From a virus (Duplodnaviria; Caudoviricetes): 59,655 nucleotides of DNA. Every line of letters begins with the position of its first letter. Within the stretch, counting starts at the first letter, position 1. Below the pieces are notes generated by a model, which did no database searches, was not told where the DNA came from, and saw only the letters and a program-made list of their open reading frames with translations. The stretch spans positions 1 to 59,655 of the IMG/VR virus record IMGVR_UViG_3300011113_000105, one strand, 5' to 3'. This document shows, piece after piece, positions 1 to 59,655 of the stretch. A program made the translations under genes and the position numbers.

Positions 1-226
1 TTGATTTATATAGCTTTTTCCTTGTTCCACCTCGATTCCAATTTTCGGTTCCGTTCCAACCCGATTTTTACACGTTCCGTCCCCACCGCCCCCCGCCTAT
101 CCCATAGATTCTCTTTCTCGCATACTCCCGCCTCGCTTCCACCCCCGCCCCTGCGGTACAAACGCTTTTGACCCACACCATCCCACAGACCGCAACACCG
201 TTACATAAAAAAGTTATACAAGAGTA

Positions 227-254
227 TTGTAGTAACAGAAAAAAATGTTATAAT
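227..254 (+). promoter_or_regulatory. Sigma70-type early promoter P1
   Basis: TTGTAG (227-232), 16 bp, TATAAT (249-254) with extended -10 TG; AT-rich upstream. Confidence 0.75.
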
Positions 255-260
255 AGAAAC

Positions 261-317
261 AAGTCGGGGAACATCCACAATGACCTCCGACTTAACGCTT
301 CCGGGTCACCCGAAGCG
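261..317 (+). ncRNA. Two-hairpin 5' leader RNA, copy 1
   Basis: AAGTCGGGG/CTCCGACTT stem (261-293) and CGCTTC(C)GGG-TCA-CCCGAAGCG hairpin (296-317), starting 7 nt after the -10 box. Confidence 0.55.
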
Positions 318-353
318 CAATTCAACCTAGTTCAACTCAGTCAGGAGTCAGTC

Positions 354-716
354 ATGAAATCTGTGCAGTTCTACATCTCCCCCGCTTCTCCGGGGTTCGA
401 GCAGTTGCCCCGTGCGGTGAAAGTCACGATTCGTAAGGCAACAATAATCCCACGTCCTGCACCTGCCCCGGTGCAAACGAAAACCTCCCTGGACACGGAC
501 CAAATCATTCGTGGTTTTGAGTCCGTCGACGACCCGTACGACGACGCGCATTACCTTGGCTCCAACAACATCGATGCGGATTTCGACATTGATGGCAGCT
601 TGGAGTTTTGCGATTCCGACGGATCGGAAGAACTATCTGGCTTGACGATCGTTGAGCCAGCCTACGGCAACCCGCTTGCCATTCGCCGTTACTTGAACGG
701 CTACGACATCCTGTAA
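354..716 (+). CDS. Early protein with strongly acidic C-terminal half
   Basis: AGGAG RBS before ATG 354; the ORF-track extension to 168 runs through the promoter; D/E-rich tail. Confidence 0.75.
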   Translation: MKSVQFYISPASPGFEQLPRAVKVTIRKATIIPRPAPAPVQTKTSLDTDQIIRGFESVDDPYDDAHYLGSNNIDADFDIDGSLEFCDSDGSEELSGLTIVEPAYGNPLAIRRYLNGYDIL

Positions 717-735
717 GCAATTCACGGAGGAAACG

Positions 736-855
736 ATGAACCCCGAATACAGCGAATTGATTTACATGCTCAGGAAGTGCCGCGCCGTGTTGAACATGGC
801 GGGTTACTACGACATGGTGGTTGCGATAGACAAACTTTTAGGAGAAACGGAATGA
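736..855 (+). CDS. Small hypothetical protein (39 aa)
   Basis: GGAGG RBS; MNPEYSELIYMLRKCRAVLNMAGYYDMVVAIDKLLGETE; ATGA overlap with next gene; below ORF-track cutoff. Confidence 0.65.
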   Translation: MNPEYSELIYMLRKCRAVLNMAGYYDMVVAIDKLLGETE

Positions 856-1181
856 AGATCAGAACAAGCGAACTCATTGGCAATGCCCTGGACTGGGCGG
901 TGTTGCAACTCGACGCGGAGAACCCGTCAAATGGGTTTTACTCCACGGATTGGGCCGATGGTGGGCCGATCATCGAGAGGGAAGAAATTGCCCTGGAGCC
1001 GATGACGGACAGTGACTACGGTGACGGGTGGTTGGCTACCCGCGTTGAGGGGCCAGCCGTGTGCATGGAGTTTGGGCCGACCATGTTGGTCGCGGCCATG
1101 CGTTGCTACGTCACGTCACACCTGGGTGATGAGATCGAAGTGCCAGACGAGCTAACCAAAAAAGTTGGTTCAAACGCTTGA
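852..1181 (+). CDS. NinX/DUF2591-like phage protein
   Basis: SELIGNALDWAV...YSTDWADGGPIIERE...GPTMLVAAMRCYV...GDEIEVPDEL; AGGAG RBS. Confidence 0.75.
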   Translation: MKIRTSELIGNALDWAVLQLDAENPSNGFYSTDWADGGPIIEREEIALEPMTDSDYGDGWLATRVEGPAVCMEFGPTMLVAAMRCYVTSHLGDEIEVPDELTKKVGSNA

Positions 1182-1206
1182 CCTACGTGTAAAGTTCCCC
1201 TATAAT
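1178..1206 (+). promoter_or_regulatory. Sigma70-type early promoter P2
   Basis: TTGACC, 17 bp, TATAAT; near consensus. Confidence 0.85.
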
Positions 1207-1212
1207 GGGGGC

Positions 1213-1269
1213 ATAGACCGAAGTGTCGCAATACACAACGGCTATCTAGTCCTTCCGGTATGTCGGAAG
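1213..1269 (+). ncRNA. Two-hairpin 5' leader RNA, copy 2
   Basis: ATAG(A)CCG-AA-GTGT...ACAC-AA-CGGCTAT (1213-1245) and CTTCCGG-TATG-TCGGAAG (1252-1269), starting 7 nt after the -10 box. Confidence 0.55.
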
Positions 1270-1301
1270 TCCAATCAGTCATCAATCAGTCAGGAGTCAG
1301 T

Positions 1302-1559
1302 ATGGGAACGCTCAAGTCCTTCTTCCACGATTACATCGCGGAACAGTCAGAGATTGATTTCTCTGCACATCCCTTCGCCCCGGATACGTGCTTCGTTCTG
1401 ATCGAGCACGACGTCACCACCGGGGAAACCAAACCCCTCCACGTCTACACCTTCCGCGCCGATGCGGAGGATGCACTGCGTCTGTTCGAGCACGGACAGA
1501 AAAACTTCCACATTCCCGAGTATCTCGACTACCGCATCGCGGAGGTGGTGCAGTCATGA
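1302..1559 (+). CDS. Hypothetical early protein
   Basis: AGGAG RBS before ATG 1302; ATGA overlap with next gene. Confidence 0.75.
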   Translation: MGTLKSFFHDYIAEQSEIDFSAHPFAPDTCFVLIEHDVTTGETKPLHVYTFRADAEDALRLFEHGQKNFHIPEYLDYRIAEVVQS

Positions 1560-1768
1560 CCAACCGAATGAAACCACTTTGCGCTGCGTGTGGTGACACG
1601 TTCAGCGCGGCACGTCGCACCGCCGGGTATCACTTGTGTATGCCATGCGGTGAGCAGCAAGCACGACGGTACAAGCACACCATCGTTCCGATGAACAAGA
1701 GCAACTACGTTGCAGTGACCGACTTAGCCCTTCTGACCCAACTGAACCCCAAAAGGACCGCATCATGA
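1556..1768 (+). CDS. C4 zinc-finger protein (DksA/TraR-like finger)
   Basis: CAACGD...RR..GY.LCMPC; GGAGG RBS; ATGA coupling at both ends. Confidence 0.7.
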   Translation: MTNRMKPLCAACGDTFSAARRTAGYHLCMPCGEQQARRYKHTIVPMNKSNYVAVTDLALLTQLNPKRTAS

Positions 1769-2703
1769 ACTTTGAACTCAACGCCCCCCGCCATCTGATT
1801 TCTTTGGCTTCCTCCGCGCTCATCGTGAGTGTGGACATCAAGACATGGACTGCGACCAAGCAGGACAAGTCCATCAGCAACGAGGTGACAACATCGAAGA
1901 ACGCCGACGCAGACGCTGCGCGTGTGACCAAAGTTTTGTTGTCCCATTCCCCCGAGCACAAGGCGCTGCTGAACTATCGGCAGACCGTCTATAACTGGCT
2001 TCAGCGTGAGACCTACGACTGGGCGGGTTCCATGCGGCTGCTGCCCACGTACAAGCTGGAGTCGTTCAAGAAACAATTCAACGACCACATGGCCGCGTTC
2101 AATGCGCTGCTCGACAAGTTCCTGGCCGCGTACCCTGGGCTCATCAGCGACGCTGCGTTCAAGCAGGGCGGGATGTTTAACCGTTCCGAGTACCCTGAAG
2201 TCCAAGATGTGCGCCGTCGGTTCAGCATGAAGTTGTTCACCCACGCCGTGCCTGAGAACGATTTCCGGTGCTCAATCTCCCAGGTGCTTGCCGACGACCT
2301 GAAAGAACATTACGAGGCACAGACGCAAGAGATTGTGGGCGGAGTCATGACCGATCTGACAAAGCGCCTTACGACCTACGCCACACGACTGCGCAACGCA
2401 TGCGAGGAAGTGCAAGCCGAGGCCAACGAGGAAGCGAAGTCGGGCAAGGCCAAGCGCAGGAAGATTTACGAGTCCACGTTCGACAACGTGAAGTCGATGG
2501 TGGACATGATTCGTAACTTCAATCTGACAAACGATGCCGATCTGACGGAGGCCGCGAACAAGCTGGAGGCGATCCTGGCCACGCGCTCGCTGTCTGACCT
2601 GCGGGACAGCGCAGTCGCACGAGCCGACACGCGTGATGACCTGAACGACATCCTGAGCAAGTTCGCACCGATCAACGTGGCCGAGGTGAGTGACGATGAA
2701 TAA
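1765..2703 (+). CDS. DUF3150-like phage protein
   Basis: LASSALIVSVDIKTWTATKQD N-terminus, helical body, NFNLTNDADL; usual neighbour of phage AAA/vWA pairs. Confidence 0.6.
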   Translation: MNFELNAPRHLISLASSALIVSVDIKTWTATKQDKSISNEVTTSKNADADAARVTKVLLSHSPEHKALLNYRQTVYNWLQRETYDWAGSMRLLPTYKLESFKKQFNDHMAAFNALLDKFLAAYPGLISDAAFKQGGMFNRSEYPEVQDVRRRFSMKLFTHAVPENDFRCSISQVLADDLKEHYEAQTQEIVGGVMTDLTKRLTTYATRLRNACEEVQAEANEEAKSGKAKRRKIYESTFDNVKSMVDMIRNFNLTNDADLTEAANKLEAILATRSLSDLRDSAVARADTRDDLNDILSKFAPINVAEVSDDE

Positions 2704-2896
2704 CGAGATGAAAGTAACGGTGCAAGCCAGGGGCCGATATGGCACTTGGTTTTATTACCCCGCGTGTGAGAAGGCCGAGCAGTTTCGGCAGATAGAAGGA
2801 GGCAAGACCCTGACCGCCCATGCTCTGAAGTGCATCAGACAGTTGGGCTACGAGATAGAGATCAATATAGAAGTTCCGACAACCCTGAATCGTTAA
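2696..2896 (+). CDS. Hypothetical protein
   Basis: ORF with GAGG RBS; YG...YYPACEKA motif. Confidence 0.65.
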   Translation: MNNEMKVTVQARGRYGTWFYYPACEKAEQFRQIEGGKTLTAHALKCIRQLGYEIEINIEVPTTLNR

Positions 2897-2913
2897 TCAC
2901 TGGAGAAACCAAA

Positions 2914-3984
2914 ATGGCTAAAGTCAATTTCCGCACCACCGTTTCCTTGGAAGAAGCCAAGAACATCATCCGTGTCACGGGTGACGTGGTGACCAACATC
3001 ATCATTTCCGAACCCGGTGTCGGCAAGTCCACGCTGCTCAAGATGCTGGAGGAGGAGATGGGCACGGATGAGTACGACTTCATCTACGTGGACTGCCCTG
3101 TGAAAGACATGATGGACATTGCCGCGTCCATCCCGAACCACACCACGAAGCAACTGGAGTATTACGTGTCGTCCCTGTTCAAGCTGGGCAATGGCAAGAA
3201 GAAGTGCATCATGCTCGACGAGTTCATGAAAGCACCGAAGCTGCTACAGGTAATTTTCACTCGGCTGATGCTTGAGCGTACGGTGGGCGACATCCCCCTG
3301 CCCGAAGGTTCGTACGTGTTCGCCACGTCGAATAACGCTTCCGATGGTGTCGGAGACGCAATGCTCGACCATGCGGGTAACCGTGTGTGCAAGCTCGACC
3401 TGCGCAAGTCCACCGCTGACGAGTGGAACATTTGGGCCACGAAGAACGGCGTGGCGCGTTCCATCCGTGCTTGGGCGGCGATGAACCCGAGAGCGTTCGC
3501 TAGCTATCTGGACGGCGATCAGGATGACAACCCATATATTTTCAACCCGGCAAAGGGCAAGCGTCAGTTCGTGTCTCCACGTTCCTTGGCTAAAGCGTCC
3601 GTGTTCGTGGATCGTAGGGATCAGTTGACCGAGAACGCGCTGACCGCTGCACTGGCTGGCACGATCGGTGAGGCTGCTGCCAAGTCACTCGCTGCGTTCA
3701 TCTCGCTGGAGTCCAAGCTCATCAAGACGAGCGATGTCATCAAGGCGCCGACGACCGTCCCGGTTCCCGATGATGTTTCTGTCCTGATCATGATGATGTT
3801 CGAGGCAGTGGACACGATAAAGGTTCAGGATGATCTGAGCAAGTATATGGAGTTCGTGAACCGCATCAAGGCAACCGAGGTCCAGTCCGTGTTCTTCGTG
3901 ATGATGCTGCGCACGAAGCCCAAGCTGGCCCGGTACAACATCGAGATTTCCAAGTGGGCCGTCGAGAACCACTACATCATGTGA
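2914..3984 (+). CDS. MoxR-like AAA+ ATPase
   Basis: Walker A SEPGVGKS, Walker B IMLDE, sensor ATSN, arginine-finger GNRV, SPRS; GGAG RBS. Confidence 0.85.
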   Translation: MAKVNFRTTVSLEEAKNIIRVTGDVVTNIIISEPGVGKSTLLKMLEEEMGTDEYDFIYVDCPVKDMMDIAASIPNHTTKQLEYYVSSLFKLGNGKKKCIMLDEFMKAPKLLQVIFTRLMLERTVGDIPLPEGSYVFATSNNASDGVGDAMLDHAGNRVCKLDLRKSTADEWNIWATKNGVARSIRAWAAMNPRAFASYLDGDQDDNPYIFNPAKGKRQFVSPRSLAKASVFVDRRDQLTENALTAALAGTIGEAAAKSLAAFISLESKLIKTSDVIKAPTTVPVPDDVSVLIMMMFEAVDTIKVQDDLSKYMEFVNRIKATEVQSVFFVMMLRTKPKLARYNIEISKWAVENHYIM

Positions 3985-3992
3985 GGTGAAAA

Positions 3993-4235
3993 ATGAACCC
4001 CAAACAACTTGAAAAGATAAACGAGCTCATCAAGCGTGTAGCGACAGTATTGAGAGAGGACATAGAGAGTGATGACGGGTGTATCGATCCGTTGGATCAC
4101 TTGACTGCACTCAGTCTCATGCTCTGCACATTCAGTATCGAAGCTGGGTTCAGCAGGGAACAATTCCTTGGCGGGATCACTAAAACCTACGACAGTGCAA
4201 TAAACAACCGGGGGCGTCATGCAACTAACGACTGA
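3993..4235 (+). CDS. Hypothetical protein between AAA and vWA genes
   Basis: GAGG RBS, 80 aa ORF. Confidence 0.6.
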   Translation: MNPKQLEKINELIKRVATVLREDIESDDGCIDPLDHLTALSLMLCTFSIEAGFSREQFLGGITKTYDSAINNRGRHATND

Positions 4236-5457
4236 ACAACGCATCAAGAAGGCGCACGTTGCGCTGATGAAGCATCCCGAGACAGCCCTGTTCTCGGGTG
4301 TGCTCATGCTTGGCGAAACGTCCGTGGTGGACGAGGGGATCACTGCGTACACCGATGGACTCAACAAGAAGTACGGTCGCGCGTTCGTTGAGGCTATCTG
4401 TAAGAAAGACTCACAGTTGAACGCACTGGTGTTGCACGAGAACTTGCACATCGTGTTCCGTCACCTGCTGCACAACCGTGATCTGTTTGTCGAGAACCGT
4501 CAACGCGCGAACATGGCGGCTGACTATGTGGTCAATGATGTCATCACGCACATCAAGGACAAATCATTGGTCGAGCTTCCGGTAGGCGCACTTGTCGATG
4601 ACAAGTATCACAACATGAACATGCGCGAGGTGTACCGTCTGCTCAAGGACGAGTGCGACGATGGTGACGGCGACGGTGGGTCGCAGGAACCGAAGCGCAG
4701 CAAGCAAGGTAACGGTTCCGGTGGGTCTGAACCCCAAGATGGGGAAGGCGGTGGTTACAAGTTCGACGACCACGACATCGACGGCGCGTCGCATGGCGCA
4801 ACCGCAGAGGAGATCAAGGAGATCGACACCAAGATCGATCGTGCTTTGCGTGAAGGCGCGTTGTTGGCTGGACGACTTGGCGCAAATCTTCCTCGCTCGA
4901 TCACCGAGTTGTTGGAGCCCAAGATCGATTGGCGTGCTGAGTTGCGTGAGTTCGTGTCGTCCTCGACCAAGGGCAAGGACGAGTTCACGTGGCGCAAGTT
5001 CAACCGTAGGCTTGTACCCAACGACATCTATCTGCCAACCGTAGAGAACGAAACGATTGGTGAGATTGTCGTGGCCATCGATACGTCAGGCTCGATCGAC
5101 CAAGCGCAAATCAACGCATTCGCCTCGGAACTGGCTTCGATCTGCGAGGCTGTGGAACCGGAAGCGGTCCGCGTTTTGTGGTGGGACACGATGGTGCACG
5201 GTGAGCAGCGGTTCGCTGACAACTATCAGAACATCGGGGGAATGCTCAAGCCGCAGGGCGGGGGTGGCACTCGCGTGGGGTGTGTCTCTGATTACATCAA
5301 CAAGCACAAGGTCAACGCCGAATGCGTGTTGGTGTTCACCGACGGCTACGTGGAGAACGATGTGAAGTGGAGCGTCAGTGCACCCACTCTGTGGCTTGTC
5401 ACGCACAACAAGCGTTGGACGCCGCCATCGGGTCGGGTTGTAGCTTTTGAACAGTAA
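4219..5457 (+). CDS. Metallopeptidase plus vWA domain protein (DUF2201-like)
   Basis: TAYTDG, HENLH (HExxH), NMAADYVVN, acidic/Gly linker, MIDAS DTSGS, GGGGT, FTDGY. Confidence 0.85.
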   Translation: MQLTTEQRIKKAHVALMKHPETALFSGVLMLGETSVVDEGITAYTDGLNKKYGRAFVEAICKKDSQLNALVLHENLHIVFRHLLHNRDLFVENRQRANMAADYVVNDVITHIKDKSLVELPVGALVDDKYHNMNMREVYRLLKDECDDGDGDGGSQEPKRSKQGNGSGGSEPQDGEGGGYKFDDHDIDGASHGATAEEIKEIDTKIDRALREGALLAGRLGANLPRSITELLEPKIDWRAELREFVSSSTKGKDEFTWRKFNRRLVPNDIYLPTVENETIGEIVVAIDTSGSIDQAQINAFASELASICEAVEPEAVRVLWWDTMVHGEQRFADNYQNIGGMLKPQGGGGTRVGCVSDYINKHKVNAECVLVFTDGYVENDVKWSVSAPTLWLVTHNKRWTPPSGRVVAFEQ

Positions 5458-5477
5458 CTTTCAGTTAGGAAACAGTC

Positions 5478-6500
5478 ATGTCATACAACGACATTGCGTG
5501 GGTGTCATACGACAAACTCAAGAACCGTTCACAGGCCATGCAGCCGTACGTGAACACAACAGATACCTTCCCGCTTGGGGATCGTAGGTACTCGCACCGT
5601 CACTTCCGTGTGAGGAACGATGGTGTGTTTGAGCTTTATCTCGGCAACCGTGAAGTGATCAACGCCGGTCTGGAGTCACGACCGTCGAAGCGGGGAGGGG
5701 ATAAGTACGCTGCGGAAGAATACGCTGGCAACTCTCTGATCGCGCGCGTGTACCCGGACAACTCGTTTGAGTTTCTCTCAAGACGCAGTGGTATGTCTGA
5801 TCTTCTTTTCTACAACGCGCTGATCCCCAACACGCGGATCAACTGCAACAACAGGTTCGGTGGGGGCGTGATGACCAATGGAGGTGCGTCCTCGCACACG
5901 CATCCTCTGTTCCACGGACTGCGCGTGAACCTGAGTGATCTCTCGGTGCATCCCACGACAGACTATGTAACGTATCTGCCGACCCTGAACCGCAAAGAAG
6001 GCAAGCAGTTCAGCGCGGGGTTCGATGAGTTCCACAAGACGTGGCGCGTTCTGTTCGAGCCCATGCAGAGAAGCGCGTACTCTGAGATCGTGCGGGATTT
6101 ATCCGAGGAATATCCCGCTGTGTTTACTGAGGTGCTCGGTTTCCACAAACAGTCAAACCATTACACGAACCCTTCGATTGATGGACAAGAACTGACCAAC
6201 ATGATCCTTGACCTGATCTCCAAGAAACGGTACGCCGATGCTGCGTTGGCCAGCCTTGGCTACAACTACTCTTGGGTGCTGTATCGCATTTACAAGAATC
6301 ACAAGGAGAACATCAACTACATCTACAACTTTGATCCGACGCTTGCCAAGTCAATATCCAAGTTGACCGAGAACTGCATGAAGCACACGCCTCGGTTGTT
6401 CTCGCACCGCGCCATCGAGTCCGGCGCACCGTTAGTAGCGACCAAGTGGGGGCTGATCACCATGCTCAAGTCCACTGGCGAAACCGTAGTCCGTCTGTAA
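5478..6500 (+). CDS. Hypothetical protein
   Basis: 340 aa ORF, AGGA RBS. Confidence 0.75.
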   Translation: MSYNDIAWVSYDKLKNRSQAMQPYVNTTDTFPLGDRRYSHRHFRVRNDGVFELYLGNREVINAGLESRPSKRGGDKYAAEEYAGNSLIARVYPDNSFEFLSRRSGMSDLLFYNALIPNTRINCNNRFGGGVMTNGGASSHTHPLFHGLRVNLSDLSVHPTTDYVTYLPTLNRKEGKQFSAGFDEFHKTWRVLFEPMQRSAYSEIVRDLSEEYPAVFTEVLGFHKQSNHYTNPSIDGQELTNMILDLISKKRYADAALASLGYNYSWVLYRIYKNHKENINYIYNFDPTLAKSISKLTENCMKHTPRLFSHRAIESGAPLVATKWGLITMLKSTGETVVRL

Positions 6501-6515
6501 TCACAGGAGAAAGTC

Positions 6516-7451
6516 ATGGAGAACCTCATTTCCCACATCGCTGATCGTGATCGCACGATGAAGTTTTTTGAGTCAGACAACGCAAGGGTGTTGTTACTGA
6601 GAAATCTCGTTCGCGAGTTCTGCTACACCTTCAACACCAGGGTGGGCTTCCTCGCAAGTAAGGATTCAGACGGGACTGAAGCCCTCTACCGCAATCAACC
6701 GACCATCCCGATCTACACCATCGAAGGCATGCCGTGCGGCACTCTGAGGGTCAAGTTCGACCATGAGGGTGACTTCTACGCGTTCAACTCAAGCATGGTC
6801 TGCAAGGAGAAGGCGAGTGCTCGCAGTGACAAGTACACGCGCGACTCTACGACCGTCAAGGGGCTCATCAACGCAATCAAGCGCAACAAGGAGATTCCAT
6901 CCCTGGAAGGTTGTATGACCCGATACAAGTACGGGATCGGGGACGCACTGCGCGCGACCTCTCGCGGCATTGATCGTCCGAATATCAACCTCTCATCCGA
7001 AGCGATGCTTGAACTGGTCAAGATGTATCTCGGTGAGACTGCGTACGTGATGCCGCACGACGACTCCATCCGTAAGGCGTATTCAGATTATCTTGAAAAG
7101 GCCGCTACGAACAGCGAGATGGAGAAAAACTTTAACCGCTTCAAGGAGGGGTGCAGAGGTATCGGCGTTCTCTCCACCGACGAGAAGCCCATCTATCTTG
7201 TGAGCGACATCACGTGGGTAGGGGACACGCCGAATGTCACCAATATAACCATTCACAAATCGCTGAGCGAGAACGAGCGCGTGGCGGGTGACGCCATGAT
7301 GATCCGCACGTTCATGCAGGGTAACAACGGTACATCTGACAACGAACTGGGCGTCAGGACATCTGACCGTTACTACGCTGACATCGACGTTGCCACAGGC
7401 TATAACAATCACGAGTGCGTTTGGGTTCTCATCCCCAACCGTGGTGAATGA
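6516..7451 (+). CDS. Hypothetical protein
   Basis: 311 aa ORF, AGGAG RBS. Confidence 0.75.
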   Translation: MENLISHIADRDRTMKFFESDNARVLLLRNLVREFCYTFNTRVGFLASKDSDGTEALYRNQPTIPIYTIEGMPCGTLRVKFDHEGDFYAFNSSMVCKEKASARSDKYTRDSTTVKGLINAIKRNKEIPSLEGCMTRYKYGIGDALRATSRGIDRPNINLSSEAMLELVKMYLGETAYVMPHDDSIRKAYSDYLEKAATNSEMEKNFNRFKEGCRGIGVLSTDEKPIYLVSDITWVGDTPNVTNITIHKSLSENERVAGDAMMIRTFMQGNNGTSDNELGVRTSDRYYADIDVATGYNNHECVWVLIPNRGE

Positions 7452-7804
7452 ACGATCCGTGGGACAGACGACTCTATGCTCCGGTTGCCCATCCCGATCG
7501 TGATATGTATCGTGTTCCTGTGTGGGTCAGCGATGATGAGATCGCTATCGGCCTCGGCAGAGACATCTTTAGATACTACACACGCGCAAACGCCCCGAAG
7601 AAATTGAAGGCGGCGCTTGCGATGGTCAGCGCGTTTCCACAGGACAGCCGACCGGAGTGGGCGGTGAACCCGACAAGCGCGTACGTGCCGATGGACAACA
7701 GACAGAGAGACATAGGCTGGAGATTGACGGACGACTTCTACATCCTCGTCTTGGATGAAGAATTCCTCAACAATTGTTATCTGAGAGGATCAGGAGATGG
7801 CTGA
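7448..7804 (+). CDS. Hypothetical protein
   Basis: ATGA-coupled 118 aa ORF. Confidence 0.7.
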   Translation: MNDPWDRRLYAPVAHPDRDMYRVPVWVSDDEIAIGLGRDIFRYYTRANAPKKLKAALAMVSAFPQDSRPEWAVNPTSAYVPMDNRQRDIGWRLTDDFYILVLDEEFLNNCYLRGSGDG

Positions 7805-8105
7805 CACTCCCGAGAGAAAAGTTAAGAAGAAGGTAATCGATATTCTCAAACGGCGCGGAGCGTACTACGCTATGCCTGTGGCAAGCGGGTTTGGGAACGC
7901 GGGTGTCCCCGACATCCTCGCGTGTCTGAAGGGTCACTTTGTGGCGATTGAGTGCAAGGCCAACGGTGGCAAGTGCACGAAGCTGCAACTGTCGAACCTA
8001 GAGCAGATACAGCAAGCTGGGGGAACCGCCTTGGTGATCGATGAAACAAACATGCACGTATTGGAAGCAGTGTTGAACAGTATCAGCCCGGAGACAAAAC
8101 CATGA
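7797..8105 (+). CDS. VRR-NUC domain nuclease / Holliday junction resolvase-like
   Basis: TPERKVK...GVPDILAC..GHFVAIECKA...LQ...I..AGG.A.VI. Confidence 0.85.
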   Translation: MADTPERKVKKKVIDILKRRGAYYAMPVASGFGNAGVPDILACLKGHFVAIECKANGGKCTKLQLSNLEQIQQAGGTALVIDETNMHVLEAVLNSISPETKP

Positions 8106-8266
8106 ACACGAAACTGTTGGAGATGGCGCGTAAGTTGTGGAACGTGGACTACGTTCCTTCCGAAGTCAATCGGCGCAACCAATTGAAATGGGCGCGTTCG
8201 ATCCACAGATTGGGGGACAAATGGCTACTCGCAAAGTACGTACAAAAGAAAACCGGACTCCACTGA
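8102..8266 (+). CDS. Small hypothetical protein (54 aa)
   Basis: MNTKLLEMARKLWNVDYVPSEVNRRNQLKWARSIHRLGDKWLLAK...; ATGA coupling, GGAG RBS. Confidence 0.65.
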   Translation: MNTKLLEMARKLWNVDYVPSEVNRRNQLKWARSIHRLGDKWLLAKYVQKKTGLH

Positions 8267-8376
8267 AGGAACCACAACCGAGCGTATGGCCCTTCCCGAC
8301 GTACAAGGGTCAGCCGTACAAGGCTCCACGCAAGAAACGAATTAAGCCTTCCGACTACCCGGAAGCGTTGTTTTAG
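8221..8376 (+). CDS. Small basic protein (WPFPT motif)
   Basis: GGGGA RBS; MATRKVR...VWPFPTYKG...YPEALF; overlaps previous ORF by 46 nt. Confidence 0.5.
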   Translation: MATRKVRTKENRTPLKEPQPSVWPFPTYKGQPYKAPRKKRIKPSDYPEALF

Positions 8377-8385
8377 GAGACGAAC

Positions 8386-8505
8386 ATGCAACGAATGCAA
8401 GACGATGGACTCGACGAACTGGGCTGGGCCGCAGCAATGCTCGCGGCGCTGGGCTTTTTGTTCTTCGCGATTGTGTATTTCTTTCACTGGGCGGGGTGGC
8501 TATGA
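8386..8505 (+). CDS. Small membrane peptide (39 aa)
   Basis: AGGAG RBS; MQRMQDDGLDELGWAAAMLAALGFLFFAIVYFFHWAGWL; ATGA coupling. Confidence 0.6.
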   Translation: MQRMQDDGLDELGWAAAMLAALGFLFFAIVYFFHWAGWL

Positions 8506-8717
8506 GTAGAGAAGACATCATCCGACTGGCGCGGGAAGCGGGGTTTGCTGATGGCGTGGTAGAGATTGTCGGGCTAGAAGGCTTTTCCCAGTTCGCCGCC
8601 CTTGTCGCCAAGGAAGAACGCACCCGCATCTACGAGATGCTGATCAAGATGCACACGCAGGAAGAGCGCCACAACTACTACATGTTCATCGCCAACATCA
8701 TCAAGGAGTCGGCATGA
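8502..8717 (+). CDS. Hypothetical phage protein
   Basis: MSREDIIRLAREAG...FAALVA..ER pattern, frequent in small phage early genes. Confidence 0.7.
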   Translation: MSREDIIRLAREAGFADGVVEIVGLEGFSQFAALVAKEERTRIYEMLIKMHTQEERHNYYMFIANIIKESA

Positions 8718-8830
8718 AGTTGGTGGACTTCATCGCAATGGCGTGGCTACTGGCTCTGTTCCTGTGCGCGCTACTGTCGCCGTTCGTCATGCTTGGCATG
8801 ATCATTTCTTACCTGTGGGGAGTGATATGA
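8714..8830 (+). CDS. Small membrane peptide (38 aa)
   Basis: AAGGAG RBS; MKLVDFIAMAWLLALFLCALLSPFVMLGMIISYLWGVI; ATGA coupling at both ends. Confidence 0.6.
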   Translation: MKLVDFIAMAWLLALFLCALLSPFVMLGMIISYLWGVI

Positions 8831-9003
8831 ACCACATCGACCTGCTCAAACTCTGCCATGCCTATCTGCGTGGTGCGGAGATCAACGAACCAACCGGACG
8901 CAAGCCCATCGATCGTGACACACTTGCGCGTTTGATCAACCTTTACCTCAACGAACATCATGCCGTTCAGTCTCCCGAAGTACACATGGGACAAGGATCG
9001 TGA
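8827..9003 (+). CDS. Hypothetical protein
   Basis: GGGAG RBS, ATGA-coupled. Confidence 0.55.
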   Translation: MNHIDLLKLCHAYLRGAEINEPTGRKPIDRDTLARLINLYLNEHHAVQSPEVHMGQGS

Positions 9004-9220
9004 ACTCTGTAAGCAATGCAAACATTACGAGGAACGTGCGCACAATTCTGGACACAACGCAGGAATTGTGGTCATGCTCTGCCACGCCAACCCGCACAAG
9101 GGACGAAGGGGCATCGGCAGTTGCATCGACAACCGTCATCGAGGACCGTGTGGCCCACTCGGCAGCATGTTCCACCCCATCAACGTCTACAGGAAAGGAT
9201 TAGCAATCGGTGCAGACTAA
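8960..9220 (+). CDS. Cys/His-rich hypothetical protein (putative metal-binding)
   Basis: CKQCKHY...C...C...CGP. Confidence 0.55.
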   Translation: MPFSLPKYTWDKDRELCKQCKHYEERAHNSGHNAGIVVMLCHANPHKGRRGIGSCIDNRHRGPCGPLGSMFHPINVYRKGLAIGAD

Positions 9221-9237
9221 GTGATACACAAAATCAA

Positions 9238-9266
9238 TTGACATAAGTGTAAAGAGGGCGCATCAT
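9238..9266 (+). promoter_or_regulatory. Sigma70-type promoter P3
   Basis: TTGACA, 17 bp, CATCAT; intergenic; shares 15/18 nt with the P2 -35 region. Confidence 0.65.
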
Positions 9267-9305
9267 GCGCGTCCCTGTTTGTCTAATCCAGTAAGGAGAG
9301 TCTTT

Positions 9306-9779
9306 ATGGCAACCGCCAAAAAACCCCGTAAGTCCCGCATGACCATCACGAAGTTCATTCAGTCCAACCCGAGCGCGAAGGCAGCAGACATCGCCAAGCA
9401 ACTCGGTGTTTCAGTCGCATCGGTCTACATCGCGCGCAGCAAGCTCAAGAAGCTGAATGCCGCTTCTGCCAAGGCAGAAGGCGTAAACATCGACAAGGTG
9501 CACAAGCCCAAGAAGGTGTTCCACGAGGACGTCACGGCGCTTGCGTTCGACCCGAAGATGGATGTTCAGACCTCCCACGTTATTGACTTTGTCAATCACC
9601 CGCCTCACTACAAGGTGGGCGGCGTCGAGACGATCGACTTCATCGAGGCCAAGGGTCTTGGCTACAACCTCGGCAACGTGGTGAAGTACGTCACTCGGGC
9701 AGACCACAAGGGTTCCCGCAAGGAGAACTTGGAGAAAGCGCGTTGGTATCTTGAGCGCGAACTGTCGCGTTGCGCGTAA
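9306..9779 (+). CDS. HTH plus DUF3310 (T7 gp1.7-like) fusion protein
   Basis: AADIAKQLGVSVASVY (HTH); VNHPPHY..GGVETIDFI...GNVVKYVTRA.HKG...ENLEKARWYL; AAGGAG RBS. Confidence 0.8.
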   Translation: MATAKKPRKSRMTITKFIQSNPSAKAADIAKQLGVSVASVYIARSKLKKLNAASAKAEGVNIDKVHKPKKVFHEDVTALAFDPKMDVQTSHVIDFVNHPPHYKVGGVETIDFIEAKGLGYNLGNVVKYVTRADHKGSRKENLEKARWYLERELSRCA

Positions 9780-9780
9780 G

Positions 9781-9810
9781 AAGGGGGGCCGCATGGCCTC
9801 CCCTTTTTTG
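9781..9810 (+). terminator. Rho-independent terminator
   Basis: GGGGGGCC-GCAT-GGCCTCCC followed by TTTTTT. Confidence 0.8.
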
Positions 9811-9841
9811 TCCAAAAACTTCTTTAGATAGCGGTGCTGAC

Positions 9842-11707
9842 TTGAGTCTGATCACACTAGACTTTGAAACTTATTACGCAGATGACTTCAGTCTCACGAG
9901 GCTGACCACTGAGGAATACATACGCGACCCGCGCTTTGAAGTGATCGGTGTTGCGGTTCAGTTGGACGACGGCGAGCCCATGTGGTTCTCGGGCAACCGG
10001 GAAGAAACACGCAAGTGGCTGCTCCAGTTCAACTGGAAGGAGAGCGTCATGCTCGCCCACAACACCCTGTTCGATGGCGCGATCCTGCACTGGCACTTCG
10101 GCATCACTCCGATGGGGTTTGTTGATACGTTGTGCATGGCTCGCGCGCTTCACGGCGTGGAGGTGGGCGGCTCCCTGGCCAAGCTCGCCGAGCGTTATCA
10201 GATCGGCGTCAAAGGTGACGAGGTTGTCCATGCCAAGGGGAAGAATCGATGCCAGTTCTCTGCCGATGACTTGGCGCGATACGGTGGGTATTGCTGCAAC
10301 GATGTGCGCCTGACGTACGACTTGTTCACCAAGATGTACCGGGGTCTGCCGATGGAGGAGTTGCGTCTGATCGACATGACTCTGAGGATGTTCACTCATC
10401 CGATGCTGTACGTAGACGAGGCAGCCCTACAGGAGCGACTCGATGCGCTGATAAAGGAACAAAACGATTTGCTCGACACACTCAAGGAGCGCCTTGAGTG
10501 CGAGACAGGCGAGGAAGTTCGCAAGAAACTGTCGAGCAACAAGCAGTTCGCTGAGGTGTTGAAGTCCTTCGGGATCGAGCCGCCCGTGAAGATCAGCCCG
10601 ACCACGGGCAAAGAAACGTGGGCGCTTGCCAAAAAGGATGAAGGCTTCATAGCTCTGACGGAACACGACGACCCGTTCGTGCAACAGTTGTGCGCGGTGC
10701 GCCTTGGAACCAAGTCCACTTTGGAAGAGGGCCGCATCAAGCGGTTCATGGAGATTGGTCAGCGCAACGGTGGAAGCATTCCGATCCCCCTGAAGTACTA
10801 CGGAGCGCACACGGGTCGGTGGTCGGGCACGGACAAGGTGAACTTCCAGAACCTGCCGAGCCGCGATCCCAAGAAAAAAGCTCTCAAGAAAGCCATCATT
10901 CCGCCCGACGGCTACAAGATCATCAATTCAGATTCATCACAGATTGAGGCGCGGGTGCTCGCGTGGCTCGCGGGTCAAGAGGATGTGGTGCAGCAGTTTG
11001 CCAACGGGCAGGACGTGTACTCCATCTTTGCCTCATCGGTATATGGACGGACTATCACCAAGGCCGATCCCATAGAAAGATTTGTGGGCAAGACCTGCAT
11101 CTTGGGTCTGGGCTACGGGACTGGAGCGTTGAAACTTCAGCACACCCTGGCCACCACGCCACCTGGGGCCAAGCTCGACGAGGACGAGTGCAAGCGGATC
11201 GTCAGCGTGTACCGCAGCAAGAACCACAAGATCATCGACTTGTGGGAGGACTCAGACCGGATGCTGTCGGCCATGATGGAGGGCAACATCAAGCACCCCC
11301 TGCCGCTGGGCATGCACGAATGTGTCTACTATGACAACGAGGGCGTAATACTCCCTAACGGATTGCGCATCCGATACCCCAATTTACGACGAGCCGAGAA
11401 GGATGGCAAGTCCCGTATCGTCTATGACTCTCGCAAGGGAGAGGTCGGGATTTGGGGCGGGGCCGTGGTAGAAAACATCGTGCAAGCCCTGGCGCGGATC
11501 ATCGTGGGCACACAGATGGTCGAGATCAACGACACCTACAAGGTTGTGCTCACGGTGCACGACGCCGCCGTGATCGTCGTGCCTGACGACGAGGTCGAGA
11601 GCGCCACGAATCTGATAATCAAGATCATGTCTACGCCGCCCGAGTGGGCCACGGGTTTACCCGTAGCTTGTGAAGCCAAAGTAGGAGCGACCTATGGCGA
11701 CTGTTGA
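9842..11707 (+). CDS. polA: DNA polymerase, family A, with 3'-5' exonuclease
   Basis: ExoI DFETY, AHN..FD, YCCND; HTGRWSG, NFQNLP, motif A DSSQIEARV, motif B RFVGKTCILGLGYG, motif C TVHDA; probable TTG start at 9842. Confidence 0.95.
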   Translation: MSLITLDFETYYADDFSLTRLTTEEYIRDPRFEVIGVAVQLDDGEPMWFSGNREETRKWLLQFNWKESVMLAHNTLFDGAILHWHFGITPMGFVDTLCMARALHGVEVGGSLAKLAERYQIGVKGDEVVHAKGKNRCQFSADDLARYGGYCCNDVRLTYDLFTKMYRGLPMEELRLIDMTLRMFTHPMLYVDEAALQERLDALIKEQNDLLDTLKERLECETGEEVRKKLSSNKQFAEVLKSFGIEPPVKISPTTGKETWALAKKDEGFIALTEHDDPFVQQLCAVRLGTKSTLEEGRIKRFMEIGQRNGGSIPIPLKYYGAHTGRWSGTDKVNFQNLPSRDPKKKALKKAIIPPDGYKIINSDSSQIEARVLAWLAGQEDVVQQFANGQDVYSIFASSVYGRTITKADPIERFVGKTCILGLGYGTGALKLQHTLATTPPGAKLDEDECKRIVSVYRSKNHKIIDLWEDSDRMLSAMMEGNIKHPLPLGMHECVYYDNEGVILPNGLRIRYPNLRRAEKDGKSRIVYDSRKGEVGIWGGAVVENIVQALARIIVGTQMVEINDTYKVVLTVHDAAVIVVPDDEVESATNLIIKIMSTPPEWATGLPVACEAKVGATYGDC

Positions 11708-12596
11708 GAAATGGGAGTGCGGTCTACCGTACAACCCCCCACCGTTCGGTAGCCCAAACAGCACCACCTATTACAACTGGTGGAAAGCCGAGCGCGATCG
11801 GAGGTTGGCGGCGGCAGTCGCGGAGCATGCCCCTGACTTTGCGACGGAGAAGGCGGCGAGTGCCCTGCTGCGCAGGATATTCGACAACGAAGGCTGGACC
11901 TACGAAGAACAAGTGCGCACCAAAAGCGGCAAGGCGATCGACTTCGTGGTCGAGGGGCGCGACATCTACGGTGTGGTCGTGAAGTTCGGAGTCGAGTGCA
12001 AGCGCAAAATGACCAAGTACCACGAGGACGGGCTGGCCGCGACTGTCCTGGCTGACTATCTTGAACAAGCCGCAGCATACTCACGGGACTTGGAGATGCC
12101 TGTGTTCATCGGGCCGGTGCTGACCAACCGATCCCCGAGCAGTATGCACACCGGAGGTCGTAGCGTGGAGTCGGTGTGTGCGCTAAACATTTTTGGCGGC
12201 AGACTGAACGTCGGCACGCTGGTCGTCAACAACGCGCGCTTCCTCCAGTGGTTCATGATCCTGCGCGGCGCGGCCTTTTGGCAAAGCGGAAAATTCAACC
12301 AGAGCAGGTTGAATATGGTATGTTCTACGGGATCGAAAAAAGAGCGTAGGTCTATCAATGACAGTCAAGATTCAGTGGTCGTACTCGGGGCTCAAGGACT
12401 TCAAGAACTGCCCCCGCCAGTACAACGAAGTCAAGGTTCTGAAGCGGTTTGTAAAGAAACAAACCAAGCAGATGCTGTATGGAACGGAAGTGCATTCAGC
12501 ACTGGAGAACTACGTCAAGGACGGAACTCCACTGCCGAAGAACTACGAGATGTACCGCAAGCAACTCGACCCGCTAAGGGAGATGGATGGAACTAA
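11694..12596 (+). CDS. PD-(D/E)XK restriction-endonuclease-like protein
   Basis: E...IDFVV...GVECKRK...QAAAY; AGGAG RBS; 3' end overlaps the next gene by 239 nt. Confidence 0.6.
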   Translation: MATVEKWECGLPYNPPPFGSPNSTTYYNWWKAERDRRLAAAVAEHAPDFATEKAASALLRRIFDNEGWTYEEQVRTKSGKAIDFVVEGRDIYGVVVKFGVECKRKMTKYHEDGLAATVLADYLEQAAAYSRDLEMPVFIGPVLTNRSPSSMHTGGRSVESVCALNIFGGRLNVGTLVVNNARFLQWFMILRGAAFWQSGKFNQSRLNMVCSTGSKKERRSINDSQDSVVVLGAQGLQELPPPVQRSQGSEAVCKETNQADAVWNGSAFSTGELRQGRNSTAEELRDVPQATRPAKGDGWN

Positions 12597-13020
12597 GTTT
12601 CCTGAACATCAGATGGCGGTCACCGAGAGCCGAGAGCCTTGCGACTTCAAGTCCCCTGACTACTGGGTTCGTGGCATTGCAGACTTGCTGGTGATCGACG
12701 GCGAGTATGGCTTCATTGTTGACTACAAGACAGGCAGCAACCGCTACCCCGATCCCAAGCAGTTGCAACTCATGGCGCTACTTGCCTTTTCTCACTTCCC
12801 TGAAGTCCAACATATCAAGGCGGGCCTGTTGTTCGTGGCGCATGAACACTTCGTCACTAGCGAATACTCCCGTAGCAATCAAGAGCGACTTTGGGCAGAC
12901 TTCCACGGCGACCTAGAGCGCCTGCGGCTGTCGATGCTCAACGACACTTGGCAACCCAACCCCACGCCGCTGTGCGGCTGGTGTCCCGTTAAAACCTGCG
13001 AGTTCCACAAAGAAAAATGA
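12358..13020 (+). CDS. Cas4/RecB-like PD-(D/E)XK exonuclease
   Basis: WSYS...CPRQY, G..VH, RGIADLL, VDYKTG, QLQL, C-terminal CGWC...C (four Cys). Confidence 0.85.
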   Translation: MTVKIQWSYSGLKDFKNCPRQYNEVKVLKRFVKKQTKQMLYGTEVHSALENYVKDGTPLPKNYEMYRKQLDPLREMDGTKFPEHQMAVTESREPCDFKSPDYWVRGIADLLVIDGEYGFIVDYKTGSNRYPDPKQLQLMALLAFSHFPEVQHIKAGLLFVAHEHFVTSEYSRSNQERLWADFHGDLERLRLSMLNDTWQPNPTPLCGWCPVKTCEFHKEK

Positions 13021-13226
13021 AAGACACGATCGTTGACTACGCGATGCCCTGCATGAACGCAGAGCGCGCCCTGAAAGAAGCACACAACGCTGTGCTTGAG
13101 AATGATTACGACGCAGCCATCAGTGCTGCCATGCGCGCCACGGGCGAATGCCGTTTGCTCGTGGTGTCCCTCAAGGGAATGAAGGAGCAACAAAATGCCC
13201 TACGTAAACAAGCCACGCCCGTATAA
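13017..13226 (+). CDS. Hypothetical protein
   Basis: ATGA-coupled ORF. Confidence 0.6.
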   Translation: MKDTIVDYAMPCMNAERALKEAHNAVLENDYDAAISAAMRATGECRLLVVSLKGMKEQQNALRKQATPV

Positions 13227-13512
13227 GAAAGAGTACCAGCAGCAGAAGGCGCGCGGTGAACTCGCTGCGCGTATGGAGCGCCAACGCGCCCGGCGAGCGT
13301 ACGATAAGAAACACCCGGACGATCCGAACGATAAGGATAAAACCGCCGAGTCCCGTGAGGGCAAAGACCTTGCGCACAAGAAGGCGCTGTCTAAAGGTGG
13401 AAACAACAAAGACGGCACGTTCGTGCAGAGCGCAAGCGGCAATCGATCCTTCAAGCGAGCGTCGTCAGGCGCACTGCTGTCCGAGGTCAGCAAGCGTGAA
13501 CGAAAGAAGTAA
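13195..13512 (+). CDS. HNH-like endonuclease, small and basic
   Basis: GKDLAHKKALSKGG.N......S..NRS; AAGGAG RBS. Confidence 0.65.
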   Translation: MPYVNKPRPYKKEYQQQKARGELAARMERQRARRAYDKKHPDDPNDKDKTAESREGKDLAHKKALSKGGNNKDGTFVQSASGNRSFKRASSGALLSEVSKRERKK

Positions 13513-13535
13513 GGGTTTTTCCTGCTCGACGTAAC

Positions 13536-13563
13536 TTGACATTTTCGAGTTCGTCGCCACAAT
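13536..13563 (+). promoter_or_regulatory. Sigma70-type promoter P4
   Basis: TTGACA, 16 bp, CACAAT; intergenic. Confidence 0.6.
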
Positions 13564-13569
13564 AAGCAT

Positions 13570-13735
13570 GTCGGTCGTTAGGCGCAAGTGGACTGAGAGC
13601 TAAGGCTCATAGGGTTTCGCGTTGGCCCGATAACTGCGTCAGTTAGTCGGTGAGGTTTCTCCTGGGGGCCGCAGACCCCTCTTCCTTTGCTCACGTCTGG
13701 ACTGACCGGCTTGGGGGGACCGTTTCCCCCCACTT
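13570..13735 (+). ncRNA. Putative structured ncRNA or long leader
   Basis: 5' end 13570-13584 complementary to 13694-13710; internal hairpins; 3' hairpin TGGGGGGA-CCGTT-TCCCCCCA (13712-13732). Confidence 0.5.
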
Positions 13736-13749
13736 TAGTCACATCAAGT

Positions 13750-15327
13750 ATGGAAATAGTAGACAACACAGTTCTTATGCTCTCGTGCCCAAGCAACGTG
13801 GCACAGACGATCCGGGGGTACATCGACAAGTCACACATCGTGCGTGACGCAGACGGTGTAGCAGATGTCGCCATGTATTGGGGCATCGACGAGGTCCAGC
13901 GCCTCGCGAGGATCGCACCTGCATCTATCAAGATTCCATCTCCCATTGAGCGAGACTATCAATGGCCAGGGATGTTCCAGCCGTTCGATCACCAGCGTGA
14001 CACGGCGCGCTTTCTGACCCTGCACCGCCGCGCGTTCTGCTTCAACGAGGCAGGAACGGGCAAAACCTCCGCTGCGATTTGGGCGGCTGACTACCTGATG
14101 AACCTCGGGCTTGTGCGCCGAGTCCTGGTGATCTGTCCCCTGTCGATCATGCAGAGCGCATGGCAATCCGACCTGTTTAAGACAGCGATGCACCGTACGT
14201 GCGGGATCGCGCATGGCTCAACTTCCAAGCGTGAGAAGGTCATCAAGGGCGCGTACGAGTTTGTCGTCATCAACTTTGACGGCGTGGGCACGGTTGAGAA
14301 AGCGATTGTGCAGGGCGGCTTCGACCTGATCATCGTGGACGAGGCCAACGCCTACAAGAACCCAAGCACCGTGCGGTGGAAAACGCTTTCACGGATCGTG
14401 AAGGCAGACACCTACCTGTGGATGATGACGGGCACACCCGCTGCGCAGTCGCCCATCGATGCGTTCGGACTTGCCAAGATGGTCAGCCCCGACAACGTAC
14501 CCAAGTACGCAACGGCATGGCGTGACAAGGTCATGCATCAGGTGAGCAAGTTCAAATGGCTCCCGAAGTCCACGGCCCAGGCCACGGTGTTCAGCGCGTT
14601 GCAACCTGCGATCCGGTACGAAAAGGCGCAGTGTCTTGATCTGCCCGAGGTCACCTACCAGACTCGCGTCGTGCCGCTGTCCACTCAAGCCAACAAGTAT
14701 TACCGCGAACTACTCAAGGAAATGCAGATTGAGGCGGCAGGGCAAACGATCAGCACGGTCAACGCAGCCGCTGCGCTGTCTCGACTGCTTCAGTTGTCCG
14801 GTGGCGCTGTCTACACAGACGACTCCAACATCGTGGAGTTCGATGTCTCTCCCCGCCTAGCGGTGCTCAAGGAGGTGTTGGACGAGGCAGCACACAAGGT
14901 GCTGGTGTTTATTCCGTACCGGCACACGCTGGCCCTGGTGCAGAACTACCTCAACGCCCAAGGTATCAACAACGACATCATTAACGGTGATGTATCTGCT
15001 GCTGAGCGCGGGCGCATCTTCAATAACTTCCAGACCACTGATGACCTCAAGGTTCTACTGATCCAGCCGCAAGCTGCATCGCACGGCGTCACGCTTACCG
15101 CAGCAGACACGATTGTGTTCTGGTCGCCTGTGATGTCTGTGGAGACATATCTACAGTGCGTTGCGCGAATCGACCGAGTCGGTCAGCAGAACAAGATGAC
15201 AGTCATCCATCTCCAGGGGTCAGAGGTGGAACGTCGCATGTACACCATGTTGCAGAACAAGGTGGACATGCACGAGAAGTTGGTTGACCTGTTTATTGAT
15301 GAACTTGAAGGAGAAGGCAATGAATGA
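13750..15327 (+). CDS. SNF2-family helicase
   Basis: HQ, NEAGTGKT, VICPLS, IVDEA, MTGTP, SHGVTLT, QCVARIDRVGQ. Confidence 0.92.
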   Translation: MEIVDNTVLMLSCPSNVAQTIRGYIDKSHIVRDADGVADVAMYWGIDEVQRLARIAPASIKIPSPIERDYQWPGMFQPFDHQRDTARFLTLHRRAFCFNEAGTGKTSAAIWAADYLMNLGLVRRVLVICPLSIMQSAWQSDLFKTAMHRTCGIAHGSTSKREKVIKGAYEFVVINFDGVGTVEKAIVQGGFDLIIVDEANAYKNPSTVRWKTLSRIVKADTYLWMMTGTPAAQSPIDAFGLAKMVSPDNVPKYATAWRDKVMHQVSKFKWLPKSTAQATVFSALQPAIRYEKAQCLDLPEVTYQTRVVPLSTQANKYYRELLKEMQIEAAGQTISTVNAAAALSRLLQLSGGAVYTDDSNIVEFDVSPRLAVLKEVLDEAAHKVLVFIPYRHTLALVQNYLNAQGINNDIINGDVSAAERGRIFNNFQTTDDLKVLLIQPQAASHGVTLTAADTIVFWSPVMSVETYLQCVARIDRVGQQNKMTVIHLQGSEVERRMYTMLQNKVDMHEKLVDLFIDELEGEGNE

Positions 15328-15733
15328 CGCAGAGATGTTAGTTGAAACCTATTTGACACTTCGGCGTGAGCGTGAAAGGATCAAGAACGACTACGAGTCG
15401 CGAGACAACGCGCTTAAAGACGACATGGAGAAGATCGAAGCGGCGTTGCTCGAAATCTGCAACGCCACCAACGTGAACGGACTACGCACGGCGCACGGCA
15501 CTGTCACGCGCCAAGTCAAGGACCGTTTCTTTTGCACTGACTGGGACAACTTCAAGAAGTTCATTGAGACGGAAGGCTCGATCGATCTCTTGGAGCGCCG
15601 CATCCATCAGCGCAATTTCAAAGAGTTCATGTCCGAGAGGAAGGGAGACGGTCTTCCCCCCGGTGTGAATGCCTTGCGTGAGTACGACATCGTCGTGCGC
15701 AAGGCCCCGTCAACCAGTGAAATTACAGTTTAA
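15320..15733 (+). CDS. Replication-module protein (coiled coil plus T.HGTV / DW..F / LLERRI)
   Basis: Motif pattern typical of polA-type phage replication clusters; GGAG RBS. Confidence 0.7.
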   Translation: MNDAEMLVETYLTLRRERERIKNDYESRDNALKDDMEKIEAALLEICNATNVNGLRTAHGTVTRQVKDRFFCTDWDNFKKFIETEGSIDLLERRIHQRNFKEFMSERKGDGLPPGVNALREYDIVVRKAPSTSEITV

Positions 15734-15744
15734 GGACTTACCAA

Positions 15745-16584
15745 ATGAGCAACGCACTTGCAAACATCCTCGGTTCCACCGACCTCGTTGAACTCGGTCT
15801 TGATGACGATACCAAAGCGGTAGCTGGCGGTTCGATCAATAGCACCAAGCGCATCTCCATCGAGGGGCGTGTGTTCCGCAAGATCGTGGGCGGCAAAGAG
15901 CAGTCAGTCAACACGCAGAACGAAATGCCCATCATCTTCGTGAAGATGGCGCACGAGGCATCACGCACGTTCTACAACAGCACGTACAAGAAGGGTGTGA
16001 AGCTCGCGCCCTCCTGCTGGTCGAGCAACTCCAAGACCCCCGACGCAGACGTCACCAACCCTCCCGCTGCATCTTGCGCTGAGTGCCCCAACTCGGTCAA
16101 GGGTTCGGGACAGGGTGGTCAGGGTACGGCTTGCCGTCTGTCGTGGCGCACGGCGGTGGTGCTGCCCAGCGACCCCAGTGGTGATGTGTATCAGTTGGTA
16201 CTCCCCGCTACTTCTGCCTTCGGCAAAGAAGAAAACGGTCGGTGGCCGTTCCGTCCGTACATCCAGATGCTGGCCAACAACAACGTCTCCGCAGGGCGCG
16301 TTGTGACCAAGATGGAGTTCGACATCAACAGCCCCGTGCCGCGTTTGTTGTTCTCCCCGATGGCTGCCGTTCCTGCTGATGTGCGTGATGCCGTTACGCG
16401 TCAGGGCAAGACCCCCGCCGCCGAGAACGCGATCAAGCTGACTGTCTACAAGGCAGACGCAGCATCCGAGGAAGGCACTGCCCCGGAGCAACCCGCTGAG
16501 CCCACCGTGCGCGAGGTCAAGCAGCGCGGCGGCGAAAAGGCCGAGGACGTGAGCGACATCGTCAAGAAGTGGACTAAGAAGTAA
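15745..16584 (+). CDS. Putative ssDNA-binding / annealing protein
   Basis: Position in replication module; RISI.G..F, CWS...P, C..CP....GS; flexible acidic tail ending in KW; function inferred. Confidence 0.5.
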   Translation: MSNALANILGSTDLVELGLDDDTKAVAGGSINSTKRISIEGRVFRKIVGGKEQSVNTQNEMPIIFVKMAHEASRTFYNSTYKKGVKLAPSCWSSNSKTPDADVTNPPAASCAECPNSVKGSGQGGQGTACRLSWRTAVVLPSDPSGDVYQLVLPATSAFGKEENGRWPFRPYIQMLANNNVSAGRVVTKMEFDINSPVPRLLFSPMAAVPADVRDAVTRQGKTPAAENAIKLTVYKADAASEEGTAPEQPAEPTVREVKQRGGEKAEDVSDIVKKWTKK

Positions 16585-16922
16585 TGCCGTCCAAGTACAG
16601 TGATCAGTTGGCTTGCGCTGTACTTGGCGCAAAGAGCACGTCACCGTTGGGAATGCGCCTTGGCAGAGTCTGTGTCGAGGCAAATCTCCCTGCGGTGTAC
16701 GTGGCTCAAGTCCTGGGCGTCACACGCATGACGATCCACAATTGGTTCAGAGGGAGCGAAATCCGCAAGTCACGCACAGACAAAATTGTCGTGCTGACCA
16801 AACTGATTCAGGAGGACTTGGCAAACGGGGTATTGCCAGCGAAAAATTTTGCAGATGCTCGGGCCTACCTTCAGGAGATGTGCGACACGCCGCTGAAGCC
16901 TGTCGTTCAAAAGAAGGTCTGA
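16584..16922 (+). CDS. HTH (Cro/XRE-like) transcriptional regulator
   Basis: VAQVLGVTRMTIHNWFRG. Confidence 0.8.
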   Translation: MPSKYSDQLACAVLGAKSTSPLGMRLGRVCVEANLPAVYVAQVLGVTRMTIHNWFRGSEIRKSRTDKIVVLTKLIQEDLANGVLPAKNFADARAYLQEMCDTPLKPVVQKKV

Positions 16923-16939
16923 TTGCATCCTGTTGTAAC

Positions 16940-16961
16940 GGCGGAGGTGTCTCCGCCTTTT
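16940..16961 (+). terminator. Rho-independent terminator / attenuator before primase
   Basis: GGCGGAG-GTGT-CTCCGCC-TTTT. Confidence 0.7.
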
Positions 16962-16974
16962 CGTCTCTGCGGAC

Positions 16975-19839
16975 ATGAACAAACAATTTTTCGAGAAAAT
17001 CTTTCCAACGCAGGGCAACGTATGTGTAGCAGGAATCGACAAGGACGGCGTAATCACGCCGCGATTCACAGCCAACATCGACGATGCACTGAAACTTGCA
17101 CAAAGTTTCATCGACCGACAGGTCAACGTGTACTTCACGCCGGGCACGTACTCGGGGTTCAGACGCAAGCAGGAGCAGTGCGTCTACGTGAAATCGTTCT
17201 TCCTCGATCTCGACGTAATGCACGGGAAGGTGAAGTACGACACGAAGAAGGACGCGCTTGAGGACATCGAGAAACTTGCCACCGATCTGAATTGGCCGTT
17301 GCCGGTCATCATCGATTCGGGCGGCGGTATCCACGCGTATTGGATTCTTGACGAGGCGCTTCCCGCTGCGGAGTGGGACAAACGTGCCGAGCAGTTCAAG
17401 CAACTGTGCCTGGACCGCAAGATGAAGATCGATGAAGCCGTACCTGCGGACTCAGCGCGCTTGATGCGCGTGCCTGGTACGAGCAACTACCGATACGACC
17501 CCCCACAGGAATCCGAACTGCTGACGGAGGTTGAGACGCACCCGTTGAGCGTATTCCTAGAGGCACTCGACACGGTACAACTGCCGAGCAAGTTTGTATT
17601 GAGCGACGTCGAGAAGGGTCTTGACGATGACACGAAAGCAATTTTTGAAAAGCGCAACGGCAACTTTGAATATGACTTCGCCAAGATTGCGCAACTCAGT
17701 CTGGAAGGGGACGGATGTGGCCAAATCAAATACATCCTCGAAAACGCAGATAGTTGCCCGGAGCCACTGTGGTACGCTGGACTATCTGTCGCCGTCAGGT
17801 GTCGTGATGGCGGTGATGCCATACATCTCATGTCCGAGGACTACCCCGAGTATTCCTACGACGAGACAGAACGAAAAGCCACACAGTCCCTCCGAGAAGC
17901 AAACTGGGCTCACGGATGCGATGCGTTTGCAAAAGAAAACGCTGACGGATGTGCCGGATGCCCACACAGAGGGCGCATCACTGGGCCTATCGAGCTTGGC
18001 AAACTCATCCGAGTTGCATCACAGCCCATTGACCGAGATGCTGAAGAAAGCCCAAAGCCAGAAGATGAAGCGGAACCAGTTTGGTACCCACAGAATTCCC
18101 AAAAAATTCTCGTCTTCCCAGACTTCCTCCAACCCTACCAGCGAGGCGTCAACGGAGGGGTCTACTTCATGCCCCCACCCAGGAGAGACAAAAAAGGGAA
18201 GTTGATTCAGGACGACCCTGAACTCGTCACGCCCAACGACTTGTACCCCGTCAGGCGCATCTACAGCGCGCACGATGGTGAGTGCCTCGTCATGCATCTG
18301 CATCTGCCGAGGGATCAGTCGCGTGAATTCTTGCTGCCGCTGAAGGACGTTGTTTCATCTGAAAAGTTGAAGTCAACGCTGGCCAGCAACGGTGTGGTGT
18401 TTGAGCCTACACAGGCCAACCGCATGGCAAGCTACCTCATGAAATGGACGGCATATCTCGTGGAGACACAACGCGCTGACATCATGCGTGTCCAGCAGGG
18501 CTGGACTGAGGACAACAAGAGTTTTGTTGTCGGGACACAGGAAATCTCAAAGAACGAAGTGCGGTACTGCCCCCCGTCGCCGCTGTCCAAGGGCGTCGTG
18601 CGGTTTGTCAACGCAGTCGGCGAATTCGACGAGTGGAAGAAATGCGCCCAAATGTTCAACGATCCGGGCTACGAACTCCACGCGTTCACGATGCTGTGCG
18701 GGTTCGCATCACCTTTGATGGCTGTCACCAACGTCAACGGCGTAACGCTTTCTCTGTACAGCGAAGGCCCAGGCACCGGCAAGACGGGCGCACTCTTTGG
18801 CGCGATGAGCATCTGGGGCAAGCCAGACAAGTTGTCGGTCTATGAGGGTACGGGCAACGGCTTGATTCAGCGCATGATCACCAGCAAGAACATCCCGTTT
18901 GCGCTGGACGAGCAGGGCGACCTTGACCCCAAGGTTGTGTCGAGTCTGCTGTACAACATCAGTTCCGGTCAGCCCAAGATTCGCCTGATGTCCTCGACCA
19001 ACCAGGAGCGTGAGGCAGCGTTCAACACCAACCTGATCGCCATCATCACCACCAACAAGCCACTGCGCAGTCTGCTTCAGGAGTACCGGGCCAACACCAG
19101 CGCACAGAACGTGCGACTGCTTGAACCCGAAGTGCGCATTCCGGGCGTCAAAGGCTACGAGTTGGACACGCCGCGCGGCAAGATCATGTTTGATCCGTTC
19201 AAGTACAACTACGGACACGCAGGGCCGTTCTACATCCGGGAGATCATGAACAACCTACCTGCGGAAGAACTGCGCAGACTGGTGGACGTCGAGTATTTGA
19301 AAGTGGCTGAACGGTATACCAAGAACTCGGAATACCGTTTCCTATCGAATCTGCTGGCCACGACGCGGGTTGCTGGTGAACTTGTCAACGAGATGGGCAT
19401 CGTGAACTTTGACCTTGACCGCGTGTTTGAGGTCGTCGGTGCCGAGTTTGGCGACATGATCGTAGGCAGGAAGCGGGACGACGAGTCCGGCAACGAGGAC
19501 ATTGTTGGTGACTTCATCAACAAGAACATCCAGAACTGCCTTGTCATCCGTGACGGCAAGGTCACGATGGAGCCGCGCAACGCGCTGCATGTCCGCGCTG
19601 AAGTAGATACAGGGCGTATCTACATCTCGACTTCTGCGATGAAGCACTACCTTCGGGAGATCAAGGCTGATCCGCGCCAGTTTGAGTCGCGGCTGAAGCA
19701 GAAGCAGATTCTGGTGGACAAGGTGCGCAAGCAGATGGGCGCTGGCTGGAAGGACGCGCTTGGCTCTACCAACGTCAATGCGTACGAGCTTGTAATGGAC
19801 TCCTCACACCTGTTCGATGTCAAAGAAGAACCCAAGTGA
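16975..19839 (+). CDS. Primase-helicase (AEP/RepB-like primase plus DUF927-type helicase)
   Basis: FLDLD, IIDSGGGIHAYW, RLMRVPGT.N; Cys cluster C...C..CPH; Walker A GPGTGKT, Walker B ALDE. Confidence 0.85.
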   Translation: MNKQFFEKIFPTQGNVCVAGIDKDGVITPRFTANIDDALKLAQSFIDRQVNVYFTPGTYSGFRRKQEQCVYVKSFFLDLDVMHGKVKYDTKKDALEDIEKLATDLNWPLPVIIDSGGGIHAYWILDEALPAAEWDKRAEQFKQLCLDRKMKIDEAVPADSARLMRVPGTSNYRYDPPQESELLTEVETHPLSVFLEALDTVQLPSKFVLSDVEKGLDDDTKAIFEKRNGNFEYDFAKIAQLSLEGDGCGQIKYILENADSCPEPLWYAGLSVAVRCRDGGDAIHLMSEDYPEYSYDETERKATQSLREANWAHGCDAFAKENADGCAGCPHRGRITGPIELGKLIRVASQPIDRDAEESPKPEDEAEPVWYPQNSQKILVFPDFLQPYQRGVNGGVYFMPPPRRDKKGKLIQDDPELVTPNDLYPVRRIYSAHDGECLVMHLHLPRDQSREFLLPLKDVVSSEKLKSTLASNGVVFEPTQANRMASYLMKWTAYLVETQRADIMRVQQGWTEDNKSFVVGTQEISKNEVRYCPPSPLSKGVVRFVNAVGEFDEWKKCAQMFNDPGYELHAFTMLCGFASPLMAVTNVNGVTLSLYSEGPGTGKTGALFGAMSIWGKPDKLSVYEGTGNGLIQRMITSKNIPFALDEQGDLDPKVVSSLLYNISSGQPKIRLMSSTNQEREAAFNTNLIAIITTNKPLRSLLQEYRANTSAQNVRLLEPEVRIPGVKGYELDTPRGKIMFDPFKYNYGHAGPFYIREIMNNLPAEELRRLVDVEYLKVAERYTKNSEYRFLSNLLATTRVAGELVNEMGIVNFDLDRVFEVVGAEFGDMIVGRKRDDESGNEDIVGDFINKNIQNCLVIRDGKVTMEPRNALHVRAEVDTGRIYISTSAMKHYLREIKADPRQFESRLKQKQILVDKVRKQMGAGWKDALGSTNVNAYELVMDSSHLFDVKEEPK

Positions 19840-20038
19840 GGCTCCGTACGACGAGCCGACGTGGCTGTTCCCGTACTCAGGCATGAGTATCGGGGACAGC
19901 TTTTTTATCCCAACTATGAAGCCAGCCTACATGACGTACGTCATCGATACGTCCGCGAAGAAGTACGGCATCAAGGTCAAGATATTCACGACAACCGAGG
20001 ACGGTGTCCTCGGTGTCCGTGCGTGGCGGATTACTTAG
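19817..20038 (+). CDS. Small hypothetical protein
   Basis: FPYSGMSIGDSFFIP...GVRAWR; last + strand gene, stop abuts the convergent gene. Confidence 0.7.
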   Translation: MSKKNPSEAPYDEPTWLFPYSGMSIGDSFFIPTMKPAYMTYVIDTSAKKYGIKVKIFTTTEDGVLGVRAWRIT

Positions 20039-23000
20039 TGTTTTCCTTGATCTCTTCAAACGTCTCAAGAATCTGCCGCTTGATCGTGTTCTGAATCTTC
20101 ACGATCTCTTCGAGTTGCGCTTTGCGCTCTCCAATCGACAGACTAGTGTCAGCGCGCACTTTGTTGGCTGCTTCACGCATCAAGCGCAGAGGGCCGTTGA
20201 CCTCATGGTTGTACGCCTCGACCAACGCGTACTTGTACTCGTTGTTCTCCATGAACCTGTCCAACAGTTCAGGCTTGTTCTTGAGTGAATTGATTTGGCG
20301 TTCGTAGCCCTTGATCTCGTTCTCGGCCCTGCTGAACTCCCGTGCGTCCACGTTGGATTTGCCGCCGATGAAGCTGCTCAGCAATAGAGTGTCGTTTTTG
20401 ACGTCGAACTGTTTATCGGACAGTACAAGTGCGCCGATGTTGACGCCCGTGGAGAGCATCTTGGCCCATCCATCGAGATAGTTGCTGGCGAAGAAGTACA
20501 GCGTGTTGGGGCTGATGTCCACTTCACCCGTCGTCGCGTCGAATAGCGCACGGGTAGCCATCTTGTACATCTCGGGGATGTTGTCGCCGCCCGTGTAGGC
20601 ATCGCCGTAGCGTGACTGACGGTTGTTGTAGATTTCTCTGCCCAGACCGTCGATGTTCATCACGTACTCGAAGAACGGACGAGCAGCGGACGGCGTAACG
20701 GAATCAAGCGCAAACGCAGGGAAGTTATCCAGCGGGCTGATGCGCGAGAACGGCAGCGGCACGAACGAGTCGAGGCCAATCGTCACGATGTTCGACAGCG
20801 CATCGCCGAGGGTCGCACGGCCCATGACAGCACCAGCCACCTGAGCGCCAGCGGCTGCGAAAGCGCCCGGCCCGAAACCCCACGGAATCTGCAAGAACTT
20901 GTCAGAGCCAGGGATCGGGAACCGAGCGTAACGGGTCCAACGCGCCATGTCATCGGTGGCCACACGGTTGCGTCCCTCATCGTCATCGCCGCTGAGCATC
21001 ATGGCGATCATGAAAGTCGCCACGCCCATGCCTGCCAGACCGAGCGTAGTGATACGCGCCGCGCGCTGCTTCTCTTTCATCGCAGCCACAGCGTTGTCGA
21101 TGTCTTGTTTGGTACGCCCCTTGACGCCAGCCTTGGCTTCTGCCTCCGCTTCAGCGCGGAACGCCGCCTCATCAAAACCGAGCGCAGGAGCAAGTGCATC
21201 GATAGCGCGCACCGCGCCCGTTGCAGCAGGACGGAAGAACATGAACAACGCGCCCATTGCTTTGCCGTACTTGCCGACCTGCTCAAAGTTGGCGAGGTTC
21301 TTGGAATACTCAACGGCTTTTGCCTTGGCTTCCTCATCGGACATGCCACGGGCAATGAACTCGTCCTTCATCACACGATACGTTGACGTGCGCGCAGAAA
21401 TTTCAAAAATGTCGTTGTAGGCATCAAAGAACCCTGTGATCTGGTCCTTGGTCTTGAGGATGCCTGAGCGCCCAACTTCCTTGACGAGATTATCGAGCGC
21501 ACCCTTGGCAGCAATGCCCTGGAGATACGAAACACGACCGCCCAGTATGATGTACTCCACAATGTCGCGGTAATACTTTTCCTGCTGATTTAAGTCTTTG
21601 TACGGTTTGGTGCCGCCAGCAAGACGCTCAATTTCTTTAAACTTGCCCTTCTCATACAGATTCAACAGATTACCTGCGCGGTACAAACCGCCTTGCGCTA
21701 CGTCAGCAGACACGGCAGTGATCAAGCGCCCAGCAACGGTGGGGCCAAGTTCAGCACTGATGATTCCAGCGTTTGTGAACGTGTCGCGCACAAAGTTCAT
21801 AGGCGCAAACGCGGGGTTGAAGCGCGTATGCACTTGCCCGAGGCCGCTGGTGAAGCCGTTCACGAAGTCAAGAATCGGGCTGCTCTTCCTCCAAGTGCGC
21901 CGAATGGCTTCATTCTGCTTTTCGTCGTTAATCTGATAGACCTCAATCGTCCCATCGTTGTTGTAATGGAAGATTTTTTTAGGGCCGCCAAACTCTTCCT
22001 TTTTCTGGCCCTTCAGATAACGATCCTCAAACTTGATCGTGCCGACTTTTTCACCGTTAATGATCTTGTCGTTGATGGCATTTTTGATAGCCAGGGTCAA
22101 ATCCCTGCGGCCTGCGCGCATCGCAGCGGTGGCACCGTCAGCAAGGGTCTGCAATAGTGGGTTTTCGGATTCCGACTGACGCCCCTCAAACGTGTTTTGG
22201 TCATCTTGCAGTTCGCCACCAATGTACTGCGAGTCGAGGTTCAAGACTTCATCGTGCTGAGTGCGCCCAGGCTTGCCTTTGAACGGGATGTAGTTTTTGT
22301 AGCCGTAGAAGTCAACGACGTTCTGGACGGGCTCAGACCAGTAGTGCGACGCGGCGTTGAGCGCGGCGGTCTTTTTCTGAACAGCCTGAACAGCATCAAC
22401 TACGGCATTGATCTCGTTGGCTAGCGCGGGCTTGTCAAACAAGTCCTTGATGCGCTTGATTTCTTCCGGTTTGCGGTTAGCGATGACGTTGTATTCAGCG
22501 TCATTAATGTCGGTCTTTTTAGCAAGTATCTTGGGGTCTATCGACTTGTCCATGTACTGCATGTTGGCCACACGATTGCCGTAAGCGTCCTTTATGAATT
22601 TGCCATTAGCGTCTTTAGCAAACACAAATTCGTCAATTAACTGTCGCAGAGCTTTGTTCCGTTGCTCACGCTGCTGCTCAGGCAGACCTGAAGGCTGAGA
22701 CAGAATCTCAAGAACTTTTTCCCGCCAAGCGTACGGAGACAGTGCCAATGGATTGCCCTGGGCGTCAGTGAACCCGGCAACCGTGTACTTGGACTGCTTG
22801 TCCAGCGGCACATTCCGCAGGAACAGCACCTCGCGGCGCTCAGGCTCGTGACGTGCCTCAAGGATCAAATGCAGATCAGCAAGTGCTTCTTCAATAGTCC
22901 GACCGGCAGCCTGCGCGTAGCGTTCAACGGCGGCATCTACCGCCTTGGCCAGCGGAGAGATGTGACGTGCGTACAAGTCAACAGCCATACCAGTTGAACG

Positions 23001-26000
23001 GCTGATCTGGCCATAGACATCATTGAGCCCTTGGCCCACGCGCTTGAGCACACGGAACAACTCCGCGCGCTCAGTTAGCCGCTTGATGATGCGACGATCG
23101 TTTTGAAAGTCACTAGCCAGCCAATTAAGTCCTTCTTTGGTAAACAGTCTACGGATGATGGCCTTGGCGCCACGCTGTTTGAGTTCAACTTCACTGCGGA
23201 GTTCTTCTTCCGTTTTCTGTTGAACCGGAGGAACAGGCGGGGCTTGAACGGTGGTGGGGGCAGTGGCAGCGAGTGACGCACCAATGCTTTTCTTGCCAGC
23301 AAGCTGCCTGATGTTGCCTTCTGGTGCGGCGAGCAAGAACTGAAACGCAGCGGCAGTCTCAAGCAGAAGATTGCCTTTGTACCCTGGCTCCGACAGGATT
23401 TCCCGCTTGAGGTTCGTGATGCCGCCCTTGGACGTCAGGCGCTTTTCTTTTTCGATCTGCTCTTTTGTAGGGCGGTAGCCCATCTCGCTGAGGTCTTTTT
23501 CAACGGTCTCAGTGGTGTCAAACGCTTCTGTTTCAGGCGTGAATTCACGCGCAGCTTCAGCACGTGTTGCACCTTCGTCAGTTTTTTCTTTGTCGTAGCG
23601 CTCAACAATCAGGCCAGTCTCGGGGTCTATGACTTCAACTGGGCCACGTCCTTCTACCTCTTGTTTTTCCGGTACAAGAGTCTCTTTGACTTCTTCGCCT
23701 CTTTCTTTCTTACGCGCTTTGGCAGCGTTGAGCTTCGCTTCTTCTTCGCGGAGCTGCTCATCCGTCTTTTTGGTGACGCCAGAACGCACAACGACCCGGC
23801 CAGTCTTGGGGTCTATGACTTCGATTGGAACAAGAATAGTTGTGCGAATCTTGCTAGGCGTGAACAGTTTGTACAACTGCGCCAGCGTATCCGTGAAGTA
23901 GTCCCACGCCGTCTTGAACATGACGTCGTAGTCAAAGCGCCCAAGTTCACGGCTTTCCCTGACCGCAGCAGAGAGTTCAACTTCCTTCTTGGTAGCGCGT
24001 GCGGCAGGCTCAAGCTGTATCCGAGACAACTCGTACTGGAAGTCCATGTCGGTCATCGCATAAGCAATGAACTCGTACATGTTCTCGAACGCATTTGGAT
24101 ACTTGGAGCCAATCCTGCTCTTGGCCAGAGCAGCGACGTTGATCAGGTGTTCGACAGCCCGACGCGTGCTCTCGTCCAGTTTGGACGGATCAAGGTAGAA
24201 CTGATGGATGATCTTGACTGTTGCTGCGTGCGTCAGTTCGTGCAGAACAGTTGCTTCATCAAATCCGTTTTGCCCGATGAAAATCGTGTTGGTATCAGCG
24301 TCGTACCGGCCAACCTCGTCAAACACCATGTTCGGGTCATACACGACCTTCACATTCAGCGCGAACTCACGCATCGGGCCACTGCGTACGCTCAACAGTT
24401 TGGTGGCAAGATTCTTGAAGACTTCAGCCGATACCTTCTTGCGTTCGCGACGCAACACACGGTCATACGAACTCATCAGCGCGCTGATGTAGGTTTCGCG
24501 CTTTGGCTTCGGTAGAGTGCCATTTGCACTCGTGCTCAAGTAATCCAGCACGCCTTCAATGTTGCCCTTGAAAAGCATACTGAGGACTTTTGGCGGCAAC
24601 AGTGCGCCCTTACCTGCGGGCTGCGCTTCGCGCTCACGTCTAGCCTCTTCAATCTGCTGCTCTTTGACCGTACGTTCTTCAGCGGAAAGTTCGTCACGTG
24701 CCTGCTTTTGCGCAAGTTCCTTCTGAACCTGCTTCTTCACGGCGTTGAACGCCAAAAACTGTTCAGCAGCAGAATCAGTTTTGTTCAGTTGAGTGAACAG
24801 CCGCTTGCTTTCTTCGGACAGCGTGTTCCAGGCAGGGAAGTTATAGGACAGCCCGCTCCTACGGCTGAATGCATCTCGCTCGCGGGTGTAACTCTCTTGT
24901 GCCCTAACTTTGCTGATTTCTCCCGCACGATCTTCCGGTGTGGCGGCACGACTCTCAGAACGCTTCTTCTGAAGATAGTCAGATAGAGCAATCGCCGCTT
25001 GGTCATGCTCTACGATCGTGTTTCTGTTGATGTTGTTCTGAAAGTAGACGCGTCGCTCGTCGTCAGTCAACTCCCTGAACGCTGGCAGTTTTTCGTCTTC
25101 TTCGGCAGACTCGTTGTACGCTTCACGCGTCTCTTCGTAGAGATCACGTTGCTCCTGTGGGGGAAGATATTTCTGTTCCTCTTTGAGTTGCTGCGCAGCA
25201 ACTACAGGCGCCTCAATTGCGGTCAGTGGTCTTGTTTCTACATCAACCTGTACTTCTAATTCTTTTTGTATTTTTGCTGCTTCTTTGACGCGCGCAGCAA
25301 GTTCACGAGAAGTCTCGTTTTTATTACGTTTTAGTCCTAATGATTCCGCCAAGCTATCGACAAGTTTATCGAGCTTGATTTGCTCTTCTGTACGCCTTGC
25401 TGTGCCAGCAGACGGCAAGCCATCGTCACCAAACAGTGAATCTATTTGGTCAATAATTGATTGTGACTTTGTGCCTGCTGCACCGGTAGGGGGTCCAGCA
25501 GGAGGCGTAGGAGGAGTTGGGGGCGCAGGCGGCTTGGGAGGCGGGGGCGGTGTGGGTGCTCCGGGCGGAGTTACTGTAGTTTGTGTTCCGCCTGCTCCTG
25601 GAGGAGTCGCTGGAGCGCCCGCTCCAATATCACCCACTCCACCGGGCTGAGTTCCTGCAACTCCTTCGGCAACTCCAGCCGCAGGGGGCTGTGCAGAAAT
25701 CTGAATGCCTGCTCGACCTGCTCCTTCGACAAATGCTCCAACATCTTGTGCTCCTTGTGTAGCCGTCGCGGTAGCCGCATCGATTTCTGCTTTTAATTTG
25801 TTGTACTGTTTTTTGAGTCTGAGCGACCTGAAAAAATCTGGACGACTAAGTTGGTCGCCCTTCGCTTCAATCTCTTTGAGTTTTTGCTCTACCGTAGCAA
25901 ATTCAGCTTGCTTGGCGGTGAGTTCTTCAGGAGACAGTTTGACAGCAGGCGTCTCAGGCGCACGCTTGGGCATCTCATCCGTAACAGAGCCCGTTTCAAC

Positions 26001-27098
26001 TTCGCCAGGAGCAGGCGGTGCTTTCGGTTCAGCGCGGCCAAATGCAACATCCGTAGCAGCGGTGATACCCGCACCGCCAAAGCCGCCCTTCAGGCCAGCG
26101 TTGATGAATCGCTCAAAGTTCTTCTCACTGAAGAACTGCTTGTTCTGGTCAACGAACTTCTCAGCCGCTGCGCTGGACATCTCCTGCAACGCTTCCGTTG
26201 CGCCTTCCGTAGCAAACCCCTTGAGCGCACCGACTCCGGCGCGCTTGTACCACGCACCGATGAGCGCATCTCTGGTCACACCACTGATGTCTGCTTTGCG
26301 CAGAATGTTGATGGGCGTGATCGCGTCCAGCACTGCGTTGAACGAACCCGCGACGAGCGCCGCACCGATGTCCTGTTTGCCAGTCTCTTCGTAAATGTTC
26401 TGGTAAACGTCAGGAATGTTTTGTACTGCTGAACCTGTTACAGCACCAGCTACTTCGTACTTGAGCGCCGTTTTGCGCGCAGCATCAATGCCTTCCTTCA
26501 GCGCCGTTTCACGGATTGCCGCAAGGGTTTCTTTCTCGATGCCGTACGCGCCTGTCTGGGCGACTGAACGCGCTGCTTGTTTGGTCAGTTCGCGCTTCGC
26601 CGCCGCTTCAGCGGCTTGCATTGCCGCAGCCGTGGCCGGGCGCGCTACAACTGCCGCCGCACCGCCAGTCAAAAGGCTTGGAATGATTGACGGGATTGCC
26701 TCAGCAATCGCTTCCTTGATGTACGTTACAGCGTCGCCAACGCCCTTGATGTCCTTGTAGGAAGGAACTTCTGCGGGGTACAGGCGCTCAGTTTCCTTCT
26801 GGTACTCAGCCGCCTCTTGCATCTGGCGGCGTGCATAGTCCTCTGCACCAATCATCTTGCCCAGCATGGCTGGGCCGACATCGGTAACAAGAGAAGCAAT
26901 CCCGCGTCCACCACGCATGACGGACGGGAAAAAGCCAGTCTGCCCTTTGGGTTCGGGCGGCGCTACAGCTTCGCGCGCTTTTGGCGCTGGAGCAAAAAAG
27001 TTCCTGGCGTAGAGGTCTACATCGCTTTGAGTAAGACCTGCGGGACCCTCGAAGAGATGTACTTTTCCTTCGGGGTCCTTGAACTGATACTTTGCCAC
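20031..27098 (-). CDS. Giant internal virion / polyvalent protein (zincin-like HExxH domain, LPD38-like C-terminus)
   Basis: 2355 aa; GRYD...IFI...LHELTHA; EFIAYAMTD..FQ..L; Pro-rich linker; C-terminal NFVRD, ANF...G, FMFF, IPWGFG, G..IY. Confidence 0.8.
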   Translation of the reverse strand: MAKYQFKDPEGKVHLFEGPAGLTQSDVDLYARNFFAPAPKAREAVAPPEPKGQTGFFPSVMRGGRGIASLVTDVGPAMLGKMIGAEDYARRQMQEAAEYQKETERLYPAEVPSYKDIKGVGDAVTYIKEAIAEAIPSIIPSLLTGGAAAVVARPATAAAMQAAEAAAKRELTKQAARSVAQTGAYGIEKETLAAIRETALKEGIDAARKTALKYEVAGAVTGSAVQNIPDVYQNIYEETGKQDIGAALVAGSFNAVLDAITPINILRKADISGVTRDALIGAWYKRAGVGALKGFATEGATEALQEMSSAAAEKFVDQNKQFFSEKNFERFINAGLKGGFGGAGITAATDVAFGRAEPKAPPAPGEVETGSVTDEMPKRAPETPAVKLSPEELTAKQAEFATVEQKLKEIEAKGDQLSRPDFFRSLRLKKQYNKLKAEIDAATATATQGAQDVGAFVEGAGRAGIQISAQPPAAGVAEGVAGTQPGGVGDIGAGAPATPPGAGGTQTTVTPPGAPTPPPPPKPPAPPTPPTPPAGPPTGAAGTKSQSIIDQIDSLFGDDGLPSAGTARRTEEQIKLDKLVDSLAESLGLKRNKNETSRELAARVKEAAKIQKELEVQVDVETRPLTAIEAPVVAAQQLKEEQKYLPPQEQRDLYEETREAYNESAEEDEKLPAFRELTDDERRVYFQNNINRNTIVEHDQAAIALSDYLQKKRSESRAATPEDRAGEISKVRAQESYTRERDAFSRRSGLSYNFPAWNTLSEESKRLFTQLNKTDSAAEQFLAFNAVKKQVQKELAQKQARDELSAEERTVKEQQIEEARREREAQPAGKGALLPPKVLSMLFKGNIEGVLDYLSTSANGTLPKPKRETYISALMSSYDRVLRRERKKVSAEVFKNLATKLLSVRSGPMREFALNVKVVYDPNMVFDEVGRYDADTNTIFIGQNGFDEATVLHELTHAATVKIIHQFYLDPSKLDESTRRAVEHLINVAALAKSRIGSKYPNAFENMYEFIAYAMTDMDFQYELSRIQLEPAARATKKEVELSAAVRESRELGRFDYDVMFKTAWDYFTDTLAQLYKLFTPSKIRTTILVPIEVIDPKTGRVVVRSGVTKKTDEQLREEEAKLNAAKARKKERGEEVKETLVPEKQEVEGRGPVEVIDPETGLIVERYDKEKTDEGATRAEAAREFTPETEAFDTTETVEKDLSEMGYRPTKEQIEKEKRLTSKGGITNLKREILSEPGYKGNLLLETAAAFQFLLAAPEGNIRQLAGKKSIGASLAATAPTTVQAPPVPPVQQKTEEELRSEVELKQRGAKAIIRRLFTKEGLNWLASDFQNDRRIIKRLTERAELFRVLKRVGQGLNDVYGQISRSTGMAVDLYARHISPLAKAVDAAVERYAQAAGRTIEEALADLHLILEARHEPERREVLFLRNVPLDKQSKYTVAGFTDAQGNPLALSPYAWREKVLEILSQPSGLPEQQREQRNKALRQLIDEFVFAKDANGKFIKDAYGNRVANMQYMDKSIDPKILAKKTDINDAEYNVIANRKPEEIKRIKDLFDKPALANEINAVVDAVQAVQKKTAALNAASHYWSEPVQNVVDFYGYKNYIPFKGKPGRTQHDEVLNLDSQYIGGELQDDQNTFEGRQSESENPLLQTLADGATAAMRAGRRDLTLAIKNAINDKIINGEKVGTIKFEDRYLKGQKKEEFGGPKKIFHYNNDGTIEVYQINDEKQNEAIRRTWRKSSPILDFVNGFTSGLGQVHTRFNPAFAPMNFVRDTFTNAGIISAELGPTVAGRLITAVSADVAQGGLYRAGNLLNLYEKGKFKEIERLAGGTKPYKDLNQQEKYYRDIVEYIILGGRVSYLQGIAAKGALDNLVKEVGRSGILKTKDQITGFFDAYNDIFEISARTSTYRVMKDEFIARGMSDEEAKAKAVEYSKNLANFEQVGKYGKAMGALFMFFRPAATGAVRAIDALAPALGFDEAAFRAEAEAEAKAGVKGRTKQDIDNAVAAMKEKQRAARITTLGLAGMGVATFMIAMMLSGDDDEGRNRVATDDMARWTRYARFPIPGSDKFLQIPWGFGPGAFAAAGAQVAGAVMGRATLGDALSNIVTIGLDSFVPLPFSRISPLDNFPAFALDSVTPSAARPFFEYVMNIDGLGREIYNNRQSRYGDAYTGGDNIPEMYKMATRALFDATTGEVDISPNTLYFFASNYLDGWAKMLSTGVNIGALVLSDKQFDVKNDTLLLSSFIGGKSNVDAREFSRAENEIKGYERQINSLKNKPELLDRFMENNEYKYALVEAYNHEVNGPLRLMREAANKVRADTSLSIGERKAQLEEIVKIQNTIKRQILETFEEIKENTK

Positions 27099-27101
27099 GG
27101 T

Positions 27102-29789
27102 TTAACCTTCGTCAGATTGCCCACCAAGCGTACCGAGATACTGGAGTTGTGGCAACACTGGGGCCAGCGTCTGCTCGTAGAGTTCCTTTTGATACGCCGC
27201 AAGGCTCGGGTACTCTTTCTTAAGTTTGGCACCGGTGTACGGATCGTTCCACGCCTTGAGCGCCTGTTGCTGAGACTGCCGTGCAATTGCACCCTTGACT
27301 TGATAAAGCGTGCGCTCCAATCCTGTATTGCCCGCCCTTGCGCGATCTGCTGCAATGCGCTCACGCGCTCTGTTAGCCCGGATTTGTTCGTCAAGCGTTC
27401 TGCGCTGAATGTCAGCCTGCTCTGCCGCCTTGATGAGCCCAAGCGCCGTTTGCTTGTCGCCACGACCGGCCGCAACCTTGGACTGGAGCATCGCCACCTG
27501 CATCTGCTTGCCAAGTCGGTCGTATTCACGAACCATTTTGTCAGTGTCTCTGACCGACTCAGTGATGGCCGGAGCCGCAGCACCAGCAGCGCGAAGTGCA
27601 CCAAAAACACCTTTTCCTGCTCCAACCTGTGAAGCAGCTTTGGCCATTTCAAATCCAAATGCAGAAAGTGCGTTGCGCGTTCTGCTCTCGCCGATTTCCT
27701 TGGACTTGGCCTTGATGTCGTCGATCTGCTCCTGCATCGCCTTGTACAGCGGGGCGTCTTCTTCCTTAAAGAAGTTCAAATACCTTCTAGCTTTGGCGAT
27801 TTCGTCTTCAGGGCTGCTACCAGTTACCTGCGCCATAGCAGTACCGACCGTCGTTGCGGGGTCTGCCTTTTTACCGCCTTTGGGCGCAGCAGGAGCAGGA
27901 ACGGGCGGGCCACCACGTGACGGAACTTTGGCAAGCGCAGCCGCCGCTTCTTTTGCATCAAATTTTTGATACGCAGCGGGAGAACCGCGACCAGACCCAG
28001 TACCAGTAGTAGCCGTGTAGTAGGGATCGGCCTTGAATTTAGCCATCAACTCAGGGTCATTACGCAGCCGTTCTTCATTCGCAGCCGCCCAGTCACGCGC
28101 AACTTTTGCCTTGCGGTATTCCTCCTCGTCACCAAACATGTACGAAAGAGGTCCGGTCTTGCTGCGGATAGGCGCAACTGTTTTTTCGTATTCGACGCCT
28201 GAAGACGGGCGAAGTTTGCCTTTGATGTAGTCAAACACACTAGAGATGTCTTTGCGAAGCGCGGAACCGCCACCGCCGCCTTCATCAATTGCCTCTTCGT
28301 CTGTTACCAAACTCCGGTTATTTTCTTCAGTAGGCTCCGCGAACGACACGATGCCGCCACGCCGCATGCTCTCCTCGGAGGGCAACATCTCCTCCATGTT
28401 TTGAGGCGCAACGCTGGCAAGCCCACGAGAATAGGACGCGGCCTCTGCGCGCTCGCGCAGTTCATCTTGCAGCATCTCGGCCTGCTTCACATCACGGCGG
28501 TCGAGTGCGTTCTTCAGAGCCTGCTGGAGTTGCGCGTTGCTCAGGCGCTTGATCGCGCCTTCGACGTAGTTGTCGCTCGTAACATCTCCACCGTAGGCCA
28601 TGCCCACAGCGCCGCCGTCGGCGTACGAACTGACCGTGCCGCCTTCCTTCTTCATCAGACCGTACGCACCGAGGCCCAGACCAGCCAACGTGCCCAGCGT
28701 GCTGGGCGGCTGCTGATACACAGTCGCACCAGTTTGCATCAGTGGCACGCCACGGATGATGTCGGACATGAAGCCCAACTGCTTGTATGGGTAGTTCTGG
28801 AAGTTGAGGAAGTCCTGATACTGCGCGTTGTAGACGTCCTGTGCACGCTGCTGTTGCTGCTGGCCGTACTGTTGTTGCAGTTGGTTAATCGCCAAGTTCT
28901 GCCCAAACTGCGTCTGCCCTAATCCGCCAAGCTGTTGCGCGGCTTGCAAACCGGTTTGCAACCCCTGAAGGCCCAGACCCGCGCCGTACTGACGTGACTG
29001 CTCGCCCAACTGAGCGGCGGCTTGGTTGTATTGCGCACCGAGACCAGCCTGCTGCATCAACTGACCGTAGCCAAACTGACGCGACTGCTCCGCAGCCTGC
29101 TGCGCCTGCATCCGAGCCTGCTGATTGGCAAGCTGCGCTTGCATCCGTGCCTGCTGTTCGGTGTTGAATTGCTGCGCCGCTTGTTGAAACGCGCCCTGCA
29201 ATCCACGAGACTGGATGTCACCCATCTGCGTGGCGAGGTTGCGCTGCGCTTCGGCATTCTCAATAGCCTGACGCGCACCACCAAACGCACCGGCACGGGC
29301 AAACTGCTGACCGCGCCGAGTACCAGCAATGTCCGCCATGCGCTGAGCTTCACGCTTCTCGATGTCCACCACGTTCTGCATGTAGGGAGACATGTACTGA
29401 CCGAGTGTTCCTTCGCCAGTCAACGATTGCGTGCCAACGCCATAAGCAGTAAAGCCCGTGGGGCGATAGGTATCTACTGGTTTGTAAAAGTTGGCAAACT
29501 GCGACGGCGCGTATTGGTCATAAGCAAGTGCCCGCAACCCAGCGGTTCCTGCCATAGCTGAAGCGTCTGTCAACTGAGGCGCGGCTTCCATCGCCTGAGC
29601 ACCAGCAAACGCCTGCTGTTGCAGCGGGGTGAACTGCGCGAAGCGTTCACCCATGTACTGCTGATACGGGAACTTGGAAAAGTCCGTCAGCGCCTGAGCG
29701 CGACCCAACAGGTCTTGAGCGTACGGTGCAACCTCTGGCGCAAAGCCGACTTGCTGCTGTTGAATCTGGGTCGGAATGAGATCAGCCAT
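27102..29789 (-). CDS. Internal virion / DNA ejection protein
   Basis: Q/A/G-rich; YMSPYMQNVV, GAFGGAR, YQDF..Q.YP.QL; short hydrophobic Gly segment; position in late arm. Confidence 0.7.
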   Translation of the reverse strand: MADLIPTQIQQQQVGFAPEVAPYAQDLLGRAQALTDFSKFPYQQYMGERFAQFTPLQQQAFAGAQAMEAAPQLTDASAMAGTAGLRALAYDQYAPSQFANFYKPVDTYRPTGFTAYGVGTQSLTGEGTLGQYMSPYMQNVVDIEKREAQRMADIAGTRRGQQFARAGAFGGARQAIENAEAQRNLATQMGDIQSRGLQGAFQQAAQQFNTEQQARMQAQLANQQARMQAQQAAEQSRQFGYGQLMQQAGLGAQYNQAAAQLGEQSRQYGAGLGLQGLQTGLQAAQQLGGLGQTQFGQNLAINQLQQQYGQQQQQRAQDVYNAQYQDFLNFQNYPYKQLGFMSDIIRGVPLMQTGATVYQQPPSTLGTLAGLGLGAYGLMKKEGGTVSSYADGGAVGMAYGGDVTSDNYVEGAIKRLSNAQLQQALKNALDRRDVKQAEMLQDELRERAEAASYSRGLASVAPQNMEEMLPSEESMRRGGIVSFAEPTEENNRSLVTDEEAIDEGGGGGSALRKDISSVFDYIKGKLRPSSGVEYEKTVAPIRSKTGPLSYMFGDEEEYRKAKVARDWAAANEERLRNDPELMAKFKADPYYTATTGTGSGRGSPAAYQKFDAKEAAAALAKVPSRGGPPVPAPAAPKGGKKADPATTVGTAMAQVTGSSPEDEIAKARRYLNFFKEEDAPLYKAMQEQIDDIKAKSKEIGESRTRNALSAFGFEMAKAASQVGAGKGVFGALRAAGAAAPAITESVRDTDKMVREYDRLGKQMQVAMLQSKVAAGRGDKQTALGLIKAAEQADIQRRTLDEQIRANRARERIAADRARAGNTGLERTLYQVKGAIARQSQQQALKAWNDPYTGAKLKKEYPSLAAYQKELYEQTLAPVLPQLQYLGTLGGQSDEG

Positions 29790-29798
29790 GATCGGTCC

Positions 29799-32459
29799 TT
29801 ATGCCGGGAGGTACTTGTCGGCACGGGTGTTCTTGGCCACCTTGCCTTTGCCCATACTCTTGGAGCGAGCGCGCTGCACTCGATCCATCATCGCATACAG
29901 TTTGCGCGCACCAGCTTCGGTTGAACCATTACCCAGTTCAGACACGATGCGGGCGGGCACCACGAACTCGCCATCAGCCAGCCGAGCAGGGCGCTTGCCG
30001 CCGATCGTTGCGGGGATCGAATCCGACACACCATCGCCAGGGCCGCGCAACAGCCGGCCACCATCGGAGTAGCTGCCGAGGTCAAACTGGCCACCACCCG
30101 CAGCGCCGCCGAGAACCGCGAGCGAAGACAAACCGCCACGAGCCATGCGCGGAATATCCTGCGCCATGCCCCCAGAGGCTCCGCCACCACCCTCGTAAGT
30201 AGCGGGCTTGGCCACCAATTCTTCGTAGTACCCCTTGCGCTTCTCAGTGGGCTTGCTACCAAACTCTCTGTAATGAAACTGGACGTACTCTTCCGGCGTC
30301 ATTGTCTTGGCTTGAGGATCAGTCTCGTACGCCTTCTGTACATCAGGGTTGGCGTCAAAATAGAACGCAGCCAGATCAGGATACTGCTTGCCACTGGGGT
30401 CTTTGACGGACGGCACTTCCTTGGGTACGCCCTTGGAAACCGCGTCTTGATTGCCAGTCAAATTAACAGGCTTGAGGTCTTGATAGGTGCTGGGGATGCC
30501 CATGACTTCACGGTACGAACGCATGATCGGCCCACCGCCAGGAACATACGGCTTGATTGGAGCCGGGCCACGACCCATCAAATAATCGTAAATGCCCTGC
30601 ATGCCGGGAGACATGTCAGTAAAACGGAACTCGTTGTACGCAGCGCGCGCCTGCATCTCAGGAATGCCACGACTGTTGGCGAACGCGACAACATCCCGAT
30701 ACATCGCGTTCGGGTTGCTCTTCAGATAGTCACGAATCAGTCCAACCGCTTGGCCCTGTGAATACATCCGATCAGTCGGACGAATATCCGTGATAGTGGG
30801 CATGCGCGTAGCGCCGCCGCCTTGCTCGTACGCAGTCCGCACTTCATTCATCGTCTGCGCTTTGGGCTGGAACGGGGTTCCAATCGTCACATCAGGTTGA
30901 GGCGCAACGTACGGGGGGATGACTGTGTCACCGCCAAAAGTCACATCGGCAGGCGTACTGACCGGAGGCGTAGGCGCTTTTACACCGATGTCCCGAGAAA
31001 TCTGTCTAATTTGGGCTTCAATCTCGGGAAGAGACAAACCAGCACCACCGGCTTGTTTCGGCTTTAGCTGGTTCATCCAATAGTTCAGACCTTCCTGCTC
31101 CACATCCCGGTTCAGGATGTTCCGGTAAAGCTGGTTGATCTGCTGTGCTTGCGGGCTTGTGATTGCCGCATCAGCGTAGCTGTAGCCCGCTGGGGCAGTA
31201 CCGGAGATGATGGCGGCTTTGCTTACATCCACCGGCTCGGCGCTGAAGTTGTACCCGGCAGTGCTCAGGTTCAACGGAGCGGGTTGCGCTACGGCACGAG
31301 CAGCATCGATCTGCTTGGCCAGCATGGGATTGGCAGCACGCACATCCTGCACAACTTGATTGAAATTGCCCAATCCTGAAGTCATCCAATGTTTGATGGC
31401 TTCATCATTTGGGTTCAACTCAGCGAGCGGATTGGCCTTGTACGCAGCCAAAACTTCTTCTCGTGTAGCTTTAGGTGGAGGGGTTCCCCCGTTGGCCATA
31501 CGCACCACGGGTTCGCTTCGCTGAGCAAACGCAAAGTCTTCGTCGTAGGGTGTACCGCCGTCAGCCAAGTGACTCATCAAGCCGCCACCGGCTGCACCGG
31601 GAGGGGGACCGCCGTACAAACTAGCAAACCCACCGCGCTCAACAAACTGTTCAGGCGTATACGAGCCAGCGCGTCGAAGATTGCCGTACTCATCGATTTC
31701 GTACGGGGTAACGCGTGCAGTGGGTGACGTCATCTGAGTGACAGTCTTCGGCATTCTGGACTGCATGTCTTGCGCAGCGGCTATCGGCCCAGCGATACCG
31801 GAAGCTGTTTGGATCGCGCCTTTTGCGCCTCCAAGGGCATCCATAAACGCAGTACGGCCAGCTTCACCTTTTAGGCTTTGAAGCCCAGCCATAGCACGAT
31901 CACTGAAACTGCCGCCAAGACTGCTTCTTGCCGCGTCAGTAGTAGCTTTTTCAATGGCCTCTCGCTGAAGCTGTTTCAAAACTACATCTTTATCCGCGCC
32001 CGTTTCAAGCATTAAACGAGCAACGTCGCCTTCAGCAATAGCCGGAATGCTTGCTCTAGCGCCTTCCACCGCCGCCGAGGTACCCGCACTTGCCAAAGCA
32101 CCAGCGAGATTAGAACCGCCATAAGCACCGAAGCCCGCCATCAGGCCCTTGCCCAAGTCCCCGGTACGCAGAGCTTCAAAGCCGCCAACCGCCAGACCCG
32201 CGCCCAAAGGAGTGCCGAGGAACGCTAGAGAAGTGCCCGCAGTGAGGGGGGCAAGTGCTGCGCCAATAATCGTCGGCAGCAACGCTTTAAGGAAATTTGC
32301 TTCCGGCAGACCCGTCTCAGGGTTGATGGTCAACTCACCACCATTCGCCACTGCCAATTCTTGCAGTCCCCGTACTTCACCGGGCGTCATGTGCACAAGT
32401 ACGGAATCACCGTCACGCCCTTTACTGGCGAGGTGTTGTGCTGCGAGTTGCAGGCTCAT
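29799..32459 (-). CDS. Internal virion / ejection protein with tape-measure-like C-terminal domain
   Basis: N-terminal GRDGDSVLVHMTPGE..LTINPETGLPEA; hydrophobic Gly segments; C-terminal GG..RGPGDGVSDSIPA...LADGEFVVPA. Confidence 0.7.
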   Translation of the reverse strand: MSLQLAAQHLASKGRDGDSVLVHMTPGEVRGLQELAVANGGELTINPETGLPEANFLKALLPTIIGAALAPLTAGTSLAFLGTPLGAGLAVGGFEALRTGDLGKGLMAGFGAYGGSNLAGALASAGTSAAVEGARASIPAIAEGDVARLMLETGADKDVVLKQLQREAIEKATTDAARSSLGGSFSDRAMAGLQSLKGEAGRTAFMDALGGAKGAIQTASGIAGPIAAAQDMQSRMPKTVTQMTSPTARVTPYEIDEYGNLRRAGSYTPEQFVERGGFASLYGGPPPGAAGGGLMSHLADGGTPYDEDFAFAQRSEPVVRMANGGTPPPKATREEVLAAYKANPLAELNPNDEAIKHWMTSGLGNFNQVVQDVRAANPMLAKQIDAARAVAQPAPLNLSTAGYNFSAEPVDVSKAAIISGTAPAGYSYADAAITSPQAQQINQLYRNILNRDVEQEGLNYWMNQLKPKQAGGAGLSLPEIEAQIRQISRDIGVKAPTPPVSTPADVTFGGDTVIPPYVAPQPDVTIGTPFQPKAQTMNEVRTAYEQGGGATRMPTITDIRPTDRMYSQGQAVGLIRDYLKSNPNAMYRDVVAFANSRGIPEMQARAAYNEFRFTDMSPGMQGIYDYLMGRGPAPIKPYVPGGGPIMRSYREVMGIPSTYQDLKPVNLTGNQDAVSKGVPKEVPSVKDPSGKQYPDLAAFYFDANPDVQKAYETDPQAKTMTPEEYVQFHYREFGSKPTEKRKGYYEELVAKPATYEGGGGASGGMAQDIPRMARGGLSSLAVLGGAAGGGQFDLGSYSDGGRLLRGPGDGVSDSIPATIGGKRPARLADGEFVVPARIVSELGNGSTEAGARKLYAMMDRVQRARSKSMGKGKVAKNTRADKYLPA

Positions 32460-32489
32460 GTGGCCCCCTTGAAAATGGTTAAATTCATT

Positions 32490-33866
32490 TTATCGACTGA
32501 TCTCTTCCCAGTCCAACGATCCCAACACCTGATTCCCGTTTGTTGCCGCCGTGCAAGCAAGAGTCAGTTCATAGGCTGTGGCTGTAAATGGGTCACGCTC
32601 CAGTTGACTGGCAAACAGTGCTTCTTTAAGGATGTCAACACTGTTGGAGCCTTGATTGGAGCCTTGGAAGAAGCCTGTTGCCAGGATGCGCCCGGTGCCC
32701 ACGGTAAACGCCGTTCCGGTAATGTTGTACTCCACCGCCGAGTTCGTCCCGGCGCTTACCCAGGTGCCGCCCGTTGTAGTGCCAGACGCCACAACTTCCC
32801 ACTTGTAGTTGGCGTTGTTGGTGATGCCAAGGATGGAGATTGCGGTCAGGATGACGATGGCATCAAGCCGGGTGCTCTTCAGTCTGATCGAGACAATGGG
32901 GTAAAAAGTCCCGGCAGTGGTCAAAGTTGTCGGGGATGTGATCGTGTTACCGGCAGTCAACTGGGCACCACGCAACTCATAACCACCCTCGGAGATAACC
33001 GTGGAGCAGACCTGCTTGAGCGTGCTTGCACTGGCCGTGGCGGCAGTGTTGGTCATCTCGTACCGCAGGGGCAAAGACGCCGTGGTGATGTAGGTCGTGG
33101 TAACGAGGTTGGCGTGGTTGAAGTTGTGCGCCGGGACAAACACCCCGTCGATGATGAACCCCATCCGGCAAGTTCCCAAGCCCAACCACTCAATGTCCAT
33201 GTACAGAATCTGCGCCTTGGATGCGTCAAGCGTGATGCCTGACGGGCCGGTTCCGTTTAGAGGATCTTGGTTCCAATCTGCCTGAGCCACGCGGGTGTTT
33301 ACAACGCTACCCGTCACGCTGCTGCGCTCAACGAAGTACAGATCCGACCCCTCGCGCTCAAAGTAAAGACCGTTGGCCGCACCGTAATAGCCCACCCGCT
33401 GACGCAGATTGGCCTTTGCTGTTCCAAGCACAAAGGTGCTCATCACCAACAGGCTCTTGCCCGGTTGGTACGAAAACACCTTGATGGTTTCGCGGATGAT
33501 CTGGTCGCCGTTGGCAGTGCCCACAGTCAGGTTGACCAATCCCTCATTTGCATTGAATGTGGCGGCAGCAGTGCCGGTGATGCTGTTGGCCCACAGGTTG
33601 TTGTCGGCGTATCGGTGCGACGAATCAAACAGCGTCAGCGGATTACTGACCCGCATGCGCCCGAAGGCGTCTACATTGGTGCCGCCGATAGAGACTGGGA
33701 TTGGGGATTCTGTAGCCACAATGCGCCTCAGTATGGCGTCAAGCCGGTTGAAGTACAGACGCAGGACGTTGTTGAACTGCTCGTGATAGCGAGACTCATA
33801 GTCCCGTGGGGCCAGAGGCAGGTTGGGTGGCGCAGGGACAATTGCATCTTCAATAAGGAGCGCCAT
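32490..33866 (-). CDS. Tail-associated structural protein
   Basis: N-terminal PNLPLAP..Y...LRLYFN.LD followed by DAFGRMRVSNP..LFDS beta-rich domain. Confidence 0.65.
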   Translation of the reverse strand: MALLIEDAIVPAPPNLPLAPRDYESRYHEQFNNVLRLYFNRLDAILRRIVATESPIPVSIGGTNVDAFGRMRVSNPLTLFDSSHRYADNNLWANSITGTAAATFNANEGLVNLTVGTANGDQIIRETIKVFSYQPGKSLLVMSTFVLGTAKANLRQRVGYYGAANGLYFEREGSDLYFVERSSVTGSVVNTRVAQADWNQDPLNGTGPSGITLDASKAQILYMDIEWLGLGTCRMGFIIDGVFVPAHNFNHANLVTTTYITTASLPLRYEMTNTAATASASTLKQVCSTVISEGGYELRGAQLTAGNTITSPTTLTTAGTFYPIVSIRLKSTRLDAIVILTAISILGITNNANYKWEVVASGTTTGGTWVSAGTNSAVEYNITGTAFTVGTGRILATGFFQGSNQGSNSVDILKEALFASQLERDPFTATAYELTLACTAATNGNQVLGSLDWEEISR

Positions 33867-35702
33867 TTAGCGTCTCCCATCAGGACGGATGTCAATACGC
33901 GGCGCGCCTAGCTGCCATGCCGTACCGAGTTGGTTGGAGTCGATCTTGAAGATCATCTGCCGCCCACGCACGCGGGTGTAGATTTGCCCGGTGAATTCCT
34001 CGGTGATGACGTACGTGCTGCCTTTTACGACCGACTGCCCTGCGTTGTCGATGCTGCCTGAGCCTGAGTTGTACAGCCCATAGAGCGTCATGTTGACTGT
34101 GGGCGTGTTGGCCGTTGAATTTTCAAACGTCAGATCAGGCAGTATGCGCCACACGAACCCGAAGTTGTGCCCGTCACCAATGTCAAACTCGGACGACGAG
34201 ATGTAGGCGTTGATGGCCGCAGGCGTACCTGTTTCGTTATTGTCCAACCCCGACTCGTGATCAACGAGGTTGTAGTTGTAGGTTGCAGCCAACGGGTAGT
34301 CGCGCAAGCCTGAATCCAGCCACGCCGTCCTGGCCATCGTGCCGTAGTACCAAATCTTCTCCAGGTAGTTATAGACCACGTACTTATCGACGGTCGTGGA
34401 GTTAGCCGAGCAGTAGAACCACCAGACTTCGTTGAAGCCTTCGTTCGTACCGGCGTACACCTGCTGCGCCTGAGCCTGATTGAAGTCGCCAAATACATAC
34501 CGGCGCAGGTCACAGGGGAGCGTCTGCACCCGACCGTCGTAGGCGTAAAACTTGTCCACGCCCATCCAGTACACGATGCCCGAAGCAATCGCCGCAGCGT
34601 TCTGCCCCACGATGGAGATGTTGTCGCCCAGAAGCTGAGCGCCCCAGAAGATCGGCGCATCCAGATACTGAAGCGAATACAGCGACGAGTCAGTGAACAC
34701 CACAATTTCCTGACGCGCTTGAATGGCGGTGACAATCTCCGAGCCGTGCGACAGACGCAAACTACCAGCTTGGTTGGTTGCTGAAGGTGTCCAGTTAACA
34801 GCGTCTTCTTGATCCGACCAGCGAATCAACATGGGATCAATAACCGCCGATCCGTAGTCGTTGCACCCCATCGCAAAAACGAATCGGTTGATGTCGGACA
34901 CAAAAATGCTGTTCTGGATGGTCGGCACATCCGAAGCCCCGGACAACGAAGAAAGGGCCACGCCCCGTACGTTTAGCCCAGTCGTCGCATCCCAGTAGTA
35001 CATGCCTCCCTTGCGCGGGCCGAAGATCAAATCTTCGCCAAAGTTGGACTGGCTCCACAAGCGTAGACTGGTCTGCGTCGTACTCGGCGTGCCCACACTC
35101 CACGCTCCAGTGCCCCAAGTCCCAGCGCCCCAACCCGTCAAAGGCACCACTGTTTCGGGGCCGACGTTGATCTGGAACGCGGCAGAGACTGCTGAGCCCC
35201 CTGTAGCGCCTGCCGCCACAACCGAAGGTGTGGTGATCGTGAATGTGTTGGTGGTGAGCACCGTAATTTGGAACTCGGCGTTTAGCACCGAAGCGTAGGT
35301 GCCCGTGACCCCACTGAAGGTAACGAAGTCCCCAGTGATAGCGCCGTGCGATGCCGCCGTGACCGTCACCGTAGTGGTGCCGTTGCCGGTAAACGGGTCG
35401 GTGCCTAGCGTGACCGTAGTGCGAATCGGCGTGATGTCGTTATAGGCTCCGCCGTTTTCAATATAGAACTTCAGGTGCGTACCGACGCCAACAAGGTTTT
35501 GGCTGGTCAGCGTCACCCAGTTCCATAGGGATCGGCAGACGCCAAGGAAAGTGTTGCTGGAGATGCGCTGCCAGCCGCCAATGACCTCGGGGTTGCCCTG
35601 GCGAAAGCGAACCTTGTCGCACTCGTACCAACCGCCTTCGGTGGTGTACCGCGTGTTTTCGCGGTTGACTCCGGGCTTGAAGAGTATTTTTTGCAACGGC
35701 AT
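33867..35702 (-). CDS. Tail tubular B / nozzle protein (P22 gp10-like)
   Basis: KPGVNRE.T.Y..EGGW...DKVRFR.G.PE.IGGW; IRWSDQE; FY.YDG.V..LPC; R.RGRQ; ends PDGRR. Confidence 0.75.
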   Translation of the reverse strand: MPLQKILFKPGVNRENTRYTTEGGWYECDKVRFRQGNPEVIGGWQRISSNTFLGVCRSLWNWVTLTSQNLVGVGTHLKFYIENGGAYNDITPIRTTVTLGTDPFTGNGTTTVTVTAASHGAITGDFVTFSGVTGTYASVLNAEFQITVLTTNTFTITTPSVVAAGATGGSAVSAAFQINVGPETVVPLTGWGAGTWGTGAWSVGTPSTTQTSLRLWSQSNFGEDLIFGPRKGGMYYWDATTGLNVRGVALSSLSGASDVPTIQNSIFVSDINRFVFAMGCNDYGSAVIDPMLIRWSDQEDAVNWTPSATNQAGSLRLSHGSEIVTAIQARQEIVVFTDSSLYSLQYLDAPIFWGAQLLGDNISIVGQNAAAIASGIVYWMGVDKFYAYDGRVQTLPCDLRRYVFGDFNQAQAQQVYAGTNEGFNEVWWFYCSANSTTVDKYVVYNYLEKIWYYGTMARTAWLDSGLRDYPLAATYNYNLVDHESGLDNNETGTPAAINAYISSSEFDIGDGHNFGFVWRILPDLTFENSTANTPTVNMTLYGLYNSGSGSIDNAGQSVVKGSTYVITEEFTGQIYTRVRGRQMIFKIDSNQLGTAWQLGAPRIDIRPDGRR

Positions 35703-35705
35703 GGG

Positions 35706-36188
35706 CTAGTCCATCAAAGCGCATTCAGCTTGGCGGCGTTTAACCAAGCCGGGAAGTACCTTGCCGCCGCCTCGTGTCCAGAGCATCAACTGCTCCTTTG
35801 CCGCATCCCAGTCTTGGGCGTTGATTTTCCGCCGTAAGGTCGAGGTTTGCAAGCGCCCAACCCCGAGGTTATACGCGAAGTCCACGATGGCGTTGAATTT
35901 GGGCCAGTCGTTTTGGGTCATCGCCAGGGTCAGCAGTATTGGGCACTGCCGCACGACACCGGGAGCGTAGGTGTGGAGCAGTTCAAGTTTGAGCCACTCC
36001 TCTGCCACCTGCCGGGTGATGGGCGGGTCATCCATCGTGACCTTGCGCCCGTCCGGCCTGAACACCGTCCCGTACCCCTGCGTAGGAAATCCAGCGGGGC
36101 AGATATACGGGTAAACCAGACCATCCTGGCCTACCCGTGCAAGACCCTCAAACCGCTTGCAGAGTTCTTCTGCAATGCTGAAGTTCAT
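35706..36188 (-). CDS. Endolysin, GH24 phage lysozyme
   Basis: FEG...Y.CPAG.PT.GYG, A.VDFAYNLG.G.L..STL.RK.N, W..GGGKVLPGLVKRR.AE. Confidence 0.92.
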   Translation of the reverse strand: MNFSIAEELCKRFEGLARVGQDGLVYPYICPAGFPTQGYGTVFRPDGRKVTMDDPPITRQVAEEWLKLELLHTYAPGVVRQCPILLTLAMTQNDWPKFNAIVDFAYNLGVGRLQTSTLRRKINAQDWDAAKEQLMLWTRGGGKVLPGLVKRRQAECALMD

Positions 36189-36679
36189 AGCCCACGGGCC
36201 TTCAGCGTTCTATCGAGGAACCAATAGTTGATCGTCCCGCTGACAAGCGCCATGAAGTCTGCGGTCATCATGGTTTCAAAGACTTCCTTTGGCACGGCAC
36301 CATTCGTCCAGGCGTTCCAGGCGTACCAGAGATGCACAAACGACCACAGCAGGATCACCCAGTATGTGACCACCGGGCGGACAGAAGCGGACAGGGATGC
36401 CGCCCAACCGCCTGCGGCTTTTGCCATCTCGGCTTGTTGGTTGATAGCGGCGTTGAAGGCGTCCATCACTCCGGTGTCGATGGCCCGGTCGCGCTCGGCT
36501 CCAATCTCGGCCAGTTTCTGCTGCCCCCGCAGTTGCTCCAGTTCGCACTGGCGACTGAACATCGCCATCTCGTGTTGGCGCTCATTCTTCTTGTCGAAGA
36601 ACTTCAGGACTTCCGGGGCCAGACGGAAAAGGCCCCCAAGCAGGGAGCCAAAGATACCGCCGCTAAGTAGTTCAAGCAT
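36185..36679 (-). CDS. Holin-like membrane protein (3-TM GTA-release-holin-like)
   Basis: Hydrophobic N-terminus, SVRPVVTY, WF.DR; directly upstream of endolysin. Confidence 0.65.
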   Translation of the reverse strand: MLELLSGGIFGSLLGGLFRLAPEVLKFFDKKNERQHEMAMFSRQCELEQLRGQQKLAEIGAERDRAIDTGVMDAFNAAINQQAEMAKAAGGWAASLSASVRPVVTYWVILLWSFVHLWYAWNAWTNGAVPKEVFETMMTADFMALVSGTINYWFLDRTLKARGL

Positions 36680-36681
36680 GG

Positions 36682-37047
36682 TTACTCCCTTGCTGTGGTG
36701 ACCACATCATCACCCTTGGACACCGTTACTTTGTCCCCTTGCACTGTCACGCGCATGGGTTGCTCGGGCTTATCAAGCCGGTCGAGCTTTTCGATCAGGG
36801 TCTGAATGACCTTGAACTCGGGCTTCTCCTGCTTCTCGGCAGTCCCGGCAATGCCGTTCATCATGTTGATGAGGGCCACAAGCGCACCACCAATCATCGT
36901 CATCACGGCAGTGATGGCAGAGTCCGACAGGAAGTAGGAGGAACCAACCCCGATCAGTACGATCAGGGTGATGTAGAAAAGGCCAAATCTGCCGATGGAC
37001 TTACCGGCAACTTCCTTGGCTGTCTCGGCGGGCTTGATGTCTTCCAT
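36682..37047 (-). CDS. Two-TM membrane protein of the lysis cassette
   Basis: Two hydrophobic segments. Confidence 0.6.
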   Translation of the reverse strand: MEDIKPAETAKEVAGKSIGRFGLFYITLIVLIGVGSSYFLSDSAITAVMTMIGGALVALINMMNGIAGTAEKQEKPEFKVIQTLIEKLDRLDKPEQPMRVTVQGDKVTVSKGDDVVTTARE

Positions 37048-37322
37048 CACTTGCCTCCCTTAACCATCTTCTCGCGCTCTTCAAGCAAGCGCACTTTGAC
37101 CTGGAGTTCGTTGATGTGCGCCATCAACTGCTCCTTCTGTGCGGCTCGGCGCTCGGCGCTGATGGGGCTGTCCGTTGGGATGCCTTCCTTGGTGATCAGG
37201 GCAGGCATCTGCCCTTCGATCTTGGTCAGACGCTCAGAGAAGGACGCAACCTGCCCAAGCAGCCACGCAATCGCAGCCACCACGATGGGGATGATTGCCT
37301 TCAAAACATCTGACCATGCCAT
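37047..37322 (-). CDS. Single-TM plus coiled-coil protein of the lysis cassette
   Basis: AIIPIVVAAIAWLLG followed by a heptad-like helix. Confidence 0.6.
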   Translation of the reverse strand: MAWSDVLKAIIPIVVAAIAWLLGQVASFSERLTKIEGQMPALITKEGIPTDSPISAERRAAQKEQLMAHINELQVKVRLLEEREKMVKGGK

Positions 37323-37325
37323 GAT

Positions 37326-37556
37326 TTACTCCAGTATCACCACCGTGTCGGTGTCATCAAAGAACATCATCCGGCCATAGCAGGCGATGTTGTAGTCCTG
37401 CCCGTTGGCGTCCAGTTCAGTCCAAGACCGTACCTCAATCCGCACATGCTTGGCAAGGATTTCCCGCCCGTTCTCAAACACGCGCCAGACATGAAGCATG
37501 GAGCCACGACCCGGTTGTCCTCGTGACTTGTTGAACCGGATCGTGTACTTGTTCAC
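37326..37556 (-). CDS. Hypothetical protein
   Basis: IRFNKSRG.PGRG...HVWRVFE; GTGA-coupled. Confidence 0.65.
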   Translation of the reverse strand: MNKYTIRFNKSRGQPGRGSMLHVWRVFENGREILAKHVRIEVRSWTELDANGQDYNIACYGRMMFFDDTDTVVILE

Positions 37557-38143
37557 TTGTAGTTAATGAATTTGGCAATAGAGATTCTGTATGCGCCTTC
37601 TTGCCCCTTCACAGGATTTGCTCCGTGCATAGTGCATCCGTGAAACAAAACCAACCTGTTTGGTTTTGGCTCTATTACTACATCATGCTCTGAAAATATA
37701 AACTCTCCCCCGCCTATATTTCCAATACAGTCAAACCAAACTGCCGATAATATCGAAGCATCGCGGTGTTGGTCATAGTATCCGCCATCGCTATAGTAAT
37801 TAACCAATGTAGTGTCTTTTGACGAGCACCGCAGATGAAGAAACGAGGAGTCTGTAGGTACGATCTGTTCGGCAAAACCTTGGCTAAATACTTTACTGAA
37901 ACCATTTAGTATGTCGGATTTGCTTCTGTCGCTGCTATAAAGGTCATCTAAAAATACGCCATCGCCGTTTTTCTTAAACTCCTTGTTTTCGTATCTTGCG
38001 GCAGATGTAAACTCTGGCTTATTTGCAAAACGCTTTATATCAAGAAGTTCTTTTTGTATTTTTGCGTATTCTTCGGGCGTAAAAAAATTATCCGCAACGA
38101 CATATGTCAGCGAATTTTTTCTCAAGACCCGCAAGTCCATCAT
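37553..38143 (-). CDS. 2OG-Fe(II) oxygenase (prolyl-4-hydroxylase-like)
   Basis: YYDQHRD, GGEF, MHGANPV, RISI; visibly AT-richer than flanks. Confidence 0.85.
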   Translation of the reverse strand: MMDLRVLRKNSLTYVVADNFFTPEEYAKIQKELLDIKRFANKPEFTSAARYENKEFKKNGDGVFLDDLYSSDRSKSDILNGFSKVFSQGFAEQIVPTDSSFLHLRCSSKDTTLVNYYSDGGYYDQHRDASILSAVWFDCIGNIGGGEFIFSEHDVVIEPKPNRLVLFHGCTMHGANPVKGQEGAYRISIAKFINYK

Positions 38144-38526
38144 TCTGGAACTTTAGGCCACTGGATTGCGTCAGGGAATCCGGGCTGAAGACGAATCTCT
38201 CGCAAAGCACGCCGATACTCAACCCATGCAGCCTTGATGCCTGAAGTCATGGGCACATCCGGCAGCATCGACCAGTCCGACTCGGCCAGCATTTTCTTGG
38301 CGCGATCCCAGGCGAGGTCGCCCGCAGACGATGTTGCGGGGCCAGAGGGCGCATCGCCCACCTCAACCCAACCCATGTCGTTGTAGGCTTCGCCCAACCA
38401 CGCCAGATCACCGATCTGATCGATGAAGCCGTGAAGGCCAAAGATCGGCCCCCAGTTTTCAGGCAGGGGTTGCGGCTCGTTTAGCGCGCTTCCGTCCGAC
38501 AGTTTTTTGAGTTGCCACAGTTTCAT
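38140..38526 (-). CDS. Tail fibre assembly chaperone
   Basis: LAESDWSMLPDVP...W.EYRRALREI..QPGFP..IQWP..P. Confidence 0.8.
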   Translation of the reverse strand: MKLWQLKKLSDGSALNEPQPLPENWGPIFGLHGFIDQIGDLAWLGEAYNDMGWVEVGDAPSGPATSSAGDLAWDRAKKMLAESDWSMLPDVPMTSGIKAAWVEYRRALREIRLQPGFPDAIQWPKVPE

Positions 38527-38980
38527 TTTCCGGCTCCTTCTTTTGAGCACCACCATTCACATACACATACTCTTTTTGGGCAAGATTATGTGCAACTGTT
38601 GCTTCGGCTTGCGCCTGATCAAATCCTGATGCGCCAAGTTGCTGAAACACCGCCATGTCGTTTACAAACGGAACATGCCCATTAAGATGTTTCTTTTCTG
38701 CCTCACTGACGCGCCACTCGCGCCAACTTGCAAAATCTTGACGGGGTTTAAGCGCAATGTGGCATCCGACATTTGCTGCCAACTGATGGATTAGTTCGAC
38801 AACCTCCACGGGCTGCATAGGCGTCCACAAAACAGAACCGTCATTTCCGCGCATCATCAATTCGGTTGTTCCACCAAAACAAGTGCCAACCGTAACAGAC
38901 CGAGCGCGGTTAAGAGACGACTCAAAGTTCGCCTCGTCCTGTTTGCGCTGAATCTCTTGAAGTTTCTTCTCGTGTGTCAT
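38459..38980 (-). CDS. Hypothetical protein in fibre module
   Basis: ATGA-coupled to the Gly-rich gene; RARSVTVGTCFGGTTE. Confidence 0.65.
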   Translation of the reverse strand: MTHEKKLQEIQRKQDEANFESSLNRARSVTVGTCFGGTTELMMRGNDGSVLWTPMQPVEVVELIHQLAANVGCHIALKPRQDFASWREWRVSEAEKKHLNGHVPFVNDMAVFQQLGASGFDQAQAEATVAHNLAQKEYVYVNGGAQKKEPENETVATQKTVGRKRAKRAATPA

Positions 38981-39999
38981 TGCGGATTCCAACTTATGAC
39001 AACCTGCCCACCGGGCGATCCTACAGAAATTGGATAACTTGCGCCGGGAGTAACCGCTCTACAGTTTGTGGTGCTTGGATTTGCAGCGGATCCGGCATTA
39101 CCTGAAGTGCCGGGGTTTCCAGCGTTGCCACGACCACCGCCACCGCCTCCAGGGCCGTAATAATTAAACGGAGAAGAACCGGCGCCACCGCCACTGCCTG
39201 CTCTGTTGGCGTTTGCCTTTCTGCCCGTCGGCCAAGAAGTAAAACACGGTGCCTGACCGCACCCAAAGCCTCCCCCACCGCCGCCGCCAGGAGTGCCACC
39301 AGCACCACCGGTATTTTGCGGGGGGGTATTGGGATAAGGGCAGTTTTTTGTGCTGCCATTATTACAAATTCCGGCACCTCCGCCGCCAAAACCAAGTTTC
39401 CAAGAGGCCAGGGGGCATGTCGTTTGGCTCGCCGTAGTGCCCGCACCTCCCCCATTTCCGCCAGCCCCCCCGGGCTGGGTGTTGTAGTTCTGGATAGAAC
39501 TTGGGCACGGGCAAGCAAGGTTGGTAGTGGAGTTGCCTCCGGCACTACCCGTCGTTCCTTTTGAGCCGCCACTACCCGCAGCAGCGCCATTTCCTGCCGC
39601 CCCTCCGGGGAATGTTAAGCAAAACCCAGTAGATGCGTTGCCCGCATTTCCGGGGTTACCTGCTGATCCGGGGTTGCCGTCAAGTCCCGATGGAGGAATA
39701 CCGCACTGTAAAAAGCCGCCAACTCCGACAGGCCCATTTCGAGTGCCGCCCTGACCATTGCACGGACAGTAAGGCGAAACAAAAAAACCAAAGCCTCCGC
39801 TGCCACCTCTACCACCTGATCCTGCGTTTCCGGCGTTACTGGAATTCCCCGGATTACCAGACCCGCCTTTACCAGTAACATTAATCCTGCTTACACCAAC
39901 AGGCACAGTAAATGTGCCGGGTGAATTAAAAGTTTGCGTGCCGCCGGGGACAATTGACTTGCCACCGAACAGCGCAACTTTAGGTGTTCCTGCTGGCAT
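38977..39999 (-). CDS. Glycine-rich fibre-tip / adhesin-like protein
   Basis: TFNSPGTFTVP.GV..I.V start and VTPG.SYPISVG...G.VVISW end of a Gly-rich domain; G-X-Y runs, 4 GNPG, 12 Cys. Confidence 0.7.
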   Translation of the reverse strand: MPAGTPKVALFGGKSIVPGGTQTFNSPGTFTVPVGVSRINVTGKGGSGNPGNSSNAGNAGSGGRGGSGGFGFFVSPYCPCNGQGGTRNGPVGVGGFLQCGIPPSGLDGNPGSAGNPGNAGNASTGFCLTFPGGAAGNGAAAGSGGSKGTTGSAGGNSTTNLACPCPSSIQNYNTQPGGAGGNGGGAGTTASQTTCPLASWKLGFGGGGAGICNNGSTKNCPYPNTPPQNTGGAGGTPGGGGGGGFGCGQAPCFTSWPTGRKANANRAGSGGGAGSSPFNYYGPGGGGGGRGNAGNPGTSGNAGSAANPSTTNCRAVTPGASYPISVGSPGGQVVISWNPQ

Positions 40000-40589
40000 T
40001 ATTGGCTCCTTGTACCTGAATCGTACCCATATGCAGGGCGTTTATCTTTGGCGTGGTCTGCATTAGGGCCGTTTTTGTCCACATAATGCAGCATGAACTG
40101 CACATTGAGTTGCCCGTCTTTAAGCGGCTGCCGCCAGTGCGTCACATCACAGCCCAGGTAGATCACAGCATCGCCAGGGTTCAGCACATGTTTTTCGGGG
40201 TCGTTTTGCCCATATTGTGTATAAACCGGGGAAAACTCACCTTTAGTGGCTACATTGATCGTGACACTGACTTCGCAGGCAGGTCGATCAACATGCTGTT
40301 TCAGTTTCTCTCCCGGCTGATAGATGCGAGAGTACGAATATGTCGGGATGAGTTCTCTGCCCGTAGCGTCTTCTACAGATTCCTTACTTGCCTCAAGCAA
40401 AACTTCGATTAAAGGATCGGCGTAATACGCATACCTAGAGGTCGGATCGCCTTCTTTAGCGGCTTCTTTCCACTCGCCCCTACGAATCTTGTTTTCAAAG
40501 TATCTTGAAACAACAGCAATAGTTTGTTCGTCAATAAAATTCCTGACGAGAACGCAGCCGTGTTTTTCAAAGTGTTCTGCATCAGTCAT
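39999..40589 (-). CDS. 2OG-Fe(II) oxygenase-like protein
   Basis: PTYSYSRIY..G..L..HVDRPACEVSVT, GDAVIY.GC...HWR, QFMLHYV. Confidence 0.8.
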   Translation of the reverse strand: MTDAEHFEKHGCVLVRNFIDEQTIAVVSRYFENKIRRGEWKEAAKEGDPTSRYAYYADPLIEVLLEASKESVEDATGRELIPTYSYSRIYQPGEKLKQHVDRPACEVSVTINVATKGEFSPVYTQYGQNDPEKHVLNPGDAVIYLGCDVTHWRQPLKDGQLNVQFMLHYVDKNGPNADHAKDKRPAYGYDSGTRSQ

Positions 40590-41178
40590 AGTAAAACCAT
40601 CCTGTCACGATGTACTTTGATGTATTGCCAAGTACCGTATTCCCGCGATGCGTGTGCGTATACGCAGCAGGCCAAATAATCATGGTGTTGGCTTCAGGGC
40701 GCAAACGAAGGCGTTGATACAGAAACTCGGTTTCCCCACCGTCCTGTTCGCCAAGATCGTTTAGGTACAACATGTAAACAAGCACGCGCTCGGCATGTTC
40801 CTTATTACCTTGCTCGGCGTGCCATACATGGTATCCGCCGCCAGGATCAGTACGCTGCATCTTCATGGCCGTACCGTGTATTTTGGCGTCTTTCAATACC
40901 GAAAACTGTTCTGTGTATTGGTCATAACATTGTTGAAGACCATTAAAGAACACGCGAGTAGCGGGCGTATCGTTGAAATCAGCAGCGTTATGAGCGCCAA
41001 AGTTTAGGCCCAACTGCATGTCGTTTTTGCGGTGCTTAGGCGCACCTTCCCCGCGCTGGCGATTTACACCTGCGCCTGACTCAACAAGCCGCTCAAACTC
41101 GTTGATCAAGTGTTGGCAATAACCTTCCGGGTACACATCCCGATAGATGCCAATGAACTCTTTGTATTCGGTGTTCAT
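40582..41178 (-). CDS. 2OG-Fe(II) oxygenase
   Basis: GGGYHVWHAE, YLND..GGETEFLYQ, THTHRGN, KYIVTGW. Confidence 0.88.
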   Translation of the reverse strand: MNTEYKEFIGIYRDVYPEGYCQHLINEFERLVESGAGVNRQRGEGAPKHRKNDMQLGLNFGAHNAADFNDTPATRVFFNGLQQCYDQYTEQFSVLKDAKIHGTAMKMQRTDPGGGYHVWHAEQGNKEHAERVLVYMLYLNDLGEQDGGETEFLYQRLRLRPEANTMIIWPAAYTHTHRGNTVLGNTSKYIVTGWFYYD

Positions 41179-41762
41179 TTGAAGGGCGGGCCTGAAACCC
41201 AAGCAACAAGGGATTGACGGCTACCGCTTGTCACGGGGGTTACTTGGTGGAGTACATACGAAGGGAATGCTGCCACCAGACCCCGCTGTTTGCGAACGGT
41301 TTGCGGCTGACCACCAGTAGTTACTTGGAGGTTTCCCCCCTCGTACTGGCTCGGGTCGGTCAGTTGAAGTACCAGACTGAGTTTCCGGCTTATGTTTATC
41401 CTGCCCCCATAATCCACATGCCATCCGTACATCCCCTGTTCTGATTGATCGTAGTTGGTCAACTGAATCGGCTCACCAAATCCAGTCAGGTCAAACCGGT
41501 AGTATTGGGCATTGAGAGATGAAGCAATATGCCCCAGTTTCTCAAAAACCCAAGCGGTGTCTTGCGTCTTGTTGAGCCAAGATAACTGAGAGCGCCTGAT
41601 TTTTTTAAGCGCCTCTTGTTCTACACCGCCCCCAACCTGCGCCTGTTGCTCGGCCTTCTGCGCCTGCTCTTGGAGCCAGTTCAGTTCCTGCTCCGTGAAG
41701 CCGCCTTCCCACCAAACAAACGGCTCAACAGGCATGGCATAAGGCGTCAGCAGGTGCTGCAC
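41175..41762 (-). CDS. 2OG-Fe(II) oxygenase (PKHD/prolyl-hydroxylase-like)
   Basis: YGWHVD, RKLSLVLQL, YEGGNL, FPSYVLHQVTPVTSGSRQSLVAW; GTG start at 41762 with AAGGAG RBS. Confidence 0.9.
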   Translation of the reverse strand: MQHLLTPYAMPVEPFVWWEGGFTEQELNWLQEQAQKAEQQAQVGGGVEQEALKKIRRSQLSWLNKTQDTAWVFEKLGHIASSLNAQYYRFDLTGFGEPIQLTNYDQSEQGMYGWHVDYGGRINISRKLSLVLQLTDPSQYEGGNLQVTTGGQPQTVRKQRGLVAAFPSYVLHQVTPVTSGSRQSLVAWVSGPPFK

Positions 41763-42340
41763 GGGCGCTCCTTGTGTGACACGATGAAGTGAATGCACCG
41801 TGTTGGGGTGTCGGCATTGCTGCCGGTGAGTTGATGCTGCATCCACGAGTTTGCAAACATGACCGACCCCGGCACCATGTTGTTGAAGTGGATGTTGTTG
41901 GTGGCGTTGCTGACCTCTTCGCCCTGCACAAAGTCCAGTTCGATCATGGACTTGTTCATGCGGGTGTCGTGGTAGATAGGATATGCCCCACCTTGAGGCG
42001 TCTCCAAAAAGAACCAACCGCACATTTGGCTGTTCTTGTGGACATGCACATTCGTGCCGCCACCCCGGTTGACCTCCTGCGCCCACAGGCCGGAGAGGTA
42101 GAAGTCGTATCGGTCTACCGCGTAGCCTTGCCCCCGTAAAAGGTCTACGGCTGACAGAAGAATGTAGTTTGCCACTTCCTGCAAGGCAGGCTCGTGCCCA
42201 AGATGCGCGGACTGACACATCGGCCAATCGGGCTTGCGTACCTGATCCAAGTATTGGATGCATGTCGGCAGAACCTTCTCAGCCAAGTCGGGCCGCTCAT
42301 CTCGGTAGACGATTGCCGGGAAGTAGGCAAAGCCTTGCAT
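41747..42340 (-). CDS. Putative 2OG-Fe(II) oxygenase (HxH, TIGR02466-like)
   Basis: W......G....HVHKNS..CG.FFL, Y.D.R, PG...F.NSWMQH, R.IHF. Confidence 0.78.
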   Translation of the reverse strand: MQGFAYFPAIVYRDERPDLAEKVLPTCIQYLDQVRKPDWPMCQSAHLGHEPALQEVANYILLSAVDLLRGQGYAVDRYDFYLSGLWAQEVNRGGGTNVHVHKNSQMCGWFFLETPQGGAYPIYHDTRMNKSMIELDFVQGEEVSNATNNIHFNNMVPGSVMFANSWMQHQLTGSNADTPTRCIHFIVSHKERPCSTC

Positions 42341-42573
42341 CAGGCGTCAATGTGGGCTTCAAGCGCAGCAGCAAAAGCGGCAATGTCAGCAGCAGTCACA
42401 TCACGAGCATCCACAGGCTTGCTGCGGGCATTCTCGATCAGGGTTTCCTTCGCCAGACGCACGGCTTCCAAACGGGCACGGCGCTTGTCCATAGCCAGTT
42501 CATGGGCGCGGCGACCTGCTTCTTGCGCTTCTTGCAGTTCAATCTGTGCTTGTTGTTCAGCGGTCAGGGCCAT
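42340..42573 (-). CDS. Small helical protein
   Basis: RLEAVRLAKETLIEN; AAGGAG RBS. Confidence 0.7.
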   Translation of the reverse strand: MALTAEQQAQIELQEAQEAGRRAHELAMDKRRARLEAVRLAKETLIENARSKPVDARDVTAADIAAFAAALEAHIDA

Positions 42574-42588
42574 TTTTCACTCCTTGAG

Positions 42589-44139
42589 TTAAGCCTTCAT
42601 ATCCTTCATGGCGATATTGCCGTACCAAGTCGTGCCGCCGTTGGGGGTGAAGAACACCCACACATCGACTGCGTTCGCCGTGGTGGTGCGAGACAGACTG
42701 GCTGCCCCGCCAGGGAAAACAAATGAACCGCCAGACCAAGCCACAGTTCTACCGGCAGTTCCATCGTTCGTCAAGATCAATGTAAACGAAGATGACCCCG
42801 TGGCGATGGGGTTGGACAGGGTGAATGTGCAGTTGCCGGTCAGCGTGGCCGTGAAGACATTCGCGTTCTGGAGGTTGATCGTGGTAGCCGTGCCAGTGTT
42901 ACCCAGAGCAGATACCGTGTCAGCGTAGGCAACAGGTTGCGTGAAGCCTGCTGCGGTGATGGTAGCGCGGGTAGTGCTGTTGGTTCTGAGCGTTACAACC
43001 CCTGATGCACCATCTGCATAAATTCGTGTTTCGCCCGAAGTTGCACCGTTGCCAAATCCCACAAGATCAGTGGTTGAAAGAATAAACGCAACTGCACCCG
43101 ATCCTTGCCGGAAATACCCAACAGCATTGCCAGTTGCCGATGGTGTTTCAACTTGCAATCGATAAGCAGGCGAACTCGTCCCAATGCCAAGACCTGTGGA
43201 GGTCAGGCGCATTTGTTCGGTGCCGGAAACCGTAGTGTTGTTTGCCGCTGTCATCCACGCATGGAAAGTGGCTGCCGTCTGAGAACTAGACCCTCCACCA
43301 TAAAAAACAGCGTTATCTGTAGATGTACTGTATGGGTACATCACCAAGAAATTGGGCTGCGCATTTGTGTAATGCCGGAGAAGAAATTTTCCTTCTTTGG
43401 TTGTTGCGTTTGTTTCGTTTGATGACAGACGAAATTGATTATCGGCACCACCAACAATATCCACCCGAGCGGCTACCGTAGTGGCCCCAACCCCCAAATT
43501 GTTTCCGTCAAAAGTCAGGTTGGCCGAGGAGCCAATTGCGCTTGTGGACGAAGCGTAGAAAACCCGGTTGGCTGTAAACGAAGTCAGGCCCGTACCGCCG
43601 TTGGTGGTAGCAAGCGTTCCCGCGAGGGTCACTGCGCCAGAGGTGGCAGAAGACGGGGTGAAGCCCGTGGTGCCTGCGCTGAATGTCGTCACGCCGTCAG
43701 CCGTGCTTGTGGCGATCTTGACGAAATCACTGCCGTTCCAAGCAACAACTGCACGCTCACCGGACTCAAGCGTCACACCCGTGGTCGGGCCTGCGCCGAC
43801 CAACTTAACCTGCTGAGAAGTCGAGGTGGCGTTGATGACGATGTAGGGCTTGCTTGCCGCAGGAGCCGTGATCGTCAACAGGCTTGCCGGGTTGCCGGTG
43901 CAGTTGATGATGCTGTACTGAGACGAGCCTGTGGCCCCGGAACCCGCCTGGGTCAAGGCTGATCCGGTTGTCTTGCTCAGGGTTACCGCAGTCTGGCTGC
44001 CGCTGATGGTCTGGGTTCCCGCTACAGCGCCGTCAAGGTAGTTGGTGATGTAGTCGTTGACCGTGTCGCCCCAGACGCCGGAGAGTTCTCCCGTGACCGG
44101 CAGGGCAAGACCCAAAAGGGAGGTGTATGAGGTGGGCAT
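42589..44139 (-). CDS. Tail fibre protein
   Basis: N-terminal LGLALP.TGELSG.WG..VN; T/S/G-rich; GLGIGTSSP repeat; C-terminal ATLTGNCTFTLSNP...GGTTWYG. Confidence 0.8.
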   Translation of the reverse strand: MPTSYTSLLGLALPVTGELSGVWGDTVNDYITNYLDGAVAGTQTISGSQTAVTLSKTTGSALTQAGSGATGSSQYSIINCTGNPASLLTITAPAASKPYIVINATSTSQQVKLVGAGPTTGVTLESGERAVVAWNGSDFVKIATSTADGVTTFSAGTTGFTPSSATSGAVTLAGTLATTNGGTGLTSFTANRVFYASSTSAIGSSANLTFDGNNLGVGATTVAARVDIVGGADNQFRLSSNETNATTKEGKFLLRHYTNAQPNFLVMYPYSTSTDNAVFYGGGSSSQTAATFHAWMTAANNTTVSGTEQMRLTSTGLGIGTSSPAYRLQVETPSATGNAVGYFRQGSGAVAFILSTTDLVGFGNGATSGETRIYADGASGVVTLRTNSTTRATITAAGFTQPVAYADTVSALGNTGTATTINLQNANVFTATLTGNCTFTLSNPIATGSSSFTLILTNDGTAGRTVAWSGGSFVFPGGAASLSRTTTANAVDVWVFFTPNGGTTWYGNIAMKDMKA

Positions 44140-44148
44140 CTAAGGCTC

Positions 44149-45021
44149 CTACGGTGTGGTGTCCACAGGCGTCCAACCGGCGCTCTGTGTGTTGCTGATA
44201 TTCTGCCAATTAGCGGTCTGGGTGTCATCAATGACTTCCCAGTATCGCCTTCCAGTAATGCTGTCCGTGGCCGTTGCAAGTTCGCTGATACTGGCGAAGA
44301 ACCGGGCCTCTGCTGACTGTGCGTCTGATCCTGTAGCGGTTTCTGTTACTGCCGCTTGGACATCGTGGTTGGTGCTGACCTGATCCGTCCCCGTGGCAGA
44401 TTCAGAAACTGCACCCTGTATTTCTTGATTTGCACTTACTGCGTCTGTTCCAGTGGCTGTCTCCGAGACATCACTGTAGAAGGCAAACGCGGCAGCGGTT
44501 TCGTCAGACCCAGTAGCCGTTTCAGAAATGTCCGAAGCAAAAGACTGCTGCGCGGCAAGGCTGTCCGATCCAGTGGCTGTCTCAGAAACTGCAACCCCAT
44601 ACTCCGGGGAAGAGGCCGTGGCGTCAGTTCCTGTTGCCGTCTCTGACAGAGCAACGCCCAAAGAACCGTTTGCCGCCGTTGCATCTGAGGCGGAGGCCGA
44701 ATCTTCTACCTGAGACAGAAGACTGCCATTTGCTTCGGTTGCGTCTGTCCCGGTCGCGGTTTCGCTGACTTCAGGATTAGTGGACGCCCCTGCGGATATT
44801 GCGTCCGTCCCAGTAGCGGATTCTGCTACCGCAACACCAAACGCTGCATCTGCGGCAATCGCATCTGAGCCGGTTGCAGTCTCCGCTACATCGTTGTAGT
44901 AGGCCCGTGCGGAGTCAATGGCATCTGAGCCGGTTGCAGACTCAGATACCGAATTGTCGTAAACGGAGTCACCCCAACCGGCTTGACCCCATGTACCGGA
45001 ACCCCATCCGCCGTCTGCCAC
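44149..45021 (-). CDS. Acidic 20-aa tandem-repeat virion protein
   Basis: 12 copies of (V/I/L)(S/A/T)E(T/S)ATG(S/T)D at a 20-aa period; WG-rich N-terminus. Confidence 0.75.
   Translation of the reverse strand: MADGGWGSGTWGQAGWGDSVYDNSVSESATGSDAIDSARAYYNDVAETATGSDAIAADAAFGVAVAESATGTDAISAGASTNPEVSETATGTDATEANGSLLSQVEDSASASDATAANGSLGVALSETATGTDATASSPEYGVAVSETATGSDSLAAQQSFASDISETATGSDETAAAFAFYSDVSETATGTDAVSANQEIQGAVSESATGTDQVSTNHDVQAAVTETATGSDAQSAEARFFASISELATATDSITGRRYWEVIDDTQTANWQNISNTQSAGWTPVDTTP
44260..44950. repeat. Degenerate 60-nt coding tandem repeat, about 12 units
   Basis: For example GCATCTGAGCCGGTTGCAG at 60-nt spacing (about 44861 and 44921). Confidence 0.8.
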
Positions 45022-45030
45022 AACTCATCC

Positions 45031-45612
45031 TTAACCGGCGAGGCTAAAGGTGTAGGTCACATTCAGAATGTCGCCAGAAACCACCGAGCGATCGCCAGGA
45101 GCGGAGAAGTCAGCAGCCGAGAACAGCGTGCCGGTCGTGCCACCCTTGGTGTTGTTGGAGGTCAGGAACGCGCCGCCAACCGTGGTCGTACCGTTGATCG
45201 AAAACACTGCCTTGCTTGCGGTGTTGGTCACCACAGAAGGATTGGCGTTCGTGGCGGAAGCAAAGGTCGCAGCAGGACGGGTGCTTTCACTGTATGCGGT
45301 CACTTCAGTCCAACCACCGTGGGTAGCCATCGTGTCACCGGCAGAGGGGCTGTTGGATGCAGCAGCGCCGTACAGACCCAGATACCAAGTGGTGATCTGA
45401 GCCGTTGAGGTCAGAGCAGAACCTGCCATGTACTGGAGGCCCACATTGACCACGAGATTGGGCGTCTCAGCAACCCACTTGAGGTTGCCGTCCTTGTCGT
45501 AGCACTCAACGGTGTACTTGCCCGTGGCCTTGGCACCTTCGGAGGCACCCGTGTTTGCAACCAGACCGCTTGCCGCGATGTCGGTGGCTTTTGCTTTTTC
45601 AATCGAGGACAT
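45031..45612 (-). CDS. Virion structural protein (beta-rich)
   Basis: KW....NLVVNVG, WYLGL, W.E...Y....R, GAFL, GTLFSAADF, L.VTY; GGAG RBS at ATG 45612. Confidence 0.7.
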   Translation of the reverse strand: MSSIEKAKATDIAASGLVANTGASEGAKATGKYTVECYDKDGNLKWVAETPNLVVNVGLQYMAGSALTSTAQITTWYLGLYGAAASNSPSAGDTMATHGGWTEVTAYSESTRPAATFASATNANPSVVTNTASKAVFSINGTTTVGGAFLTSNNTKGGTTGTLFSAADFSAPGDRSVVSGDILNVTYTFSLAG

Positions 45613-45620
45613 GATGACTC

Positions 45621-46052
45621 CTATGCAATACGAATGATCGCGTTGGTGTTGTTTGCAGTTGGGAACTGCACTTGAAAACTTGTAGTTGCTGTCTTGTCGC
45701 CACCGAAGTCCAGCACGCACACCGTGGGGTTTCCACCGCCTACTTTGTAGATAAGCGCGCCACGGCATGTAAATGATGCCGGGTTCCAGGTCACGTTAGC
45801 GAACGACAAGTAAGCGACCGTATCCGAAAGAATAGGTCCAATGGTCGGTGCAGTGGTAACCGTCAACACTTCGCCACCCGCCGCATAGCCAGTGCCAGAT
45901 GTTTCGCCAGAGGTGGTGTAAACCAACGTAGTCGGTCCAAGATTGGCCGCGCCCGTGTAGAGCGCGATCTTGAACGTGTCCGTGTTGAAGTTGAACGTGC
46001 CATCAGCAAGCCCGACTTTGAACGCGTTGGTGGCACCCTGTTGGATTGGCAT
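45621..46052 (-). CDS. Virion structural protein
   Basis: DTFKIALYT, GTGY.AGG..L, RGALIY, VLDFG.DK, AIIRI. Confidence 0.7.
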   Translation of the reverse strand: MPIQQGATNAFKVGLADGTFNFNTDTFKIALYTGAANLGPTTLVYTTSGETSGTGYAAGGEVLTVTTAPTIGPILSDTVAYLSFANVTWNPASFTCRGALIYKVGGGNPTVCVLDFGGDKTATTSFQVQFPTANNTNAIIRIA

Positions 46053-46738
46053 CAAGCAACCCCATTATTCTGAGGTAGCGGGGGCAGACGGAACTGCCCG
46101 CTGCGGTATGCATCGCCGCGCTCCAGACCATCACCCAGACGTTTGGCCAGTTGCAGGGCTTCCATGTACTTTTGGTTGTACATGGCCATCATGTCCTGCT
46201 CACCCTTCATGTAGGTGTAGGCTTCCACGAGCGAGCCGTACAACAACACCGTATCGAAGTTGTCGCCTAGCCACGTCTGCCCGTTAGCCGCCACCGTGAT
46301 TGACTCAGGGTAGTAGTAATAGTGCAGTTCGATTTCGTACGACGCATCCGGCGTGGGGCCAAGAATGAACGTCAGTTCGTCCTCGTTGTCTGACCGAGGG
46401 CCAAAGATGGCGTAGTAGCGCGGGATGGCTTTATCGCTGTTGGGGTTGGGGTACGCCTGCCGGATAAAGTTCACGTCTTTGTTCAGCAAATACTCGTACG
46501 AACCGTCCGCAGCAATCGCAGCCATCGAGTACACCGACAAAAAATCTGACGGGCACTGAAGGTACTTATTGTTGGCGGTGGTGTAACCCGTGACGTTCTT
46601 GCGTATCGACGGAAACTGAACCGAGTTGTAAATGCGCTGCTCAGCCTGCCTAACAAAGACAGGAATCTGCGCCACGAAGTCCGAACTCGGATTCTCCGTG
46701 TACGCCTGTATTGCGGCACTCAACGCAGCGTAGTTCAC
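46052..46738 (-). CDS. Head-tail adaptor / tail tubular A-like protein
   Basis: Y..L..AIQ.Y.EN, F.RQAEQRI, P.DFL, GPTPD..Y, LLYGSLVEA. Confidence 0.7.
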   Translation of the reverse strand: MNYAALSAAIQAYTENPSSDFVAQIPVFVRQAEQRIYNSVQFPSIRKNVTGYTTANNKYLQCPSDFLSVYSMAAIAADGSYEYLLNKDVNFIRQAYPNPNSDKAIPRYYAIFGPRSDNEDELTFILGPTPDASYEIELHYYYYPESITVAANGQTWLGDNFDTVLLYGSLVEAYTYMKGEQDMMAMYNQKYMEALQLAKRLGDGLERGDAYRSGQFRLPPLPQNNGVA

Positions 46739-46935
46739 GCCATCGGCCCCCGAGCCATCGTGCCCTTGGTAGCGCAGCCGTTACCGCGAGTCTTGATGCC
46801 GTCGGTCTTGGTTGGCTTGTACGCGTTGCTGCGGACATTAGCCACAGACACGTTGGCTTCGCGGAGGTATTTCTTGTTGTCCTCTTCGCCAACAACGACG
46901 TTCGGGACAATCTTGGGCACTTTGTAGGTAGCCAT
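46735..46935 (-). CDS. Small basic late protein
   Basis: C-terminal GIKTRGNGCATKG..ARGPMA. Confidence 0.7.
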   Translation of the reverse strand: MATYKVPKIVPNVVVGEEDNKKYLREANVSVANVRSNAYKPTKTDGIKTRGNGCATKGTMARGPMA

Positions 46936-46936
46936 C

Positions 46937-47119
46937 TCAGACCCCTTTTTGCTTGCGGCCAGGATTCATCTGGTTGGCAACCTTGGCCAGACCACGACCC
47001 ATCTTGAGCATATCGCTGTTGGTTTTGCCGCCAGCGCGCATCTTTTTCACGTTGGCATCGGGATGTGCGCCCTTGCCCTTGGCCATGTGCTTCATCAGCA
47101 TTTCTTTCGTGGTAGCCAT
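46937..47119 (-). CDS. Small basic late protein
   Basis: K/M-rich; MRAGG motif; AGGAG RBS. Confidence 0.7.
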   Translation of the reverse strand: MATTKEMLMKHMAKGKGAHPDANVKKMRAGGKTNSDMLKMGRGLAKVANQMNPGRKQKGV

Positions 47120-47128
47120 TTTCTGCTC

Positions 47129-47557
47129 CTATGCTGTCACTACCGTGACTGTACCAATTTGAACCCGCAACACCAAGTCATTTGGCGTGAGTGCTGCATC
47201 GAATCCGCTTGACCCGCCAACAGGGTTCCATCCCCACTGGAAGTCGCGGCTGCCTTCGCTGGGGAAACCTACTTCGTTCTGGGTAGTCGCTGACCCATTT
47301 ACAAGCTGCAACCCGGTGTTGCCTGACTGCGTATAGCTGTTGTCCGGACGGGGGTTACGAATGCCTTGCGGATCGTCAACCGGGTACATGCCAAGCTGCA
47401 ACTGCGGTTGGTCTGGGTCCCAGCATTCAGGACAAACAAGCAGTTCGTAGTTCTTGGTCTTGATGATCTCCCGACGAAGAATCTTGAGCTTGAAACGGAA
47501 GTTACAACGATCGCACTGGGCGATCGCGTTCTTACCGGATGCAAACCTGTTACCCAT
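47129..47557 (-). CDS. Zn-finger late protein
   Basis: CDRC...VCPECW.PD.PQL. Confidence 0.75.
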   Translation of the reverse strand: MGNRFASGKNAIAQCDRCNFRFKLKILRREIIKTKNYELLVCPECWDPDQPQLQLGMYPVDDPQGIRNPRPDNSYTQSGNTGLQLVNGSATTQNEVGFPSEGSRDFQWGWNPVGGSSGFDAALTPNDLVLRVQIGTVTVVTA

Positions 47558-48507
47558 TACGCAGTCCCGCTACCGATGAACTGCTGACGCGGCACAAACC
47601 GTACCGCTGCCTTTTCACGATCTTCGTCGGCGGCTAGCTGCCATGCCTCGTCATACTGCTGCTTGAGCACGGGTAGCCGCTCAGCCCCGCCAGGAATCTT
47701 CAGCGCCAAGTAGTACGCCAAGCCTGCGGCCAAGCACGGGAGGAACCGGAACGGGATGTCCATCGTCTTAATCCCGCCGCCAGCGTCCTGCACCCGGCGT
47801 AGACGCCAGTACACAAACTGATACGAGGTGCTCGGATCGGGAGTCGGCCAAACCGTGACCGAGTTCTTCTGAGTCAGGTAGATTGACTCAGCGGTTGTAT
47901 GGCTAGCTGCTGTCGTTCCGCCCTGGCCACGAGCGCAGTTCAGCAGCAAGGCTGGGTTGCCACCGGAGGCCGCTTGGTACTCGTTGTAGAAGATCAACTC
48001 TGACCCGATAGTCACGAACCCGGCGTTGGGGAAACCAGCCAGGGTAGAGACAGGAATGCTCGTGACAGAAGAATTGAAGTTCGACGCAACGGTGGCGGCA
48101 GTCAGTGCACTTTGAGCACTCAACCGCTGGATGTACACCTGGATCGGACGCCCCTGGATCAGCTTGTTAGGGATCGTGGCGTACGTAGAAACACTGATCC
48201 GAGTGATGGTCAGATCGGCTTGATTGTTCGGTACGTTGGCTTGCGTACGGATAACGTGTTCCAGCAAGTCCACCGTGTCGTCCGGCAGTGCGTAGGTCGG
48301 CTGGCCAGTAACGAGCGGGATCATGCCCTGCTCGAACGTCCACATATTGATGCCGCGATTAGCCCAGTCGGCGAACAGCAAATTCAAACTGCGGCGAGCA
48401 GTGCGTAGGTCGTAGCCCGTACGAAGCTCACCACCTGCGCGCTCAAACGCCTCCTCGACGATCTCATTGAGGTCGAGGTTGAATGCTGCGAGGCCGGAGG
48501 TGGTCAT
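47557..48507 (-). CDS. Head completion / adaptor protein (P22 gp4-like)
   Basis: EEAFER.G...GYDLRTARRSLNLL..WANRG; WPTPD; P.RFLPCL.AGLAYYLA. Confidence 0.7.
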   Translation of the reverse strand: MTTSGLAAFNLDLNEIVEEAFERAGGELRTGYDLRTARRSLNLLFADWANRGINMWTFEQGMIPLVTGQPTYALPDDTVDLLEHVIRTQANVPNNQADLTITRISVSTYATIPNKLIQGRPIQVYIQRLSAQSALTAATVASNFNSSVTSIPVSTLAGFPNAGFVTIGSELIFYNEYQAASGGNPALLLNCARGQGGTTAASHTTAESIYLTQKNSVTVWPTPDPSTSYQFVYWRLRRVQDAGGGIKTMDIPFRFLPCLAAGLAYYLALKIPGGAERLPVLKQQYDEAWQLAADEDREKAAVRFVPRQQFIGSGTA

Positions 48508-48744
48508 TTAGCGGAACCTTGCTGTTTTCTTGGCGATGCCCTTGGGCTGCTTCACGAACTGCTTGCCGGAGGCTTTGCCTGCTCGCTTGGCTCGGGTTGT
48601 GGCTGCGTATTCTTGGGGGGAAAGACTTTTGATCGCAGCCTCTGGAAGATACCTTTCACCCGTGTCAGAAGATCGTTTACCACTTTTCGTCCTCCACTTT
48701 TGGGCAGTCCAGTCCTTGAGCGACTGCTGTGACGGTTTAGTCAC
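48508..48744 (-). CDS. DUF5872-like protein, C-terminal part
   Basis: Q.SLK.WT.QKW.TKSGK...ERYLP..A...LS..EY.AT; GTG start at 48744. Confidence 0.6.
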   Translation of the reverse strand: MTKPSQQSLKDWTAQKWRTKSGKRSSDTGERYLPEAAIKSLSPQEYAATTRAKRAGKASGKQFVKQPKGIAKKTARFR

Positions 48745-49024
48745 GATAGCTCCCGCCCTTTTCCTTGTAACGCTTGGCCAGTAGCTGCGCTTTTCTCGCG
48801 CTCCACTGACCTGCCGCAGTACCTTGCACCGCTTGAGCCTTGATGGACTCAAACAGCGACTTGCGCATACCCGGCTTGGTGTAGTTCCCGGCCTCGTTGA
48901 CCTTGGACTTGACCTTGCCGCCTTCGGCGTACTCAGTGAAATCGGTGTCGTCGCGGCGAGCCTTGCGCTTGCCGCCGGGCATCTTGCTGGGGTTCATGAT
49001 CCCCATTCCGCGACTTGCCATCAT
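48737..49024 (-). CDS. DUF5872-like protein, N-terminal part
   Basis: NYTKP..R......GQWSARKAQLLA..YK..GG.Y; YAEGG motif. Confidence 0.6.
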   Translation of the reverse strand: MMASRGMGIMNPSKMPGGKRKARRDDTDFTEYAEGGKVKSKVNEAGNYTKPGMRKSLFESIKAQAVQGTAAGQWSARKAQLLAKRYKEKGGSYRD

Positions 49025-49025
49025 T

Positions 49026-49313
49026 TCAGTACATCCTTCCGCGAGTCTTACCGCGCATAGCGCAGCCATCAGCACGCGATGAAGCAGAGCCCCCTTTGGC
49101 CAGCGGCGCACCTTCTGGGTCGCGGGGTGGTTCTTTCATCTTGCCGCCAAATTTCTGAAGCATCTCCGCACGGAAAGGACGCTCAGGCTTCGCCGATTCT
49201 TTCGGCTTACGCTTGGGTTCCGGCTTGATTTGAGGTACCGGCTCGGCAATCGCCGTGCGAACAGCTTCTTCAGCAGACGGCAGTTTGCCGCCATCAGCGT
49301 AGCGGCGCTTCAT
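49026..49313 (-). CDS. Small basic late protein
   Basis: YADGG, LAKGG, C-terminal RADGCAMRGKTRG. Confidence 0.7.
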   Translation of the reverse strand: MKRRYADGGKLPSAEEAVRTAIAEPVPQIKPEPKRKPKESAKPERPFRAEMLQKFGGKMKEPPRDPEGAPLAKGGSASSRADGCAMRGKTRGRMY

Positions 49314-49314
49314 T

Positions 49315-49815
49315 TCAGCACTTCCCGCCGTAAGCCTTGCCGCCCTTCTTCATGCCCAGGGGCTTGGAAGCGGCCATCTTGACTTGCGTGCCCTTGGTCT
49401 TGCCCTTCATGGCCAGACCGTCGCGGCTAGGAGCAGCGGTAGGAACAGCGCCCATCTTGGCCTTGGTGATACCGCCAGAAGCCATCTTCTTCATGCTCTT
49501 CATTTCTTTTTCCTCGTGTTTGATCATGGACTTGGGAGCGCCTGCCTTCTTCATGAAGGAGACTTCTTTTTTCATCATTGCCGGGGACTCTTTCATCTCG
49601 CCGCCTTTCGCAAAAAGTTCCATCTTGCCCCGATGGACCTTGGGTTTGTTGATCGCCTGAGCATCGGGACGGGTACCTGAACCGAACTTCTTGCCTTTGT
49701 CAGCCTTCATGAACTCTTCGCCAACAGTTTTAGGAACACCAGCCTTCTTTGCAAACGCCGGGTTGTTGGCTACAGCCGCCATGAAGTTGTGCTGTTTTTT
49801 GCTAACTGAGGGCAC
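49315..49815 (-). CDS. Basic K/M-rich late protein
   Basis: PSVSKKQHNFMAAVA; FAKGG, MASGG, MKKGG; RDGLAMKGKTKG. Confidence 0.75.
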   Translation of the reverse strand: MPSVSKKQHNFMAAVANNPAFAKKAGVPKTVGEEFMKADKGKKFGSGTRPDAQAINKPKVHRGKMELFAKGGEMKESPAMMKKEVSFMKKAGAPKSMIKHEEKEMKSMKKMASGGITKAKMGAVPTAAPSRDGLAMKGKTKGTQVKMAASKPLGMKKGGKAYGGKC

Positions 49816-50050
49816 TGCGCTGCTCCTTCATGTAGGCGTCCAACTTACCTTCCAACCGATCAAGCCGCGCAATCACGCGGTTCATGTCGTCGTGCACGTC
49901 TGACTTGGTCACGTACTCCTTGGCAATCTCTTCCCGCGTGCGATTGAGCAGGATTTGAATGCGCTGCACTTCCTCTGCATGGCTCTTGATCACCCAGAGG
50001 ATGATCGCCGAGAGGAAAGACAGGATGACGTTCCATATCAGCAGTTCCAT
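49802..50050 (-). CDS. TM plus coiled-coil protein
   Basis: Hydrophobic N-terminus; TREEIAKEYVTK...RLEGKLD. Confidence 0.7.
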   Translation of the reverse strand: MELLIWNVILSFLSAIILWVIKSHAEEVQRIQILLNRTREEIAKEYVTKSDVHDDMNRVIARLDRLEGKLDAYMKEQRSALS

Positions 50051-50307
50051 GCCCGCAAACTCTTATTGATACGGCTGTTGGGATCGTTCTTCGTCTTCTC
50101 GCTAGTCAGCTTGCTCTTCATCCCAGACATTCTGGCGCAGAAGGACTTGCGCCTTCCAGCGTCTTTCTCCGTCTTCGGATTCGGAGCGGGAGGCTTGAGG
50201 CCCGGCTTCCCAGGATTCGCGCGGTTGTAGGAGGCGCGCCCTTTGGCGTTCAAGCCGCCCTTCGGGTTCTTGCCTTCCTTGCGCTGCCATGCTTCTGACT
50301 TAGCCAT
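50038..50307 (-). CDS. Small basic protein (DUF6321-like)
   Basis: GGLNAKGR...RRKSFCARM.G......DPNSR...L.AW.C. Confidence 0.7.
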   Translation of the reverse strand: MAKSEAWQRKEGKNPKGGLNAKGRASYNRANPGKPGLKPPAPNPKTEKDAGRRKSFCARMSGMKSKLTSEKTKNDPNSRINKSLRAWNC

Positions 50308-50587
50308 AAAAGAGGGTCACGGCAGCAGCACTGCCCGTGTCGCAGAAGACGCCGTTCTCGGCCAAGATGCCTTCGCCGGGGATCACCACCGTGTGGCAAC
50401 CGTTGGCGTTGGCGCCCACCTTCAACAACACCGTGCCAGAAGCAGCCGATGCGTTGTCGTAGAAGATCACCGGATCAGTGCCTGCTGAAGACACAGCGAC
50501 ATACGCGCCTTTGATGCGCGTACGGTACGTGACCATAGCCGCATCACTCGTAATGAACGCGGCTTTTACGTCGTATTGCATCGCCAT
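50300..50587 (-). CDS. Small virion structural protein
   Basis: DVK...RIKG...IPGEGIL..G...VTLFYG. Confidence 0.7.
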   Translation of the reverse strand: MAMQYDVKAAFITSDAAMVTYRTRIKGAYVAVSSAGTDPVIFYDNASAASGTVLLKVGANANGCHTVVIPGEGILAENGVFCDTGSAAAVTLFYG

Positions 50588-50599
50588 GATGCGCTCCTA

Positions 50600-51019
50600 T
50601 TAGGCCGTACGAGTGAACGTGTAGGCAGTGGCGCTGGAGAACATCAGGGTGAAACGGGCGATACCCGTGGCACCGGAAGCAATGGTCAGATCACCGAAGG
50701 AACCAGCGGTGTCCACGGCGGCGCTAGACAGCACGGCGTTCGTGTTGACTGCCACCGTCACCGTGCTCGCGCCTGCGGTGTTGTCGATGAACAAGTCCAG
50801 CACGGTACCGCGAGATGCACCCAGGAAAGTACCAAGAGCGGTGCCGGTAGGCAACGTGATGGTGGTCGGGGCAGCCGAAGTAGAGGTGATGTACCCGTCA
50901 GCAACCTGAGCCGCAGTAGCAGTAGCGTCCGAGTTGATGGCGTTAGCGGAAGTGGGTTGGTGACCCTGGATGAAGCCGTTTTGCGAAACAACCGGCCCAT
51001 TAAAGGTAGTGCGTGCCAT
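50600..51019 (-). CDS. Head decoration / fibre-like protein
   Basis: MARTTFNGPVVSQNGF; T/A/S-rich; GAGGAG RBS. Confidence 0.65.
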   Translation of the reverse strand: MARTTFNGPVVSQNGFIQGHQPTSANAINSDATATAAQVADGYITSTSAAPTTITLPTGTALGTFLGASRGTVLDLFIDNTAGASTVTVAVNTNAVLSSAAVDTAGSFGDLTIASGATGIARFTLMFSSATAYTFTRTA

Positions 51020-51037
51020 TGAAGGCTCCTCAATTGC

Positions 51038-51095
51038 GCTTACTGTCTGTGAGGTCAGTCCGCCAAGCCGGTCAGTAAGCAGTGGGAAGTCTTGG
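51038..51095 (-). ncRNA. Putative pseudoknotted 5' leader
   Basis: Transcript order CCAAG, GCTTACTG, CTTGG, CAGTAAGC (a-b-a'-b') just before the RBS. Confidence 0.5.
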
Positions 51096-51120
51096 ACTTA
51101 CCGAGTTTATACACCCGCCA

Positions 51121-51156
51121 AAGAAAAAAGAAAAGGGGGCCGAAGCCCCCTTTTCT
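51121..51156 (-). terminator. Rho-independent terminator after major capsid gene
   Basis: Minus strand GGGGGC-TTCG-GCCCCC-TTTTCTTTTTT; T tracts on both sides suggest bidirectional use. Confidence 0.9.
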
Positions 51157-51166
51157 GCTCAGTAGA

Positions 51167-52078
51167 TCAGGACGAACCCGAAGAACCGAACATTCCCAGC
51201 GGATCAGACCAGCCGAACGAATAACGCTCGCGGGCCTTGTAACGCACGTTACCGGTGTCGAAGTCGCCGTCCATGCTGTTTTGCAGCGGGGTGCGGACGA
51301 AATGCTTCATACCGTTAGGCACGTCCGTGGTCAGGAACCACGCATTGCTGTCGGTCAAGAAGTGGTTAACGGTGTAACCCTCGGGGATTGCACCCATCTG
51401 CTTGATAGCGTTGATGTCGTTATCAGCAGTTGCCACACGCAGTTCGGTGTCCAGCAGACGCTTGGCAACGAACATCAGTGCGGGCGGGATCACCAGCTTC
51501 TTGGGCTTGGCAGCGATCAGCAAGCCACGCTCATCCGTCCAGGCAGCGATCTGAATAACGGCGGCTTCCAGAGAAGTTTCGTTCAGGTCAACCTGCACAG
51601 CGGGCGTGTTGCTGTTGGTGCCACCGCTGACCAGGGGGTGGTCAGTAGCGAACAGGGCCTTGCCGTCGCCACCGGGGTAGCTGGCAGAGAAGCCGTTGTT
51701 CAGCACCGCAGCAGCCTTAACCTGCTTGGTGTAGGCCATTGCACGGGCCAGCGCCTTGGTGTAACGAGCAGACAGGCTGTCGTACAGGTTGTCTTCGATC
51801 GCCTCTTCGGTGATCGAGAAACCCAAAGCGATGGTTTCGTGCGTATAGCGGGTGCTCCAAGCCTCCTGCGCATTGTCATAAGCAATGGCAGAGCCTTCGT
51901 TCTTCACCGGAGCGGCGGAGAAGCCAGACAGCTTGGTTTCCTCTTCAAACGAACGCTCAGAAGTCTCGGTTTCGTAGACTTCCTTGTGCTCTTCGCCGTA
52001 GCGAGCGTACTCCAGACCGAACAGGGCGTTCAGGCCGGGGAGCAGCTCTTTCAGCAGTTGTGCGCGTGAAATAGCCAT
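51167..52078 (-). CDS. Major capsid protein
   Basis: MAISRAQLLKELLPGLNALFGLEY, K.EG..I.YD, F.ITEEAIEDNLY, GDFDTGNVRYKARERYSFG; strong codon bias, RBS, terminator. Confidence 0.9.
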   Translation of the reverse strand: MAISRAQLLKELLPGLNALFGLEYARYGEEHKEVYETETSERSFEEETKLSGFSAAPVKNEGSAIAYDNAQEAWSTRYTHETIALGFSITEEAIEDNLYDSLSARYTKALARAMAYTKQVKAAAVLNNGFSASYPGGDGKALFATDHPLVSGGTNSNTPAVQVDLNETSLEAAVIQIAAWTDERGLLIAAKPKKLVIPPALMFVAKRLLDTELRVATADNDINAIKQMGAIPEGYTVNHFLTDSNAWFLTTDVPNGMKHFVRTPLQNSMDGDFDTGNVRYKARERYSFGWSDPLGMFGSSGSS

Positions 52079-52096
52079 TTTGTATTACTCCTTCGG

Positions 52097-52801
52097 TCAG
52101 ACGCCAGTGGCGTTCAAGTACTGATGACCGCCGGTCACAACGCTAGCCGTCGTGGTGGTGATGCCACCGCTGGACGTAGACGTGGACACAACGTACGGCG
52201 CATTGAACTTGACGATCAGTTCGCAGAAATTGCCAGACGAGTTGGCAGTGTCAGGAACCACGTCAATGATACGGATAGGCAGCGAAGCGGTGTTCGTGTT
52301 GCCATCCGTGTACACGCCGATAGCGGAGTCACCGGTAACGGCAGAGCCCGTGTTTTGCACGAGTTCAGCGTTGGTGCCAATAACAGTGCGACCCAGGAAA
52401 GCCGGGGTCAGACCGTTACCGTCTTCGGTGTTGCCAGCAACCAGAACAACCTTGAACAGTTGGTCAGGATCGTCAGCCACGAAAGCCAGAATGGTCGTTC
52501 CATTCTTGACGGCCAAACTCGCAGGGTAGTACTGCGAGAAGGTCAGTTGCCCAGTGGTTGCACTGGTGTACTGGCAGCCCAAGAACACGCCGCAAGGCGT
52601 GGCCGTAGCTTGGCCAGTATCCTTTTCAATGGTGCCACCAGCAACAAGCTTGACAACGTCGCCATAGAAAATGCTGGTGCCGTAGCCGGTACCAGACGTA
52701 TTTGCAATGACGAGTTGACGAGTTGCTCCGGCGAACACCTGCCCGCCGATCAGATTGATCGGCTTCAAGCCATAAGGCTTGTCAACGGTCGGGTAAGCCA
52801 T
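52097..52801 (-). CDS. Capsid-associated (decoration / minor capsid) protein
   Basis: PYGLKP, IFYGDVV, GVFLGC.Y, V.DDP; directly upstream of MCP. Confidence 0.7.
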   Translation of the reverse strand: MAYPTVDKPYGLKPINLIGGQVFAGATRQLVIANTSGTGYGTSIFYGDVVKLVAGGTIEKDTGQATATPCGVFLGCQYTSATTGQLTFSQYYPASLAVKNGTTILAFVADDPDQLFKVVLVAGNTEDGNGLTPAFLGRTVIGTNAELVQNTGSAVTGDSAIGVYTDGNTNTASLPIRIIDVVPDTANSSGNFCELIVKFNAPYVVSTSTSSGGITTTTASVVTGGHQYLNATGV

Positions 52802-52816
52802 GAAAGACTCCTAGAT

Positions 52817-53278
52817 TTAAGAACCAGAACCGAAAGTAACCTTCGATTTCTTCTCAGAGAAAAGAGGCATGCGAGGGTCACTGTCGCGCATGAAATTGTT
52901 GTCCACCGATTCCACTTGAGCCTTGTTTTGGCTCTCGTAGTACTTGGAGCGTTGCTCCATGAACTCCTTCGGAATACGGCAAAGCAACAGTCCGCCTATC
53001 TCGATGCTGCCCTTAAAGCGGCCTTCGGTAGACGCGTGCATCATGAGTTCGGGATAGTCCTCTGCCTTGCAGGGTTCGTATCCTTCACGAAGTTTTGAAG
53101 AGATGTTGCTGGGATCAGCCGCGCCCATCGTGGAAGTACGCACCCAGCGGTGCGACCAACCCGGACGCTCGTCAGGGGTCGGCAGAGTCTCAGGAGCCCG
53201 CCATGCGGTAGGACGCATCGTCGTTTGACGTGCTTCCAACTCACGAGAAAGCCGATTTTGAGCCTTGACCTGTTCCAT
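52817..53278 (-). CDS. Head-module protein
   Basis: W..P..LP.P, RWVR, LREGYEP, GGLLLCRIP. Confidence 0.75.
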   Translation of the reverse strand: MEQVKAQNRLSRELEARQTTMRPTAWRAPETLPTPDERPGWSHRWVRTSTMGAADPSNISSKLREGYEPCKAEDYPELMMHASTEGRFKGSIEIGGLLLCRIPKEFMEQRSKYYESQNKAQVESVDNNFMRDSDPRMPLFSEKKSKVTFGSGS

Positions 53279-54282
53279 TATTCACCTCTCTTCAATTGAG
53301 CAACCTGTTTCGCGTACAACTCTAAAGGGACCCCAAGACGCTTTGCGATAGCTGCCTCGGATGCCTTCAGCCTGATACGGTTAGGCGGGGTACTGCGAGT
53401 AGCCGGAGCCACCACAGTGGTTTGTTTTGCACGGCGAGTAGTTTCTACTTCGTCCGGTTTTGAAGCCGTTTTAGAAGAAGCTTCATCTTCATCTTTGCTC
53501 CCGAAATGCTCGGGGAATCGTTTCCGCATGGTACGGTCAATCGTTCGGAAATAATCTTCCGTACCAATGTAGTCTGGACCATATTCGCGTTGAAGTTTCC
53601 TGTCAAGCCCCATCGCGGCGCTTGTCATTTCTTCATCTTTTCCGAACCAGTCGTTGTTCTCCGCGAGCCAATCCTGAGTACGTTCACTCAGTTTGGGGGC
53701 TGCTGGAGCGGGGGCCTGGGGAGCAACTTTGGGCTCTTGTACTTCAACAGGCCGCATCCTCTGGGCCTGCTCCATCTGATATGTCGCTTTGGCGATTTCT
53801 TTCTGCGCCGCGATCATGGCGTCTGCGTCAGCAGACTCGTACGCCTTGCGGTACTTTTCCTCCGCTGCGGACAAAGTCGCTTCAGCAACCGTCTTGGATT
53901 GTTCAATATAGGCTTGGCTGCCGTTGGCCAACTGCTCTTGGAGTTTCTTGTTCTCCTCGTAAACCTGACGAGCAAAAGCTTCAGCCGCCTCACGCTCGCG
54001 GATTGCCTCTTCCTTGGCACGCCGCTCGTCGTGGTATCCACGGGTGAACTTTTTGATCCGTTTTTGGACTTTTTCGTCGTAGGACGCTAGCTCTTCGTCA
54101 GTAACTTCGTCTACGGGCTGGGCCATCGGGGCTCGACCACGGTCTTGCTCGGGGGTATCGTCCTCGATTTCGACCTCAAAATCATCAGCAGCGGCGGCTT
54201 TTTGCCCCTGCTTTTCGGCTTCTTTGGCTTCCTTTTCGTCAGGAAACTCAAAGTCTTCGCCCTTGTATTCCGTTGTTGCCAT
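53278..54282 (-). CDS. Capsid scaffolding protein
   Basis: Acidic N-terminus, coiled coil, W...N.WFG.D..MT, C-terminal IAKRLGVPLE.YAK. Confidence 0.75.
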   Translation of the reverse strand: MATTEYKGEDFEFPDEKEAKEAEKQGQKAAAADDFEVEIEDDTPEQDRGRAPMAQPVDEVTDEELASYDEKVQKRIKKFTRGYHDERRAKEEAIREREAAEAFARQVYEENKKLQEQLANGSQAYIEQSKTVAEATLSAAEEKYRKAYESADADAMIAAQKEIAKATYQMEQAQRMRPVEVQEPKVAPQAPAPAAPKLSERTQDWLAENNDWFGKDEEMTSAAMGLDRKLQREYGPDYIGTEDYFRTIDRTMRKRFPEHFGSKDEDEASSKTASKPDEVETTRRAKQTTVVAPATRSTPPNRIRLKASEAAIAKRLGVPLELYAKQVAQLKRGE

Positions 54283-54291
54283 GTCTGCTCC

Positions 54292-54705
54292 TTATGCAGC
54301 GCGAGTGATACCGCGCGGGTCTTCAACAACAGCCTCGACCGAATCATCGTTGATGATGCGGAACTCGCGGCCATGAATCTTCAGGCGAGTGCCTGAATTG
54401 GGTCGGACGATAACGAAGTCACCGACCTTGCACGACGGTCCACTGGGGAACCGGGTCTTGTCTGCGTAGGCGTCAGGGCCAATCTTGACCACGAACAGAA
54501 CAGGAGTGAGTACTTCCTCATAGTGCATGGTCTTGGAATCCTTGATGAGTCCGACCTCACTGTCTTGATACTCTTCCATCGCCTCTGGGACAACGCACAG
54601 AAGGTGATAGGTCTTGGGTTCAGGCAACTGCTTGGCTTTCTGTTCAGAAGCCTTGTTCAGCAGCGGCGCGAGGTCAATAGCACCCGCAAAATCAGTCATC
54701 AGCAT
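54292..54705 (-). CDS. groES: GroES/Cpn10-like co-chaperonin
   Basis: P....LL, V.KIGPDAY, CKVGDFVI....GTRLKI.G.EFRIINDDSVEAVV. Confidence 0.75.
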   Translation of the reverse strand: MLMTDFAGAIDLAPLLNKASEQKAKQLPEPKTYHLLCVVPEAMEEYQDSEVGLIKDSKTMHYEEVLTPVLFVVKIGPDAYADKTRFPSGPSCKVGDFVIVRPNSGTRLKIHGREFRIINDDSVEAVVEDPRGITRAA

Positions 54706-54889
54706 GCTCCATTCGTTGCACGAGGTCGTTAATGATGGCTTCTGCGAGGCTCAGACCCCGGATGATCCCGCAGACGTTTCGGTACTCGTCAAAGTTGATG
54801 GCCCGACCCGCGCCCAGAAAGGCGATGTTGTCGGCCCTCAACTTGTCGATCTCTTTGGCCACATGGGCCAGAACTTTTAGGTCATTCAA
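54692..54889 (-). CDS. Hypothetical protein
   Basis: G....FDEYR..CG.IRGL; between portal and GroES-like gene. Confidence 0.7.
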   Translation of the reverse strand: MNDLKVLAHVAKEIDKLRADNIAFLGAGRAINFDEYRNVCGIIRGLSLAEAIINDLVQRMEHADD

Positions 54890-57381
54890 CTCTTGTCCTT
54901 CTTAGAGGTTTGTCTTTGCGCAGCGGCCATCTGCATGGCCATCTGCGCCCGGTGTTTGGCGATGTCAGCGCCAATCTTTGTGCCATCAACAAGCTGCTGC
55001 TTCTGCAATTTGTCCTTTGCAGCGGCTGCGGTAGCCGCGACTTGCATGGCAGCGATCTCCTTTTGAGCCGCGATCCGGGCCTTCTCAATTTCGAGTTGGT
55101 CGGCTTTTGCAGCGGCTTCAATCTGCTGTTTCTGCGCCTTGAGTTGAAGGTCTTGTTGCTTGAGTTGAAGTTCCTGCATCTGCATCTGGACGATCGGGTC
55201 CTGCATCTGCTGTTGAGCAGCGGCGGCTGCGGCCTGCTGCTGGTTCTGCTGGGTGATGGCCATTGACGCCTGAGCCACCATGACAGCGATCTGGTCGGCG
55301 ATCTCCGGGGCCACCTTCTTGGTCTGCTCCTCGTTGGGCAGGATCATCCCCGTGGCCATCTCGACCTGCTTGCGATACTCGAAGCCCATGTGCTCGTTGA
55401 TGTGAGCCATCGTCGCAGCCACGATCATCTGCGCCTGCGGGTTCATCTGCATCAACTGTTGAATCTTCGGGTTCTGGAGCATGGCCATGTGCGTGGCAAT
55501 ATGCGCCTCGTGGTTCTGCTCCATGAACGCCTTGACCGGCTTCATCGTCAGCAAGTCCTGGTTCTCCGTGACGGGGTCCTTCGGAGTCAGGTCGTCCTCG
55601 ATCGGCACCAGCTTCTGAGCGTTCTTGATCCCAAGCACGTCCAACATCTGACGGTTGAGCAACGCCATGTTGAACAACTGCGGCGACGCCTGAGCCAACT
55701 GGAACGCAGCCTGATACTGCACGATCTTCTGTGCCATCGTGGCAGCGTTGGGGTCGCTGACCGGGATCACATCCGTGCTGTCGTAGTCACCTCGCCGGGC
55801 CATCCGCGAGCCTTCCTCCGGCTCGTAGGAATACTCCTCGGGCGTGTAGTCAGCGATGATGTTCTTGAGCAGACGCAACTCCTGCTTCATCGCATAGTGC
55901 AGTCGAGCTTGAACTGCGCTCATCACCTTCAGCGTGCGCTCAAGGATGGCCAGGGTGGTGCCCACCGGAGCTTGTGCTCCCATGTCGCTGACCTTGATGT
56001 CACCTGCCGAGGCAAACGCGCGGCCTTCCTGCACGATGTTCTGGAACAGAGCAAACAGAACTTGGCTCGGCTCCTTGTATGGCAGGGGCAGGATGTTGTC
56101 GCGGATCGAGCCAGACGGCACGTCTACATCACGGAACTCGCCGGGGGCGATCGGGGTGTCATCTCCCTTGACCCGCAAGCCGCGTGACTTCAAGCCACCG
56201 GGCAGGTTGGACAGCGTGCCAGCATCGACCAACTGACGGATCAGCATCGTGGCCGACTTGGCATATCCACCGATCAGGTGGATCAGCCCGTAGCCATAGA
56301 AGCCAAAGCCAGGGATGTACTGATAGTGGACGAAGTGTTCGCGCTTGAGTTTGAGCTTGTCGTCCTCGTACCAATTGCGACGGATGGCCAGGACGGTGCG
56401 GGTGGCCTTCTCTACGGTAACGACGTACGGTAGTGCAATCCCGGTGGGGTTGCCGTCCTTGTCTGTGTCCTCGTAGCCCTTCAAGTCCAGAACGACAGAC
56501 ATCTCCAGCAGCCGGTAGCGGTCGTCCTGCATGGCCGTCATGCCCTGCTCTTCGGCCTTCTGCTTCTCAATGTCGTCCAACTCACGTGAGGGCTCGCCCA
56601 GTTCTACTTCGCGGTAGAACCCAGCGGCCTGGAGTTTGGCGATCTCGTTCTTGGTCTTACGCATGACGTGCGTCACGCGCTCCGCACGCTCCAAATTGGC
56701 TGCACCGTAGGGCACCACGATGTCCTCAGCGGGGATGAACATCGCCACCTGACGGCCCAGACTCGGGTCGTAATAGACCTTCTTGAACGCTGAACCCGAA
56801 ATGGGCAGGTTCCACAGCAGCTTCTCGTGCTCAGGACGATACTCCTGCATCACGTCCGTCAACTGATAGTTCATGTCCTCCTGGACACGCTGTGCTGCGT
56901 CCTGCTTCTCCGGGGTGTCCTTGCCCAAGATTTTGGTCTTGACAGGCCCAGCAGCCGGAAAAGTCTCCATGATTGCCTCTGACTGGAACCTCACGACAGA
57001 CTCCGTCAGCATCGGGTGGAACACACCACACGCACCCTGCCACGGCTCTGTACGTTCCTCGTACTTCAGGCCAAGGAGCTTCAAGCCATCGACGTAGGTC
57101 TGAATCCATTCTTTGCGATCTCCTTGGTCCTTGGTGAAATCGTCCACCAGATCGTTGCCCAGACTCTGGAGCACGTTGTCGTCGATGAACTCGGCGAGGT
57201 TGGCATCAAAGTCCTCAGACGTCTTGGGCTCGGGACGCAGTTCAATCTCAATGTCACCCATGCCGATGCTGACCGACTCAGGGTCTTCAATCTCAATCTC
57301 GATGGGCTCCATCTCTGCTGCCATCGCGTCTAGGCCCAGGGGCGCGCCGTACAGAGCCTTGTCAATTCCGCTTGTTGCCAT
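54886..57381 (-). CDS. Portal protein
   Basis: F.ANLAE, PW.GACGV.HP, GSAFKKVYYD, GFYG.GL.H, RQLVDAGTL.N; Q-rich barrel-like C-terminus; follows TerL. Confidence 0.9.
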   Translation of the reverse strand: MATSGIDKALYGAPLGLDAMAAEMEPIEIEIEDPESVSIGMGDIEIELRPEPKTSEDFDANLAEFIDDNVLQSLGNDLVDDFTKDQGDRKEWIQTYVDGLKLLGLKYEERTEPWQGACGVFHPMLTESVVRFQSEAIMETFPAAGPVKTKILGKDTPEKQDAAQRVQEDMNYQLTDVMQEYRPEHEKLLWNLPISGSAFKKVYYDPSLGRQVAMFIPAEDIVVPYGAANLERAERVTHVMRKTKNEIAKLQAAGFYREVELGEPSRELDDIEKQKAEEQGMTAMQDDRYRLLEMSVVLDLKGYEDTDKDGNPTGIALPYVVTVEKATRTVLAIRRNWYEDDKLKLKREHFVHYQYIPGFGFYGYGLIHLIGGYAKSATMLIRQLVDAGTLSNLPGGLKSRGLRVKGDDTPIAPGEFRDVDVPSGSIRDNILPLPYKEPSQVLFALFQNIVQEGRAFASAGDIKVSDMGAQAPVGTTLAILERTLKVMSAVQARLHYAMKQELRLLKNIIADYTPEEYSYEPEEGSRMARRGDYDSTDVIPVSDPNAATMAQKIVQYQAAFQLAQASPQLFNMALLNRQMLDVLGIKNAQKLVPIEDDLTPKDPVTENQDLLTMKPVKAFMEQNHEAHIATHMAMLQNPKIQQLMQMNPQAQMIVAATMAHINEHMGFEYRKQVEMATGMILPNEEQTKKVAPEIADQIAVMVAQASMAITQQNQQQAAAAAAQQQMQDPIVQMQMQELQLKQQDLQLKAQKQQIEAAAKADQLEIEKARIAAQKEIAAMQVAATAAAAKDKLQKQQLVDGTKIGADIAKHRAQMAMQMAAAQRQTSKKDKS

Positions 57382-57390
57382 GATCAATCC

Positions 57391-58905
57391 TTACACCGTA
57401 TAAAACCGTTCTTTGCGTGGACTCATGAAGTACCGAATGTCGTCCTGCTCATCGCTGGGCAGGCGGATAAACCCACCCTGCCGGAAGCGCAGCAGTGCCA
57501 ACGTGGTCGAGTCCACAAGGTCGTCGTTTGTGCCGGATGGGAAGTCGTTGCACTCTTCAATAACTTCCTTGGCCCAGCGTCTATCGGGAGCCCATACTAT
57601 CCCACTACGAAACAAATCGGAAACCGCATTTACGCGGCTTATCTTGTCCTGGCCTCTGCCCGGCGTGAACTCGCCGATGGGCACACCCATGCGCCTGAAC
57701 TCCTGGTACAGCGCCGCACCGTTGGACTTCTTCTCCACCATGAACGCGTCAGGTTGCCAATCCTTGTACTCCTCCAGCACAAGCTGTTTGAGGTCAGGAA
57801 ACTCCATGCGCTTCTTGATGGCGTTCAGAAGAATGATGTTGTAGTTGCTTGTCTCTTCGTTGAAGAACACGCCCCACGTAGTCAGAGCGTTGTAGTCCGC
57901 GCGGTTGTTGGATTCCTGCGCGGCGTCCAGAGACATGATGGTGAACTCACAGGACGGTGGGTCGTCCTTGTCCCATATCTGCCACCACTCTCGCTTGATC
58001 AGCGCGCCTTCTTCCGAGACGGGGTTCTGCATGTACTGGGCCTGCCAGTACCGGGGGTCCATACCCGCCTTTTTGGCCAGCAGTTCTTCTAGGCTCCAGA
58101 ACTCGCTCCACAGCGGCTTTTCGTTCAGGATCGCGGGGAACTCAACGACTTCCCACTCGTCTACGCCTTCTTCGCGCCCCATCTGCGCAATGATCTGCCC
58201 CGTGAGGTCCAACTTGGACCAGCGTGTCATCACAACGATGATTGCACCGCCCGGCATAAGACGCTGAATAGGCCCAGACTGAAACCACTCCCAAGCAGGC
58301 AGAAAAACATCGGGTCGCCCCAGCTTAGCGTCTTGTTCAGAATGAGGATCGTCAATGATAAATAGGTCAGCACCGCGACCAGCAAGGGCACCACCCACGC
58401 CAATTGCGAAATACTCTCCATTGAAGTTCGTCCCCCAACGACTGGCTGATTTGCTGTCTGCTTGCAGTTCTACCTGCGGGAAGATGTCCTTGTACGAGTC
58501 AGAACTGACCAGATTTCGCACCCTACGGCCAAAGTTCACCGCCAGATCGGCAGTGTGCGAGGCCATGATGACCTTTTTGTGCGGATATTTACCCAAAAAC
58601 CACGCTGGCGCAAGATAGGAGATGAGTTCTGACTTGCCGTGGCGTGGCGCAATGTTCACAATCACGCGTTTTTTCTTCCCCGAGGCGATTTCCTCGAAGA
58701 TTCGGGCCAGTCTGCGGTGGTGTGGACCGACTTTGTACCCCGGATAGACGTGTTCTGCGAAGGAAAGTAAGGAATCGCGCCCCAAAATCTGCGCAGACTC
58801 GGCATCCCACGCCTTCAGAAGCTCCAAAGTCCGCTTTTTGTCCTCCAACGACATCGTTGGAAGCAAATTTTTCAGCGTTTGAATCTGTTCAGGCTTGATC
58901 CGCAT
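57391..58905 (-). CDS. terL: Terminase large subunit
   Basis: APRHGKS, GRGADLFIIDDP, VMTRW, YMQNP, SLDAA, VEKKSNG, FPSG.NDDLVDS. Confidence 0.95.
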   Translation of the reverse strand: MRIKPEQIQTLKNLLPTMSLEDKKRTLELLKAWDAESAQILGRDSLLSFAEHVYPGYKVGPHHRRLARIFEEIASGKKKRVIVNIAPRHGKSELISYLAPAWFLGKYPHKKVIMASHTADLAVNFGRRVRNLVSSDSYKDIFPQVELQADSKSASRWGTNFNGEYFAIGVGGALAGRGADLFIIDDPHSEQDAKLGRPDVFLPAWEWFQSGPIQRLMPGGAIIVVMTRWSKLDLTGQIIAQMGREEGVDEWEVVEFPAILNEKPLWSEFWSLEELLAKKAGMDPRYWQAQYMQNPVSEEGALIKREWWQIWDKDDPPSCEFTIMSLDAAQESNNRADYNALTTWGVFFNEETSNYNIILLNAIKKRMEFPDLKQLVLEEYKDWQPDAFMVEKKSNGAALYQEFRRMGVPIGEFTPGRGQDKISRVNAVSDLFRSGIVWAPDRRWAKEVIEECNDFPSGTNDDLVDSTTLALLRFRQGGFIRLPSDEQDDIRYFMSPRKERFYTV

Positions 58906-59479
58906 CGGTCTGAGGCTCAATGTCCGTCACATCCGTCGGAATCACACGCGTTTTCACGTCGATCGTGCGTTTTTCGAGCTTTTCCAGCGTCTCAAGTAGC
59001 TCTTTTTCGACTTCTTCGATGCTCTGCTGCTTGACGGTCATCTCCGACCGCTTCTTGAACGCATCCACACCGTCAATTTCACCCAGCGAACGTAGAGCAG
59101 TAAGCCGTATCTTCGCATCTGGATGCTCTGTCTCCGCCACCAGCTTGTTGACGACATAGGTCTTCAAATCCGCCAACTCCTTGACAACCAAGGAATCATG
59201 TTGTGCAACAAGCCCAGCGAGATACGCAACCGTAGGATTTGTATACGTGGATAGCTGAGCGGCCATCGCTTTGTTGCCCAGCATCTTTTGAGCGACTTCC
59301 AACGCTTTGCCTCGCTCGGCTTCAGTGGGTTCTATGGGGTTGCCGGTCAAATCAGAGATCAGTTTGACCGTTCTGGCGCGCATCTCCAACTCTTCACGCT
59401 CTGACAGGTCAGGCAGGGCTTCCGTTGCAGAAGCCGGGAGAGGCACATCGAAATCGATGTCAGGAACAAGTTCGTCCAT
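58889..59479 (-). CDS. Probable terminase small subunit
   Basis: Directly upstream of TerL; RL.AL..LG....VD.F; start uncertain (59479 or 59509). Confidence 0.6.
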   Translation of the reverse strand: MDELVPDIDFDVPLPASATEALPDLSEREELEMRARTVKLISDLTGNPIEPTEAERGKALEVAQKMLGNKAMAAQLSTYTNPTVAYLAGLVAQHDSLVVKELADLKTYVVNKLVAETEHPDAKIRLTALRSLGEIDGVDAFKKRSEMTVKQQSIEEVEKELLETLEKLEKRTIDVKTRVIPTDVTDIEPQTDADQA

Positions 59480-59655
59480 AGGAGGAAAAGGGCACTCCAA
59501 AGTTGACATCAATATAGCACGGCTTTTTGAAAGGAGGTAGGGACTCCTACCGGGGGGTGTTGGGAAAGTAGAAGTTATTACACCTAGGGTTTTTACTTAA
59601 AAGGGGGGAGGGGGGTGCGGGGAAGTTTGGGAAGTGGTGTGGTGATTTGCGCGGA

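Follow-up and report, generated by a model that had tools for sequence, protein, structure and literature searches.

Early promoters and leaders in the window

The sequence analysed here (the window; 59,655 nucleotides) comes from an uncultured freshwater phage, of which the early genes lie on the + strand; window numbering is used throughout. Two early promoters were recognized, each followed by a leader with two predicted hairpins (HP1 and HP2), a short linear motif between them and a spacer before the start codon, and the linear motif with HP2 (the module) occurs once more downstream. The features are as follows.

227..254, + strand: promoter P1 (TTGTAG 227-232, spacer of 16 nt, TGtTATAAT as an extended -10 box; TATAAT 249-254)
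261..293, + strand: HP1 of leader 1 (9-bp stem, 2x2 internal loop, 3-bp stem, 5-nt loop)
290..294, + strand: linear motif of leader 1 (ACTTA, that is A-n-T-T-A; the last A is invariant and lies 5 nt 5' of the HP2 'TC')
296..317, + strand: HP2 of leader 1 (CGCTTCCGGG TCA CCCGAAGCG; invariant TC 300-301 and GA 312-313)
318..353, + strand: spacer of leader 1 (C/A/U-rich, TTCAA/TCAG repeats, then a 16-mer at 337-352; ATG 354)
1178..1206, + strand: promoter P2 (TTGACC 1178-1183, spacer of 17 nt, TATAAT 1201-1206)
1213..1245, + strand: HP1 of leader 2 (4 bp, bulge, 3 bp, 2x2 AA/AA loop, 4 bp, 6-nt loop)
1244..1248, + strand: linear motif of leader 2 (variant ATCTA, the first T being changed to C)
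1252..1269, + strand: HP2 of leader 2 (CTTCCG GTATGT CGGAAG; arms as in leader 1, loop different)
1270..1301, + strand: spacer of leader 2 (CAATCAGTCA repeats, 16-mer with the Shine-Dalgarno sequence at 1286-1301, then ATG 1302)
8340..8365, + strand: third copy, module only (AATTA, 5 nt, CTTCCG ACTACC CGGAAG; 21 nt 5' of ATG 8387)

The initial annotation had described two TATAAT boxes, each with a first hairpin of 33 nt that begins 7 nt downstream, as well as second hairpins at 296-317 and 1252-1269 and a common 16-mer; all of these were found again at the same positions in the sequence and in the folds. One exact copy of the 16-mer (TCAGTCAGGAGTCAGT) stands at 337-352 and another at 1286-1301, both including the Shine-Dalgarno sequence AGGAG right before the start codon (ATG 354 and ATG 1302), and a search with up to three mismatches gave five matches versus 0.36 expected. 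In a promoter scan, P2 was recovered at 11 of 12 matches and P1 was missed, and promoter-like sites in 1-20000 showed no enrichment (7 versus 8.8 +/- 2.6 in shuffles); the P1 type of promoter recurs in relatives on sequence comparison. The spacer of P2 carries the conserved motif GTGTAAAG, and in 30 of the 49 leaders linked to a promoter, TGT[AC]AAG is present in the spacer region.

The predicted folding energies were -12.9 kcal/mol for HP1 of leader 1 (z -2.86; equalled by 1 of 200 shuffles), -9.1 kcal/mol for HP1 of leader 2 (z -2.88; 4 of 200), -11.0 kcal/mol for HP2 of leader 1 (z -2.74; 4 of 200) and -7.2 kcal/mol for HP2 of leader 2 (z -3.58; 1 of 200). When the leaders were folded whole, 261-356 had z -3.04 (equalled by 0 of 200 shuffles) and 1213-1304 just z -0.83 (34 of 200); no stable pairing was predicted for the spacer 318-353. 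The HP1 sequences of the two leaders are unrelated. The copy at 8340-8365, which has neither a promoter nor HP1, shares its arms with the HP2 of both leaders, and about 0.1 such module sites per strand are expected from shuffles. A module-like site on the minus strand (9465-9495), inside ORF 9297-9779, is probably due to chance and was set aside.

The leader family among relatives

Sixty related loci were fetched. Of 62 related sources searched with a covariance model made from the relatives (R1), 45 had the leader, 18 of them in at least two copies, and all of the 63 matches at E<1e-4 were on the early-gene strand; no match was obtained in four cultured distant relatives. In five complete relatives (63-64.5 kb), full-length matches (E<1e-4) were all inside about 3 kb of the early region, and weaker or partial matches occurred several kb beyond, all within about 9 kb. 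The MAFFT alignment of 35 leaders was nearly gapless; the spacer 3' of HP2 ranges from 1 to 47 nt. The -10 hexamer (at least 5 of 6 matches) ends 44-49 nt 5' of the HP2 'TC' in 50 of 55 unique leaders.

It is because of these relatives, and not of the two window copies alone, that the pattern goes beyond chance, and the leader looks like a new early-gene control element. The relatives bear out the earlier proposal that the element behind the sigma70-type early promoters is under selection, its structure being kept while its sequence diverges, and the two checks proposed with it, a covariance-model search and covariation among homologues, gave positive results, the covariation being strong in HP2 (see below). 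A comparison with Rfam, also proposed there, gave no match in the window at the gathering threshold; at E<=10 over 150-1400 the sole match was a chance snoRNA (E 4.8). No description of the leader motif was found in literature listings and abstracts.

The 5' hairpin

HP1 is a hairpin at about +1 that is free in sequence and asymmetric between the strands in the manner of an RNA. Its median MFE was -11.8 kcal/mol versus -4.15 kcal/mol for random windows (48 leaders), z was below -2 in 36 of 48, and the sense strand was stabler than its complement in 40 of 48 (-11.7 versus -8.2 kcal/mol). In 44 of the 48, the first paired base is located 5-9 nt past the -10 box, the start sites being predicted ones. 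G-U pairs account for 68 of 464 pairs, the loops are 4-15 nt long, and the stem, which is broken up by loops, has no more than 12 pairs.

Between close leader pairs, 27 of 42 one-sided changes preserve pairing. When the structures were projected across leaders of at least 55% identity, 1015 one-sided losses versus 431 kept pairs were counted, so that a projection of HP1 structures across subclades fails. The closest relative, L005, illustrates the drift: in leader 1, G268 to A keeps the pair (G-U to A-U) and T281 to A disrupts the upper stem, and in leader 2, where 9 of 33 positions are changed, HP1 still folds (-12.1 kcal/mol). A 5' AA internal loop and an apical CAAT had been pointed out as common to the two hairpins; both are present in both window copies and absent from L005 (CACAAAG, GACAGT), and the likeness of the two copies is treated here as a coincidence.

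Two functions that had been listed as alternatives to antitermination can be considered from these data. A 5'-end stabiliser is a good fit to HP1, which at the predicted starts places a stable hairpin a few nt from the 5' end. RNase III sites need a long, roughly two-turn helix, and such a site is unlikely here as the helices are short (at most 12 interrupted pairs in HP1, 6-9 pairs in HP2).

A hairpin near the start could also be a DNA hairpin promoter of the N4 type, to be used by a virion RNA polymerase within the 2355-aa protein, residues 780-1039 of which weakly match PHROG 2206 'virion RNA polymerase' (E 4e-12). This protein, however, has no match to solved RNA polymerases including N4 mini-vRNAP (E<=1), and Pfam gave LPD38 only. 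N4 hairpin promoters, with a 5-7 bp stem and a 3-nt loop, lie upstream of the start, whereas the HP1 loops are too large, G-U pairs occur, the asymmetry is that of a sense-strand RNA, and canonical sigma70 promoters are conserved directly upstream. We rejected this candidate as extremely unlikely.

The HP2 module

In the motif logo of 56 unique leaders, with positions counted relative to the HP2 'TC', A(-6) was universal (56 of 56), and T(-7), T(-8) and A(-10) occurred in 51, 48 and 43 leaders, respectively. C(+1) and G(+12) are invariant in all 56. HP2 cells were paired at 83.6% versus 68.6% in shuffles (0 of 500 as high), and double changes were found in 62 cells versus 20.0 +/- 3.4 (0 of 500 shuffles). 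Compensatory changes occur at 7 of 8 pairs; slid controls were paired at 20-46%.

The arms of HP2 are concerted within genomes: their identity was 0.85 within a genome versus 0.57 between genomes (0 of 5000 permutations). No concerted signal was detected in HP1 (0.41 versus 0.39; 747 of 5000) or in the HP2 loop (0.36 within versus 0.27 between genomes; 428 of 5000). Further genomes have 3-5 copies each with arms of their own. Concerted, phage-specific arms thus imply a phage-specific trans factor, which would act on HP2. A conserved zinc-ribbon early protein was considered as the specificity factor and rejected, since near-identical proteins are accompanied by different arms (L033, L015).

Whether such a factor would read RNA or DNA is the point at which the main readings part. 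HP2 may be a double-stranded DNA inverted-repeat operator (core TTCA-N8-TGAA), at about +38 to +58 of the early promoters and at a few other sites, where a phage DNA-binding protein would either block the polymerase (an orientation-dependent roadblock for early shut-off) or act as a Q-like loader; HP1 would then be a separate RNA hairpin. The concerted arms fit this, as do the invariant T-C / G-A with the fixed 10-nt gap (56 of 56 leaders) and the distance of 44-49 nt to the -10 box, which is constant despite the varying HP1 architecture. Inner HP2 pairs are often mismatched (12 and 18 of 51), and strand asymmetry is absent from HP2 (mean MFE -6.65 for the sense strand versus -6.19 for the complement; sense strand better in 28, worse in 22, equal in 4; n=54). 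Module copies lie off transcript 5' ends (8340-8365) and, in L015, L058, L033 and L039, 5-13 nt upstream of an extended -10 box, and two helix-turn-helix-like early/middle proteins were read in the translations of 9297-9779 and 16584-16922 (Pfam on the former gave DUF3310 only). An operator, on the other hand, does not account for the same orientation of all copies relative to transcription or for the asymmetric A-n-T-T-A flank, which has no mirror image on the other side, and since +38 to +58 is outside the polymerase footprint, it leaves the fixed distance unexplained as well. G-T mismatches exceed A-C mismatches (27 versus 5 in 53 leaders), chiefly at the outer pair, GNRA is the central tetranucleotide of HP2 in 7 of 54 versus about 3% expected, and a repressor family was not detected in the window; these also argue against an operator, which we consider unlikely.

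The orientation-dependent roadblock would resemble the 'stoperators' of mycobacteriophage L5, asymmetric 13-mers of a temperate phage with a known repressor. Such sites, and repressor operators, are likewise short, phage-specific and repeated; they all face the same way with respect to transcription and lie in short non-coding segments close to the starts of genes. In contrast to these, HP2 is an inverted repeat with an upstream A-n-T-T-A, neither a repressor nor an integrase was found in the window, and the site is coupled to a 5' hairpin at the RNA level.

The linear motif and a possible control of early-mRNA fate

The leader may instead govern the fate of the early mRNA and not termination. 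HP1 would be the stabiliser, A-n-U-U-A an RNase E-type or other processing site, and HP2 either the hairpin that heads the message after processing or an operator for a phage-specific RNA-binding protein that times decay or translation; the T4 RegA/RegB proteins follow a comparable logic of mRNA fate. A sequence-free hairpin at about +1 (44 of 48 leaders) is what a 5'-terminal stabiliser needs, and module-only copies sit 20-45 nt before start codons. The ompA 5' UTR is reportedly stabilised by a 5'-terminal stem-loop (Belasco laboratory), and its layout (5' hairpin, single strand, second hairpin, unstructured ribosome-binding site) is that of the leader. However, the ompA type of protection needs neither invariant bases nor phage-specific arms, and the invariant bases, fixed total length and concerted arms exceed what a passive stabiliser explains.

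The early leader of T7 is similar: the phage is a lytic podovirus, its strong early promoters (A1-A3) are of the sigma70 type and located at the leading end of the genome, a structured leader precedes the first early gene, and the A1 and A2 early transcripts are likewise predicted to start with hairpins (in the MFE fold of the A1 transcript, from +2 to +36). The T7 early leader, before gene 0.3, carries a long RNase III hairpin (R0.3). It differs by a perfect boxA (GCTCTTTAACA) and by being common to three promoters, whereas here each promoter is followed by a separate short leader, in which the hairpin is short and phage-specific and boxA is lacking.

The RNase E core motif is given as RN↓WUU, with U+2 as the key position (PMC5222698, the part consulted). 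A(-10) n ↓ U(-8) U(-7) matches four of its five positions including U+2: among the 56 leaders, R was found in 52, W in 53 and U+2 in 51. Against this, U+3 is an invariant A here, and in leader 1 the motif is partly paired, A-C-U-U lying within the HP1 stem in the fold and not single-stranded. HP2 does not overlap the ribosome-binding site, and no phage RNase or RNA-binding family was detected in the window with Pfam and PHROG. With these points on either side, control of mRNA fate appears somewhat unlikely.

Genome context and terminators

Profile searches including Pfam and PHROG found no phage RNA polymerase, integrase or repressor family in the window. The phage is a lytic podovirus and, with no polymerase of its own found, relies on that of the host. 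The gene that comes first after P1 (354-716) is a member of a conserved family in which a basic LPRxxRKxLRxxT patch occurs, yet its product is net acidic; a protein-atlas search with this product gave no usable match. The early small proteins have no Pfam or PHROG matches, and no N-like protein was identified among them.

Strong internal terminators are located at 9783-9802 and 16940-16957, with no consensus promoter behind them in the window. The initial annotation had suggested that the two leaders are put-like antiterminators that might let transcription pass these terminators. A terminator at the same place as the 9.8-kb one, however, was found in 3 of 76 related loci and no strong terminator in 67 of 76; the leader therefore does not co-occur with it, and the proposed link is not supported.

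HK022 put RNA acts alone, without a protein factor, on the zinc-binding domain of the RNA polymerase beta' subunit, and a leader of this kind would bind the host polymerase directly. putL is described as two stem-loops of 73 nt, with pairs from A3 to C72, just downstream of PL (PMC9378689, the part consulted). The present leaders resemble it in having two hairpins directly behind early promoters, which begin at about +1 to +3, so that pairing sets in right at the 5' end; the total length is strictly conserved, and the phage depends on the host polymerase. R1, however, had no match in the whole HK022 genome (E<=1), the leader has about 58 nt versus about 72 nt, and the -10-like NANNAT, a feature of putL stem I, occurs between about +16 and +32 in 4 of the 49 leaders linked to a promoter. 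A fold that docks on the polymerase should be conserved, whereas the HP1 architecture is not conserved between subclades (1015 lost versus 431 kept), and arms that are concerted within phages, differ between them and imply a trans factor are not predicted for a ligand of the host polymerase. Factor-independent antitermination is therefore very unlikely, and this part of the earlier reading is not supported.

A nut-like reading of the leader

The reading that we tentatively prefer, with a probability of about 0.3, is that the leader consists of a 5'-capping hairpin and a nut-like loading site. Each transcript from an early sigma70-type promoter would begin with a composite control leader of 57-58 bases, in which HP1, within about 2 nt of the 5' end, would shield the early mRNA from 5'-end-dependent decay; its sequence and architecture could drift freely as long as a stable hairpin was always retained. 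The recognition module would be bipartite, with a single-stranded A-n-U-U-A, exactly 5 nt, and HP2 with its U-C...G-A core, and would work on the nascent RNA in the manner of a nut site. A conserved (host) factor may recognise the linear motif and a putative phage-encoded factor the phage-specific helix, and the complex, tethered to the host RNA polymerase as it leaves the promoter, would confer resistance to termination or polarity over the early/replication operon of about 20 kb. In its fullest form, as a new processive-antitermination/elongation-control system of polymerase-less lytic podoviruses, with a bipartite RNA site at a fixed distance from every early promoter, a phage protein that reads the stem and not the loop, and a specificity that has diverged into at least 10 classes of arms in the related freshwater phages, we regard this as possible rather than probable.

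The logic of lambda nut is a conserved linear boxA plus a phage-specific hairpin, boxB, the loops of which are the N-binding determinant; the cognate N protein is small and arginine-rich and is encoded downstream. The present module is similarly a promoter-proximal bipartite site with a conserved linear motif at a fixed spacing from a phage-specific hairpin, extra copies occur within the operon (cf. nutR), and the host polymerase is used over long operons. Unlike in the lambdoid phages, there is no boxA, the HP2 loops vary and the arms are conserved, no N-like protein was found, the phage is a lytic podovirus and not lambdoid, and two to five copies are present on one strand. The boxA consensus of gamma-proteobacteria is given as GYTCTTTAANA, in which C4 is critical and C4A leads to loss of function (PMC5725501, the part consulted). 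Perfect matches to this consensus, which is gamma-proteobacterial and may not be that of the host, were found in 0 of 54 leaders, and the lambda boxA (CGCTCTTA) was also found in 0 of 54. At the position of the linear motif equivalent to C4, 43 of the 56 leaders have A and 3 have C. Identity with boxA, suggested by leaders such as L042 (CTCTTTAAC), was set aside after the logo and the consensus test.

Note that several observations count against the nut-like reading, and that a DNA operator and control of mRNA stability or processing are rivals to be taken seriously. The C-G spacing, mismatches and promoter distance of HP2 fit a DNA operator equally well, and strand asymmetry is lacking there; boxA and an N-like protein are missing, the HP2 loops are variable, and the 9.8-kb terminator is unconserved. 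In addition, no sigma70 -10 box can be recognised for five 'class 0' copies.

A lytic phage that encodes no RNA polymerase has to guide the host enzyme through its early, middle and late programmes, and to our knowledge such steering is largely obscure outside a few model phages. Every early promoter in this abundant clade of uncultured freshwater phages is accompanied by a recurring, sharply delimited control element, the covariation, invariant bases, fixed geometry and concerted recognition helix of which point to a phage-specific regulator. If it is truly an RNA-tethered elongation switch, it would be a new family alongside N/nut, Q, put and RfaH/ops. The leader is short and portable, and it may serve as a marker for early promoters and for the leading genome end in metagenomic phage contigs.

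Searches for relatives and transcripts

A megablast search of 1-4000 against phage records gave no match, and tblastn with TerL and the ATPase gave distant relatives only (<60% identity). In the search for the host, a relative of the ATPase was absent from 185,579 species genomes. In several relatives, L021 among them (at about 10,040), a palindrome lies inside a conserved gene and was regarded as a coding coincidence; it is missing from the corresponding stretch of the window (about 7220-7255, within ORF 6516-7451). Metatranscriptome matches, which are assembled contigs from which starts, strand and level are not readable, cover 1235-1450 and 227-430, and the contig at 227-430 extends upstream of the predicted start.

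Promoters and leaders of the window

Direct reading of the sequence and of the folds confirmed all positions claimed in the initial annotation. P1 is of the extended -10 type, and P2 has near-consensus -35 and -10 boxes. The 16-mer shared by the two leaders provides the Shine-Dalgarno context for the gene that comes first after each promoter. The features concerned are as follows.

249-254: -10 box of early promoter P1
261-293 and 296-317: first (HP1) and second (HP2) hairpins of leader 1
1201-1206: -10 box of early promoter P2
1213-1245 and 1252-1269: HP1 and HP2 of leader 2
8340-8365, plus strand: third copy, module only (A-n-T-T-A, 5 nt, HP2), 21 nt 5' of ATG 8387

A third sigma70-like promoter, P3 (TTGACA at 9238, CATCAT at 9261-9266), was also noted. 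The -35/-10 spacers of P2 (1184-1200) and P3 (9244-9260) have TA(A/C)GTGTAAAG in common, and TGT[AC]AAG was present in the spacer region of 30/49 promoter-linked leaders; this motif may be a regulator binding site within the promoter. The -10 boxes of P2 (1196-1211; CCCC TATAAT GGGG) and P3 (9255-9275; GGGCGC ATCAT GCGCGTCCC) are held in the loops of inverted repeats.

The leader family in related phages

Because two copies alone are weak evidence (leader 2 taken whole had a fold z of only -0.83), relatives were sought. The exact 16-mer was present in three viral contigs, two of them relatives, and the ATPase as query gave 60 related loci. A promoter-plus-hairpin scan yielded 56 unique candidates, of which 8 within genes were dropped by eye; 35 of the remaining 48 were aligned with nearly no gaps (74 columns from 68-nt inputs), and a covariance model (R1) was built from this alignment and run over 759,296 bases. 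At E<1e-4, R1 gave 63 matches, 63/63 on the early-gene strand, with exactly two in the window (258-325 and 1212-1279). This search, of the kind proposed in the initial annotation, recovered the leader in 45/62 related sources, with at least two copies in 18 (67 best R1 matches). In five complete relatives, strong full-length matches clustered within about 3 kb of the early region, and weaker or partial ones within about 9 kb. The proposed comparison with Rfam and put (the HK022 antiterminator RNA) was negative: no Rfam family was matched by the whole window at the gathering threshold, positions 150-1400 gave only a chance snoRNA match (E 4.8) at E<=10, and R1 found nothing in HK022 and four cultured distant relatives at E<=1 except two chance-level matches. 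The leader is a genuine, conserved element, as yet undescribed.

A -10 hexamer (at least 5/6 matches) ended 44-49 nt 5' of the HP2 'TC' in 50/55 unique leaders. A logo drawn from 56 leaders had GG in the 5' arm of HP1 (51/56 and 43/56), a linker Y-n-A-n-T-T-A with an invariant final A between the hairpins, and, 5 nt past the linker, T-T-C-A...T-G-A-A, the C and G of which were invariant and spaced 10 nt apart in every case. Downstream of HP2, a C/A/U-rich spacer of 1-47 nt, unstructured and containing TTCA/TCAG repeats, leads to the Shine-Dalgarno sequence.

The first hairpin

HP1 statistics were calculated for 48 of 50 promoter-linked leaders, two mis-anchored ones being left out. The median MFE was -11.8 kcal/mol, and random windows of 34 nt drawn from these loci gave -4.15; MFE was <= -9.0 in 40/48 (10% of controls), z was below -2 in 36/48, and the first paired base lay 5-9 nt past the -10 box in 44/48. 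The sense strand folded better than its complement in 40/48 (mean, -11.7 vs -8.2), and G-U made up 68/464 of the pairs. In 29 pairs of close leaders (at least 80% identity, not independent), 42/592 paired and 65/510 unpaired bases were changed, and the pair was retained in 27/42 one-sided changes. With folds projected between leaders at >=55% identity, one-sided changes lost 1015 pairs and kept 431, and double changes kept 275 and lost 227. HP1 is an RNA-level, sequence-generic hairpin, the architecture of which turns over between subclades. This pattern suits a 5'-end cap, not a docking fold; the 5'-end stabiliser named as an alternative in the initial annotation fits, and the RNase III site, its other alternative, fails on helix geometry. 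Helix and loop geometry was likewise unsuitable for an N4 hairpin promoter.

That the leader controls the stability, processing or translation of mRNA is a doubtful explanation, second to the reading preferred below. The cap-like pattern of HP1 accords with it; the RNase E core motif RN|WUU (excerpt of PMC5222698) fits the linker motif at 4/5 positions, but part of the motif is paired in leader 1. In T7, E. coli promoters A1-A3 stand at the leading end, and the A1 transcript has a predicted 5' hairpin (+2 to +36), so that the present leaders are not alone in placing a 5' hairpin on early transcripts of the host polymerase; what sets them apart is the short phage-specific second hairpin at a fixed distance.

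The second hairpin

The HP2 alignment comprised 54 sequences (51 distinct rows), namely 52 of 55 unique leaders and two module-only copies (one wrongly started); three leaders, mis-anchored or redundant, were left out. Paired cells amounted to 83.6%, against 68.6% in shuffles (0/500 as high) and 20-46% in slid controls, and double-change cells to 62, against 20.0 +/- 3.4 in shuffles (0/500). Compensatory changes occurred at 7/8 pairs, so the covariation among homologues raised as a check in the initial annotation was found. HP2 is a specific, covarying helix. Together with the sense-strand bias of HP1 and the occurrence of the family in 45/62 sources, this upholds the earlier claim of a selected element with conserved structure and divergent sequence.

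The arms (stem strands of HP2) were compared in 28 copies from 13 genomes picked for distinct groups; one mis-anchored copy only weakens the test. Arm identity was 0.85 within genomes and 0.57 between them (0/5000 permutations), against 0.41 and 0.39 for HP1 (747/5000), 0.36 and 0.27 for the HP2 loop (428/5000), and 0.34 and 0.29 for the downstream spacer. Gene conversion was ruled out as the cause, since the same arms enclose differing loops. At least 10 arm classes were distinguished, each common to the 2-5 copies of its genome; among them are the window's own, CTTCCGG, and TTTCAC, CTTCAGG, ATTCGGG, ATCGGA, CGTCAGG, TCCAGC, TCAGC, GTCGGA, TCCACG and GTCACA. As the arms are phage-specific and concerted within genomes, we infer a phage-specific trans-acting reader of HP2.

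Such a reader might bind DNA, HP2 then being an operator or roadblock; HP2 lacks strand asymmetry, and its inner pairs are often unpaired, both of which speak against RNA. However, G-T mismatches (27) exceed A-C mismatches (5), mainly at the outer pair, and the A-n-T-T-A flank lies on one side, upstream in every case, both of which favor RNA. We regard the DNA reading as improbable, slightly more so than control of mRNA stability.

In the window, the 39-codon ORF 8387-8503 contains a strong hairpin (8421-8455, -18.2 kcal/mol) followed by TTTTTGTTC, about 56 nt past the internal HP2 module; it may be an internal terminator. A minus-strand module-like site (9465-9495, in ORF 9297-9779; TTACGC CTTCTGCC TTGG GGCAGAAG, then ATTCAG) is probably due to chance.

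Mechanism and candidate partners

The likeliest mechanism, to which we assign a probability of only about 0.3, combines a 5' cap hairpin with a loading site: HP1 would cap the early mRNA, and the second part of the leader would be a nut-like RNA site (nut: boxA + boxB of lambdoid phages) loading a phage-specific factor. A canonical boxA was rejected: in the consensus GYTCTTTAANA, C4A causes loss of function (excerpt of PMC5725501), the C4-equivalent is A in 43/56 leaders, and no leader fits this gamma-proteobacterial consensus, which may not be that of the host. T7 has a perfect boxA ahead of gene 0.3. The put-like, factor-free antitermination suggested initially is very unlikely, given the phage-specific arms, the lack of an R1 match in HK022 and the turnover of the HP1 fold, the last two of which also speak against membership of put. 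So do the length of the leader, about 58 nt compared with some 72 nt for put (excerpt of PMC9378689), and the rarity of a NANNAT element, seen in 4/49 promoter-linked leaders. Terminators T1 (9783-9802) and T2 (16940-16957) lie ahead of the polymerase and primase genes, and in the window neither has a consensus promoter after it. T1 was kept at the same place in only 3/76 related loci; 67/76 had no strong terminator in the 100-800 nt that precede the matched portion of the polymerase gene. The leader thus shows no tie to T1, contrary to the proposed link with the 9.8-kb terminator. The need to move host polymerase across an operon of about 20 kb is only a general argument for antitermination.

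Two early proteins were considered as partners.

354-716, plus strand: first early gene behind P1, conserved family
1556-1768, plus strand: C4 zinc-ribbon protein, 70 aa, second gene behind P2

The former carries a basic patch at its N-terminal end (LPRxxRKxLRxxT), and its C-terminal half is very acidic and ends in GLTIVEP...RRWLKGYD(V/I)L; it matched no family and nothing in the protein atlas. An N-like reader and an Ocr-like early protein are equally possible identities for it. The zinc-ribbon protein (CxxCG...ARR...LCxxCG, then KHTIVPM-KSNY) was conserved in 55/61 sources and had no family in Pfam or PHROGs. Its knuckle may resemble the TraR/DksA finger; it was rejected as the HP2 partner because it does not follow the arm classes.

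Genome context

The window (whole IMG/VR virus record, 59,655 bases) is an estimated 94% complete, and its sequence was seen repeatedly in freshwater and aquatic metagenomes. The closest cultured phages by TerL (about 42-53% identity) are DSL-LC04, pelagiphages HTVC027P/023P and cyanophage MinM2. The plus strand from 1 to 19.8 kb encodes small early proteins, a MoxR-like ATPase, a VWA/metallopeptidase protein, family A DNA polymerase, PD-(D/E)XK nuclease, SNF2 helicase and primase-helicase; the minus strand from 20 to 59.5 kb encodes virion and lysis proteins, portal and terminase, with two 2OG-Fe(II) oxygenase genes (37553-38143 and 40582-41202, minus) amid the late genes. A strong hairpin (-22.3 kcal/mol) with a T-run at 19865-19899, where the two blocks converge, probably terminates the early/middle operon at its end. 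Family searches found no RNA polymerase, integrase or repressor among the window's proteins.

20031-27098, minus strand: 2355-aa virion-type protein, LPD38 domain at residues 2051-2220, and a proline-rich linker

Residues 780-1039 of this protein weakly matched the N4 virion RNA polymerase PHROG, and comparison with solved polymerases gave no match.

Between the small terminase gene and P1, the 90%-identical closest relative, L005, carries some 3.7 kb of sequence that is missing from the window. Comparison of L005:535-3720 with the window ends (59513-59655, 1-226) shows that the missing stretch holds 4-5 plus-strand genes, a strong terminator and a repeat field. Some relatives have module copies with no sigma70 -10 box (class 0), flanked 5' by a terminator and a conserved TTGATACCAGTTATGTGT... 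motif and 3' by an ATTCCAA repeat field. The motif TTGAT(A/G)CCAGTT(A/C)TGTGT(T)GTCGCCGCG directly follows strong terminators and precedes class 0 modules (L011:540-562; L021; L008:863; L015:2044, 2958; L053:2237; L005, about 3110). Having no sigma70 -10 box, it may represent a different promoter class; the window, which lacks that region, does not contain it. Repeats of (G)ATTCCAA / TTGGAAT in both orientations form a field between the class 0 site and P1 (L053:2290-2800, L005:3130-3700). They look iteron-like and may represent an origin or an array bound by protein; the window begins inside this field, which covers its positions 1-110.
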